Source: Macrostomum hystrix
Lineage: Eukaryota; Animalia; Platyhelminthes
Direction of reading: 5' to 3'
NCBI GenBank assembly: GCA_950097015.1
Contig: CATNEN010000012.1
Span: forward strand, 2,790,001-2,854,000
Length of the DNA stretch: 64,000 nt
Shown here: in pieces, positions 1 to 64,000 of the stretch
Numbering within the stretch: position 1 is the stretch's first letter
How the letters are laid out: each line of letters opens with the position of its first letter
Notes under the pieces: model-generated
Seen by the model: only the letters and a program-made list of their open reading frames with translations
Told to the model about the DNA's origin: nothing
Database searches by the model: none
Translations under genes and position numbers: made by a program

Positions 1-519
1 CGGTTCTGTCACAATGGACTACTTGAATAACAGGTTGACAATCAGGACTAGCCGCTTCATTAACCTCTTATAGGACTCAGTTCTGATTGCTGCTTGCGTG
101 ACTTCTGAGATTTGCGATACTAAAGCAGACCTGTTTCTATTCCACTGTTCCCAATTTTTCCTGTCTTTGCCTCTTCTGAAAGGTGTAGCGAGAATTTAGC
201 TAGATAGTGTGTGTGTTTGTGTCACTTCTTTGCTCATAAAAAAGCTGAACAGCAGTCAGAAATTCTTCCCGATTCGATTTGGGAAATCTCGGCCTCTGAC
301 GCCTTTTGTGTGTAGGCAAGAATGCCGAACAATGTTTGCTCGTGTCGCTTTGAGCTGATTGCTTGCTTGAGCAGTGCGTGTTACTGCGCAGATCCTCAGA
401 TCAGCGAGTCCAGATTCTGGGTCTTGTGGAAGGCTTACCTGCCGCATCAGAATGCTGTGCTTTCTGTCCCTGACTTTCTTCTGACTCCTATATCCCCCTA
501 TATTTTCCCATATTCTCCC

Positions 520-955
520 TTCATTCTCCCAACTCTCTCCATTCATTCTTCCGTCTCTATTCCTTCATTTTCCCATCTCTCTCCCTTCATTCTCCCAACT
601 CTCTCCATTCATTCTTCCGTCTCTATCTCTTCATTTTCCCATCTCTCTCCCTTCATTCTCCCATCTCTATTCCTTCATTCTCCCATCTCTATCCCTTCAT
701 TCTCCCAACTCTCTTCCTTCATTCTCCCATCTCTCTCCCTTCATTCTCCCATCTCTATCCCTTCAATTTCCTATCTCTATCCCTTCATTCTCCCATCTCT
801 ATCCCTTCATTCTCCCATCTCTATCCCTTCATTCTCCCATCTCTATTCCTTCATTCTCCCATCTCTATTCCTTCATTCTCCCATATCTATTCCTTCATTC
901 TCCCATATCTATCCCTTCATTCTCCCATCTCTCTCCCTTCATTCTCTCATCTCTC
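520..955. repeat. CT-rich minisatellite, 22-nt unit cccttcattctcccatctctat
   Basis: Direct reading. Confidence 0.9.
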
Positions 956-1073
956 TATTGCTATTGCATGCCAGTTATAACTATTGCTACACTTATTTAT
1001 TATAATAGACTCAAGTCTATAGTCAGTTAGGGAATTGCGTGCAAATAATAGTCTGTGTCTATTCAAGTAACCC

Positions 1074-1104
<31 letters not shown>

Positions 1105-1717
1105 TGGCGGCAGTGTTGTCCCTTACATAATCAATAGCGTGACATGTGGGCATTGTAGCAAATAGTATTAAAAAAACTTTAAAAAGTAAATTGAAATTTA
1201 TAGAATAGTCCAGCATAGATTAATTTTTTTCTTTAATTCATTTTCAGTCTCAATATGTCTATCAGGTAGACTTTCGCTCAGTTGTCAGTAGATAGCCAAC
1301 GCAAAGTTCTGTTCTGTTCCGCATAAAAAACGCTGTCATTATCTACTCCAAACGCCGCTGCGAAGGCCACGCCCCCCAGTCCATTGTTGAGTGTTATTTA
1401 TAAATGCCAACTCTGAATATATTGTGTTTTTATTTAAATCGGCTCGGACAATTATGGGATAATCTCCCTTCCCTTATTCTCCTACTTTTTTTACCGCTTA
1501 GCCTGCTTTGGTGTTTTGTTAACACAACAATGGGCTGAAGGATTTACAAATATACAGGGCATTGTTGGAATATCGCCCTTTTCTAGTTGGCTGGAGTTAA
1601 GCTTCAGACTAAATGTTTTCTCATTAGCAATTTGCTGGGATTTCCCTTTTGGCATAATGATACGTTGAACTGGGTGGTGCTTGACGAAGCTAGATTAATG
1701 TGCAGAAATACAGGGAA

Positions 1718-2025
1718 GGGCAAGAATCGGGAGAAAAGGAAGAATTGGGAGAAAGGGAAGAATTGGGAGAAAGGGAAGAATTGGGAGAAAGGGAAGAATT
1801 GGGAGAAAGGGAAGAATTGGGAGAAAGGGAAGAATCGGGAGAAATTGAAGAATTGGGAGAAAGGGAAGAATTGGGAGAAAGGGAAGAATCGGGAGAAATT
1901 GAAGAATTGGGAGAAAGGGAAGAATTGGGAGAAAGGGAAGAATTAAGAGAATGGGAAGAATTGGTAGAAAGGGATGAATTGGGAGAAAAGGAAGAATTGG
2001 GAGAAAGGGAAGGAGAGAGAGAAAG
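1718..2025. repeat. GA-rich minisatellite, 18-nt unit gggagaaagggaagaatt
   Basis: Direct reading. Confidence 0.92.
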
Positions 2026-2889
2026 GTAAGGAGAGAGATGGAGGGGAAAGATGGGGCGGCATTTGAGAACGGAGTTTCAGCTTGGCCAGCCATAAACCCT
2101 GTTCAGTCTGATTCATCATCAATATGAATCAGAAAATCATCAATAAGCTTTACAGCGTGAACATTTTTACAACGCCTACCCTGCCTGCTGCTGCTGCTGC
2201 TGCTGCGATTGCAGAATTAATTCCCCTGTGTCACACAAATGACGCTACGAATGAACACCTTCGCAAAATATTTACACCACCCAACCAACCCACCTGACCA
2301 TCCTTAAAAAACCTATGGGAATAATAGGAAGTTAAAGGGTTTACCCTTGCTATACTCAGCCGAATCAGAGGATTTTATTGCTTGAAAAAACTGTCGGCTC
2401 CGCCTTGCCAATTCAGCAGATTTCGTCTATATAGAGGCTTCTATGCGGAGACTGGGTCTAGCAATAATATATGAATAAAGCATGGACGTTAAGAGATAGG
2501 TGGCTGGGAATGAAGCACTATACACCGCTGTGTGTGTGAGTGTGTGTAGAATGGGATTTCACACAGCAGCTGGTCGTCATTAATAAATATGAGCTAACTA
2601 GCCTCTGAAATCTGGCATTCCGTTTCTGGCGTATACGCCTCAGCAGAGGCTTAACTCTGTGCTCAAAACTGAATATTTGACCGTGCTATCATTATTTTAG
2701 TCTACCATTGTGCTCATTGGTTTAATTCACCGCATTAAGTTATGTAGTTTAGTTCAAGATAATGATTTTTAAATTAAATAAGTTCCCAAAAAACCCGATA
2801 AAACAAAATATTTTGGGATTTAAAAAATCTTTGTGTGATCTGAGATTTCTGGGATTATTTTATTTTGGTATCTAAGAATTTTAGTTTCT

Positions 2890-5725
2890 GGAATCTGAGG
2901 AATCTTTGATTTTGGGATCTGAGGAATCTTAAATTTTGGGATCTGAGGAATCTTTGATTTTGGGATCTGAGGAATCTTTGATTTTGGGATCTGAGGAATC
3001 TTTGATTTTGGGATCTGAGGAATCTTTGATTTTGGGATCTGAGGAATCTTTGATTTTGGGATCTGAGGAATCTTGGATTTTGGGATCTGAGGAATCTTTG
3101 ATTTGGGATCTGAGGAATCTTGGATTTTGGTATCTGAGGAATCTTGGATTTTGGGATCTGAGGAATCTTTGATTTTGGGATCTGAGGAATCTTCGATTTT
3201 GGGATCTGAGGAATCTTGGATTTGGGGATCTGGGGAATCTTCGATTTTGGGATCTGAGGAATCTTTGATTTTGGGATCTGAGGAATCTTCGATTTGGGGA
3301 TCTGGGGAATCTTCGATTTTGGGATCTGAGGAATCTTTGATTTTGGGATCTGAGGAATCTTTGATTTTGGGATCTGAGGAATCTTTGATTTTGGGATCTG
3401 AGGAATCTTTGATTTTGGGATCTGAGGAATCTTTGATTTTGGGATCTGAGGAATCTTTGATTTTGGGATCTGGGGAATCTTCGATTTTGGTATCTAAGGA
3501 ATCTTGGATTTTGGGATCTGAGGAATCTTTGATTTTGGGATCTGAGGAATCTTTGATTTTGGGATCTGAGGAATCTTTGATTTTGGGATCTGGGGAATCT
3601 TCGATTTTGGTATCTAAGGAATCTTGGATTTTGGGATCTGAGGAATCTTGGATTTTGGGATCTGAGGAATCTTTGATTTTGGGATCTGAGGAATCTTGGA
3701 TTTTGGGATCTGAGGAATCTTGGATTTTGGGATCTGAGGAATCTTGGATTTTGGGATCTGAGGAATCTTCGATTTTGGGATCTGAGGAATCTTGGATTTG
3801 GGGATCTGGGGAATCTTCGATTTTGGGATCTGAGGAATCTTTGATTTTGGGATCTGGGGAATCTTCGATTTGGGGATCTGGGGAATCTTCGATTTTGGGA
3901 TCTGAGGAATCTTTGATTTTGGGATCTGAGGAATCTTTGATTTTGGGATCTGAGGAATCTTGGATTTTGGGATCTGAGGAATCTTTGATTTTGGGATCTG
4001 AGGAATCTTTGATTTTGGGATCTGAGGAATCTTTGATTTTGGGATCTGAGGAATCTTTGATTTTGGGATCTGAGGAATCTTCGATTTTGGTATCTAAGGA
4101 ATCTTGGATTTTGGGATCTGAGGAATCTTAAATTTTGGGATCTGAGGAATCTTAAATTTTGGGATCTGAGGGATCTTGGATTTTGGGATCTGAGGAATCT
4201 TAGATTTTGGGATCTGAGGAATCTTAGATTTTGGGATTTGAGGAATCTTAGATTTTGGGATCTGAGGGATCTTAAATTTTGGGCTCTAAGGGATCTTGGA
4301 TTTTGGGATCTAAGGGATCTTGGATTTTGGGATCTGAGGAATCTTAATTTTGGGATCTGAGGAATCTTGGATTTTGGGATCTGAGGAATCTTAGATTTTG
4401 GGATCTGAGGAATCTTGGATTTTGGGATCTGAGGAATCTTAAATTTTGGGATCTGAGGAATCTTGGATTTTGGGATCTGAGGGATCTTACATTTTGGGAT
4501 CTGAGGAATCTTGGATTTTGGGATCTGAGGAATCTTGGATTTTGGGATCTGAGGAATCTTAGATTTTGGGATCTGAGGAATCTTGGATTTTGGGATCTGA
4601 GGAATCTTACATTTTGGGATCTGAGGAATCTTGGATTTGGGGATCTGAGGAATCTTAGATTTTGGGATCTGAGGAATCTTAGATTTTGGGATCTGAGGAA
4701 TCTTGGATTTTGGGATCTGAGGGATCTTACATTTTGGGATCTGAGGAATCTTGGATTTTGGGATCTGAGGAATCTTACATTTTGGGATCTGAGGAATCTT
4801 GGATTTTGGGATCTGAGGAATCTTGGATTTTGGGATCTGAGGAATCTTGGATTTTGGGATCTGAGGAATCTTTGATTTTGGGATCTGAGGAATCTTTGAT
4901 TTTGGGATCTGAGGAATCTTTGATTTTGGGATCTGAGGAATCTTCGATTTTGGTATCTAAGGAATCTTGGATTTTGGGATCTGAGGAATCTTGGATTTTG
5001 GGATCTGAGGAATCTTGGATTTTGGGATCTGAGGAATCTTGGATTTTGGGATCTGAGGAATCTTGGATTTTGGGATCTGAGGAATCTTGGATTTTGGGAT
5101 CTGAGGAATCTTAGATTTTGGGATCTGAGGAATCTTGGATTTGGGGATCTGGGGAATCTTCGATTTTGGGATCTGAGGAATCTTTGATTTTGGGATCTGG
5201 GGAATCTTCGATTTGGGGATCTGGGGAATCTTCGATTTTGGGATCTGAGGAATCTTTGATTTTGGGATCTGAGGGATCTTACATTTTGGGATCTGAGGAA
5301 TCTTGGATTTTGGGATCTGAGGAATCTTTGATTTTGGGATCTGAGGAATCTTTGATTTTGGGATCTGAGGAATCTTTGATTTTGGGATCTGAGGAATCTT
5401 TGATTTTGGGATCTGAGGAATCTTCGATTTTGGTATCTAAGGAATCTTGGATTTTGGGATCTGAGGAATCTTAAATTTTGGGATCTGAGGAATCTTAAAT
5501 TTTGGGATCTGAGGGATCTTGGATTTTGGGATCTGAGGAATCTTAGATTTTGGGATCTGAGGAATCTTAGATTTTGGGATTTGAGGAATCTTAGATTTTG
5601 GGATCTGAGGGATCTTAAATTTTGGGATCTAAGGGATCTTGGATTTTGGGATCTGAGGGATCTTATATTTTGGGATCTGAGGAATCTTGGATTTTGGGAT
5701 CTGAGGAATCTTGGATTTTGGGATT
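2890..5725. repeat. Minisatellite, 24-nt unit gatctgaggaatcttggattttgg, over 110 copies, with higher-order blocks
   Basis: Direct reading; source of the ILGSEES ORFs. Confidence 0.97.
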
Positions 5726-6454
5726 TGATGGATCGGGTTCTGGAGAACTCTGGGTTGGTATTTTAGGTATATATTTATTTAATCTAAATTTTCAGGATCC
5801 CAAATGCTGAGTCCAAAATGCCCGCATCCACTTCTGGGAAGTTAAGCAGCCGTTATCCCAATCCCATCCATTCTTCCTTCCTCAACTCCGCTAGCCCATT
5901 TTCTCCCCTTTAGACCACTAATTTCCCTTATCGTTTTTTCAATCAAAGCCTATTAAAGAGTCCAGTATTCAGCCTGGTTCTTGTGGGTTTTTTTGTCCAG
6001 GCGACTTTGCCACAGTTTTTTTCGGTCCAACATCGAGAGAAGCTAGTTCGAACTGGTGGCTTTGCGTGCTGCGGCTGTATGGGACTGATTGACAAGCTGT
6101 CCCCGGCTCCCGTCTGCTCGAGACCTCCCCCCCAACTCAGTGTGCTCAAATAGTTGAGTTGCCCGCCGGCTATGCTGGCTAGTCCTGACGCAGCTCTATA
6201 CTGGCGGGGTTCAATTTTAGGGATATTTTTTCAGTCACGAAATGAGCTGGCCCTCCCAAAGTCCGATAGAAAAATATGGCCAACAACAACGATCAAAGTC
6301 CCGTTTATTTTGTGCTGAATTTTCGATCTCAATTCAGCGCCCTCCACTTGGCCGTGTCACTGAGTCATGTCTGATGTCAAACTGCTATTTTCCATGCTAA
6401 ATATGTTTGTGCCAGATAAAAAGCTTTTTATAATCTATCAAATCTCACCAGAGA

Positions 6455-6760
6455 GCAGCGCACATGGTGAGCATTAGTGAATAAAGTTCCGGCTTTCCAA
6501 TTGATCCAACATCCATAAAGGTCGGGGGTTCGATTTTCGACTCCACTGGAACAATTTGTGTCCATTTAGTAAGACAATTAACTTTGAAATGTTTCAGTTC
6601 AGCCAGATGTTAAATGGGTACCAGCGTAAGCTAAGGTAATTGAGGGTGGGTGTGGCGTCCCCCCAGTCCATGGACTGAACAGCCGTACTCATGCAGTCTT
6701 CAGATGCGCCGCGCAATAGCGGTGCAATTATGATTAATAATAACTATTATATATCCATTC
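6455..6760 (+). mobile_element. tRNA-headed SINE with CORE-like central domain (degenerate)
   Basis: B-box GGTTCGATT at 6527; then tgtgtccatttagtaagacaattaac..cagttcagccagatgttaaatgggtacc, similar to the CORE-SINE consensus as I recall it (GTGTCCTTGAGCAAGACACTTAAC..CAGCTGTAAATGGGTACC); AAT/TAT-rich tail. Confidence 0.6.
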
Positions 6761-6829
6761 AACAAAATGTTAATCTTTTTAATTCCTATTTTAACCGTCG
6801 CCCAATTCTCGCCCTCTCTCCGCTCGCAG

Positions 6830-7041
6830 CAATGCGCCAAAGCGCTGTCCGCCCAGCGGTAAAGACTGTCCCGGCAACGCCAAGTCGAATCCGTCCAAGC
6901 GTCATCGCGAGCGACTCAACGGCGAGCTGGACCACCTAGCCAGCCTCCTGCCATTCGACCAGAGCGTCATCGCCAAGCTCGACAAGCTGTCAATACTGCG
7001 CCTCGCTGTGTCCTACCTGAGGATCAAGGTGTTCTTCCAGA
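6830..7041 (+). CDS. AHR: AHR exon: bHLH domain
   Basis: Acceptor ctcgcag|C, donor caga|GTGAGT; encodes [70 protein letters not shown]. This frame is not in the ORF track because it has no start codon. Confidence 0.95.
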
Positions 7042-10000
7042 GTGAGTGCTCAAATTTCAAGTCGGCAGTTTACTGTCGAGATGGCTGTGTACTGTCGATA
7101 TGGCTGTGTACTGTCGAGATGGTTGTGTACTGTCGAGATGGCTGTGTACTGTCGAGATGGCTGTGTACTGTCGAGATGGCTGTGTACTGTCGAGATGGCT
7201 GTGTAACTGTCGAGATGGCTGTGTACTGTCGAGATGGCTGTGTACTGTCGAGATGGCTGTGTACTGTTAAATGAAGAAATAATGTCTATGCAGCAACTCC
7301 TTCTTTGCCCTGTCTGCAGACTTCTGCTTGTCCTCTCCACTCAAGCTAAAAATGATCACTTGGCCCCACCATAGACCGAATGAACAGCCGGGAGGAATCC
7401 TAGATTTCAAAAAAGCGCCTTCCCATCATCCTCCACGAAAGCCCCGCCTACCGTCCGATCCGGTCGCAGCCGTCGCCGACCTCCTGCGGCACAGCTGCGC
7501 CGCGAAGCTGTTAATCAACACAGCGGCGGCATCCGCCAGGGCCCTGCGATTGTAATTTAAATAGCGCCGGAAAACAGGAGTGGGCGAACACGCGCTCTCT
7601 CTCGGGGGACAGTTTTAGAAATAGAAGAACAGCAAGGAAGTTGGAGAAGAGCAGCTCATGCTGAGCTGTTGAGCATCAACATTCCTAGCGGGGGTCCCGC
7701 CCCTACCTGCCCAAGCACTCAAGCCACCCGTACTGTCCAGGGGGTCCAGCCACCCAGCATGTCTCCCCGCCTACCTTACTGCCGTATGTGGGTCCCGCTG
7801 AGACTATAGATGGATGGTGGCGGGGCTGCTCCCCCCCGTGAGTATGTTTTTTCGGCTCCACTCTACACCTTAAACTCCGATTCTATTCTATTATTGGATT
7901 TTAACTTTTTTTTCTTGAAATAATTTCAGCATTTTTTTCTGCGTTATTATGTTCCACATTTAGAGCCAAATGGTGCATTCCTACCGTGAAGAATTGCTGA
8001 AAAATCAATCAATGATCTATGATTGATCATGTACGAGCTAAAATGTAATTTCCCCTAAATATTTTTATATAGATAAATATGTTCTGTGGAGCATCAGAAA
8101 GGCTGTTGCTACGAAGTGTTTTTCCCCTTTCTAGCTCTTGCCGTTTTCTCCCCTCTTTTCCTCCGATCCCAATGTCTGATGAAGTGAGCAGCTTTGGCTA
8201 AAAAAAATCGCCCGTCCCCTTGCTTGCCTTCGTCCACCTCGATTCCTTCGTCAGCGCACGCGATGGCCTACGGTATTAGCCATCCGGTTGCTCGACTTTA
8301 ATTGCTTCTCTACTCCGAAAGCGAGCGACTAGCTTTCCCTTTTGCTTTGCTTTCTTTCCAACCCTTTTCCTTCAGCATCCTATATGCATCATATAGGATG
8401 CCACGCACCCGGCCTTCCTTTGTATACCTGCGACCAAATCCTAAAGCACGCTATTTAGTCTCGACTCTAATTTTCTTTATATAAACGTTTTCTTTGTCCT
8501 TCCCTTATCCGTCTATTCGCTAGCTTCACCTGTTCATTTCGCTGGAGCTAAAATTAGTTTTCCTCGCCCAGATGTCTATGGCCAGTAGAGCAGCGGGCGG
8601 TCCGGCCTAACTAAAGAAATGAAACAAAAAGACAATAGGAAACCAGCTCTAGCTAGAGTTCCCCCAATATGGCCATAGACAGTTTTGGGAACTGAACAAC
8701 TGAACTCGTTCACTATTCGCCGCCACGCACCAGTGAGCGATGAAAATATAAGCGGAACTGGGTACCCGCCCTATCGATTAACCGAGCAAGCTGAAACAAG
8801 TGGGCCCCGGGTTACAGTTATGAACTAGATGAAGAATTGAATTATCTTCTCATCCTTGCCTGAGTCTCTGTGGGTGCGGCTGGAGTTTATTGTTCGCATT
8901 TGTCACTGTGTCGCGTGTTCCAGACACGGAAGACGTCACGCTGGGCCGAAACAGTCACCTTGATATAGATGTTAGAATTTTATTTCAGCTTCGTTAATGA
9001 AAAAAGCGGGATTTAGCGAGACAGAGAGAGGCCCAGAGACCAGTGAAGCGACTCAAACTTGGGATGCAGTCAGGTGGCTACCATTTAAGAGCACCTTCGT
9101 AACCTGCCTTTTTTTTTAAAAAGAAGGGTTTTATTAAAGAAGGAGTCTTGTGCAAGAAATCAAAAGAAAACGCCGAACCCTACTAGAAAGTATTTGCGGA
9201 GCCAAACAAGGGGAAAGAATTGGTCTTGAGGATTCATCGAGGCGGACCTTGCGCGGGACCTTGCAGCCTCCGAATCCCAATTCAATATCGTATATGTTGT
9301 ACATTACGCATACCTATATGCACTAATCGATATAGGAATATAGGATACAGGTGCCAAAGAAACTGGCGAAGGCCCTGATCAATGCCATGCACTCACTATA
9401 GGCAGGGATAGTAAACATTTCTTTTGAGCAATGGCAACATTTCGCTGCTTCCTCCAGCTCGTCACGGAATATTTCGTGACTCCCCAGTCCCAAGTCTCTC
9501 TGAATCTGTCTCTCTGTCTACATAGATAAGGAAGCGATAGAATTTTAGTAATTTAGTTCAAATGCCTCACTTGCACTTTATGAGTTTACCGTGCAATCTG
9601 CGTGCACTGCGTCAGAAATCTTTGGCTGCTTTTATTGCTCTAATTAAAATGCAATGTCTCTTTTTTAAAGTTATTGTCTTTAGTTCCTTAGCACTTGCTT
9701 CTACATACTACTTTACATGTACTATCTCCTGTCTCCTGTCTCCTCTGTCCTCTCTCCTGTCTCTTCTCTCCTGTCTCTTCTCTCCTGTCTCCTGTCTCCT
9801 GTCTCTTCTCTTGTCTCTTCTCTTCTGTCTCTTCTCTCCTGTCTCTTCTCTCCTGTCTCTTCTCTTCTGTCTCTTCTCTCCTGTCTCTTCTCTCCTGTCT
9901 CTTCTCTCCTGTCTCTTCTCTCCTGTCTCTTCTCTCCTGTCTCTTCTCTCCTGTCTCTTCTCTTGTCTCTTCTCTTCTGTCTCTTCTCTCCTGTCTCTTC

Positions 10001-13000
10001 TCTCCTGTCTCCTGTCTCCTGTCTCTTCTCTTGTCTCTTCTCTTCTGTCTCTTTTCTCCTGTCTCTTCTCTTCTGTCTCTTCTCTCCTGTCTCTTCTCTC
10101 CTGTCTCTTCTCTTGTCTCTTCTCTCCTGTCTCTTCTCTCCTGTCTCTTCTCTCCTGTCTCTTCTCTCCTGTCTCCTGTCTCCTGTCTCTTCTCTTGTCT
10201 CTTCTCTTCTGTCTCTTCTCTCCTGTCTCTTCTCTTGTCTCTTCTCTCCTGTCTCTTCTCTCCTGTCTCTTCTCTCCTGTCTCTTCTCTCCTGTCTCTTC
10301 TCTTGTCTCTTCTCTTCTGTCTCTTCTCTCCTGTCTCTTCTCTCCTGTCTCCTGTCTCCTGTCTCTTCTCTTGTCTCTTCTCTTCTGTCTCTTTTCTCCT
10401 GTCTCTTCTCTTCTGTCTCTTCTCTCCTGTCTCTTCTCTCCTGTCTCTTCTCTTGTCTCTTCTCTCCTGTCTCTTCTCTCCTGTCTCTTCTCTCCTGTCT
10501 CTTCTCTCCTGTCTCCTGTCTCCTGTCTCTTCTCTTGTCTCTTCTCTTCTGTCTCTTCTCTCCTGTCTCTTCTCTTGTCTCTTCTCTCCTGTCTCTTCTC
10601 TTGTCTCTTCTCTTCTGTCTCTTCTCTCCTGTCTCTTCTCTTGTCTCTTCACTCCTGTCTCTTCTCTCCTGTCTCTTCTCTTGTCTCTTCTCTTCTGTCT
10701 CTTCTCTCCTGTCTCTTCTTTCCTGTCTCCTGTTTCCTGTCTCTTCTCTTCTGTCTCTTCTCTTCTGTCTCTTCTCTCCTGTCTCATCTCTCCTGTCTCT
10801 TCTCTTGTTTCTTATCTCCTCTTTTTTCTCTTCCGAGCTTCTCTAGTATCTGAAAGTGTAACTGCGAGTATATTTACGCTGGCAGATAAACTAATAAATT
10901 ATAAAGCCTTATTCTTAAAAGCACTAAACACCCTTGACACCGTTATTTACCAGTTGCAGAACTAAAAACCCCAACTGCAGCAGATTTCTAGACAGACAGA
11001 CAGATATAGCTCGCATTATAAAATGTTTCGAGTCCTCTATCTACACTCTGAGTATATGAATCTGTTTCTTTCGCTGAAACTCACTTGCTCGTCAATTTTT
11101 TTTGCCTATACCTTTTCCCCGGATGATGCTGCTGCAATCAATTATGTCTGGAGAAAATCTTCTGCTCCAGATTGGAGTCACCCAGAAATATTTGAGAAAG
11201 AGAGACAGAGAGAGAGAGAGAGAGGGCCTCATCCTCACCTGTCCCATGCTCAATCAGAACTCCTTTTTTGGGGAAAGATTTTTTGTGCCAGCGTTTTTTT
11301 AAGGAATGAGAAGAACCGTTTGGGGACAAGTCTATCCAAGCATCTTTTGATCAATGACTATCATCTGCTTGTCTTTACAAGCTAACCAGATTTTAGTTGA
11401 ATGCAGCCTAGGAGAGGTACACAATTTTAACAAATACTCCGGGTGTTCCATAATGTCTACTCGACGTTGCGTCACAAGAGTTTGCCATAGACTAAACCGA
11501 AAATGCTCAGCAGCTTAATCGTCTCATAATAGATTGAATTTTAACAGCCATTCCGAAGTCGTTCTGCTAGTTTTGCTGCAGCAAAGGACTCAAATCATTT
11601 CAGAGAGTTTCGGATACAAGGAGAAACGAGTTTAGTTGAAGAATAAGAAGCGAATTGCGTGACTCCGAGCAGGCCGGGCAGTTTGAGTTGAATCTTTAAA
11701 AAAGGCAGGCTAGGCGGGATTGAAGAGGACGAAGAGGAAGTGTCAGTCAAACTCTAGGAAGCACCGAATTAGTGGGCCAATGGTATGCCGGGACAGTTTG
11801 CTAATTAAATTAGAAATCGCATTTCTCAATCAGCAGACCCGACAGGACTGGCCGGTAGATTGTTGAAGAGCAGAATTTTCGAATATTTATAATAGATTAA
11901 TTCAGATTCTGTATGCTTTCATTATTTTATTGCTGCTGCTAGAGCGACTTTTAGCTGAAAGCGCAAGTGTCAGTGGACAGCCTGTTCGATGATTCAGTTG
12001 TGTCAGTGGACAGCCTGTTCGATGATTCAAATTTGTCAGTGGACAGCCTGTTCGATGATTCAGTTGTGTCAGTGGACAGCCTGTTCGATGATTCAAATGT
12101 GTCAGTGGACAGCCTGTTCGATGATTCATTTGTGTCAGTGGACAGCCTGTTCGATGATTCAAATGTGTCAGTGGACAGCCTGTTCGATGATTCAGTTGTG
12201 TCAGTGGACAGCTGATTCTTAAGCCCAACAAACACAACTGTCTGTGTCCAAACCCACCCCAGGCCTGTTCAGCGAACGGATGATTCAGCCGGAGTCGCAC
12301 AGGCTGCACGCGCATTTTCACAGCTACCCATTCGACCAGGTGTTCACGGAGTCGGAGGCCGTGCTGCAGTCACTTGGCGGCTTCGTGTTCATCATCACCT
12401 GCGACGGTGAAGTGTTCTACGCGTCCAAGACTGTGGAATACTACCTGGGATTTCATCAGGTGCAAACTCGACTCCCGCAACCCGTCTGTGATTTGATGTT
12501 GCACGGGTGTTAAGATACTAATCTTGTATCAATTTTAGCTACCCCTGTGTCGGTAAATGCGCAATCTGTCTCATACCGCCCCCCCATGCTCAACCTTCTG
12601 GCGCGCACCGCGCGTTTCAAGTGTCGTTTCGATCGCAAAAAATGCCTTTGATTGCATCACACTTCCTCCATTATCCCAGACTGCTCAAAATGAAGAAATT
12701 CGGAAGATGCTAATCTCGATCCCCTAATCGATCTCTTGATCTATTTTCTGAGCTTTCTCTTATCGCTCAATGCATTTGTAGCCTCCACCTGAGTGACTCT
12801 CTAACTAAACAGGCCTCTCTGCGCCACTTTTGCTCTGGAGTGGCAACTGTTCCCTGCATAAGTCTAGCTTTTTTCCGCCCTTCTCAGCTCACTAGAAACT
12901 TCGAAACAAAGAGTCTTTCGGGTTGGTTAATAATTTTTTGAACAGATGTTTACCCAATACCATGTTTTTTCACCTCGACTCTTAAAACACAGAATAACCA

Positions 13001-16000
13001 AGAATATTGTGCATTGATTTTTTTCTATTTTAGACAATGATAAACGAGGAGTGCGATAGGAATCAATATTCGAAATCTTTGTTTTACCGCTCCATAGTTG
13101 CACAACATGCCCTGTCTTGTTTTATTCCGTTTTTTGTTGTTTAGAAATTAAATTTCAATATGGGAGAACACGGATTAAAATAATATCTAATTACTGCTTC
13201 GCTCTTGCAGTCGGATATCATCCACCAGAGCGTCTTGGAGCTCATCCACTCGGAGGACAGGGAGGAGTTCAAGCGTCAGCTGGACTGGCAGAGTCGCCTG
13301 GGCTCCGGAGGCGACCCTGTGAATGCCCTGCAGGCCGCTTCCACCGGTGAGTTGCGGCCAGGGATGCAGACTGGCAGATTCTATGGTAGACTGGTAGATT
13401 CTATGGTAGACTGGTAGATTCTATGTAAACTGGCAGATTCTGTGATAGACTGGTAGATTATATGGTAGACTGGTAGATTCGATAGTAGACTGGTAGATTC
13501 TATGGTAGACTGGTAGATTCTATGGTAGACTGGTAGATTCTATGGTAGACTGGTAGATTCTATGGTAGACTGGTAGATTCTATGGTAGACTGGTAGATTC
13601 TATGGTAGACTGGTAGATTCTATGGTAGACTGGTAGATTCTATGGTAGACTGGTAGATTCTATGGTAGACTGGTAGATTCTATGGTAGACTGGTAGATTA
13701 TATGGTAGACTGGTAGATTCTATGTAAACTGGCAGATTCTGTGATAGACTGGTAGATTATATGGTAGACTGGTAGATTCGATAGTAGACTGGTAGATACT
13801 ATGGTAGACTGGTAGAATTTATGGTAGACTGGTAGATTATATGGTAGACTGGTAGATTCTATGGTAGACTGGTAGATTCTATGGTAGACTGGTAGATTCT
13901 ATAGTAGACTGTAGATTCTATGTAAACTGGCAGATTCTGTGATAGACTGGTAGATTATATGGTAGACTGGTAGATTCGATAGTAGACTGGTAGATTCTAT
14001 AGTAGACTGTAGATTCTATGGTAGACTGGTAGATTCTATGGTAGACTGGTAGATTCTATGGTAGACTGGTAGATTCTATGGTAGACTGGTAGATTCTATG
14101 GTGGATTGGTAGATTCTATGGTAGACTGGTAGATTCTATGGTAGACTGGTAGATTCTATGGTAGACTGGTAGATTCTATGGTAGACTGGTAGATTCTATG
14201 GTAGACTGGTAGATTCTGTTATTGATTTGTAGATTATTGTGGTGGATTAAGTTAGATCTGTGTTTGTTTATTTGTTTATTCAATCAAATAAAAAAGTATA
14301 TTGAACCTTGGCAAATGGTTTGGCAGTTTATTAAGTAATTAAACAGTTTTATTGACAAGAATACTAACAAGTTTTTTGGGCATAATTTTGACGCGATAAA
14401 ATAGAAATAAAAAATCACTGCTTCATACGTAACTTCGCAATTCAAACCGAATTCGGCGTGACATAAGGCTCATAAAAAAAGAACATTTCTTTATGAGACC
14501 ATGTTTACGAGTTAGAAAAAACTAGCTGTGCAGCTTGAGTATGCTGAGAATGAGCATCTGAATGGAAGTAAATATATTGTGCGATAAAATACTCGTAACT
14601 TATGAGTCTTTGCTTGTTCGGTGATTTTTGTCTCTCTCTCCAACCAATGTTCGATTTTTAGTAGGGCAAAGTTCGAATGGGAAAACCTTTTGCAGTCTTG
14701 TAGATTTCCTCGCGTATGTACGAGTTATATATATCAGTAATATATATATTAGTGTGCATGCATGCAGTCCTCTTCAGGAGAACAGGCTTAGTTTATTTTT
14801 GCCCAAGCTCACGCAACGGTTATGGGTCACGCCATGATGTCGTGTCTGTCGTCTGTCTATGAAAAAAACACGACAAGATACTATGAAGATTTGAGCAGGC
14901 CGATCGCTGAGCACAGGAAGCTGCGAAATTCTCGGACAGAATTTTAGGGAGCATGCAGGGAAGGGCTTAAATTTCAGTAACCAACCGCCCTGTTCGATCC
15001 CTTCCCCTACCCGCCCCCCGGAGCTCCTGCTCCCGGGCCCACGAAAGCGCCCCAGTCTGAAAGAATTGAATTTCTGTGTGTTAACTCTTTTCGATTAAAA
15101 AGAAAATAGTCGGTTCGGATATTCATCTTCCTGAAAGTTGACGTCATTTAAAAATGTTTCTTTTGACGTAAATTAATTAAACATGCCGCGCCTAATCGTG
15201 AATTTATTTACAGACTCCAATGCCAGCCTCCAACGAAGCTTCACCGTGCGTTTTCGATGCCTTCTGGACAATACATCCGGGTTCATTGTGAGTACCGCTG
15301 CTCATAATCATGAAACTCTAGTCGGCATGGCTTGATTGCTTGGGATGAGATCAGAGTGAGATCAAAGTGAGATCAGAGTGAAATCAGAGTGAGATCAGAG
15401 TGAGATCAGAGTGAGATCAGAGTGTGAGATCAGAGTGAGATCAGAGTGAGATCAGAGTAAGATCAGAGTGTGAGATCAGAGTGAGATCAGAGTGAGATCA
15501 GAGTGAGGTCAGAGTGAGATCTGAGTGAGATCATTTAGAAGTTTATTTAGTATCGCAGTCCTGTAACATACTAATAAAAAACAAAAAAATAGCATTTTAA
15601 AATTGTATTTTACTGTCAGCACTTGCTCAGCTCAACTTTCGGAAGCCTTTTTTGCTGCTGAACAACAAAACAGTTCCGGACTGTGGAAGGAGCTGAGCAA
15701 CGGGAAACTGAACACAAATTGGGATGGGGAGGTGATTTGTCTTTCATGTCCCATTGTTTCTGTCTCAGCCACCGTGGAAACTTTCTGAAACTATTTTGGA
15801 GGTCTCTCTTGTGCAATTTTTTTTCGGTTTGTAAAAATCAAAGAATGGGCAATTTTTTAACAGAATTGACAAAGAGAATTGATGGGTGGTTCTTGATAGT
15901 ACGTTGAACTGACAAACCGACATCCGTGAGGTGAAAGAATAACTGATTTCGTTTTTTTATTGTGCCTTCAGGCTTTGCTTTGATGCGACCTAAATTATTA

Positions 16001-19000
16001 TAAATCCGTAGAAATCGTGTAAATACTCAAGCAATTTTCTTTTCAGGAGCTTTCAGAAATTTCGCATTTATGATTTGTTTAAATTATTTTTTTATAAATC
16101 CCTTATTAACACGACATACTCGTAGTTTTTTAAGAGTGATTGGAGATTAAAAAGTTTTTAGGATGCTGAAAGTTTCCGTGATTTCGGAAGTTTCTGTGGA
16201 TTTTGTGATTATTTTGTTGTTTAAGACGATCTCTTCAATCGTCTTTGGGATTTCAACCGTTTTTTGGATTCCAACCGTTTTGAGATTTCAAAAGTTTCTG
16301 AACTTTCGTAATAATTTGGGGTTGGTGATTTTCAGTATTTTCTGAAGTTTCTAGGAATCCCGAAAATTTTGGGATTTTAGAAGTTTCTGAGATTTCGGAA
16401 GTTTCTGTGATTTCGGAAGTTTCTGGGATTTCGGAAGTTTCTGGGATTTCGGAAGTTTCTGGGGATTTCATGATTCTTCTTTGGGATTTCAACAGTTTTT
16501 TTGGGATCCGCTCGATTCTTGGATTTATGTGGGATTCTGAATTTTCTATGAATCCGAAAGTTACGAGGATTTTGACAGATTTCGGGATTTCAGATTTTTT
16601 GGGATTTCGGGAAGTTTTAGGAGATTTTGGATGTTCCTTGGATTTCGTTTGCCTTTGAAAATGTTAGGTTTTATATTCAAAGCGCAACTTTATAAGAGCC
16701 TCCAATACGGGTCCCTGGTCCCGCAGACTCTGGAGATCAGCGGCCGCATTCAGAAGCTGCACGGCCAGCCAAAGAAGGCGCCGAACGCTCAGGTGGCCCT
16801 CTTCGCCGTCTGCAGCCCGTTCGGTCCCATTCCGAGCCTGGACGCTGCTCAGAAAGATCTCACATTCAAGTCCAAGCACCGGCTAAATATGAACATTATC
16901 AGCATGGATGTTCGGTGAGTGTTTGCGATTGGAGGAAAATCTTAGTAGACCGATAAGGCTCTGTGCACATGAATGAATCCCTAGCAGCCCGGTGATTGTG
17001 TCCGTGTATCTGCTGTACCTCAAGCCATTTAACCCACTTTATTCTGCCGGGTCGTTGCGGGGACCCTTAGCTCTTGAGTTCCTTTTAACAAACGGCCCCC
17101 CGCGGCGAGGCGCTCCCTTCCTTTTCCCATTTTTCCCATCCCTAAGCTCCTCCTAGCTTGCATAATGCTGTATATACTCACACAATTTAGACTCTTGTGA
17201 AGGGTATATGGCTTTCCGTGACTGCCCTCCCCCACAATGAGCACTTGCACGCACGCACGCAGTCGATTTTGAGTAGAGAATCAACGCGATGTTGATGGCG
17301 AGAAAGAGAGAGACTGAGAGAGCTTGTGTGCCGCCGAGGCAGCAGAGTTTGCAAACATTTTTCCTATCAAAATATTCTTCTTCTAAATATTTTTAATGAA
17401 CAATGGTCCCTCAGCGGGAGCTTGCAAAAATTCAACACCGAGTCGTCAAAATCGCGGCCCTCGCCATCAGTTGGTTGCTGAGGCGCCACCAGCGGGATGG
17501 GACACGGAGAGACATATGGGAGGGCGAGAATAGACAATGCAGCTAACAACACCTTTTTTGTTAACTAATTCGAAGTAGGTGTTTGCGTGTTCAAAAGCAG
17601 CAACAATCGAGTGTAGAGAGAGAGAGAGAGTAAGATTTCAGTGGAAATTGGACGCCAAGATCAGACAATTTCCTAGCATGGCTCAAGCACGCTATTTACC
17701 ATTGCAGAGCCAAAGTGGTTCTCGGCTACTCCGAGAAGGAGATGAGCGAGCTGCGCTTCTATCACATCCTGCATCCGAGCGACCTGTCCTACGCAGCTAG
17801 AGGGCACGAACTGCGTAAGTCATCGGCATTCTAAATCCAGTTGCTTAATCCAGGATTCTAAATACAGGGGACTTACAGATTTTCCTTCATCCTAAATATT
17901 CCAGTACTGAAAAAGAACTTTCTCGGCTTATTAGTCTATCGCTGGCTAAGCAAATCTGGCAAATGGATCTGGTTACAGTCCAGCTTGAAAGTCAACGCCA
18001 AAGGCGGCAAACAGGATTACATCATTTGCACGCATCGGCAATTAAGGTGAGATAATCTAAAATACACTGCGTACATTGCCTCCAACCAGCCAAGGGGGTT
18101 AGACCTTGCGTACTTTGCCGCCTCCAACCAGCCAAGGGGGTTAGACTTTGCGTACTTTGCCGCCTCCAACCAGCCAAGGGGGTTAGACTTTGCGTACTTT
18201 GCCGCCTCCGACCAGCCAAGGGGGTTAGACTTTGCGTACTTTGCCGCCTCCGACCAGCCAAGGGGGTTAGACTTTGCGTACTTTGCCGCCTCCGACCAGC
18301 CAAGGGGGTCAGACTTTGCGTACAGTGAATTATCCTATTAGCCATTGATGGCATCTCAACATTCAAATAAACTGTGAAATGAAAAACGGCTTTGTTTTTT
18401 CAACGGTTCTTTACAGCGACGAAGAGGGCACGGAGCTGATGGCCAAGCGAAACACCGAGTACAAGCTGCCTTTTCCGCTTCTCGAGCCCGAGACTGCCCT
18501 AAGCGACGAAATCGACAGCTTCGGTCAGGATTGCAGTATCAGCGGCGGCACTCTTGGTGGTGGCGGCGGCGGCGGTGGCAAACGTGGCGGAGGCACTAAA
18601 CGAGCAGCAGCCGCTGTTGGTGGCGGCGGCGGCGGAGGCGGTGGAGGCGGCGTTGTCGGCGCCGGTGGTGGCGGTGGTGGCAGTAGCGTCAGTGCCAGCA
18701 GCGGCGGCAGCGGCCAGCTGAAAGACTACCTACAAGCCAGTCGAAAGCGGAAGGCGCCGCACAGGGACATGGGCTACAGTTCTTACTCGCCTTTCACCAC
18801 TTTGACACCTTTCCAAAACCATTCGGGCTTCTTCTGCGCCAACCCGAGTCCTTACCTGGCGGCAACGGCGCTGCACTTCTCCGCGGAGCCGGCGCCGGAC
18901 GTTTATCGGCCAGGCTTCCAGCACGTCGGCGGCGCCCATCCCGGGCACTCGACAGGTTACTATGGATACGGCGGCATGGACAGTTCGCCCTATCAACCGA

Positions 19001-20294
19001 TAGGATTCCCGACAAGCTATCACCAGCATCATCAGCACCAGCAGCACCAGCAGCACCAGCAGCACCAGCACCAGCATCAGCATCAGCAAAGTCTTCAGCA
19101 GGCACACCATCATCAGCATCCGCATCATCAGTTGTCGCCAGCGTCAGGAGACCTAACAGTCGGCCCCTTCACCGATGTCACCTGCGGCAGTGGCGGCGCC
19201 AACGGCTGTGCTGGAGGCATCTCGGCAGCGCCATACCAGCACCAGGCGCACATGGGCGACCTGTTGAGAGCAAAGTTTGACACTTCCATATCAGTGAGTC
19301 CGCCACCTCCGCCGCTTCCTCTGCTGCCGCCTCCGCTCCCGCCTCCTCCGCACACGCACTCGTCGCATCATGCGCTGACGTCCGTCTATCACAACGCTGG
19401 CGGTAGCGTCGGCGCAGGAGGCGGCGGCGGCGGAGGTTGCGGTGACTTGTCCTCGACGCCTGCCTATCGAGGCTATTCGATGGCAGCAGCGGCAGCAGCG
19501 GTAGCCGGAACAGACGGCTATGGCAGGTGAGAGATACGAGCGTAGATTTTCTGGCAATAAATTTAGTAATTTTTGTTTAACTAATAAAGCGCCAATCACA
19601 AACAGGGGCCAGTCCTCGATTCCGGTGTCAGTGGTGCGCAACCCCATGTGGAAACCGGGCAGCGAGTTGGACCACCACCCTGCGGGCCTCGGCTACGGAC
19701 ACCACCACCATCACGTGAGTTCGATGGGAATTTTTATCCAATTTTTAGAATTCTTGCATTCTTAGACTTGGGTAATCAGCAAAGTCGACGCTAAACTTGC
19801 CTGGCTGTCAGCCAAAAACACACAGAGTCAATCATTGTGAGATTAGCGACTCGGCTAGATCACGCAAGCGTCGCCAGAAGCTTGGGCGTTGCTTTTAGCG
19901 CCAAAATGACAAGTGGCTTAAAAAAGCACTAACCAGAGCTGAAGCTACTATAGCACTACCATTGTCTCTCTGGCTGTGTCCCTAACAATGGAAGGCACCA
20001 CACCCGAACCATTTTGCAGTTGCAGAATCCTGCGGGACACGCACCGGAGCCGCTGCTCACTACCTGACAGAAATCCAGCTTTTAACTGCGGCTGCGGACC
20101 AGAGCGAACAGGACGGAAAGGCGCCGCCACCGCCGCCGCCGCCGTCGCAACCGCCGCCGCCACCATTGCAGCAGCACCAGCCGCCAATACTGTCGCCTGT
20201 CTGTGAAATGAAAGAAAGACTAGCGCTAGTGGGGGATATGGGGTTGGGAATTGTAGGTGCATTGGCTAGAGGGGGAGAAATGGGAAGTATATAA
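6830..20294 (+). CDS. AHR: Aryl hydrocarbon receptor / spineless-like bHLH-PAS transcription factor (multi-exon, 5'-partial)
   Basis: Exons 6830-7041, 12263-12459, 13211-13346, 15214-15287, 16727-16914, 17708-17814, 17905-18046, 18417-19526, 19606-19714, plus an uncertain last exon near 19995-20294. All junctions are GT-AG with matching phases. AHR-diagnostic peptides: [109 protein letters not shown]. The short first coding exon (must end in phase 2) was not found in 1-6829. Confidence 0.95.
7071..7268. repeat. Minisatellite, 19-nt unit tactgtcgagatggctgtg
   Basis: Starts 29 nt after the AHR donor at 7042. Confidence 0.95.
9725..10810. repeat. Pyrimidine-rich satellite, about 14-nt unit ctgtctcttctctc with variants
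   Basis: Direct reading. Confidence 0.95.
11967..12212. repeat. Minisatellite, 33-nt unit gtgtcagtggacagcctgttcgatgattcaaat, about 7.5 copies
   Basis: Ends 50 nt before the AHR acceptor at 12262. Confidence 0.95.
12263..12459 (+). CDS. AHR: AHR exon: start of PAS-A
   Basis: cccag|GC (phase 1) to CAG|gtgcaa; [37 protein letters not shown]. Confidence 0.9.
13211..13346 (+). CDS. AHR: AHR exon: PAS-A
   Basis: ttgcag|TCG to G|gtgagt; [26 protein letters not shown]. Confidence 0.93.
13369..14217. repeat. Minisatellite, 20-nt unit gactggtagattctatggta
   Basis: Starts 22 nt after the AHR donor at 13347. Confidence 0.96.
15214..15287 (+). CDS. AHR: AHR exon (74 nt)
   Basis: ttacag|AC to ATT|gtgagt; [25 protein letters not shown] matches the AHR RCLLDNSSGF motif. 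Confidence 0.93.
15345..15533. repeat. Minisatellite, 11-nt unit gtgagatcaga
   Basis: Starts about 57 nt after the AHR donor at 15288. Confidence 0.93.
16160..16650. repeat. Degenerate 18-nt repeat gatttcggaagtttctgg (clean core 16380-16470)
   Basis: Direct reading. Confidence 0.75.
16727..16914 (+). CDS. AHR: AHR exon: PAS-A/PAS-B linker and start of PAS-B
   Basis: ccgcag|ACT to CG|gtgagt; [30 protein letters not shown]. Confidence 0.92.
17708..17814 (+). CDS. AHR: AHR exon: PAS-B
   Basis: ttgcag|A to C|gtaagt; [35 protein letters not shown]. Confidence 0.92.
17905..18046 (+). CDS. AHR: AHR exon: PAS-B/PAC
   Basis: ttccag|TA to AG|gtgaga; [37 protein letters not shown]. Confidence 0.92.
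18068..18322. repeat. Minisatellite, 42-nt unit, about 6 copies
   Basis: cctccaaccagccaagggggttagactttgcgtactttgccg; starts 21 nt after the AHR donor at 18047. Confidence 0.95.
18417..19526 (+). CDS. AHR: AHR exon: end of PAC and low-complexity G/H/Q/P-rich C-terminal region
   Basis: ttacag|C gives [20 protein letters not shown] (AHR TDEEG..KLPF); donor CAG|gtgaga at 19527. Confidence 0.88.
19606..19714 (+). CDS. AHR: Probable AHR C-terminal exon
   Basis: 79-nt intron 19527-19605, phase 2 matches; [37 protein letters not shown] then |gtgagt. No homology support. Confidence 0.65.
19995..20294 (+). CDS. AHR: Possible terminal AHR exon (Pro-rich); acceptor and frame uncertain
   Basis: ctaac..ggaag|GCA phase 0 gives [43 protein letters not shown]. 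Other AG acceptors nearby give different frames. Confidence 0.35.
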   Translation, partial: APHPNHFAVAESCGTRTGAAAHYLTEIQLLTAAADQSEQDGKAPPPPPPPSQPPPPPLQQHQPPILSPVCEMKERLALVGDMGLGIVGALARGGEMGSI

Positions 20295-20734
20295 TAGGGA
20301 CACGTTTGAAAGCTACTCTCTCAAGCTCCGCCCCGTTCCGCTCTCTCTCTCTCTCTCCCTCTCTCTCGCCCCAAGTCCCCCTTGTAAGTGTCGCAGTGCT
20401 TGAGCTGCTAGACATACTGGCGTCTATAGGCCGCATAGAGACAGGGAGACAAACCAACACACACACAGTCTGTATCAGAGACGAAATTCCTGTTCATCCC
20501 TTGGCAGGCTGTCAATCAAAGCTGAAAATTGATTACGGCATGCGGCTAGCCAAGCTCAATCTCAACTCAGCGCTTTTTTATTTGTGAGTTGGAGAACTAT
20601 GCATAATAATGCACACGGCTTATCATGGGATGTCATATGATTAGCCTACTCGATTTTTATAGACTCAGGAAATCTGCATTTCTTGGAATACTCAAGCTGA
20701 TTGCAGGAATTTCATGACAAGAAGATCAACAAGA

Positions 20735-20826
20735 GCAGCAGCAGCAGCAGCAAGTAGCTCTAATAGCAATAGTTATTTCAGCAGCAGCAGCAGCAGCAGC
20801 AGAAGCTGTGATAGCAATAGTTATTT

Positions 20827-20857
<31 letters not shown>

Positions 20858-21200
20858 TGTGATAGCAATAGTTATTTCAGCAGCAGCAGCAGCAGCAGCA
20901 GAAGCTGTGATAGCAATAGTTATTTCAGCAGCAGCAGCAGCAGCAGCAGAAGCTCTGATAGCAATAGTTATTTCAGCAGCAGCAGCAGCAGAAGCTGTGA
21001 TAGCAACAGTTATTTCAGCAGCAGCAGCAGCAGAAGCTGTGATAGCAATAGTTATGTCAGCAGCAGCAGCAGCAGAAGCTGTGATAGCAATAGTTATGTC
21101 AGCAGCAGCAGCAGCAGAAGCTGTGATAGCAATAGTTATGTCAGCAGCAGCAGCAGCAGAAGCTGTGATAGCAATAGTTATGTCAGCAGCAGCAGCATTA
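20735..21200. repeat. Compound minisatellite: variable (CAG)n plus aagctgtgatagcaatagttatttc
   Basis: Direct reading; the CAG tract shortens along the array. Confidence 0.92.
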
Positions 21201-22796
21201 GAAGCAGTTAGCAACAGTAGCATTGTTAGCAATAGCAGTAGCAGGTGCAGCTGCAGTAGACTGGCTACCTTGTCCATCCTTATTGAGCCATTAGCCAAGT
21301 TTCTGAAGCGGGCTCACGGGCGCCGTCAAGGCGCGGGCGGTGGGCTTACTAAAAGACTTGCTGGGGTCAGCCGCGGCGGCCGCATCAGAGGCGCCGCCGC
21401 GCGCCGAGACGCAGCGGTGCCTCTCTCTCTCCCCCTCATCTCTCTGCCAGACTGAGGCACGGAACCGCGTCTTGAGGACAAGCATTCCACTTTTCTTAGC
21501 TGCCATCCTTCCGCCGATTCCTCAGAGAAATGCCTGCCAGGCCCCGGGTCCTCTTAGCTAGCAAGGTTGAATTAAAACGTGAAAAAACCGTTCAAATAGT
21601 GAGCGACAACAGAGACATACACAGAGAGAGAGAGAGACAGAGAGAGAGAATATTTCTGGAGAGGGAATCTAGCATTTCTAAACATCTCAGACACACTCCA
21701 GTATACCCCACCCCCCATTCCGGATTTACACAATCCAAGCGGAATTAAATAGCTGATTGCGGCATTTTAATTGCACAGCGCTCTCAAAAATCTCTCTGTC
21801 TTCTAAAACTTTTCACAATTTAAATTGTGTGATTATGTGAATTTATTTTTCTAATTAACAATCTGAGTTTAATGTGTTCCATAGTAACAACGCCTGTCAG
21901 TCAACATTTAGTCTCGTTTTCTTGGAAAATGGTTATAATTTGAAAATGTTTAAACGCAAAAACATGTCAGTTTAATCTCATTTGCTCTCGTAGCTGTTTT
22001 ATGTAATACAACTACCTCTTTTCAAAATGCTTATCAAAACAATGCAATTCCAACCAGAAAGCTTTGCCCTGGCCAATTTGTCCTGTTGCTGCTTAACAGA
22101 TGTAATTTGATGACATCAGTTGAGGAGATATTCTCTGTTCGCATACCCGCAGTCTGAATAAAAAGCCTGCGTGTATTTAGGATTATTTAATTTTCGCTGT
22201 TGATTGCCGTCGTATCTTTACTTTTATACTACTTTTGAGCGCTGGTGTATAATAAGTAGTATTACATGCGCGTTTTTAGAGAAAATTGTGCAACACAAGC
22301 TTTGAAATGCGGAAATACGGTTTGTGTAAAACTTTTTGCTAGTTTTATCTGTCATCATGAAACCCGCGATCATTTAATTTTATAGTTCTCCATTACCCAA
22401 TCATGTGACCTCATTTATAAAGCAACGAAAGGTGAATCACGAAGCGACAAAGAATCGAACTAAAAAGTCATTTATTTCTAGCTAAATTCACCTTCTCTTG
22501 CTCACAAAATGTTCAGTTTACATTTTACGCGAAACGTCACACGCTACATTTTCTATAAAATATTTCAGTACATTTCTTGCTTGTCTTTGTATAGCCATTT
22601 TGTATTTGTTTTTCCGTTTGCCTACCAGACAATATTCGTTCTCTTGTCAACAGTTAGAATTCAATTAAATAAATATCAGAATATATATCAGTTCATAATA
22701 ACACAGTGACAATTATGTCCAATTATGACAATTTGCAAAATATTTTCTTTAACTTGAATTTTCTTCATCTTCTTGGATTTATTCTTAGCTTCCAAA

Positions 22797-23555
22797 GCAA
22801 GAATATGGTCTGTGGACTGATGGAATAATATGGTCTGTGGACTGATGGAATAATATAGTCTGTGGACTGATGGAAGAATATGGTCTGTGGACTGATGGAA
22901 TAATATAGTCTGTGTACTGATAGAAGAATATGGTCTGTGGAATGATGGAAGAATATAGTCTGTGGACTGATGGAATAATATGGTCTGTGGACTGATGGAA
23001 TAATATAGTCTGTGGACTGATGGAAGAATATGGTCTGTGGACTGATGGAAGAATATGGTCTGTGGACTGATAGAAGAATATGGTCTGTGGAATGATGGAA
23101 GAATATAGTCTGTGGACTGATGTAATAATATGGTCTAGAAGGGTCGGTGGCAGAGCGGTTAACGCGTTTGCCTCTCGCACCACAGTCCCTAAGTTCGATT
23201 CCACGGCGAGGCCACATTTATTTGGGGCGCAGCCGCGGAGAGAAGGCTTGGGGGCTTGTCGTGCAATTTACGCCCTTGAGGGCCAACCTCCAAGGCACAG
23301 TGAAATGTACACTGCCTGACGATGAGAAAGTCAGGGCAGATGTACACACCTGTGTGAGCGTATGCCTGCGTACAGTATCTGTGTGCGTGTGTGCTCAAGA
23401 GTCAGCGAAATGGGCAGAATTGCCTCCTCGTTGGCTGCGGGTCTAGTGTCACCAAATGGTGTGCCATTGCCTGCAGCCCTCCTGCAACTATTATTATAAT
23501 AATAATAATTATTATTATTATATAGTCTGGAGACTGATGGAAGAATATAGTCTGT
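22797..23555. repeat. Minisatellite, 25-nt unit gaagaatatggtctgtggactgatg, interrupted by the SINE
   Basis: Main block 22797-23135; remnant 23521-23555. Confidence 0.92.
23141..23522 (+). mobile_element. tRNA-derived SINE inserted into a minisatellite
   Basis: A-box TGGCAGAGCGG (23148-58), B-box GTTCGATTCC (23193-202), (TAT/AAT)n tail near 23488-23522; the 25-nt array flanks it on both sides. Confidence 0.75.
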
Positions 23556-24261
23556 TTATGGAAGCAATTAGTCGGCAGATATACAGAATAATGAACTCAG
23601 CGTATCTTAAACGGTACAACGAAATAAACGAGTCAAGACTGCACGAACAGAACAAACATGTCACAATCGTAGGAAAAGCGTTTATAGAATATTTGAAACT
23701 GTTTAAGTTTGTTTATTTGCATGTGTACTTATCAATGTACTTATCACTGTACTTATCAATGTACTTATCAACGTACTTATCAATACTTACGGCATTTTTT
23801 CAGCAGATGTATTACAAAAATCTGTGAAACAGTACAATAAATTATTTTAAAAAACGTTTATAAAACACAAAATTCGAAGTTGTTCAACAAAAATTAAGCA
23901 CAATTTTGTTCATTTGAAACCAAATATAAAAGTACAGCATTGGCAAACGATCCCTCATTAGCAGCAGTGGGTGCAGTACAAATGTATACCTAATGCCCGA
24001 TAAAAAACATAAACACGACATCACTAGCAAGCTTTCAATAGTAGCAAATGGCACTCAATCTGAGAAGTTTATATTAACAATAAGGTCACTAAACAGGGGA
24101 ATGACTGTCAGAACAATAAGTGAAGAGGATTAAAAACTGAGATTCTAGAAAAACTGGGACGTGAACAACGCCACTGTGAGATTGAACGCCTTGCTCTCGA
24201 CAATCTAATAGCCTTCCCTGCCCAGCCACCTCATTTTATCTTCCCTGCACAGTCAAAATTA

Positions 24262-24665
24262 CCTTCTCTGCCTTGCACAGCCACCCCATTTTCTCTCCCT
24301 TGCACAGCCACCCCATTTTCTCTCCCTTGCAAAGCCACCTCATTTTCTCTCCCTTGCACAGCCACCTCATTTTCTCTCCCTTGCACAGCCACCCCATTTT
24401 CTCTCCCTTGCACAGCCACCCCATTTTCTCTCCCTTGCAATGCCACCTCATTATCTCTCCCTTGCACAGCCACCTCATTTTCTCTCCCTTGCAAAGCCAC
24501 CTCATTTTCTCTCCCTTGCACAGCCACCCCATTTTCTCTCCCTTGCACAGCCACCTCATTTTCTCTCCCTTGCACAGCCACCTCATTTTCTCTCCATAGC
24601 AAAGCCACCCCATCTTCTCTCACTTGCACAGTCAAAATCACTTTCTCTCCCTTGCACAGCCCCCT
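24262..24665. repeat. Minisatellite, 27-nt unit ttgcacagccacctcattttctctccc
   Basis: Direct reading. Confidence 0.94.
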
Positions 24666-25482
24666 CACTTTCTCTCTTGTTAGCGTACGAGTATCTCTCT
24701 TGTAGGACTCCCGTGTTTAAAGCATTAAAATCGTATTTCATAAAAAAATCTACGCAAATGTCATGGACATGATATTTTTTATGCAGAAACTAAAAAATAT
24801 TATCAAGAGCAGGTCTAAGACTTCATAATCATGAAGCTAATTAATCTTTGGTTATTCAGGACGGAATTGTCTGCCAAAGCCAACAGGCAATTGTAAGTAA
24901 AGTAATGCCAATATTCTCAATAGAGAATGTGCTCTGCTGTTACTGTCAGTAGTAATATGAAAAAGTATTTTTCTTGAATGCAGAAAAGTCAGAAAAAACA
25001 AACAATGAACAATACGAGACTGTTAAACAAGGCAAGATATAAATACGTATATTCATTATGAAATAGGGCGACAAAAATGTATGAAATCGGGTGGAGAGGC
25101 AGCCACAACTTACAAAGCTCAATAATTTACTCAAGAAAAAAAGAATTTTAAATTCTGAAAACGATCTATTATTTTATCTGCTTAATTCGCGCTCTTAGCT
25201 ATTCACAGTAGTGCAGATCGGTGCAATTTCAAGTATAAAATGTTAAGAAAATAGGCTTGTAGGATCCCCACAGTGGGCCCGAGAACAGGAAGTGACAATA
25301 CATTTAATTATCACAATTAGCAACTGCAAATACCGTAATTATAATATACAAGCGAATCTTTTTATTGCAAAAAAGTTTCATAGAAAGCTGAATAACTTAG
25401 ACAAGCCAGTTAATGTCATAACAAGAGGACAGGAGACTTATGAAAAAAACAGCTCAAAGGCGCATTGGATGACTATAGCTGC

Positions 25483-25752
25483 TCACAGCAGGCTGCACTT
25501 AGACTTGCGCCCAGAGCTGCGGCCGCTGGCGCCACTGGCGGCCTCTCTCTTGCGCAATCGACCAAAAAAACTTCGGCCGGCGCTGCCGTTGCGAGAGGCG
25601 GCGCCAACGCCGCCGGCAGCCGCAGCCGCAGCTTCGCTTCGCCGCTCCAGTTTGGCCTTGATCTCCCTGGCCATCAGGGTGAAGGCCTCCTCAATGCCGG
25701 AGCCAGTCTTGGCGCTGCACTCGGCGAAGTGCATTCGATGTTCGCTGGCCAG
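25483..25752 (-). CDS. RAB8: Rab8 coding exon 4 (SAK motif, CAAX)
   Basis: ttgcag|CTG; [41 protein letters not shown]. Confidence 0.95.
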   Translation of the reverse strand: MASEHRMHFAECSAKTGSGIEEAFTLMAREIKAKLERRSEAAAAAAGGVGAASRNGSAGRSFFGRLRKREAASGASGRSSGRKSKCSLL

Positions 25753-27959
25753 CTGCAAGAGGGTCGAGTTTATGAGGCCGCTGTACTGTCTCTACCTGCA
25801 TTGCGTTACGACAGCTAAATCATTTACCACTTCTATCTCTATCCCTTCTATCTCTATCCCTTCTTCCTCTACCCCTTCCTTCTCTATCCCATCCTTCTCT
25901 ATCCCTTCTTCCTCTACCCCTTCCTTCTCTATCCCTTCCTTTGGCCACTTAACTTTACACTGCAGCTATCAGTTAATTAACAGAAAGTGCAAAAGTGGAG
26001 AAGCCATGACCTGTCAATCACCTGATAAGCTAATTTGCCAGGCCTCTTTCTAAAATCCGCTTTTCAAAGCAGGATTACTGTAGATTAAATCGTAGTAAAT
26101 TAAGCTAACACGCAAGGGAAATTCTATCCAAAAACTGTATTTAATGGATCCCAAGGAGAATTAGATATTTCCGTCACGGTTTCTGCGCCCTTAACTAGAA
26201 GCCACGACAATATCTTTTAATATCCCTTTTAGTCCATTATAGATGCTCACATCGTAATTCTTTCTTCCACTCCATATCCGATTCTAGATCCCAATCCAAA
26301 TCCGACTCTAGATCCCAATCCATTTCCGACTCTAGATCCCAACCCACAGATCCCAGCCTTTCACTGACCTTTTCGCCCTGCTCTCTGCTAATGACTCCCT
26401 CACTGGCATTCTAGATCCCAATCCATATCCGATTCTAGATCCCAATCCATATCCGATTCTAGATCCCAATCCATATCCGATTCTAGATCCCAATCCATAT
26501 CCGATTCTAGATCCCAATCCATATCCGATTCTAGATCCCAATCCATATCCGATTCTAGATCCCAATCCATATCCGATTCTAGATCCCAATCCATATCCGA
26601 TTCTAGATCCCAATCCATATCCGATTCTAGATCCCAATCCATATCCGATTCTAGATCCCAATCCATATCCGATTCTAGATCCCAATCCATATCCGATTCT
26701 AGATCCCAATCCATATCCAATTCTAGATCCCAGCCTTTCACTGACCTTTTCGCCCTGCTCTCTGCTAATGACTCTCTCACTGGCAAGGTCTGATTTATTG
26801 GCCAGCAGCATTTTCTCTACATCCACATTGGCATGCTGCGCAACATTGCCAATCCAGTTGCGGATGTTGTCGTAGGACTCAGCAAAGGTGACGTCATAGA
26901 CTAGAAAGACGCCCATGGCGCCGCGGTAATAAGAAGTGGTGATTGTGCGAAACCGCTCCTGTCCTGCTGTGTCCCTAAAGGAACAAATAATTTTACATTT
27001 CTGAGCTTAAAATTTACAACGGCTTAACTGGTTTGTCCATGTAAAAAACAGAACAGGTGACTCACCAGACTTGTAATTTAACACGCTTGCCATCCACAAC
27101 TATTGTGCGAATCTTGAAGTCAATGCCTAAAAATGAATAATTAACTATACACATAATTGAGTTTAGCTTAACCCAGAAAAATTCAAATAAACTTTGTTGC
27201 CTTTAGATCAACCCGTGATACTTAGAGCTTCCCTATTCCATACTTCAAAGAAGTAAACATTTTTAGAGCTAATTTATATGACCCATTGCTTATAGATTTC
27301 GTCTAGTCTAGTCTAGTTTAGGTAGTGCAATTATAATAAATGAAATATAGTGGGGGAATTCGAAATATTATAGTGTTAAACTGCTCTTAAAAAGAAAAGA
27401 ACTCTTAGTATGAAGATAAAAACATGCTTAAAAGCTACATAGCTGCATGGATTTACAAATGGTAGTCTGTTGTCATAGCAGTACAATGTTTATGATGAAT
27501 TTAAAGCCAAGTTATATAAAGTGAAAGACAGACATTAATTTAAAAGACAAATTCTAGTAGTATTCTTGGATATGTTGACTATAACTCTCTCATTAATACA
27601 AGCTTCAATCAGCACTTTCTTTGACATTTAAAACATGCAGGTCATTTCATAATCGTTTTTGCAATTCTTGCTTCCCTTTGATAAAGTAGCAAATAGTAAA
27701 TCCAACTACACTCGACATTTCTATAAAAACTTCCAGTTATAACTTGGCTATTTTATATACACACCATTTTAAGTATATAAAAAGCAAGCAAGGTTTACAT
27801 TTTAATGTATTTTTATCATTTAACTTTCTCACCTATTGTAGCAATGAATGACTGTAGGAAGTTATTCTCAGCAAATCGAAAAATTATACATGATTTGCCA
27901 ACACCACTATCTCCGATCATAAGAAGCTTAAAAAGATATTCGTACTCTTTTGTTGCCAT
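25483..27959 (-). CDS. RAB8: Rab8-family small GTPase, 228 aa, 4 coding exons
   Basis: Exons 27959-27833, 27126-27066, 26974-26746, 25752-25483 with matching phases. [77 protein letters not shown] and YYRGAMG plus a CAAX end are typical of the Rab8/10/13 group. Confidence 0.95.
25830..25940. repeat. Short CT-rich degenerate repeat (ctctatcccttc)
   Basis: Direct reading; about 80 nt from the Rab8 exon 4 acceptor. Confidence 0.7.
26275..26727. repeat. Minisatellite, 24-nt unit ctagatcccaatccatatccgatt, containing a copy of the Rab8 exon 3 end
   Basis: Starts 18 nt into Rab8 intron 3. Confidence 0.96.
26746..26974 (-). CDS. RAB8: Rab8 coding exon 3
   Basis: ctttag|G to AAG|gtcagt; [41 protein letters not shown]. 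Confidence 0.95.
27066..27126 (-). CDS. RAB8: Rab8 coding exon 2
   Basis: ttag|GC to TG|gtgag; [21 protein letters not shown]. Confidence 0.93.
27833..27959 (-). CDS. RAB8: Rab8 coding exon 1 (P-loop)
   Basis: ATG at 27959; [43 protein letters not shown]|gtgag. Absent from the ORF track. Confidence 0.93.
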
Positions 27960-28132
27960 TTCTACAGACACGACAATGATTAAGCGGAAATATTATTTTA
28001 ATTATCTACTGGACAGTACCAGGCTTTAAAAACTTGCCTACTTGCTTCTGATATTTTTCTTCCACTGCTAAAACAAGTGGCTATATTTTCGCTTCGTGAC
28101 AATATACAAATCTATGCAGTCATCACACTCAC

Positions 28133-28790
28133 ACAGTTTACTAATAGTGTAAATAATTCAAAGGTTGGATAGGTTTCTCTTTTTAAAACAAGTCACGTCG
28201 AAGTCACTGACGGCAACGTGTTGTGATGTGCAGCTTTAAGGACGCTTATTAAAGTAGTATAGGCTCCAAAAATACAACTCAATAGAAAAATTTCCGAAAA
28301 ATCAGAAAAAAACTACTAGGTATACAGTTTGATTCAATTTTAACATCAAAAAGCAATGACAAGGTACAAGGCGTTAAGAGTGACGCGAACAGACATTTCA
28401 CAGTAAAAAAAATATTGTGATATCGAAAGTAGGCACCATAAACATTGTTACAGCTGTAAAATTTCAATTTTTAAATACAGAAACAAACTAAAAAACAAGA
28501 ACAAAGTTTTACAAAAAAGGTTTTACGAAAGCTCTTTTCTCTCTACTGCAGCATTTGTTTTACATTGACATTAATTCGAAATATAATATTGGATTTCTTT
28601 TCTGAGAAAAAAATTATTTCCGTTTCAGTTACAGACTATAAATCTACTTTTATTTATCGTAATACAGGCCTGCTTTTTTCTGTTACTTAGGCCTAATGTT
28701 AGTTTAGCCTTTCTGTTATTTCTGGAAACATTGCCGTATCAATTCGACAGTACAAGTTATCCGTGTTACTTTATCTAGCTTGGCGGAAAC
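28133..28790. promoter_or_regulatory. Inferred bidirectional promoter region between Rab8 (-) and PKI/TBC1D10 (+)
   Basis: Genes are divergent. The Rab8 ATG has an acceptor 2 nt upstream (ctgtag|aaATG) and a minus-strand GTGAGT donor at 28132-28127. A plus-strand donor lies at 28811. No TSS evidence. Confidence 0.35.
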
Positions 28791-28810
28791 ATGGCTATGG
28801 CTGACAGCAG
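28791..28810 (+). CDS. Possible upstream coding mini-exon of the PKI-like gene (MAMADS-R)
   Basis: ATG GCT ATG GCT GAC AGC AG|gtaaaa joins in frame to acceptor 31956 (AG|G CAA ATG). Based on splice signals and phase only. Confidence 0.35.
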
Positions 28811-29513
28811 GTAAAATCAATTCATTTTATCAAAATAACTTGCTTCTTCTAAGTTCTATGCTAATTTATGTTATTAGTATGTTATTAATCATGTTAAATA
28901 ATACATCTATACATTATAATAAAGTATTTATGGAAATACATCATTTATTTATCTTAATTTACTAACAATTTTTATGCAATATCTTTCATAGAACTTTTTG
29001 CGGCATGTGTCGTTTCGTTCGTTAAATTATTTAAGTTAAATTATAAGTAGTCCCAACGTCAACTCAGCTATCAGGTTGGGCCGCATTTTCTGCTATATGT
29101 CCTGCATTGTAATGGCCTGCAATTCCTACTGGACAGCCAGGGTGTTGCTGTGCTGGCTGGGTGGCTGCAGGGTGTCTCACTGTCTGTTCGCTACTCCCTA
29201 GCTTTTGGTGCGATGCTAGCCAAGACTTGGCGGTTCATTGGATCTTTACCAACAGAAAGCTGCGCCGACTGGTGGGTGGGGAAAACCGTTGAAAGCTGAG
29301 GGTTAGGTAGGGGAAGGACCATTGTTGAGGTTTAAAATCATTGTTTAAAATGATATGATTGTTTAAAATCATATTTCGAGCCCACAAATTTAAATCTGTC
29401 TTTAAAATAATTTAACGAATGAAACCACACATACGCCCATTTTGCATATAATACACGCAAAATTTCTGGCATAGATTTAGGTTGCAAAATTGCAAAAAGT
29501 GGTATAAAAATAA

Positions 29514-30287
29514 GGAAGTGCTTATTCCCACGGTCCCGTGCCAATATTTTCAATTTTATCCACACGGATCCGTGCCGATAATTTCTGCTTATCCACATGG
29601 CAGCTTGTATGAATATAGGTCTACAACTCATATATGCCGTGCCGTTAATTTCAATTTTATCCACACAGATCTGTGCCGATAATTCTCTGCCTGTCCACAC
29701 GGCAGCTTGTTTTGCCGATAACTTTAAGAACTTAAAGCACATATTTTACAGGAACTATGTAGCAATTTTCATGTACTATATACAACTGGTCATACATGTT
29801 TCCAGAACCTGCAGTTACCTGTAGTAGGGCGTCTTTTAATTACGAGCAATGCACACGTTAAATTTCGAATAATCGTTAATTTCAAATAATCGTTAATTTC
29901 GAATAATATGTAACGTTGCTAACAATTGCATGAAGAATCGCGCTGACATTTGTATTGCACACGCGCTTGAAATATGATATGATGCACATGCGCAAATGAT
30001 AACTACTGACTTGTTACCGTACGAAAATAAGGTTTCAGAAACTCTACGAAAGCATGTTAACTAGTTCCGCGCTTTCCTCTGCGAATCTTTACAATTGTGT
30101 GTCCTTCGGACTTAGGCGTTAAATTCTTGAGAGTTAAAACAGTCTCCCAATGCTTTTGCTGGACAATTTTCTTAGTTGTAGACCTATTCAGACAAGCTGC
30201 CGTGGGGATAAGCAGAAAATTATCGGCACGGATCCGTGTGGATAAAATTGAAATTATCGGCACGGGACCGTGGGAATAAGCTCTGCC
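29514..30287. mobile_element. Non-autonomous PIF/Harbinger (Tourist-like) MITE, 774 bp
   Basis: Imperfect terminal inverted repeats of about 115 bp (29514-29628 vs 30174-30287), starting GG, flanked by TAA on both sides (29511-13, 30288-90). A second copy of the subterminal motif lies at 29640-29710. No transposase ORF. Confidence 0.8.
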
Positions 30288-31959
30288 TAAAAATAATTTT
30301 TTGGTGCATTGACAAAATTAGTGCATTGGCAAAAATACACTACATTGGCTGAAATCAGCATATGTAGGCCTAGTGTATGTAGCTGATTTAGGTCTGTGAA
30401 TACATGAAATACACCAGCATACTGGTCAGTAAAATTTTAAATCTCAGGTATAACTCTAGCATTATTTTATAATTTCTAGATGTCATCTTTGGCATGTGTA
30501 AGTGTATGATGTATTATCAAAATTTCAGTAACAAAAAGTATTATATCACCTTTCAGTGAGGCCACCTTTCAGTAAAGCATGTAGGCTGTGCTTATTATTA
30601 CTTGCTCACTACTGGCTCACTGCAGTAAATTGTGTATCATAATATTTTCTAGACCAAATGTGCTTATAATTTTCACAAATTTTCACTAATCTTTTGTTTA
30701 AATCAAGTTTTAGAGTATTAATCATCTAATTGCAACATGTCTTAAAAAACAGATCGCCTTTATTTGAACATACAGCTATAAAATAAGTGCATTTTTAACT
30801 TTCACAGACAATTAAAGATAAACAAATTGGTTAAGGTTCAAGAAATCAACAATAATTATTGACCTAACCCAGAATCTCAGATCTATATTAAAATGTATTT
30901 TAGACATTTAGACATAAACAAGTGTTATTTATTTGTCATAGCTGATTAACATTGTTTCCTTGGATCCTATTAATTTTGTAAAGACAATTTTTTAATTGAG
31001 TTAAACAAATATTTCATAAATTCTGCCCTATATTCTTGATTTATATAAACACTGCAATGTATTAAAGCAGACAGACAGCAAAAGACCATGATAGGACCTT
31101 AATGGATCACAAAGGTACTGCAACAAAAACTTAAAAATATATTTTGTTATATTTATTCTAACAATGCCTACCTGAGTCAAATAAAATCTGTATTGAAACA
31201 TTTTTTCATATATTGCATAGTAGACTATTATAAAAATTCTAGATAAACATTTGAACATTTATTTTTAGCATCACTAAAGGTAGTAGCTTGGCCCCTGGGC
31301 TTACAGGGCACATATTACAATCAAGAACATTGTGTCCACATCAATTTTGACTAAATATTAATGAAGTCCTCTATACATTTAGAGTTTTACTGGATTGTGG
31401 TTGTTGTGGTAAATTTTAGTTTTATACATGAGTCCATAGGAATATATAATCATACTTTATATTTAAGTATAAACATTTATATATTCAGCATTAGGCTATG
31501 ACATAAAACATAAGAAACTGTTACTATAATTATGTAATATATTTAAACCAAAATTGATTTTGGAGTTGTAAAGACAAGATGTCATGGTGAATTTATAATC
31601 TAGAAATGTATGTAAATGGCATATAGTATCTATATTGTGCACAAGTGATATATGCAAACTACTTTACTAACCAAGTGTACTCTCATTCTCTCAAGAATTA
31701 AAACTAGTTTAATTACACTTGTAATGTTTTTAACCAAAACTGTTTAATTTCTGAAAAGTAAATTAGTAAACAAAAAGCTTAGCTTGATCTACTGGATGAG
31801 TAAATTATAGACAAATTCAGGCAAATCTAGATAGATAGAAAATAGAAACGGCCCATATTTTTTGTGGACAAATTTTTTGTTTCCACAAAATAATTAATTT
31901 GTTTAGTGTGTGTTCTACTTATAATTATATAATAAAATTCTAATCCTGACTGAAGGCAA

Positions 31960-32226
31960 ATGTCCGACAACTGTTCTGTGCTGTCAAATGACGACCTGAC
32001 ACTGGAAGAGTTTCAATGCTCCGGCCGGGTTGGTCGCCGATTCGCCCTAGCCGGAGCCGGCCCAACCGCTGGCATTGTTGTGGAATCCGGATCCGGCTCT
32101 GGACAGGGCGACTGCGGACCGCTACTATTTAAAGAGGTCACCAGCAAGATGGCCAGACTTGGCGGCGGAGTCGGCGCCAGCGGTAGCGGCGGCAGCGTTC
32201 AAGGTGGCGTTGCTCGCCCTAATTAA
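31960..32226 (+). CDS. PKI: cAMP-dependent protein kinase inhibitor (PKI)-like small protein, 88 aa
   Basis: FQCSGRVGRRFAL aligns without gaps to the PKI-alpha pseudosubstrate FIASGRTGRRNAI (F at P-11, R at P-6, RR at P-3/-2, Ala at P0, hydrophobic P+1). Downstream VTSKMARL resembles the PKI NES LALKLAGL. GC-rich island in AT-rich DNA, preceded by ctaat..gaag| acceptor (31954-55). Confidence 0.85.
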   Translation: MSDNCSVLSNDDLTLEEFQCSGRVGRRFALAGAGPTAGIVVESGSGSGQGDCGPLLFKEVTSKMARLGGGVGASGSGGSVQGGVARPN

Positions 32227-33194
32227 TAAATCAATTGATTGAAATGCAATGCACTTTAAGCAGCATTGAATTAACATGGAATCGGTTTTTGTTTTAATTC
32301 GCCTTGCGATCTGTAAGTGTTGCTCTTTTTTAACTATTAAAAGTCTTTTTATCAGTCTTCTATCTGTGTTGAGTATTTCTGTTGATTGATTTTTGCGTCT
32401 AAGAAAACGTTGGCCGATGTGATAGTCGCTTGTCCATTAAATATTGCATTGCTTTTTTCATTTTAAAACAGCTATTTTTATGACTAAACATGGCCTCATT
32501 TTGTAGATGTTGTCACAGTCTTCTAGTTTGCCTTGCTAGATTGGTGGAACCGTTTTCAATGAGATACTTTCATAGTGTCTATAACAGTTTATGGTGTCCA
32601 CTGGCACTGACCCTTCAGTAGGTCCATTGTACTACCACTCTAGTCATTGTGCTTATTTAGGACAAATGTTTTGTACACCAACAGTCCATAGACTAATGGA
32701 CATGTCTGGACATGCCAAACAATGCCATGTCTGGTACATTTCACTGTGACATCTCCTTGATGTAGCGATGGTGCCTGAAGGACAATGTACTTGCCCCCTA
32801 ATGCTTCAATTAGTCCAAGAATGAAGCAGCGAGGATGTGATACAGATTGTTCTCATTTATATATTTCCGATATGATTAGGTGTGCAAAATAGGATTGTAT
32901 CTCATGCAGCTAAAACGATGTGCACGCCCGGATTCAGACAGTCAATGTCCAGTCAGATACTTGCATTCCCTTGTCTTTGCCTTCAGTTGAGCTGCTTCTG
33001 TTATTTAAGGACTGAGTCCCTTTGATCAAATACACGTTGAAAATCGTTTTTTTAATTAAAACTTGTTGGCTTGACTTATGATTATATTTATCTATTAATA
33101 TCAGATAAACTATTATTGAATTATTATCTTAATAGTGTTGCTTCGTTTAACCCACGTGGACATATTTTTTACCCTTTTTATTCCATATTATCTC

Positions 33195-33725
33195 ACCAAT
33201 TTGCTTTCAGTCTCTAATCTCATCTACCAGTTGCTTTCAGTCTCTAATCTCATCTCTATTATTTGCTTTCAGTCTCTAATCTCATCTCTCTACCATTTCT
33301 TGCTGCATCTAATCTCATCTCTCTACCATTTGCCTCAAGTCTCTAATCTCATCTCTCCACCATTTGCTTTCAGTCTCTAATCTCATCTCTCTACATTTGC
33401 TTTCAGTCTCTAATCTCATCTCTCCACCATTTGCTTTCAGTCTCTAACCTCATCTCTCTACCATTTCTTGCTGCATCTAATCTCATCTCTCTACCATTTG
33501 CCTCAAGTCTCTAATCTCATCTCTCCACCATTTGCTTTCAGTCTCTAATCTCATCTCTCCACCATTTGCTTTCAGTCTCTAATCTCATCTCTCCACCATT
33601 TGCTTTCAGTCTCTAATCTCATCTCTCCACCATTTGCTTTCAGTCTCTAACCTCATCTCTCTAACAGTTGCTTTCAGTCTCTAATCTCATCTCTCCACCA
33701 TTTACTTTCAGCCTCTAATCTCATT
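33195..33725. repeat. Minisatellite, 34-nt unit ctctaatctcatctctccaccatttgctttcagt
   Basis: Direct reading. Confidence 0.93.
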
Positions 33726-33928
33726 TGTCCCTACTCTCTCAGTCTCACAAACATCTCAAAACTGACACTAAATTGTTCCATTGTCCCTAAGTTAAATTTC
33801 AGTGAAAAGTCTGTTGGATGTATATTTACTAGATATAGATACTGGGAAACTTGGACTAACGGTTCTTCCCAAGTCATTTTTTACGCCCATGGCAACTAAA
33901 TCTTATCTCCCCGCCACATAATCTTCAG

Positions 33929-34288
33929 GGTGACTTCTCTCTGCCCCAGCACGTTGGCGCCTCCGCCGAGCCCGTGCCAGACCGCTACGGCTTCTACACC
34001 GACGCCTCCTCGATGCCGCCGCCCGACACTGGCGGCTCCGGCGGCGGCCGGCGTCGCCACGACGCGCTAAAAATAATTCGCCGCCGAGAGAAGAAATGGC
34101 TGCAGATGTTCAATAATTGGGATCGAATTGTGGCCAAAGATTTTCCTAAATTGCGCGAGCGCTGCAGAAAGGGCATCCCGGACTCGGTGCGGGCTAGGGC
34201 CTGGTACTACCTGTGCGGCGCCTGCTTCATGCAGCGTGACCAGCCCGACCTTTACCAGATATGCCAAAGCAAGCAGGCCAGCGAGAAG
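33929..34288 (+). CDS. TBC1D10: TBC1D10-like first identified coding exon
   Basis: cttcag|GGT GAC (phase 0) to AAG|gtgagc; in-frame stop upstream at 33857. Confidence 0.85.
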
Positions 34289-37200
34289 GTGAGCTAACTT
34301 TATTGATTCAGTAAATTCGGAAAATATTCACCTGCATTCTCTTTAAAATTAATTTTCTCTATCGGCATCTGCTCTCACATTCGTATCTATTTTTTACCTT
34401 TATTAGACTGTCTAACTTCTTATCACACCTGAATCACAATATCTAATCTCACCTGTGCCACAATATCTAATCTCACCTGTATCATAATATCTAATCTCAC
34501 CTGTATCATAATGTCTAATCTCACCTGTATCATAATATCTAATCTCACCTGTATCATAATGTCTCATCTCACCTGTATCACAATGTCTCATCTCACCTGT
34601 ATCACAATGTCTCATCTCACCTGTATCACAATATCTAATCTCACCTGTGCCACAATATCTAATCGCACCTGTATCACAATATCTCATCTCACCTGTATCA
34701 CAATATCTAATCTCACCTGTATCATAATATCTAATCGCACCTGTATCACAATATCTAATCGCACCTGTATCACAATATCTAATCTCACCTGTATCATAAT
34801 GTTTAATCTCACCTGTATCATAATGTTTAATCTCACCTGTATCACAATATCTAATCTCACCTGTATCACAATGTCTCATCTCACCTGTATCACAATATCT
34901 AATCTCACCTGTATCACAATGTCTCATCTCACCTGTATCACAATATCTAATCTCACCTGTATCACAATATCTAATCTCACCTGTAACATAATGTCTAATC
35001 TCACCTGTATCATAATATCTAATCTCACCTGTATCATGATATCTAATCTCACCTGTATCATAATGTTTAATCTCACCTGTATCATAATGTCTAATCTCAC
35101 CCTGTATCACAATATCTAATCTCACCTGTATCATAATGTTTAATCTCACCTGTATCACAATATCTAATCTCACCTGTATCACAATGTCTCATCTCACCTG
35201 TATCACAATATCTAATCTCACCTGTACCACAATATCTAATCTCACATATATCACGATATCTAATCTTACCCTGTATCAAATTCTCTAATGTAAAGTAAAT
35301 TAGAATCCCAGTTTCTGCCTAATTAGAAATGATGGATTATTAATGTGTCAAACTAATTCGTTAGATAGAAAAGTTTATGTTGAAAAGATTCCCTTAGTTT
35401 GAGGTAAATTAGAGCGAGTTAAATGCAAGTTGATTGCTGTGATTTCTCTGTTTTTGTCCTATCCAATGTGTTTCGATATTAGCCGCAGAAAAAGCATAAA
35501 AGACGCATCAGCTATTAAACTTTTATTCTGAGTTCATTCTATTAGAAACACGGGCGCATGTATGTAGCAGCAGCAGCAGCAGCCCAGTAATTTTATTTTA
35601 TATCAGTTGCTAAGGGCAGCCAGCTAATCTGCATTAAAGTCAACCGCCCTCTCTCTGTAGCCCATCATGCATACCCTTTCCAAAGCCTGTGCGTCATAGA
35701 TTGTGTTTTTTTGTACGGAAATACCGGACTAACGTGTACTTTTAGATCGATTCTTAATGCTACATCTCTCTGATCAACTGTTTGCTAATCGTGTCATGTG
35801 TGTTTAGATTAACTTTGGCACTGTTTTCATATCTTTCTTATCTCTTAGGCTCTGATCCCATCCCCCATCCCGTCTGCTCTTATTCTCTAATCTCATCTCT
35901 CCCATCCCGTCTGCTCTTATTCTCTAATCTCATCTCCCCCATCCCGTCTGCTCTTATTCTCTAATCTCATCTCTCCCATCCCGTCTGCTCTTACTCTCTA
36001 ATCTCATCTCTCCCATCCCGTCTGCTCTTACTCTCTAATCTCATCTCTCCCATCCCGTCTGCTCTTATTCTCTAATCTCATCTCTCCCATCCCGTCTGCT
36101 CTTATTCTCTAATCTCATCTCTCCCATCCCGTCTGCTCTTATTCTCTAATCTCATCTCCCCCATCCCGTCTGCTCTTATTCTCTAATCTCATCTCTCCCA
36201 TCCCGTCTGCTCTTACTCTCTAATCTCATCTCTCCCATCCCGTCTGCTCTTATTCTCTAATCTCATCTCTCCCATCCCGTCTGCTCTTATTCTCTAATCT
36301 CATCTCTCCCATCCCGTCTGCTCTTATTCTCTAATCTCATCTCTCCCATCCCGTCTGCTCTTATTCTCTAATCTCATCTCTCCCATCCCGTCTGCTCTTA
36401 TTCTCTAATCTCATCTCTCCCATCCAGTCTGCTCTTATTCTCTAATCTCATCTCTCCCATCCCGTCTGCTCTTATTTTCTAATCTCATCTCTCCCATCCT
36501 GTCTGCTCTTATTCTCTAATCTCATCTCTGCCATCCCGTCTGCTCTTATTCTCTAATCTCATCTCCCCCATCCCGTCTGCTCTTATTCTCTAATCTCATC
36601 TCTCCCATCCCGTCTGCTCTTATTCTCTAATCTCATCTCTCCCATCCCGTCTGCTCTTATTCTCTAATCTCATCTCTCCCATCCAGTCTGCTCTTATTCT
36701 CTAATCTCATCTCTCCCATCCCGTCTGCTCTTATTCTCTAATCTCATCTCTCCCATCCCGTCTGCTCTTTTTCTCTAATCTCATCTCTCCCATCCAGTCT
36801 GCACTTATTCTCTAATCTCATCTCTCCCATCCCGTCTGCTCTTATTCTCTAATCTCATCTCCCCCCATCCCGTCTGCTCTTATTCTCTAATCTCATCTCT
36901 CCCATCCCGTCTGCTCTTATTCTCTAATCTCATCTCCCCCATCCCGTCTGCTCTTATTCTCTAATCTCATCTCCCCCATCCCGTCTGCTCTTATTCTCTA
37001 ATCTCATCTCTCCCATCCCGTCTGCTCTTATTTTCTAATCTCATCTCTCCCATCCCGTCTGCTCTTATTCTTTAATCTCATCTCTGCCATCCCGTCTGCT
37101 CTTATTCTCTAATCTCATCTCTCCCATCCTAGGTCTTGGTAGATCTGGGTGCGGATTCGAACTTTTGAACCTTCTCGTCCAAGATTGTTGTCGCTTTTGC

Positions 37201-40200
37201 TTTTGCAAAGCTTGCTTAGATGCCATCTGTTCCAACAGTGATTCCCTGATCAATGCGCCTTGTTCTGAAAGCTTTTAAGACAATTGTCACCTATTTTTTC
37301 TGGCGCGCAATTTCGTCAATGCATTGCATTTCTTTAACGCCCTCTTTTTTTGGCAGCCCCAAAAGACGGATCGGGAAATCGCAAACTCTTTGTAGTATTC
37401 GCCCGTCCCCATTCCCCAAATTTCCCATCGCCGAATTTCCGGTCTATCCCAAAAATCCTTCCTTAACCCTCCCTCCGATGGAATCAGCAGCGAAACGGCC
37501 AAGGGATGGGAACATTAGGAAGGCCCGAACGCCGCATCCTGCACACACGATATGTAGTCAACCTGCGAGCGTCTAGGAGGTTGACCGCGATGGGATGAAG
37601 TACCCAGAGTGCCCATGGCGCATCAGCATGCACTTGCCCTGGCCTCCCCTCCAGAATCACTCGATCCTCTGACGCGCTTAGCCTTCGGAAAACTCTGGCT
37701 TCAAGAGGCCGTCCGGATTAACGCCACTTCTGTGACATTAATCCCACTTACCAGTCTTTCCACTGCCCTGCCATTACACACACACCCTGCCATTACACAC
37801 ACACCCTGCCATTACATACACACCCTGCCATTACATGCACACCCTGCCATTACACACACACCCTGCCATTACATACACACCCTGCCATTACATACACACC
37901 CTGCCATTACATACACACCCTGCCATTACATACACACCCTGCCATTACACACACACCCTGCCATTACATACACACCCTGCCATTACATACACACCCTGCC
38001 ATTATATGCACACCCTGCCATTACATACACACCCTGCCATTACATACACACCCTGCCATTACATACACACCCTGCCATTACACACACACCCTGCCATTAC
38101 ATACACACCCTGCCATTATATACACACCCTGCCATTACATACACACCCTGCCATTACATACACACCCTGCCATTACATACACACCCTGCCATTACATGCA
38201 CACCCTGCCATTACATACACACCCTGCCATTACATACACACCCTGCCATTGCATACACACCCTGCCATTACATACACACCCTGCCATTATATACACACCC
38301 TGCCATTACATACACACCCTGCCATTACATACACACCCTGCCATTACATACACACCCTGCCATTATATACACACCCTGCCATTACATACACACCCTGCCA
38401 TTACATACACACCCTGCCATTACATACACACCCTGCCATTGCATACACACCCTACCATTACATACACACCCTGCCATTATGTACACACCCTGCCATTAAA
38501 TACACACCCTGCCATTATATACACACCCTGCCATTATATACATGGCCTACTAGTCTATGTACTCGTATAATGCCATTATATACGAGCCTAGTAATCTATC
38601 CACCAGTCTCCCGTTTTATAACTGTCGTGTCTTCTATAAAGCTGATAGCTCGTAGTACCTTTATTTGTTTAGAATTTTTTTCTTGTGATTAGTGTGTCAT
38701 TCTACTTCTAGTAGCCTACTTACAATATCAAGATTTTGCTCGAAATAAAACAATTCATCCGATTTTTCGTGTTGATTTTTTTAGTAAAATCAAGCCTAAA
38801 TCTACAGTAATTCTTTCTGAAAATCTATCCGAATCTACAGTAATACTTTCTGAAAATCTATCCGAATCTACAGTAATACTTTCTGAAAATCTATCCGAAT
38901 CTACAGTAATTCTTTCTGAAAATCTATTCCGAATCTACAGTAATTCTTTCTGAAAATCTACCCGAATCTACAGTAATTCTTTCTGAAAATCTATCCGAAT
39001 CTACAGTAATTCTTTCTGAAAATCTATCCGAATCTACAGTAATTCTTTCCGAAAATCTATCCGAATCTACAGTAATTCTTTCTGAAAATCTATTCCGAAT
39101 CTACAGTAATTCTTTCTGAAAATCTATTCCGAATCTACAGTAATTCTTTCTGAAAATCTACCCGAATCTACAGCAATTCTTTCTGAAAATCTATTCCGAA
39201 TCTACAGTAATTCTTTCTGAAAATCTACCCGAATCTACAGTAATACTTTCTGAAAATCTATTCCGAATCTACAGTTATTCTTTCTGAAAATCTATCCGAA
39301 TCTACAGTAATTCTTTCCGAAAATCTATCCGAATCTACAGTAATTCTTTCTGAAAATCTACCCGAATCTACAGCAATTCTTTCTGAAAATCTATTCCGAA
39401 TCTACAGTAATTCTTTCTGAAAATCTACCTGAATCTACAGCAATTCTTTCTGAAAATCTATTCCGAATCTACAGTAATTCTTTCTGAAAATCTACCTGAA
39501 TCTACAGCAATTCTTTCTGAAAATCTATTCCGAATCTACAGTAATTCTTTCTGAAAATCTACCCGAATCTACAGCAATTCTTTCTGAAAATCTATTCCGA
39601 ATCTACAGCAATTCTTTCTGAAAATCTATTCCGAATCTACAGCAATTCTTTCTGAAAATCTATTCCGAATCTACAGTAATTCTTTTTGAAAATCTACCCG
39701 AATCTACAGTAATTCTTTCCGAAAATCTATCCGAATCTACAGTAATTCTTTCCGAAAATCTATCCGAATCTACAGTAATTCTTTCCGAAAATCTATCCGA
39801 ATCTACAGTAATTCTTTCTGAAAATCTATTCCGAATCTACAGTAGTTCCTTCCGAAAATCTATCCGAATCTACAGTAATTCCTTCCGAAAATCTATCCGA
39901 ATCTACAGTAATTCCTTCCGAAAATCTATCCGAATCTACAGTAATTCCTTCCGAAAATCTATCCGAATCTACTCATTCATCATCTTTAGGTGCTGGATGA
40001 CATCGACAAAGACCTGAGCCGGCAGTTCCCGCATCACGAGCTGTTTGTACAGGACCAGGGCCACGGCCAGCAGGCTTTGCGCCGCCTATTGCAAGCCTAC
40101 GCCGGTTGCCACCCGGAAGTTGGCTATTGCCAGGCAATGGCACCGCTAGCTGGCGCTTTGCTGCTGCACATGCCCGAGCTAGACGCATTTTACACAATGA

Positions 40201-41793
40201 CCAGTCTGTTTGACACTTATATGTGCGACTATTTCCGACCCGGCCTGGAGACTGTCCAAGTCGATGGTCAAATTCTCTACGGCCTGTTGAAACGGCTCAG
40301 CCCGGATGTTTACAGGCATCTGGTCAAATTCAAGGTCGAGCCGTTGCACTTTATGGTTGACTGGTTCATGTGCCTGTTTGTTAGAAACCTGCCCTGGCCC
40401 ACACTACTCAGGGTTTGGGATGTCTACTTTTGCGAAGGTGAGTCAGTTGGTCCTTTAGGTCTGGTGGAAATCAATAAAATATCGAGCCAGATGCGTCAGT
40501 GATAGAAAGTAACGAGCCAGATGCGTCAGTGATAGAAAGTAACGAGCCAGATGCGTCAGTGATAGAAAGTAACGAGCCAGATGCGTCAGTGATAGAAAGT
40601 AACGAGCCAGATGCGCCAGTGATAGAAAGTAACGAGCCAGATGCGTCAGTGATATAAAGTAACGGGTCAGATGCGCCAGTGATAGAAAGTAACGGGTCAG
40701 ATGCGCCAGTGATAGAAAGTAACGGGTCAGATGCGCCAGTGATAGAAAGTAACGGGTCAGATGCGTCAGTGCTAGAAAGTAACGGGTCAGATGCGCCAGT
40801 GATAGAAAGTAACGGGTCAGATGCGCCAGTGATAGAAAGTAACGGGTCAGATGCGTCAGTGATAGAAAGTAACGGGTCAGATGCGCAAGTGATAGAAAGT
40901 AACGAGCCAGATGCGCCAGTGATAGAAAGTAACGGGTCAGATGCGTCAGTGATAGAAAGTAACGGGTCAGATGCGTCAGTGATTGAAAGTAACGGGTCAG
41001 ATGGGTCAGTGCTAGAAAGTAACGGGTCAGATGGGTCAGTGCTAGAAAGTAACGGGTCAGATGGGTCAGTGCTAGAAAGTAACGGGTCAGATGGGTTAGT
41101 GATGGACTGAGTCAGATGTATAAGTGATTAAAAGTAACGAGCCGGATAGCTCATATTTTGAACATATCGAGTCAATAAATCAGTGGTAAAGCCTAAAAAA
41201 TTTTTGGATCAGCTGTACATTGTAATGGGTCCGGTAAGTTAGTGGTGGAAAGTAACGAGACAGGTGATTTGGCGGTATAAAAGTAACGAACGAAACAAAT
41301 TAACGATTTCTACTTTACGTCGATAGAAATCGACGAATTGAATGGATCAGTGGTAGAAAGTAACGAAATAAATATATCTGCGGTAGAAAGTAACGAAATA
41401 AATATATCTGCGGTAGAAAGTAACGAAATAAATATATCTGCGGTAGGAAGTTACAAATTAAATAGATAAGCAACTACGCTCGTAGTTAGGTGTCTGTCCG
41501 CCCGAATTATCGCAGGTGTGAAGATCATCTTCCGGGTGGCCATCGCCCTCCTGAACGGCGTCCTAGGCACTTCGCAGCAGCGCCGCCACCTCAGGTCGTT
41601 CGAGGACACGCTAGACTGCCTGCGCAACCTGCCGGGCAAGGTGACGGAGGCCTCCAGCCTGCTGCCAGCCGCCCTGCTGCTGGAATTGTCGGCTAAAGAT
41701 TTTGAGCAAGAGCACGACAAGCAGTTGAAGAAGTTCAATCAGAGGAAGCAACTGCGGCAGCAGATGCAGCACGATACTGGTGCGGCTGTCTGA
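33929..41793 (+). CDS. TBC1D10: TBC1D10 / EPI64-like Rab GTPase-activating protein, 3 exons, no in-frame ATG at the 5' end
   Basis: Exons 33929-34288, 39990-40437, 41516-41793 with matching phases. DRYGF, REKKWLQMF..W, LRERCRKGIPDSVRARAWYYLCG, IDKDLSRQFP (Arg finger), GYCQAMAP (Gln finger), WFMCLF..LPW..LRVWDVYFCEG-VKIIFRVAIALL. The RQFP-HE-F..GHGQQ-L pattern is characteristic of TBC1D10. Confidence 0.93.
34425..35275. repeat. Minisatellite, 24-nt unit atatctaatctcacctgtatcaca
   Basis: Direct reading. Confidence 0.96.
35855..37130. repeat. Minisatellite, 37-nt unit ctctaatctcatctctcccatcccgtctgctcttatt
   Basis: Direct reading. Confidence 0.96.
37765..38545. repeat. Minisatellite, 19-nt unit ccctgccattacatacaca
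   Basis: Direct reading. Confidence 0.96.
38800..39972. repeat. Minisatellite, 33/34-nt unit gaatctacagtaattctttctgaaaatctatcc
   Basis: Ends about 17 nt before the TBC acceptor at 39989. Confidence 0.96.
39990..40437 (+). CDS. TBC1D10: TBC1D10-like catalytic exon
   Basis: ctttag|GTG to G|gtgagt; IxxDxxR and YxQ motifs intact. Confidence 0.95.
40478..41100. repeat. Minisatellite, 30-nt unit gatagaaagtaacgggtcagatgcgccagt
   Basis: Starts about 40 nt after the TBC donor at 40438. Confidence 0.95.
41350..41450. repeat. Three copies of 30-nt cggtagaaagtaacgaaataaatatatctg
   Basis: Shares tagaaagtaacg with the previous array. Confidence 0.85.
41516..41793 (+). CDS. TBC1D10: TBC1D10-like last coding exon
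   Basis: tcgcag|GT; GVKIIFRVAIALLNGVLG..HDTGAAV*. Confidence 0.92.
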
Positions 41794-42036
41794 TTGATTC
41801 TTGGGAAAACCTGTTCCGTAGTCTTTAGTGATCCCAATATTACTCGAGAGCCTTCCCCAAGTCAGAATTGTGTGATTAATTCTCTGTTTTGTATTTCCTT
41901 AGTTTTGCTGTTCCCCGCTGCTGAATTGTTCGACTTAATCAGAATTTTTTAAAGCTGTTTTCGTTTGCTGCTTCACTTGGCCGTGTGTTTTGGGTGCTTT
42001 AAACTGTTAGTACCAGCGAGAACTGCAGCTGGGTCA

Positions 42037-42563
42037 ACCTCAAATACAGACTCACCAGCCTCAAATACAGACTCACCAGCCTCAAATACAGACTCACCAG
42101 CCTCAAATACAGACTCACCAGCCTCAAATACAGACTCACCAGCCTCAAATACAGACTCACCAGCCTCGAATACAGACTCACCAACCTCGAATACAGACTC
42201 ACCAACCTCAAATACAGACTCACCAGCCTCAAATACAGACTCACCAGCCTCAAATACAGACTCACCAGCCTCAAATACAGACTCACCAGCCTCAAATACA
42301 GACTCACCAGCCTCAAATACAGACTCACCAGCCTCAAATACAGACTCACCAGCCTCAAATACAGACTCACCAGCCTCAAATACAGACTCACCAACCTCGA
42401 ATACAGACTCACCAACCTCAAATACAGACTCACCAGCCTCAAATACAGACTCACCAGCCTCAAATACAGACTCACCAGCCTCAAATACAGACTCACCAGC
42501 CTCAAATACAGACTCACCAGCCTCAAATACAGACTCACCAGCCTCAAATACAGACTCACCAAC
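42037..42563. repeat. Minisatellite, 21-nt unit cctcaaatacagactcaccag
   Basis: Direct reading. Confidence 0.96.
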
Positions 42564-42939
42564 ATGCTAGTATGCAGTAGTCAGAGGTGCTATGGTGTTA
42601 GTGTTTATTGTGAATTTATTTAAACCGCTAAGCCAATCAATGGGTTGTTTCTCGCGCTTATGAATTTTAATCGTGGCTATTATATACTAGTTTTGTTTTA
42701 AAAAAGCTTTCGACTGTTGTGTTAGGTTTCTAGACTTTTTGCTACTGTAAGTTTTTTAAGTACTCTGTCCACATCTCTCATGACCGAATCTTTTATATTG
42801 CACTGCTCATTTACTGCTCTCCATGCAATAAGATAATGTATGTAAATTATTAGCTTTCAGTTTGCTTGTTAATTCTCGTAGATTCTTTTGTTAAACTGTG
42901 GCTAGTCTAATGCTAGTCTTTTGATTTGGTTCAGTGTGT

Positions 42940-45900
42940 CTCCCTATTCTTCTCCTTCTCCCATTCTACCCCTTCTCCCTATCCTTCTCCTTCTCCCATT
43001 CTACCCCTTCTCCCTATCCTTCTCCTTCTCCCATTCTACCCCTTCTCCCTATCCTTCTCCTTCTCCCATTCTACCCCTTCTCCCTATCCTTCTCCTTCTC
43101 CCATTCTACCCCTTCTCCCTATCCTTCTCCTTCTCCCATTCTACCCCTTCTCTCTATTCTTCTCCTTCTCCCATTCTACCCCTTCTCCCTATTCTTCTCC
43201 TTCTCCCATTCTACCCCTTCTCCCTATTCTTCTCCTTCTCCCATTCTACCCCTTCTCCCTATCCTTCTCCTTCTCCCATTCTACCCCTTCTCCCTATCCT
43301 TCTCCTTCTCCCATTCTACCCCTTCTCCCTATCCTTCTCCTTCTCCCATTCTACCCCTTCTCTCTATTATTCTCCTTCTCCCATTCTACCCCTTCTCCCT
43401 ATCCTTCTCCTTCTCCCATTCTACCCCTTCTCTCTATTATTCTCCTTCTCCCATTCTACCCCTTCTCCCTATTATTCTCCTTCTCCCATTCTACCCCTTC
43501 TCCCTATCCTTCTCCTTCTCCCATTCTACCCCTTCTCCCTATCCTTCTCCTTCTCCCATTCTACCCCTTCTCCCTATCCTTCTCCTTCTCCCATTCTACC
43601 CCTTCTCTCTATTATTCTCCTTCTCCCATTCTACCCCTTCTCCCTATTATTCTCCTTCTCCCATTCTACCCCTTCTCCCTATCCTTCTCCTTCTCCCATT
43701 CTACCCCTTCTCCCTATCCTTCTCCTTCTCCCATTCTACCCCTTCTCCCTATCCTTCTCCTTCTCCCATTCTACCCCTTCTCCCTATTATTCTCCTTCTC
43801 CCATTCTACCCCTTCTCCCTATCCTTCTCCTTCTCCCATTCTACCCCTTCTCCCTATTCTTCTCCTTCTCCCATTTTACCCCTTCTCCCTATTCTTCTCC
43901 TTCTCCCATTCTACCCCTTCTCCCTATTATTCTCCTTCTCCCATTCTACCCCTTCTCCCTATCCTTCTCCTTCTCCCATTCTACCCCTTCTCCCTATCCT
44001 TCTCCTTCTCCCATTCTACCCCTTCTCCCTATCCTTCTCCTTCTCCCATTCTACCCCTTCTCCCTATTATTCTCCTTCTCCCATTCTACCCCTTCTCCCT
44101 ATCCTTCTCCTTCTCCCATTCTACCCCTTCTCCCTATCCTTCTCCTTCTCCCATTCTACCCCTTCTCCCTATCCTTCTCCTTCTCCCATTCTACCCCTTC
44201 TCCCTATCCTTCTCCTTCTCCCATTCTACCCCTTCTCCCTATTCTTCTCCTTCTCCCATTCTACCCCTTCTCCCTATTATTCTCCTTCTCCCATTCTACC
44301 CCTTCTCCCTATTCTTCTCCTTCTCCCATTCTACCCCTTCTTCCTATTCTTCTCCTTCTCCCATTCTACCCCTTCTCCCTATCCTTCTCCTTCTCCCATT
44401 CTACCCCTTCTCCCTATCCTTCTCCTTCTCCCATTCTACCCCTTCTCCCTATCCTTCTCCTTCTCCCATTCTACCCCTTCTCCCTATTCTTCTCCTTCTC
44501 CCATTCTACCCCTTCTCCCTATCCTTCTCCTTCTCCCATTCTACCCCTTCTCCATATTATTCTCCTTCTCCCATTCTACCCCTTCTCCCTATCCTTCTCC
44601 TTCTCCCATTCTACCCCTTCTCCCTATCCTTCTCCTTCTCCCATTCTACCCCTTCTCCCTATTCTTCTCCTTCTCCCATTCTACCCCTTCTCCCTATCCT
44701 TCTCCTTCTCCCATTCTACCCCTTCTCCCTATCCTTCTCCTTCTCCCATTCTACCCCTTCTCCCTATTATTCTCCTTCTCCCATTCTACCCCTTCTCCCT
44801 ATCCTTCTCCTTCTCCCATTCTACCCCTTCTCCCTATCCTTCTCCTTCTCCCATTCTACCCCTTCTCCCTATCCTTCTCCTTCTCCCATTCTACCCCTTC
44901 TCCCTATCCTTCTCCTTCTCCCATTCTACCCCTTCTCCCTATCCTTCTCCTTCTCCCATTCTACCCCTTCTCCCTATCCTTCTCCTTCTCCCATTCTACC
45001 CCTTCTCCCTATTATTCTCCTTCTCCCATTCTACCCCTTCTCCCTATCCTTCTCCTTCTCCCATTCTACCCCTTCTCCCTATTATTCTCCTTCTCCCATT
45101 CTACCCCTTCTCCCTATCCTTCTCCTTCTCCCATTCTACCCCTTCTCCCTATTCTTCTCCTTCTCCCATTTTACCCCTTCTCCCTATTCTTCTCCTTCTC
45201 CCATTCTACCCCTTCTCCCTATTATTCTCCTTCTCCCATTCTACCCCTTCTCCCTATCCTTCTCCTTCTCCCATTCTACCCCTTCTCCCTATCCTTCTCC
45301 TTCTCCCATTCTACCCCTTCTCCCTATCCTTCTCCTTCTCCCATTCTACCCCTTCTCCCTATTATTCTCCTTCTCCCATTCTACCCCTTCTCCCTATCCT
45401 TCTCCTTCTCCCATTCTACCCCTTCTCCCTATCCTTCTCCTTCTCCCATTCTACCCCTTCTCCCTATCCTTCTCCTTCTCCCATTCTACCCCTTCTCCCT
45501 ATCCTTCTCCTTCTCCCATTCTACCCCTTCTCCCTATTATTCTCCTTCTCCCATTCTACCCCTTCTCCCTATTCTTCTCCTTCTCCCATTCTACCCCTTC
45601 TCCCTATCCTTCTCCTTCTCCCATTCTACCCCTTCTCCCTATCCTTCTCCTTCTCCCATTCTACCCCTTCTCCCTATCCTTCTCCTTCTCCCATTCTACC
45701 CCTTCTCCCTATTCTTCTCCTTCTCCCATTCTACCCCTTCTTCCTATTCTTCTCCTTCTCCCATTCTACCCCTTCTCCCTATTCTTCTCCTTCTCCCATT
45801 CTACCCCTTCTCTCTATTCTTCTCCTCCCATTCTACCCCTTCTCCCTATCCTTCTCCTTCTCCCATTCTACCCCTTCTCCCTATTCTTCTCCTTCTCCCA

Positions 45901-46190
45901 TTCTACCCCTTCTCCCTATCCTTCTCCTTCTCCCATTCTACCCCTTCTCCCTATCCTTCTCCTTCTCCCATTCTACCCCTTCTCCCTATCCTTCTCCTTC
46001 TCCCATTCTACCCCTTCTCCCTATTCTTCTCCTTCTCCCATTCTACCCCTTCTTCCTATTCTTCTCCTTCTCCCATTCTACCCCTTCTCCCTATTCTTCT
46101 CCTTCTCCCATTCTACCCCTTCTCTCTATTCTTCTCCTCCCATTCTACCCCTTCTCCCTATCCTTCTCCTTATCCCATTCTACCCCTTCT
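42940..46190. repeat. Pyrimidine-rich minisatellite, 35-nt unit ccttctccttctcccattctaccccttctccctat, about 90 copies
   Basis: Source of the three 1100-aa ORFs. Confidence 0.97.
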
Positions 46191-47334
46191 CCATTTTCTT
46201 AGCATTTCCAATCTCCCCTCTTCACTATTCCTCTCCCCTCTCTGTCTGTATGTTTGTGTTCTGTGTGTGAGTTCTATGGCCTGCCTCTATTAGTCTTACA
46301 CTTCTTTAATCATATCTTCACTTTCTCTGTGGATTGCTAATCTATGTTCGCGCCTGATGCCCCATCGAGTATACGCTGATGTAACGGATTTGATGTCACA
46401 TTTCTGTACTCATAAATCTGCAATTATTAAATTTTTGTATCTCAAACGCCTGGCATCTCGCGCTTAACATGCTAGCTCAGCTTAGAGTTCTGCTTAGCGT
46501 GTTCCCTGTTCATTCACGTCATTTACAAACAATCGTCACAGAATCGAACGTATGTAAATCGTTTTAATCTAGTTGATTTTTTTTACATGAAAACCTACTC
46601 CACCTTCACGTGTCTGTAACAATTTTTTCACTTTTAGTTTCTAAGAAAGATGTCGTGTTTCTCAATTCGATTCAATCTAACCTCTATTTGAATTTTTAAC
46701 CGCTAATTTTCGCTAGTTGCTACTTACAACGCGCCGAACCGGTGTTGATAAGTAGTGCAGTGCACATTTTTTGTTTTTTTTAATCAGCATAAAATCTGCT
46801 TTATTTCTAATTTTGAGTTGCTAAAGCTGGCCAATCTTCCGCTTGCTTAAATGTTCGTCTTTATTTGTAAAAGTTTTTAATAAAATATGAGTATGTATGT
46901 ATATTTATTTATTATGGCATAGTCATGTAAATAAGGTGTTTCGAAATAAAGTACAAATTATCACATAATACTACGGCTAATTGAAACCGCATGCTTCAAT
47001 TTGTGTATAATTTCTCTGCCTAGCAACTTAGTCGTCATATAAATTCAATCAATTTATATAGTACTGAACGCAACAAGACATTTGTATGATTTGTGTGTTC
47101 TTTGAACTTTTTAGAAAGTTATATAAATATGTTATAAATATATGCCTACATTAGCAGACCTGAAATCTGACACAGAACTGAACAGTGTTTCTGATGCTGT
47201 TTATTTATTGTTAGTTTATTATTACTGATTTACATTCACGGCGAATCGAAATATTGTTAATGATTCTGTGTTCTCTCTGTGTTTCATTTGAGGTATGACA
47301 GTTCATGCCAGTCAGAATATTAACTTGAATATTA

Positions 47335-47873
47335 ACTTTCTTGCCCATCTCTCCCTTCTACCCCTTCTCACTCTCTTGCCCATCTACCCATTCTACCCCT
47401 TCTCACTCTCTTGCCCATTTCCCCCTTCTACCCCTTCTCACTCTCTTGCCCATCTACCCATTCTACCCCTTCTCCCTTTCTTGCCCATCTCCCCCTTCTA
47501 CCCCTTCTCACTCTATTGCCTATCTACCCATTCTACCCCTTCTCACTCTATTGCCCATCTACCCATTCTACCCCTTCTCACTTTCTTGCCCATCTCCCCC
47601 TTCTACCCCTTCTCACTCTCTTGCCCATCTCCCCCTTCTACCCCTTCTCACTCTCTTGCCCATCTCCCCCTTCTACCCCTTCTCACTCTATTGCCCATCT
47701 CCCCCTTCTACCCCTTCTCACTCTCTTGCCCATCTCCCCATTCTACCCCTTCTCACTCTCTTGCCCATCTACCCATTCTACCCCTTCTCACTCTCTTGCC
47801 CATCTCCCCCTTCTACCCCTTCTCACTCTCTTGCCCATCTCCCCATTCTACCCCTTCTCACTTTCTTGCCCAT
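47335..47873. repeat. Minisatellite, 35-nt unit cccatctcccccttctaccccttctcactctcttg
   Basis: Same period as the 42940 array and shares ttctaccccttctc. Confidence 0.95.
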
Positions 47874-48589
47874 TGAATGAATTGAAAGAATAGCCGTTAA
47901 CTTTAATTGATTTATAAATAGAGGATTCGCATACCGGTGCTGTTTCGCAGCTGATTAATTATTCCACTTGGTGGAAGCAGGCGAGGCGATGGAGTCTAAT
48001 TGAGAAAAGCATTTTTTCTAGCTGAAACAAAATTAAACAACTGGTGGTGGTGCCGCAGCAAACACTATTCTGATCCAGCGACTCCGCTGTTGTTGTTGCT
48101 GCTGTCAAAGTGACAATGAGAGAGTGCCGTTGGCAGCCAGATAAATCGCCTCAGGGGTTTTTAACTGTCACGCCTCAGAGCGCAACAATTCACGGAGGTC
48201 GGGGGCCCTGGCAACCTGCATAGGCAATGCTTATTAGATTTCAGTTTTAGTGCGGGCAAGTGTCAGATGCCTTCGCAGTTTTGCGCCCTCAGGGGCTGCA
48301 AGCTTCATGGATTCTGCAGGTGCCTGTAATTTGTTGGGTTGGGCCGAATTTCTATGACGTCATTTCTTTGGCGATTGCTTACAACAAAGACATGACTTCT
48401 TCCACTCAGTCTTATAACATTTTTATTATAAGCTCGTATGTTGACTGTGTAATCATGGCTTATTTTACCAGCATTTTTAAATAAATTCGCTAGTTTCGTT
48501 GCCATAAACTATTTTGCAATGCCCCCCGGTCACTTTGTTCAGATCACTCTGGAAACCTAGATATTAAAAGTTAACTTTAAACTTTCAGG

Positions 48590-49645
48590 GCCGCTAATCC
48601 GACTTTCATTGCCGCTTACCTCCGACTTTCAGGCTAGCTAACCTCCAACTTTCAGGTCCGCTAACCTCCGACTTTCATTGCCGCTAACCTCCGACTTTCA
48701 GGCTAGCTAACCTCCAACTTTCAGGTCCGCTAACCTCCGACTTTCATTGCCGTTAAACTCAGACTTTCAGGGCAGCTAACCTCCGACTTTCAGGGCAGCT
48801 AACCTCCGACTTTCAGGTCCGCTAACCTCCGACTTTCATTGCCGTTAAACTCAGACTTTCAGGGCAGCTAACCTCCGACTTTCAGGGCAGCTAACCTCCG
48901 ACTTTCAGGTCCGCTAACCTCCGACTTTCATTGCCGTTAAACTCAGACTTTCAGGGCAGCTAACCTCCGACTTTCAGGGCAGCTAACCTCCGACTTTCAG
49001 GTCCGCTAACCTCCGACTTTCATTGCCGTTAAACTCAGACTTTCAGGGCAGCTAACCTCCGACTTTCAGGGCAGCTAACCTCCGACTTTCAGGTCCGCTA
49101 ACCTCCGACTTTCAGGGCAGCTAACCTCCGACTTTCAGGGCAGCTAACCTCCGACTTTCAGGGCAGCTAACCTCCGACTTTCATTGCCGTTAAACTCAGA
49201 CTTTCAGGGTAGCTAACCTCCGACTTTCAGGGCAGCTAACCTCCGACTTTCATTGCCGCTAACCTCCGACTTTCAGGGCAGCTAACCTCCGACTTTCATT
49301 GCCGCTAACCTCCGACTTTCAGGGCAGCTAACCTCCGACTTTCATTGCCGCTAACCTCCGACTTTCAGGGCAGCTAACCTCCGACTTTCATTGCAGCTAA
49401 CCTCCGACTTTCATTGCCGCTAACCTCCGACTTTCATTGCCGCTAACCTCCGACTTTCATTGCCGCTAACCTCCGACTTTCATTGCCGTTAAACTCAGAC
49501 TTTCAGGGCAGCTAACCTCCGACTTTCAGGGCAGCTAACCTCCGACTTTCAGGGCAGCTAACCTCCGACTTTCAGGGCAGCTAACCTCCGACTTTCATTG
49601 CCGTTAAACTCCGACTTTCAGGGCAGCTAACCTCCGACTTTCAGG
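48590..49645. repeat. Minisatellite, 23-nt unit gctaacctccgactttcagggca with variants
   Basis: Direct reading. Confidence 0.95.
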
Positions 49646-51297
49646 GCCCCTATCTGGTCAACGGAGTGGCTGATGTTAAACATATCATTAGATAGGCATA
49701 GGATTTGATCCTAGCAATAAAACTTCATTGATGGTCGCATTTTGGAATTATTTATTAAATTTGGCACCTCTCAGCACCTGCTGTAAAAGTGTCGCCCGTC
49801 AAATTAATTGGCCCTGCTGCTCAATGTCGGCATTCTATGGGACGTTTGATCTGTTCCCGATCGGAATAACTCAAAAACAAAATTATTTTTGGTCTCAGGA
49901 GTTTAGTTAAAGTATTGGTTTTCAAATTTTAGCAGGAAATTGGCCTGCTCAAAAAGAGTTTGCTGGCAAGGGAAAAATATTTGCGCTTTCTTAGAAAACC
50001 AGCAAGTGCTCCACTTTTTTCTCTTTTTTCTTTAATGGAAAAGGGAAAAGTTTCGATTGGACCGCAGCCTTCCCACTGACGCTGCCAACGAAGCTGTTGA
50101 CGAGAAAAAGTCAAAACAGTTTCTTTATTCTCTGCCTCCTTTCCCATCGGCAAGCCCTTGACATCGCCCCGCTACTGTAGACTGGTTGCCGGCGAAAAGA
50201 CTAAAGAAATAGGAAACCTTTTTTCTGTGGATGGGAAAACAAAAAAATCCTGTCCCAACTTTGGGAGAAAACATTTGTAGCTTTCCCCCCGCCTGGCGTG
50301 AGCTGAGTATAGGACTTGCCGCTTGAGCTGCTAGAGTATTCCGTCTGATGCGAGCTCCTAATTGTACCATCCTGCCTCACAACAGTTTCATGTTGTCTGT
50401 CGTTTCTAGCGCTAAGACACCGCTAAGTAGGACTACCAAGCCATTTTGCCGCCCGTTTTTATACCAAGGGGGGATTTCAGCCCTGAAAAAAAATTTGGCA
50501 GCTTCCGAATGCTAGCAGCTTTGGGTGGTGACTGATTGGTTGACAGACTAATCAGGCGATGGTGTCCTCTGGTCGAGCTGCGCCTAGTATTTCGGCTTGA
50601 TCAGTGAAATTGGAGAAATTCGCGTCAGGGTGTCCATAGTGGCCTATTTTTTCACCTGTTGTAGCCCTTGAAGGTCCAGCAAATCCGTCTAGATAAAGGT
50701 AGGTGACCACCGAAGACGGAGATGATGCAGGCACATTCGGGTGACATGCTGATAAATGTTTGAAGGCCTGGCAAGGCCGCACTGAGGCACAGTGCTAATT
50801 CGTGTCTGTATGAAATGGTGTACTGAAAACCGCAGTAGAAATGGCTTGGTAGTCCTACTGTGAAGGATCTCAATGCTAAAACGGTACTCAGAAATGCCCC
50901 AAAAAGTGTTCGAATGCAACGTACTTGCTGTCCCTACTTTATTTGTCACACAAATCGTTTGGCGCATCGTAGATGAAGCGTGTGTGAGAAACTGCAAATT
51001 TGAATGCAACTCAAGGTGCAAATCTTTATGGATTTGCAACCTAATAGGCTAGAGTCGTATAGGCTTTTTGAACAATGCGACGTCGGCGGTGGCTGCGGCG
51101 CCGGCGGCGGCGGCGGCTTTGTTTCATCGGTTTAATTAACCTTTCCCTTACCCCGTCTTCCCAGTCCTAATTAAGCGCGGCTTTTTTTAAAGAAAATAAA
51201 GTAGGATAGAGAGTGACTGGAAGATACGCTCGTAATGCATCGATAATCGAAAGCCAATTTAAATCGGGTAAGAAATTCAGGCAACGCAGAAAGAGTT

Positions 51298-51785
51298 GAG
51301 GAGAGACTGGAGAGTGACAAGAGGGGTGATGAGAGACTGGAGAGTGACAAGAGTAGTGAGGAGAGACTGGAGAGTGACAAGAGGAGTGATGAGAGACTGG
51401 AGAGTGACAAGAGTAGTGAGGAGAGACTGGAGAGTGACAAGAGTAGTGAGGAGAGACTGGAGAGTGACAAGAGTAGTGAGGAGAGACTGGAGAGTGACAA
51501 GAGTAGTGAGGAGAGACTGGAGAGTGACAAGAGTAGTGATGAGAGACTGGAGAGTGAAAAGAGTAGTGATGAGAGACTGGAGAGTGACAAGAGTAGTGAT
51601 GAGAGACTGGAGAGTGAAAAGAGTAGTGAGGAGAGACTGGAGAGTGACAAGAGGGGTGATGAGAGGCTGGAGAGTGACAAGAGTAGTGAGGAGAGACTGG
51701 AGAGTGACAAGAGGGGTGATGAGAGACTTGAGAGTGACAAGAGGGGTAATGGGAGACTTGAGAGTGACAAGAGGGAGTTGAGTAG
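51298..51785. repeat. Purine-rich minisatellite, 30-nt unit gagagactggagagtgacaagagtagtgag
   Basis: Direct reading. Confidence 0.95.
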
Positions 51786-52419
51786 AGACTGCTTTAGACT
51801 AGAATTAGCTCCAGAAGCAGTTCAATGGCTATTATTACACGCTAAACGCATGGCAGATTGGAAGTTGTCTCACAGGCTCCACTGCGAATAGTGTGTCCAA
51901 ACCCCGCTTTGAAGAGCTTTATCCGGAAAAAATAGTGAAGTGGAGAAAACACCGGAAGATAGACGGAGACAGAGAGAGAGAGAGACAGTGGTTCCACACG
52001 AACCCGGAGGGCAAGCCAAGACTTCGCTGTTGACATGAGTAGTCGATCGTCTTGGTCTTGGCTAGGGCTGAGCAGGAAGAAGATTCCACCGTTGTTGAGT
52101 TCCGTTCATTGCGTCGCAATGCCGGGTCGGAGTCTGCGCTTGCACTCGATGACTCTTCAGCTTCATCCACGGCGTCTGCCCTCGGGCGTGAGGTTGGTTG
52201 GCGGACTCGTGATCATGCCTGTGTCTGTGGCTTGTGTTGGTCTCCTCTTTCATCCAGTTCACCATCCATTATTGAATGATGATGAGGCTGCGACTGCTTC
52301 ATGCGGTTATTAACAGCATATTGCTCTCGCGTGGTTGCGAGCCGCATTCCTGGGAAGATAGAAATAGAGATGGAAACTAAGGTAGCTTGACAGACGGGAG
52401 GCATGTTTTACAGGTTGGG

Positions 52420-52680
52420 CAGGGTAGACAGTTAGGTAGACAGGGTAGACAGTTAGGTAGACAGGGTAGACAGTTAGGTAGACAGGGTAGACAGTTAGGT
52501 AGACAGGGTAGACAGTTAGGTAGACAGGGTAGACAGTTAGGTAGACAGGGTAGACAGTTAGGTAGACAGGGTAGACAGTTAGGTAGACAGTTAGGTAGAC
52601 AGGGTAGACAGTTAGGTAGACAGGGTAGACAGTTAGGTAGACAGGGTAGACAGTTAGGTAGACAGGGTAGATAGTTAGTT
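52420..52680. repeat. Minisatellite, 21-nt unit gtagacagggtagacagttag
   Basis: Direct reading. Confidence 0.94.
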
Positions 52681-52829
52681 TGACAGTAAGGACAGGTAGA
52701 CTGGTAGATAGTTTCGACACACGGGAAGACAGGTAGACAAACAAATAGACACGGTCGAAACACAGGTAAACAGACGGGTAGACAGAAAGGGTCGACAGAC
52801 AGGGCCGAAAGATTGACGAGAATACAGAC

Positions 52830-54045
52830 AGGTAGACAGACAAACAGGGTGGATAGGTGGACAGACAGACAGGGTGGATAGGTGGACAGACAGACAGCGT
52901 GGATAGGTAGACAGACAGACAGGGTGGATAGGTGGACAGACAAACAGGGTGGATAGGTTGACAGACAGACAGGGTGGATAGGTAGACAGACAAACAGGGT
53001 GGGATAGGTAGACAGACAGACAGGGTGGATAGGTAGACAGACAGACAGGGTGGATAGGTAGACAGACAAACAGGGTGGGATAGGTAGACAGACAGACAGG
53101 GTGGATAGGTAGACAGACAGACAGAGTGGATAGGTAGACAGACAGACAGGGTGGATAGGTGACAGACAGACAGAGTGGATAGGTAGACAGACGAACAGGG
53201 TGGATAGGTGGACAGACAGACAGAGTGGATAGGTAGACAGACGAACAGGGTGGATAGGTGGACAGACAGACAGAGTGGATAGGTAGACAGACAAACAGGG
53301 TGGGATAGGTAGACAGACAAACATGGTGGATAGGTAGACAGACAAACAGGGTGGATAGGTTGACAGACAGACAGAGTGGATAGGTAGACAGACAAACAGG
53401 GTGGATAGGTTGACAGACAGACAGAGTGGATAGGTAGACAGACGAACAGGGTGGATAGGTGGACAGACAGACAGGGTGGATAGGTAGACAGACGAACAGG
53501 GTGGATAGGTGGACAGACAGACAGGGTGGATAGGTGGACAGACGAACAGGGTGGATAGGTGGACAGACAGACAGGGTGGATAGGTAGACAGACGAACAGG
53601 GTGGATAGGTGGACAGACAGACAGAGTGGATAGGTAGACAGACAAACGGGTGGGATAGGTAGACAGACAAACATGGTGGATAGGTAGACAGACAAACAGG
53701 GTGGATAGGTTGACAGACAGACAGAGTGGATAGGTAGACAGACAAACAGGGTGGATAGGTTGACAGACAGACAGGGTGGATAGGTAGACAGACGAACAGG
53801 GTGGATAGGTGGACAGACAGACAGGGTGGATAGGTAGACAGACGAACAGGGTGGATAGGTGGACAGACAAACAGGGTGGATAGGTGGACAGACGAACAGG
53901 GTGGATAGGTGGACAGACAGACAGGGTGGATAGGTAGACAGACGAACAGGGTGGATAGGTGGACAGACAGACAGGGTGGATAGGTGGACAGACAGACAGG
54001 GTGGATAGGTGGACAGACAGACAGGGTGGATAGGTGGACAGACAG
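52830..54045. repeat. Minisatellite, 25-nt unit gggtggataggtagacagacagaca
   Basis: Direct reading. Confidence 0.95.
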
Positions 54046-55029
54046 ATGCTCGCTTTGTAAGAATGGAGACAAAAGCAGAAGGAAATTACAAAAAAACATC
54101 ACATTAATGATTCTATCACAGATTAACATATTGATTGCTTGACAGCGGTTTCGTTTTAAGGATTTTTTGTTTTAATTCTCATTAGAATTTCAGTTGCCAC
54201 GGCTTGGGGTAGGGCCTCTAGTGGAGATCAAAGACGGCCAACAGGAAACAGCAGCACGCGGACCGGAAATCTTGGGACAGCGGGGCGATCCTAAATTAGC
54301 CGAAGCATTTCGCCCTACTGAATTCTGATCACTTGACCCGGAGGTAGGGGAGGTGAGGTGAGGGAGGTAAAAGGGTTCGTCACACCTGCCCTCCGCCGGC
54401 ACCCGTCACTAGATTGCCCATGTAACAATTTCTTCTAGTTGAATTCTCAAAGATTCTAAGATCTGCCTGTATCTAGGGGAACTGTGCACGGTGAAGAGAA
54501 CACCCAAATCCACCACGCCGTGTCTAAAACTCGGAGTCAAATGATAATTGTTGGGAAGGGAGGTAGGGAGGGGCACAAAAAATATATTCCCAACGGAATC
54601 GAGCCACAGCCTCGAGGGGATAACGGGTGGGATGGAAAATTCGTTCCTGTTTTCGGTTTCGAAATAAAAAATTGGACTGCCATGACAAACGGTTCCGGGA
54701 CTAGCTAAGGGAGCTGAGAATGATTATTCAGAGAAGGCCCATAGATACTATCACCAGTTAGGATAGAGGAAGACACAATGAGATGCCCTTGGGGGCATTT
54801 TTAGCCTTTCTAAATTCTTCTACTCAACTATAGAAATTTGAATTATTTGCCGGCAAAAACTATGTCTTCCAAGAATTGTCTTCGAAAATATAATATGTTC
54901 TTTGCCAGAATTCAATTTGGCAAAATTCGATTACATCATTCGATTGAAAATAATCGATAGATCTATCGAAATTAGATCTATGAGTATTGGTATATTATAT
55001 CTGTGATTTAAAATCTATGAGATCTGTGA

Positions 55030-55838
55030 CCCAGATCTATGAGATCTATGAGAATGATCTATAAGATCTATGAGAATGATCTATAATATCAATGATCTAT
55101 AAGATTTATGAGAATGATCTATAAGATCTATGAGAATTATCTATAAGATCTATGAGAATGATCTATAAGATCTATGAGAATGATCTATAAGATCTATGAG
55201 AATGATCTATAATATCAATGATCTATAAGATTTATGAGAATGATCTATAAGATCTATGAGAATGATCTATAATATCTATGAGAATGATCTATAATATCTA
55301 TGAGAATTATCTATAAGATCTATGAGAATGATCTATAAGATCTATGAGAATGATCTATAATATCTATGATAATGATCTATAAGATTTATGAGAATGATCT
55401 ATAAGATCTATGAGAATGATCTATAATATCTATGTGAATGATCTATAAGATCTATGAGAATGATCTATAAGATCTATGAGAATGATCTATAATATCTATG
55501 AGAATTATCTATAAGATCTATGAGAATGATCTATAAGATCTATGAGAATGATCTATAAGATCTATGAGAATGATCTATAATATCTATGATAATGATCTAT
55601 AAGATTTATGAGAATGATCTATAAGATCTATGAGAATGATCTATAATATCTATGTGAATGATCTATAAGATCTATGAGAATGATCTATAATATCTATGAT
55701 AATGATCTATAAGATCTATGAGAATGATCTATAATATCTATGAGAATGATCTATAAGATCTATGAGAATGATCTATAAGATCTATGAGAATGATCTATAA
55801 TATCTATGAGAATGATCTATAAGATCTATGAGAATGAT
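55030..55838. repeat. Minisatellite, 22-nt unit gatctatgagaatgatctataa
   Basis: Direct reading. Confidence 0.95.
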
Positions 55839-57296
55839 GCGTGAGATCAATAAATTTTGTTCAATTGGATCTATGAATATTGAACCAAGAGATCTTTGAG
55901 ATGAGATTTCTGAGTATCTATAAGAGATTTATGAGAATTTCAAGTTAATCTCGTTGATTTTCACTAGAAAAAATAGTCAAAATTCTAGTTGTTATCTCAT
56001 AGATTAGTTAGTAGACATTGATTTCCAGATTAGGTGAGTCTATTGCATTAATAACGCATTCTATTTGCTGATTTTATTTGGGTCGCTATTTCCCCATTGA
56101 CACTTAACTAACTGGTCCCCAGTGTCGGTTGATGGGACTGTCTGTTCATACAACGCCTCATTGAATTGTCCGCTGAGGTGCTGGCAGACAACGGACCAAA
56201 GATGAGAGGGACAGTGACGAAGAGACAAAGCGGTTCCCCGCTGAGTTTAGTTAAGGCCGCTTTGAAAGCAATGGGATTTGGGAATTTCCGCTTAGCCCTG
56301 TGCCTGCCACCAAAAACTGCCGGCCCTGGGAGCATTGATGTTTGGGGAGCCAATTTTGTGTCACCTCTTTAGCCGGTGGAGTGACGGGTCGGGGCCAATG
56401 CCACCCGCTTAGAATAACAGAGCAGTCACTGCCGGACCTTGAGTGGCCACTTTTTCCTCTTCCATTCCCCCACCTCTTCATTCCCCACTCTTTTTCTTTG
56501 CCTCTTCAGAGGGGAGCAGAAAGCAAAATTCAGGCCGAGCTAATTCTACTCAAGAGCGGGCAGGTGCTGTATGGGACCCATTCTTTGCCTTTCCCTGCCT
56601 GTGTGCTATGCTTAGCATATTTCTATTATTGTTATCGCACTTTTTGAGGAAATTAAGTAACCCCGCTCAGCCAGATCTGCTTCTTCCTGTTTCTTTCTCT
56701 TTTCCTTATTATTTTCCATGCAACCTTTTTTCCCATTCTCCCTTCCTTTTCACTCTCTGCTCTCTGTTCTTGAATGTTCCACTGGCATTTTTTTCTAAAA
56801 CACTAATAATGCTCAGGAGAGAAATAGGGGGTAGGGGGGTTGAAGTTTTGAAGGAAAATGAGCAGCCCATCATAACCAAACCAATGCAGCTCTTTGTTAA
56901 TTTATTATTGATAGCGGAAACCCAAACCGACTTGCGGGCCACGGAATGGCAAGTATAGAGAAAACTGTTAAGAAAAAGTGGCGAATTCATTTTACTCGGC
57001 ACAGACTCACATCTCGCGACAGAATCCGGTACCGAACAAAAAATTCCACAGCTTACTCAGTTATTCAGCTCAGTCGTCCGCCAAACTCAATTCCCAGCCT
57101 CACCAAGTCTCAGAGAACTAACTCACACAGTCCGGCTTGTTTTACGAAGTTTATTTTTCTTAATCCCAGCGCGTACCATTTCTTGCTTTCCCCTCAGCCC
57201 CTCCCTCGCGTGCTTAGGCAGAGACTGGGAAAATTTCGGTTAAGGGGGATAAAAAATCTTGGGGTGGGGGTGGAGGCTGAGTTTCTCCATCCCCCG

Positions 57297-57298
57297 CA

Positions 57299-57337
<39 letters not shown>

Positions 57338-57355
57338 GCCGCCGCCACCGCCTTG
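57297..57355. repeat. (CCG)n microsatellite
   Basis: Direct reading. Confidence 0.9.
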
Positions 57356-57744
57356 CACTGTCGTTTTAACGTTACAGAACAGGCTGGAAGAAGAACGAGA
57401 TGAAGAAGAAGAAACACTGCAGTTTCTCTTACTCCTTTCTTTTTATTCTGTCTTTTTTTTCTCTAAAATTCTCGTTACATTGTCTCCCAGTTTTTTCTAA
57501 GTTGTCAGCCCCAAATGGAGTGGGGATCTAAATAGAGTTTGAATCCCCATTTAATAAACTGCCAGCTAGCCTTTTTTCTCTCTAATTTTATTTCCCACTC
57601 ATCTTTGCGTTGCGTCTTCTTTTTATAAAAAAAGTGAGAACCGTCCGGGAAAGAAGAACTGCAAAAATAAGGAATGGCATATATGAGATGCTTCAGTCAA
57701 CAACATGATAGTTCAGACTGAAACTTGACAATCCAGATTTTCGA

Positions 57745-58150
57745 TCAAAACTCACAATCCACAAACTTCACAATCCACAAACTTCACAATCTACAAACTT
57801 CACAATCCACAAACTTCACAATTCACAAACTTCACAATTCACAAACTTCACAATTCACAAACTTCACAATTCACAAACTTCACAATTCACAAACTTCACA
57901 ATCCACAAACTTCACAATTCACAAACTTCACAATCTACAAACTTCACAATTCACAAACTTCACAATTCACAAACTTCACAATTCACAAACTTCACAATCC
58001 ACAAACTTCACAATTCACAAACTTCACAATTCACAAACTTCACAATTCACAAACTTCACAATTCACAAACTTCACAATTCACAAACTTCACAATTCACAA
58101 ACTTCACAATTCACAAACTTCACAATTCACAAACTTCACAATCTACAAAC
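57745..58150. repeat. Minisatellite, 16-nt unit cacaaacttcacaatt
   Basis: Direct reading. Confidence 0.95.
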
Positions 58151-58599
58151 TTTAAAATACTTTTGTTATAACGAATTTAATTGCTTTATATAATTCTTTT
58201 GAACATTTCTAACAAAATTTAATTAGGCAGTGACTTTTTGTGAAATTCTTTTTCTATTTGTACTGTTTATCTTTTTAACAAGCAGGTGCTAATCGAGGCA
58301 CAGCTAATGCTATTATTGTTACAATTTCTGACCCCATCAAGTTTGCTACAATTGTATAATTTGAAGCCGCAAATGATAGATAAAGAAAAAAAACCTGTAA
58401 ATTCAAGTGTCTTCTGCTCAGCTCAGCTTAGTTGCTGCTTTTTTTGCCATCGCGATGCTAAGCGCAGGTGTTTTACCGCCCAAAAAGCACCACTTGACAG
58501 GCACTGCTTCAGGGCTGACAGAGTAAAGCCAAGCAACATTGCGAAAGTAGATAATGGCTATGACAACCGGGCTCTCTGAGAACTGTTCAATGCACGTCC

Positions 58600-59593
58600 C
58601 TCACTCTCTGATTCACTCTCTGATTCACTCTCTGATTCACTCTCTGATTCACTCTCTGATTCGCTCTCTGATTCACTCTCTGATTCACTCTCTGATTCAC
58701 TCTCTGATTCGCCCTCTGATTCACTCTCTGATTCACTCTCTGATTCGCTCTCTGATTCACTCTCTGATTCACTCTCTGATTCACTCTCTGATTCACTCTC
58801 TGATTCACTCTCTGATTCGCTCTCTGATTCACTCTCTGATTCACTCTCTGATTCACTCTCTGATTCACTCTCTGATTCACTCTCTGATTCACTCTCTGAT
58901 TCACTCTCTGATTCACTCTCTGATTCAATCTCTGATTCACTCTCTGATTCACTCTCTGATTCGCTCTCTGATTCACTCTCTGATTCACTCTCTGATTCAC
59001 TCTCTGATTCACTCTCTGATTCACTCTCTGATTCGCTCTCTGATTCACTCTCTGATTCACTCTCTGATTCACTCTCTGATTCACTCTCTGATTCACTCTC
59101 TGATTCACTCTCTGATTCACTCCCTGATTCGCTCTCTGATTCACTCTCTGATTCACTCTCTGATTCAATCTCTGATTCACTCTCTGATTCACTCTCTGAT
59201 TCACTCTCTGATTCACTCTCTGATTCACTCTCTGATTCACTCTCTGATTCGCTCTCTGATTCACTCTCTGATTCACTCTCTGATTCACTCTCTGATTCAC
59301 TCTCTGATTCACTCTCTGATTCACTCTGATTCACTCTGATTCACTCTCTGATTCACTCTCTGTTTCACTCTCTGATTCACTCTCTGATTCACTCTGATTC
59401 ACTCTCTGATTCACTCTCTGATTCACTCTCTGATTCACTCTCTGATTCGCTCTCTGATTCACTCTCTGATTCACTCTCTGATTCACTCTCTGATTCACTC
59501 TCTGATTCACTCTCTGATTCACTCTCTGATTCGCTCTCTGATTCACTCTCTGATTCACTCTCTGATTCACTCTCTGATTCACTCTCTGATTCA
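58600..59593. repeat. Minisatellite, 12-nt unit tcactctctgat
   Basis: Direct reading. Confidence 0.96.
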
Positions 59594-60189
59594 CTGAATG
59601 CACCACCAGTCCCATCTGTTTCTGAGCACAGTCTATTAGGTTGCATTTCTCGCTTATTTAGTATCATAGCTACTAGCATAGGAATTCAGTGTGACAGCTC
59701 ACTAGCCAGACCTGCATGCCAAATGAGCTGCTCAGGTGTGCCGGCAAGTGTGCCAGACTTGCCTAGTCTCAAATAGGCATTAATTAAGGCCGAGTATTGT
59801 CTCGCAGCTTGGTTACAGGGAGGCATTGTCAAAGTGGCCGCATTGTGCAGCCCGCATAGACCTCCGGGCTTCAGACTTTGAGAGCACGACTGAGGCCTGT
59901 CTAGTCGATCTGCCGGACGAAGCCCTTACTTGCTACCCTACTCAAAAATTTTCCTTTTAACACTCGATTGTCTCTTGAGCAGTCTTTTAAAATTCTGCCC
60001 CTAGGGGGAAATTGGTAGGTGAAAAATCAAATTAGCTACTTTCAGTTCCAAACAGATACCGCGGGACAGGTCCCTTCGTTTGCATAATGAGCATCAGAAA
60101 CAACCATTTTAGCTGCCTACTTTCTACTACCCTGTATGACTCGCCCTCACTGCCTCCTTGAAACTATTCCTCTCATGAGCTTCCTCATA

Positions 60190-63100
60190 TCACCCCCAAT
60201 TCTAGCTCCCATCTCCCCCCCGATCTCCCCCACTCTCCCTCCGATCTCCCCCACTCTCCCTCCGATCTCCCCCACTCTCCCTCCGATCTCCCCCACTCTC
60301 CCTCCGATCTCCCACTCTCCCTCCGATCTCCCCCACTCTCCCTCCGATCTCCCCCACTCTCTCCGATCTCACCACTCTCCCTCCGATCTCCCCCACTCTC
60401 CCTCCGATCTCCCCCACTCTCCCTCCGATCTCCCAACCTCCCTCCGATCTCCCCCACTCTCCCTCCGATCTCCCCCACTCTCTCTTCGATGTCCCACTCT
60501 CCCTCCGATCTCCCCCACTCTCCCTCCGATCTCACCACTCTCTCTTTGATGTCCCCACTCTCCCTCCGATCTCCCCCACTCTCCCTCCGATCTCCCCCAC
60601 TCTCTCTTCGATGTCCCACTCTCCCTCCGATCTCCCCACTCTCCCTCCGATCTCCCCCACTCTCTCCGATCTCCCCCACTCTCTCCGATCTCACCACTCT
60701 CCCTCCGATCTCCCCCACTCTCTCTCCAATGTCCCCACTCTCTCTCCGATCTCCCCACTCTCCCTCCGATCTCCCCCACTCTCCCTCCGATCTCCCCCAC
60801 TCTCTCCGATCTCACCACTCTCCCTCCGATCTCCCCCACTCTCTCTCCAATGTCCCCACTCTCTCTCCGATCTCACCACTCTCTCTCTCCAATGTCCCCA
60901 CTCTCCCTCCGATCTCCCCCACTCTCCCTCCGATCTCCCCCACTCTCCCTCCGATCTCCCCCACTCTCTCCGATCTCACCACTCTCCCTCCGATCTCCCC
61001 CACTCTCTCTCCAATGTCCCCACTCTCTCTCCGATTTCCCCACTCTCCCTCCGATCTCCCCCACTCTCCCTCCGATCTCCCCCACTCTCTCCGATCTCAC
61101 CACTCTCCCTCCGATCTCCCCCACTCTCTCTCCAATGTCCCCACTCTCTCTCCGATCTCACCACTCTCTCTCTCCAATGTCCCCACTCTCCCTCCGATCT
61201 CCCCCACTCTCTCCGATCTCACCACTCTCCCTCCGATCTCCCCCACTCTCTCTCCAATGTCCCCACTCTCTCTCCGATCTCACCACTCTCTCTCTCCAAT
61301 GTCCCCACTCTCTCTCCGATCTCACCACTCTCTCTCCGATCTCACCACTCTCTCTCCGATCTCACCACTCTCTCTCCGATGTCTCCACTCTCCCTAAGAT
61401 CTCCCCCACTCTCCCTCCGATCTCCCCCACTCTCCCTCCGATCTCCCCCACTCTCTCCGATCTCACCACTCTCCCTCCGATCTCCCCCACTCTCTCTCCA
61501 ATGTCCCCACTCTCTCTCCGATCTCCCCACTCTCCCTCCGATCTCCCCCACTCTCCCTCCGATCTCCCCCACTCTCTCCGATCTCACCACTCTCCCTCCG
61601 ATCTCCCCCACTCTCTCTCCAATGTCCCCACTCTCTCTCCGATCTCACCACTCTCTCTCTCTCCAATGTCCCCACTCTCTCTCCGATCTCACCACTCTCT
61701 CTCCGATCTCACCACTCTCTCTCCGATCTCACCACTCTCTCTCCGATCTCTCCACTCTCCCTCCGATCTCCCCCACTCTCCCTCCGATCTCCCCCACTCT
61801 CCCTCCGATCTCCCCCACTCTCCCTCTGATCTCCCACTCTCTCCCTCCGATCTCCCCCACTTTCCCTCCGATCTCCCCCACTCTCTCTCCGATCTCATCA
61901 CTCTCCCTCATATCTCCCCCACTCTCCCTCCGATCTCCCCCACTCTCCCTCCGATCTCACCACTCTCTCTTTGATGTCCCCACTCTCCCTCCGATCTCCC
62001 CCACTCTCCCTCCGATCTCCCCCACTCTCTCTTCGATGTCCCACTCTCCCTCCGATCTCCCCACTCTCCCTCCGATCTCCCCCACTCTCCCTCCGATCTC
62101 CCACTCTCCCTCCGATCTCCCCCACTCTCCCTCCGATCTCCCCCACTCTCTCTTCGATGTCCCACTCTCCCTCCGATCTCCCCCACTCTCCCTCCGATCT
62201 CACCACTCTCTCTTTGATGTCCCCACTCTCCCTCCGATCTCCCCCACTCTCTCTTCGATGTCCCACTCTCCCTCCGATCTCCCCACTCTCCCTCCGATCT
62301 CCCCCACTCTCCCTCCGATCTCCCCCACTCTCTCCGATCTCACCACTCTCCCTCCGATCTCCCCCACTCTCTCTCCAATGTCCCCACTCTCTCTCCGATC
62401 TCCCCACTCTCCCTCCGATCTCCCCCACTCTCCCTCCGATCTCCCCCACTCTCTCCGATCTCACCACTCTCCCTCTGATCTCCCCCACTCTCTCTCCAAT
62501 GTCCCCACTCTCTCTCCGATCTCACCACTCTCTCTCTCCAATGTCCCCACTCTCCCTCCGATCTCCCCCCACTCTCCCTCCGATCTCCCCCACTCTCCCT
62601 CCGATCTCCCCCACTCTCTCCGATCTCACCACTCTCCCTCCGATCTCCCCCACTCTCTCTCCAATGTCCCCACTCTCCCTCCGATCTCCCCCACTCTCCC
62701 TCCGATCTCCCCCACTCTCTCCGATCTCACCACTCTCCCTCCGATCTCCCCCACTCTCTCTCCAATGTCCCCACTCTCTCTCCGATCTCACCACTCTCTC
62801 TCTCCAATGTCCCCACTCTCCCTCCGATCTCCCCCACTCTCCCTCCGATCTCCCCCACTCTCTCCGATCTCACCACTCTCCCTCCGATCTCCCCCACTCT
62901 CTCTCCAATGTCCCCACTCTCTCTCCGATCTCACCACTCTCTCTCTCCAATGTCCCCACTCTCTCTCCGATCTCACCACTCTCTCTCCGATCTCACCACT
63001 CTCTCTCCAATCTCCCCACTCTCCCTCCGATCTCCCCCACTCTCCCTCCGATCTCCCCCACTCTCTCCGATCTCACCACTCTCCCTCCGATCTCCCCCAC

Positions 63101-64000
63101 TCTCTCTCCAATGTCCCCACTCTCTCTCCGATCTCACCACTCTCTCTCTCTCCAATGTCCCCACTCTCTCTCCGATCTCACCACTCTCTCTCCGATCTCA
63201 CCACTCTCTCTCCGATCTCACCACTCTCTCTCCGATGTCTCCACTCTCCCTCCGATCTCCCCCACTCTCCCTCCGATCTCCCCCACTCTCCCTCCAATCT
63301 CCCCCACTCTCCCTCTGATCTCCCACTCTCTCCCTCCGATCTCCCCCACTCTCTCTCCAATGTCCCCACTCTCTCTCCGATTTCCCCACTCTCCCTCCGA
63401 TCTCCCCCACTCTCCCTCCGATCTCCCCCACTCTCTCCGATCTCACCACTCTCCCTCCGATCTCCCCCACTCTCTCTTCAATGTCCCCACTCTCTCTCCG
63501 ATCTCACCACTCTCTCTCTCCAATGTCCCCACTCTCCCTCCGATCTCCCCCACTCTCCCTCCGATCTCCCCCACTCTCCCTCCGATCTCCCCCACTCTCT
63601 CCGATCTCACCACTCTCCCTCCGATCACCCCCACTCTCTCTCCAATGTCCCCACTCTCTCTCCGATCTCACCACTCTCTCTCCGATCTCACCACTCTCCC
63701 TCTGATCTCCCACTCTCTCCCTCCGATCTCCCCCACTTTCCCTCCGATCTCCCCCACTCTCTCTCCGATCTCATCACTCTCCCTCATATCTCCCCCACTC
63801 TCCCTCCGATCTCCCCCACTCTCCCTCCGATCTCCCACTCTCCCTCCGATCTCCCCCACTCTCCCTCCGATCTCCCCCACTCTCTCTTCGATGTCCCACT
63901 CTCCCTCCGATCTCCCCCACTCTCCCTCCGATCTCACCACTCTCTCTTTGATGTCCCCACTCTCCCTCCGATCTCCCCCACTCTCTCTTCGATGTCCCAC
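60190..64000. repeat. C/T-rich satellite, about 21-nt unit ctccctccgatctcccccact with higher-order variants, runs off the window
   Basis: Direct reading. Confidence 0.96.

Follow-up and report, generated by a model that had tools for sequence, protein, structure and literature searches.

RNA contigs of Macrostomum hystrix joined a spliced leader (SL) directly to coding exon 1 of a RabGAP gene at position 33929. The best explanation of the data as a whole, which we consider very probable, is that this SL-trans-spliced gene obtains its start codon from the AUG of the SL. The gene lies in a window of 64,000 nucleotides (contig CATNEN010000012.1, positions 2,790,001 to 2,854,000, forward strand), and coordinates below are those of the window. 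A sequence-only reading of this DNA had proposed both an SL-donated start codon and a PKI-TBC1D10 operon. The in-frame AUG donated by the SL was borne out by RNA contigs, whereas the operon has so far not been supported.

Spliced leader addition at RabGAP exon 1

Mapping of RNA from four runs covered positions 33730-34410. The contigs from two of these runs, X3 (1,382 nt, 0 mismatches) and X5 (403 nt), each covered exactly 33928-34291. The 5' overhang of both contigs was CTGCGAAGACTCAATTTATTGCAT(G), directly before 33929, and their 3' overhang equalled the beginning of exon 2 (39990); the overhangs at both ends therefore indicated spliced RNAs to which a foreign leader had been joined at 33929. 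Together with the G, the 5' overhang corresponds to the last 25 nt of the published M. lignano SL, CGGTCTCTTACTGCGAAGACTCAATTTATTGCATG. These data, from assembled contigs rather than raw reads and from two runs of a single study, show SL trans-splicing at 33929. No exact match to the SL-exon joints of RabGAP or of its paralogue on contig 38 was found in metagenome contigs.

The SL-bearing contigs join at the acceptor cataatcttcag/GGT (33917-33928, + strand), whose CTTCAG fits the [T/C]TNCAG motif of M. lignano trans-splice sites (PMC8629364). A T-run is present at about 33877, ahead of the acceptor, where the sequence-only reading had placed a U-rich run. That reading had also offered an acceptor at 33950, likewise in phase 0, as an alternative site of SL addition, but its use was not seen in the RNA contigs, which used 33929 only. 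It had presupposed a flatworm with an AUG-terminated SL; the organism is a Macrostomum, and 25 nt of its SL are identical to those of M. lignano.

It is very improbable that the main isoform instead takes its start from an ATG in an upstream coding exon joined by cis-splicing, the SL form being minor. No point in support of such an exon was found, the candidate donors considered earlier being out of phase or weak. Against it, both contigs reaching the 5' end of exon 1 carried the SL and no other 5' sequence, so that no cDNA of the cis-spliced kind was present among them, and the paralogue on contig 38 is equally start-less. Based on the contigs we rejected this exon as the main form; a minor isoform would still be compatible with them.

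The genome contains at least 28 exact copies of the SL-end 25-mer. Eight copies in arrays on contigs 15 and 17, and a solitary one on contig 1, were read; all have the continuation ...GCATG/GTAAG, and the predicted fold of the read copies has three hairpins and an Sm-like AUAUUUUUAG. Judged by these features, the copies read continue as SL RNA genes do, and the SL AUG directly abuts the GU donor in them (...TTGCATG/GTAAG). The M. lignano SL RNA has the same last 25 nt, GTAAG donor, three hairpins and Sm-like site (PMC8629364). The authors of the M. hystrix genome labelled the ATG at the end of the SL as a translation start codon (PMC10468722).

The RabGAP gene and its missing genomic start codon

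RabGAP coding exon 1 (33929-34288, + strand) comprises 120 codons in phase 0, and both of its boundaries, the acceptor at 33928/33929 and the donor 34288/gtgagc, are backed by RNA contigs. The translation of 33857-34288 begins with a stop (TAA, 33857-33859, + strand), which shuts the RabGAP frame upstream of the acceptor, and continues as ...HNLQ/GDFSLPQHVGASAEPVPDRYGFYTDASSM... In this translation the exon lacks a start codon ahead of the DRYGF codons (33980-33994, + strand), and the first genomic in-frame ATG (34013-34015, + strand) is 28 codons in, downstream of DRYGF. In these respects the earlier claims held when the sequence was re-read and translated: a frame open in phase 0 from 33928/33929 that includes DRYGF, an in-frame stop at 33857, and a first in-frame ATG at 34013 after the motif. 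DRYGF belongs to the protein because it is invariant between the two paralogues and aligns with the DRFGF of the solved human USP6NL chain (VTDRFGF, PDB 9ltp). A variant in the D codon of DRYGF, found in another run, was synonymous, and overall 3 of 4 variants were synonymous.

Intron 1 (34289-39989, + strand) is 5.7 kb long and consists mostly of tandem-repeat arrays, as identified by Tandem Repeats Finder; its 3' limit is given by the loose end of the contigs, which matches the start of exon 2. Exon 2 (39990-40437, + strand, boundaries read from the sequence) encodes the TBC core (Pfam RabGAP-TBC PF00566, E 4.4e-46), and its translation contains IDKDLSR (Arg finger, IxxDxxR) and GYCQ (Gln finger, YxQ). 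Exon 3 (41516-41793, + strand) runs up to a TGA; its acceptor tcgcag/GT completes FCEG-VKIIF, and the paralogue is 67% identical here. The predicted protein would be about 363 aa long if the TGA at 41791 is used.

By its predicted domain content, the gene product is a RabGAP with a TBC domain. The N-terminus appears to be of the USP6NL/TBC1D10 type, and the TBC1D10 subfamily name is plausible. As in TBC1D10/USP6NL proteins, the TBC domain has both Arg and Gln fingers and is preceded by D-R-[YF]-G-F and then RRExKW and NNW, in alignment with USP6NL (PDB 9ltp). The protein differs from them in being predicted to be short, with just 18 residues between the Met and DRYGF. The translation of exon 1 had no Pfam match on its own. 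A homologue search with exon 1 returned one 112-aa fragment that was 61% identical and, under the length window of the search, came without the N-terminus; the protein atlas gave generic RabGAP-TBC clusters only.

The RabGAP paralogue on contig 38 is 50% identical and has the same build. It has a phase-0 acceptor (ttacag/GCG GAA) at position 28096265 of that contig, is start-less before DRYGF, and has no in-frame ATG until ...LDMLNNW. Because the start-less build is common to both old paralogues, dependence on the SL looks long-stable rather than accidental, which bears on why flatworm SLs retain a terminal AUG.

Probable translation from the SL AUG

The SL contains a single AUG, which is also the first on the mRNA. 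It is in frame with the RabGAP ORF, its junction with GGT GAC giving M-G-D-F-S-L-P-Q. The joint and frame claimed by the sequence-only reading (M-GDFSLPQ) were thereby confirmed, and from the sequence we strongly infer initiation at the SL AUG, for which the predicted N-terminal peptide is MGDFSLPQHVGASAEPVPDR. In the mechanism that we propose, RabGAP would be transcribed with an outron, which SL trans-splicing at 33928/33929 would remove. The mature mRNA would consist of the SL (35 nt as published) ending in AUG, followed directly by GGU GAC, and scanning ribosomes would start at the SL AUG, yielding MGDFSLPQ...DRYGF.... As this AUG is the first on the mRNA and is in frame, ribosomes should start there. 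With the SL AUG supplying the start and a genomic one absent, RabGAP would thus depend on trans-splicing for its start codon.

With U at -3 and G at +4, the context of the SL-joined AUG is only moderate. Leaky scanning could therefore take some ribosomes on to the in-frame AUG at 34013, which comes next on the mRNA, and add a shorter protein. The same two features, the weak U at -3 and the in-frame position of the next AUG, favor the alternative that the SL is added at 33929 yet the main protein starts at 34013 or later, with the SL AUG skipped or giving a minor product. We consider this unlikely. Such a start would remove DRYGF, a motif conserved in both the paralogue and USP6NL, and truncation of the paralogue would go further, since its next in-frame AUG is inside the conserved WLDMLNNW block. 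In addition, the first-AUG rule holds with the 32-nt leader, and use of an SL AUG has precedent in Schistosoma. Position 34013 was rejected as the main start on the basis of the loss of DRYGF, the build of the paralogue and the Schistosoma precedent.

The SL AUG was shown to act as an initiator in Schistosoma mansoni by Cheng, Cohen, Ndegwa & Davis (2006, J Biol Chem 281:733), and more than 40 cDNAs of that species were reported to need it (Cheng et al. 2006; both points as cited in PMC9851317 and PMC12582326). The donation of a start codon by the SL is already known in flatworms from that work, and the RabGAP case opens no new mechanism. It resembles the Schistosoma cases in that an AUG-ended SL is joined in frame to an ORF without its own start ahead of conserved residues. 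It differs in that the gene is another one, the organism is a free-living macrostomorphan rather than a trematode, and use of the AUG is deduced here. The published Macrostomum studies (Ustyantsev & Berezikov 2021, PMC8629364; PMC10468722) differ from our analysis in providing genome-wide counts, with no gene-by-gene analysis of start-codon donation. RabGAP is a clean, checkable gene without its own start codon in a free-living flatworm. Gene finders that require a genomic ATG will either cut it short at 34013 or overlook the exon, and Macrostomum annotation therefore needs the SL AUG added.

The PKI-like gene and a possible operon

Upstream of RabGAP, the ORF list contains a PKI-like ORF of 88 aa with a double stop (31960-32229, + strand) and a pseudosubstrate-like GRVGRRFALAG. 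Its paralogue on contig 38 is 51% identical, and GRRFA[LI]AG is conserved between the two. The window ORF had no match to Pfam PKI (PF02827), and the contig-38 paralogue matched it over the pseudosubstrate region with E 0.086 and 13.6 bits, below the cut-off of 25. A contig search with the PKI-like protein has no match on record. The PKI name is plausible.

Pattern counts identified an AATAAA overlapping the PKI stop codons (32225-32230, + strand) and ATTAAA at 32336, 32436 and 33055. The stop is followed on the + strand by an AT-rich spacer (32230-33190, 36% GC) whose only genome match was itself, and by 16 tandemly arrayed copies of a 34-bp unit (33191-33724; Tandem Repeats Finder). The distance from the PKI stop to the RabGAP acceptor, given earlier as about 1.7 kb on the same strand, measured 1,699 nt, which comes down to 1,165 nt when the tandem repeat is left out. 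A Ras/Rab-family GTPase gene ("Rab8" in the sequence-only reading; 25486-27992, - strand) is divergent from the PKI-like gene and was identified by Pfam Ras PF00071 with two exon translations (E 5e-26 and 5e-10).

The RabGAP outron would start either at the gene's own promoter or at that of the PKI-like gene. The latter would be the case in a two-gene operon, in which transcription from a promoter upstream of the PKI-like gene would run through both genes and the RabGAP mRNA would be released from the polycistronic precursor by SL trans-splicing at 33929. Such an operon, which we regard as doubtful, would add to the SL-donated start rather than exclude it. In its favor, the PKI-like gene and RabGAP are same-strand neighbors, of which the downstream one is SL-trans-spliced. 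Neither strand carries a further gene in the interval, and Rfam searches of 27000-42000 found nothing. The order and orientation of the two genes are also kept in the old paralogous block on contig 38. Operons of M. lignano have a gap mode of about 100 nt, with a cut-off of 1 kb after removal of repeats (PMC8629364), and should the ATTAAA at 33055 serve as the poly(A) signal, the gap adjusted for repeats would shrink to about 320 nt and so fall under that cut-off.

Measured from the PKI stop, however, the spacing of PKI-like gene and RabGAP is at or past the cut-off and well above the mode, and what remains of the gap without the tandem repeat is single-copy. The gap on contig 38 is 6,218 nt, of which tandem repeats make up 3,930 nt and interspersed repeat about 555 nt; about 1.7 kb is still left when both are subtracted. 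No RNA contig from the four runs covered 33730-33913, as read-through RNA would; this is weak evidence because contigs drop rare precursors. In M. lignano, about 60% of the genes subject to SL trans-splicing are outside operons (PMC8629364). With no read-through RNA seen and a gap longer than the mode and near the repeat-adjusted cut-off, the proposed PKI-TBC1D10 operon is not supported so far.

A paralogue of the Ras/Rab-family GTPase gene keeps the same relative position on contig 38. The conserved gene order may reflect a three-gene block that was duplicated simply as a unit. More tentatively still, we speculate that an old block of a divergent Rab GTPase, a PKI-like gene and RabGAP was selectively retained, in which the latter two are co-transcribed as an operon across unusually long spacers filled with repeats; RabGAP would then have been strictly SL-dependent for its start codon already before the two blocks arose by duplication.

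Exon 1 of the RabGAP gene and its RNA

The window consists of eukaryotic DNA: its exons are GC-rich (about 60%) and lie within AT-rich, repeat-filled sequence. A PKI-like ORF at 31960-32226 (+) comprises 88 codons and ends with a double stop. On the same strand, 1,699 nt 3' of this ORF, the RabGAP frame opens at 33929 after an acceptor (cataatcttcag|GGT GAC) and extends to a donor at 34288 (+; AAG|gtgagc). Read upstream of the acceptor, the frame is closed by a TAA at 33857, and its earliest in-frame genomic ATG, at 34013, lies nine codons past the DRYGF motif (33980-33994). Every coordinate of the sequence-only reading was correct. Exon 2 (39990-40437, +) encodes the RabGAP-TBC core (Pfam E 4.4e-46), including the fingers IDKDLSR and GYCQ, and exon 3 (from 41516, +) completes FCEG-VKIIFRVA, with a TGA at 41791. 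We take TBC1D10 to be a plausible label for the gene, based on its N-terminal motif and on what is known of human TBC1D10A; the sole match tested was USP6NL. The bulk of the RabGAP introns and of the downstream DNA (34418-46000) consists of long tandem arrays of 19-37 bp units, single arrays reaching 3 kb or more, with a strong skew of C over G (e.g., 42939-46000, 87 copies of a 35-bp unit).

Of six sequencing runs found, four, all in the form of assembled contigs, were aligned to 33730-34410, a stretch chosen to stay clear of the tandem arrays on either side (33191-33724 and 34418-35289). Contigs from two runs of one study, X3 (1,382 nt, 0 mismatches) and X5 (403 nt), both covered exactly 33928-34291. 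Their 3' overhang, CTGGATGACATCGAC..., was the start of the exon at 39990, 5.7 kb away, and the contigs therefore represented spliced RNA, not DNA. Directly before 33928 their 5' overhang was CTGCGAAGACTCAATTTATTGCAT, with the g at 33928 standing in for the last G of the leader; overhang plus G equalled the 3'-terminal 25 nt of the M. lignano spliced leader (SL; 35 nt), CGGTCTCTTACTGCGAAGACTCAATTTATTGCATG (PMC8629364). The SL joint proposed at 33929 was thus seen in the assembled contigs of these two runs. The acceptor used, CTTCAG, matches [T/C]TNCAG, for which the trans-splice sites of M. lignano are enriched (PMC8629364), and SL trans-splicing in Macrostomum is already well described. A third run, from a different study (X1), supported the joint of exons 1 and 2 only. 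Further phase-0 AG acceptors occur 21 and 42 nt into exon 1, at 33950 (ccccag|CAC) and 33971 (gccgag|CCC); the RNA contigs covering exon 1 used neither. A sediment metatranscriptome (X2) contained a 200-nt contig 98.5% identical to 33934-34133; the sediment presumably contained a Macrostomum from which it came.

Spliced leader genes and the RabGAP start codon

The genome carries at least 28 exact copies of the SL 25-mer, most of them spaced about 11.6-11.7 kb apart on contigs 15, 17 and 42. Nine copies that were read, eight arrayed on contigs 15 and 17 and a lone one on contig 1, have the form ...TTGCATG|GTAAGACACC..., and the eight arrayed copies are SL RNA genes. The 110-nt SL RNA unit has three predicted hairpins (z = -3.0), the second and third of which flank AUAUUUUUAG, and this fold matches the M. 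lignano SL RNA gene as described (PMC8629364). At four other copies (C3:9792961, C7:8556414, C7:8561402 and C7:9274918, on contigs 3 and 7) unrelated sequence follows, not GTAAG, and these look like retrocopies of SL-trans-spliced mRNAs. As in the SL RNA genes, they share about 10 extra bases (gcc[g/a]taaagaCGGTCTC...) 5' of the SL as published, which suggests that the true leader is longer than 35 nt.

The single ATG in the SL is its final three bases. Joined to 33929, it gives ATG GGT GAC TTC..., translated MGDFSLPQHVGASAEPVPDRYGFYTDASSM..., and the next AUG of the mRNA is that at 34013, in frame, a start at which would drop DRYGF. This motif was unchanged in a 53%-identical paralogue, although the N-terminus was otherwise poorly conserved, and it aligned with VTDRFGF in the solved structure of human USP6NL (chain 9ltp, residue 46; E 2.7e-5). 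On the strength of this conservation and alignment, we count DRYGF as part of the RabGAP protein. Four positions varied in other runs: three were synonymous third positions, including that of the DRYGF D codon, and one was Ile>Leu. Because the SL AUG is in frame and a start at 34013 would lose a motif that belongs to the protein, translation from the SL AUG is the simplest reading under a scanning model. Of the earlier proposal that the SL supplies the RabGAP start codon, the joint and the frame (M-GDFSLPQ) were confirmed, while initiation itself we infer. The final ATG of the SL is labelled as a translation start codon in the M. hystrix genome paper (PMC10468722). Such initiation has a direct precedent in Schistosoma (Cheng et al. 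2006, as cited in PMC9851317 and PMC12582326), where 28% of trans-spliced cDNAs carry the SL AUG in frame and more than 40 need it. That the SL can supply a start codon is already established for flatworms, and RabGAP would be one more such gene.

At the PKI acceptor (31955/31956) our recomputation agreed with the sequence-only reading that the SL AUG is out of frame. If this AAG acceptor (in 31944-31999) were trans-spliced, the SL AUG would lie 4 nt 5' of the PKI ATG and begin an upstream ORF of 12 codons (MANVRQLFCAVK*) that overlaps the start of the PKI frame.

A paralogous block and the question of an operon

Exon 1 has one further copy in the genome, on contig 38, which likewise begins at a phase-0 acceptor (tattacag|GCG GAA GCT TTG...). 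It has no in-frame ATG ahead of DRYGF, the earliest lying inside WLDMLNNW, and the predicted joint with the SL would translate MAEALLSQKGSNH...DRYGF. A PKI-like ORF, 51% identical to that of the window, lies 6.2 kb 5' of this RabGAP gene on the same strand, and beyond it is a divergent Ras/Rab-family gene, the counterpart of 25486-27992 (-). With paralogues of all three genes on contig 38, the block is present twice; the second copy (C38:28094000-28108500) has Rab on one strand and PKI-like then RabGAP on the other, at 45-70% protein identity. None of the window's other genes was matched in the 96 kb of contig 38 compared, the remaining matches being repeats. These results add modestly to the known habit: the start codon is absent from both old paralogues, and each belongs to one copy of the duplicated Rab/PKI/RabGAP block. 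In both copies a Rab GTPase has stayed next to a RabGAP. One copy of an interspersed repeat of about 555 bp (at least 1,800 candidate genomic copies, 90-95% identical, SINE- or MITE-like in size) lies between the contig 38 PKI-like and RabGAP genes (5085-5640 of the extracted spacer piece), and a related piece lies at about 50327-51048 of the window.

That the PKI-like gene and RabGAP form an operon, as had been proposed, we consider rather doubtful. Their common strand and order and the trans-splicing of the downstream gene stood, and nothing was predicted between them, but no contig in any of the four runs (assembled contigs) fell on 33730-33913. The order is retained in both blocks, but it may simply have been carried along when the whole block was duplicated. 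In M. lignano, moreover, about 60% of trans-spliced genes lie outside operons, and operon spacing peaks near 100 nt (PMC8629364), whereas the spacer here is long: 1,165 nt of the 1,699 nt remain without a 534-nt tandem array, the rest being single-copy, and the 6,218-nt spacer of contig 38 is still about 1.7 kb without 3,930 nt of tandem and roughly 555 nt of interspersed repeat. The working cut-off for an M. lignano operon is 1 kb between transcript ends, repeats removed (PMC8629364). Candidate PKI poly(A) signals occur at 32225 (AATAAA) and at 32336, 32436 and 33055 (ATTAAA), and the repeat-adjusted gap could therefore lie anywhere between about 320 and about 1,150 nt, depending on which of these marks the 3' end of the PKI mRNA.
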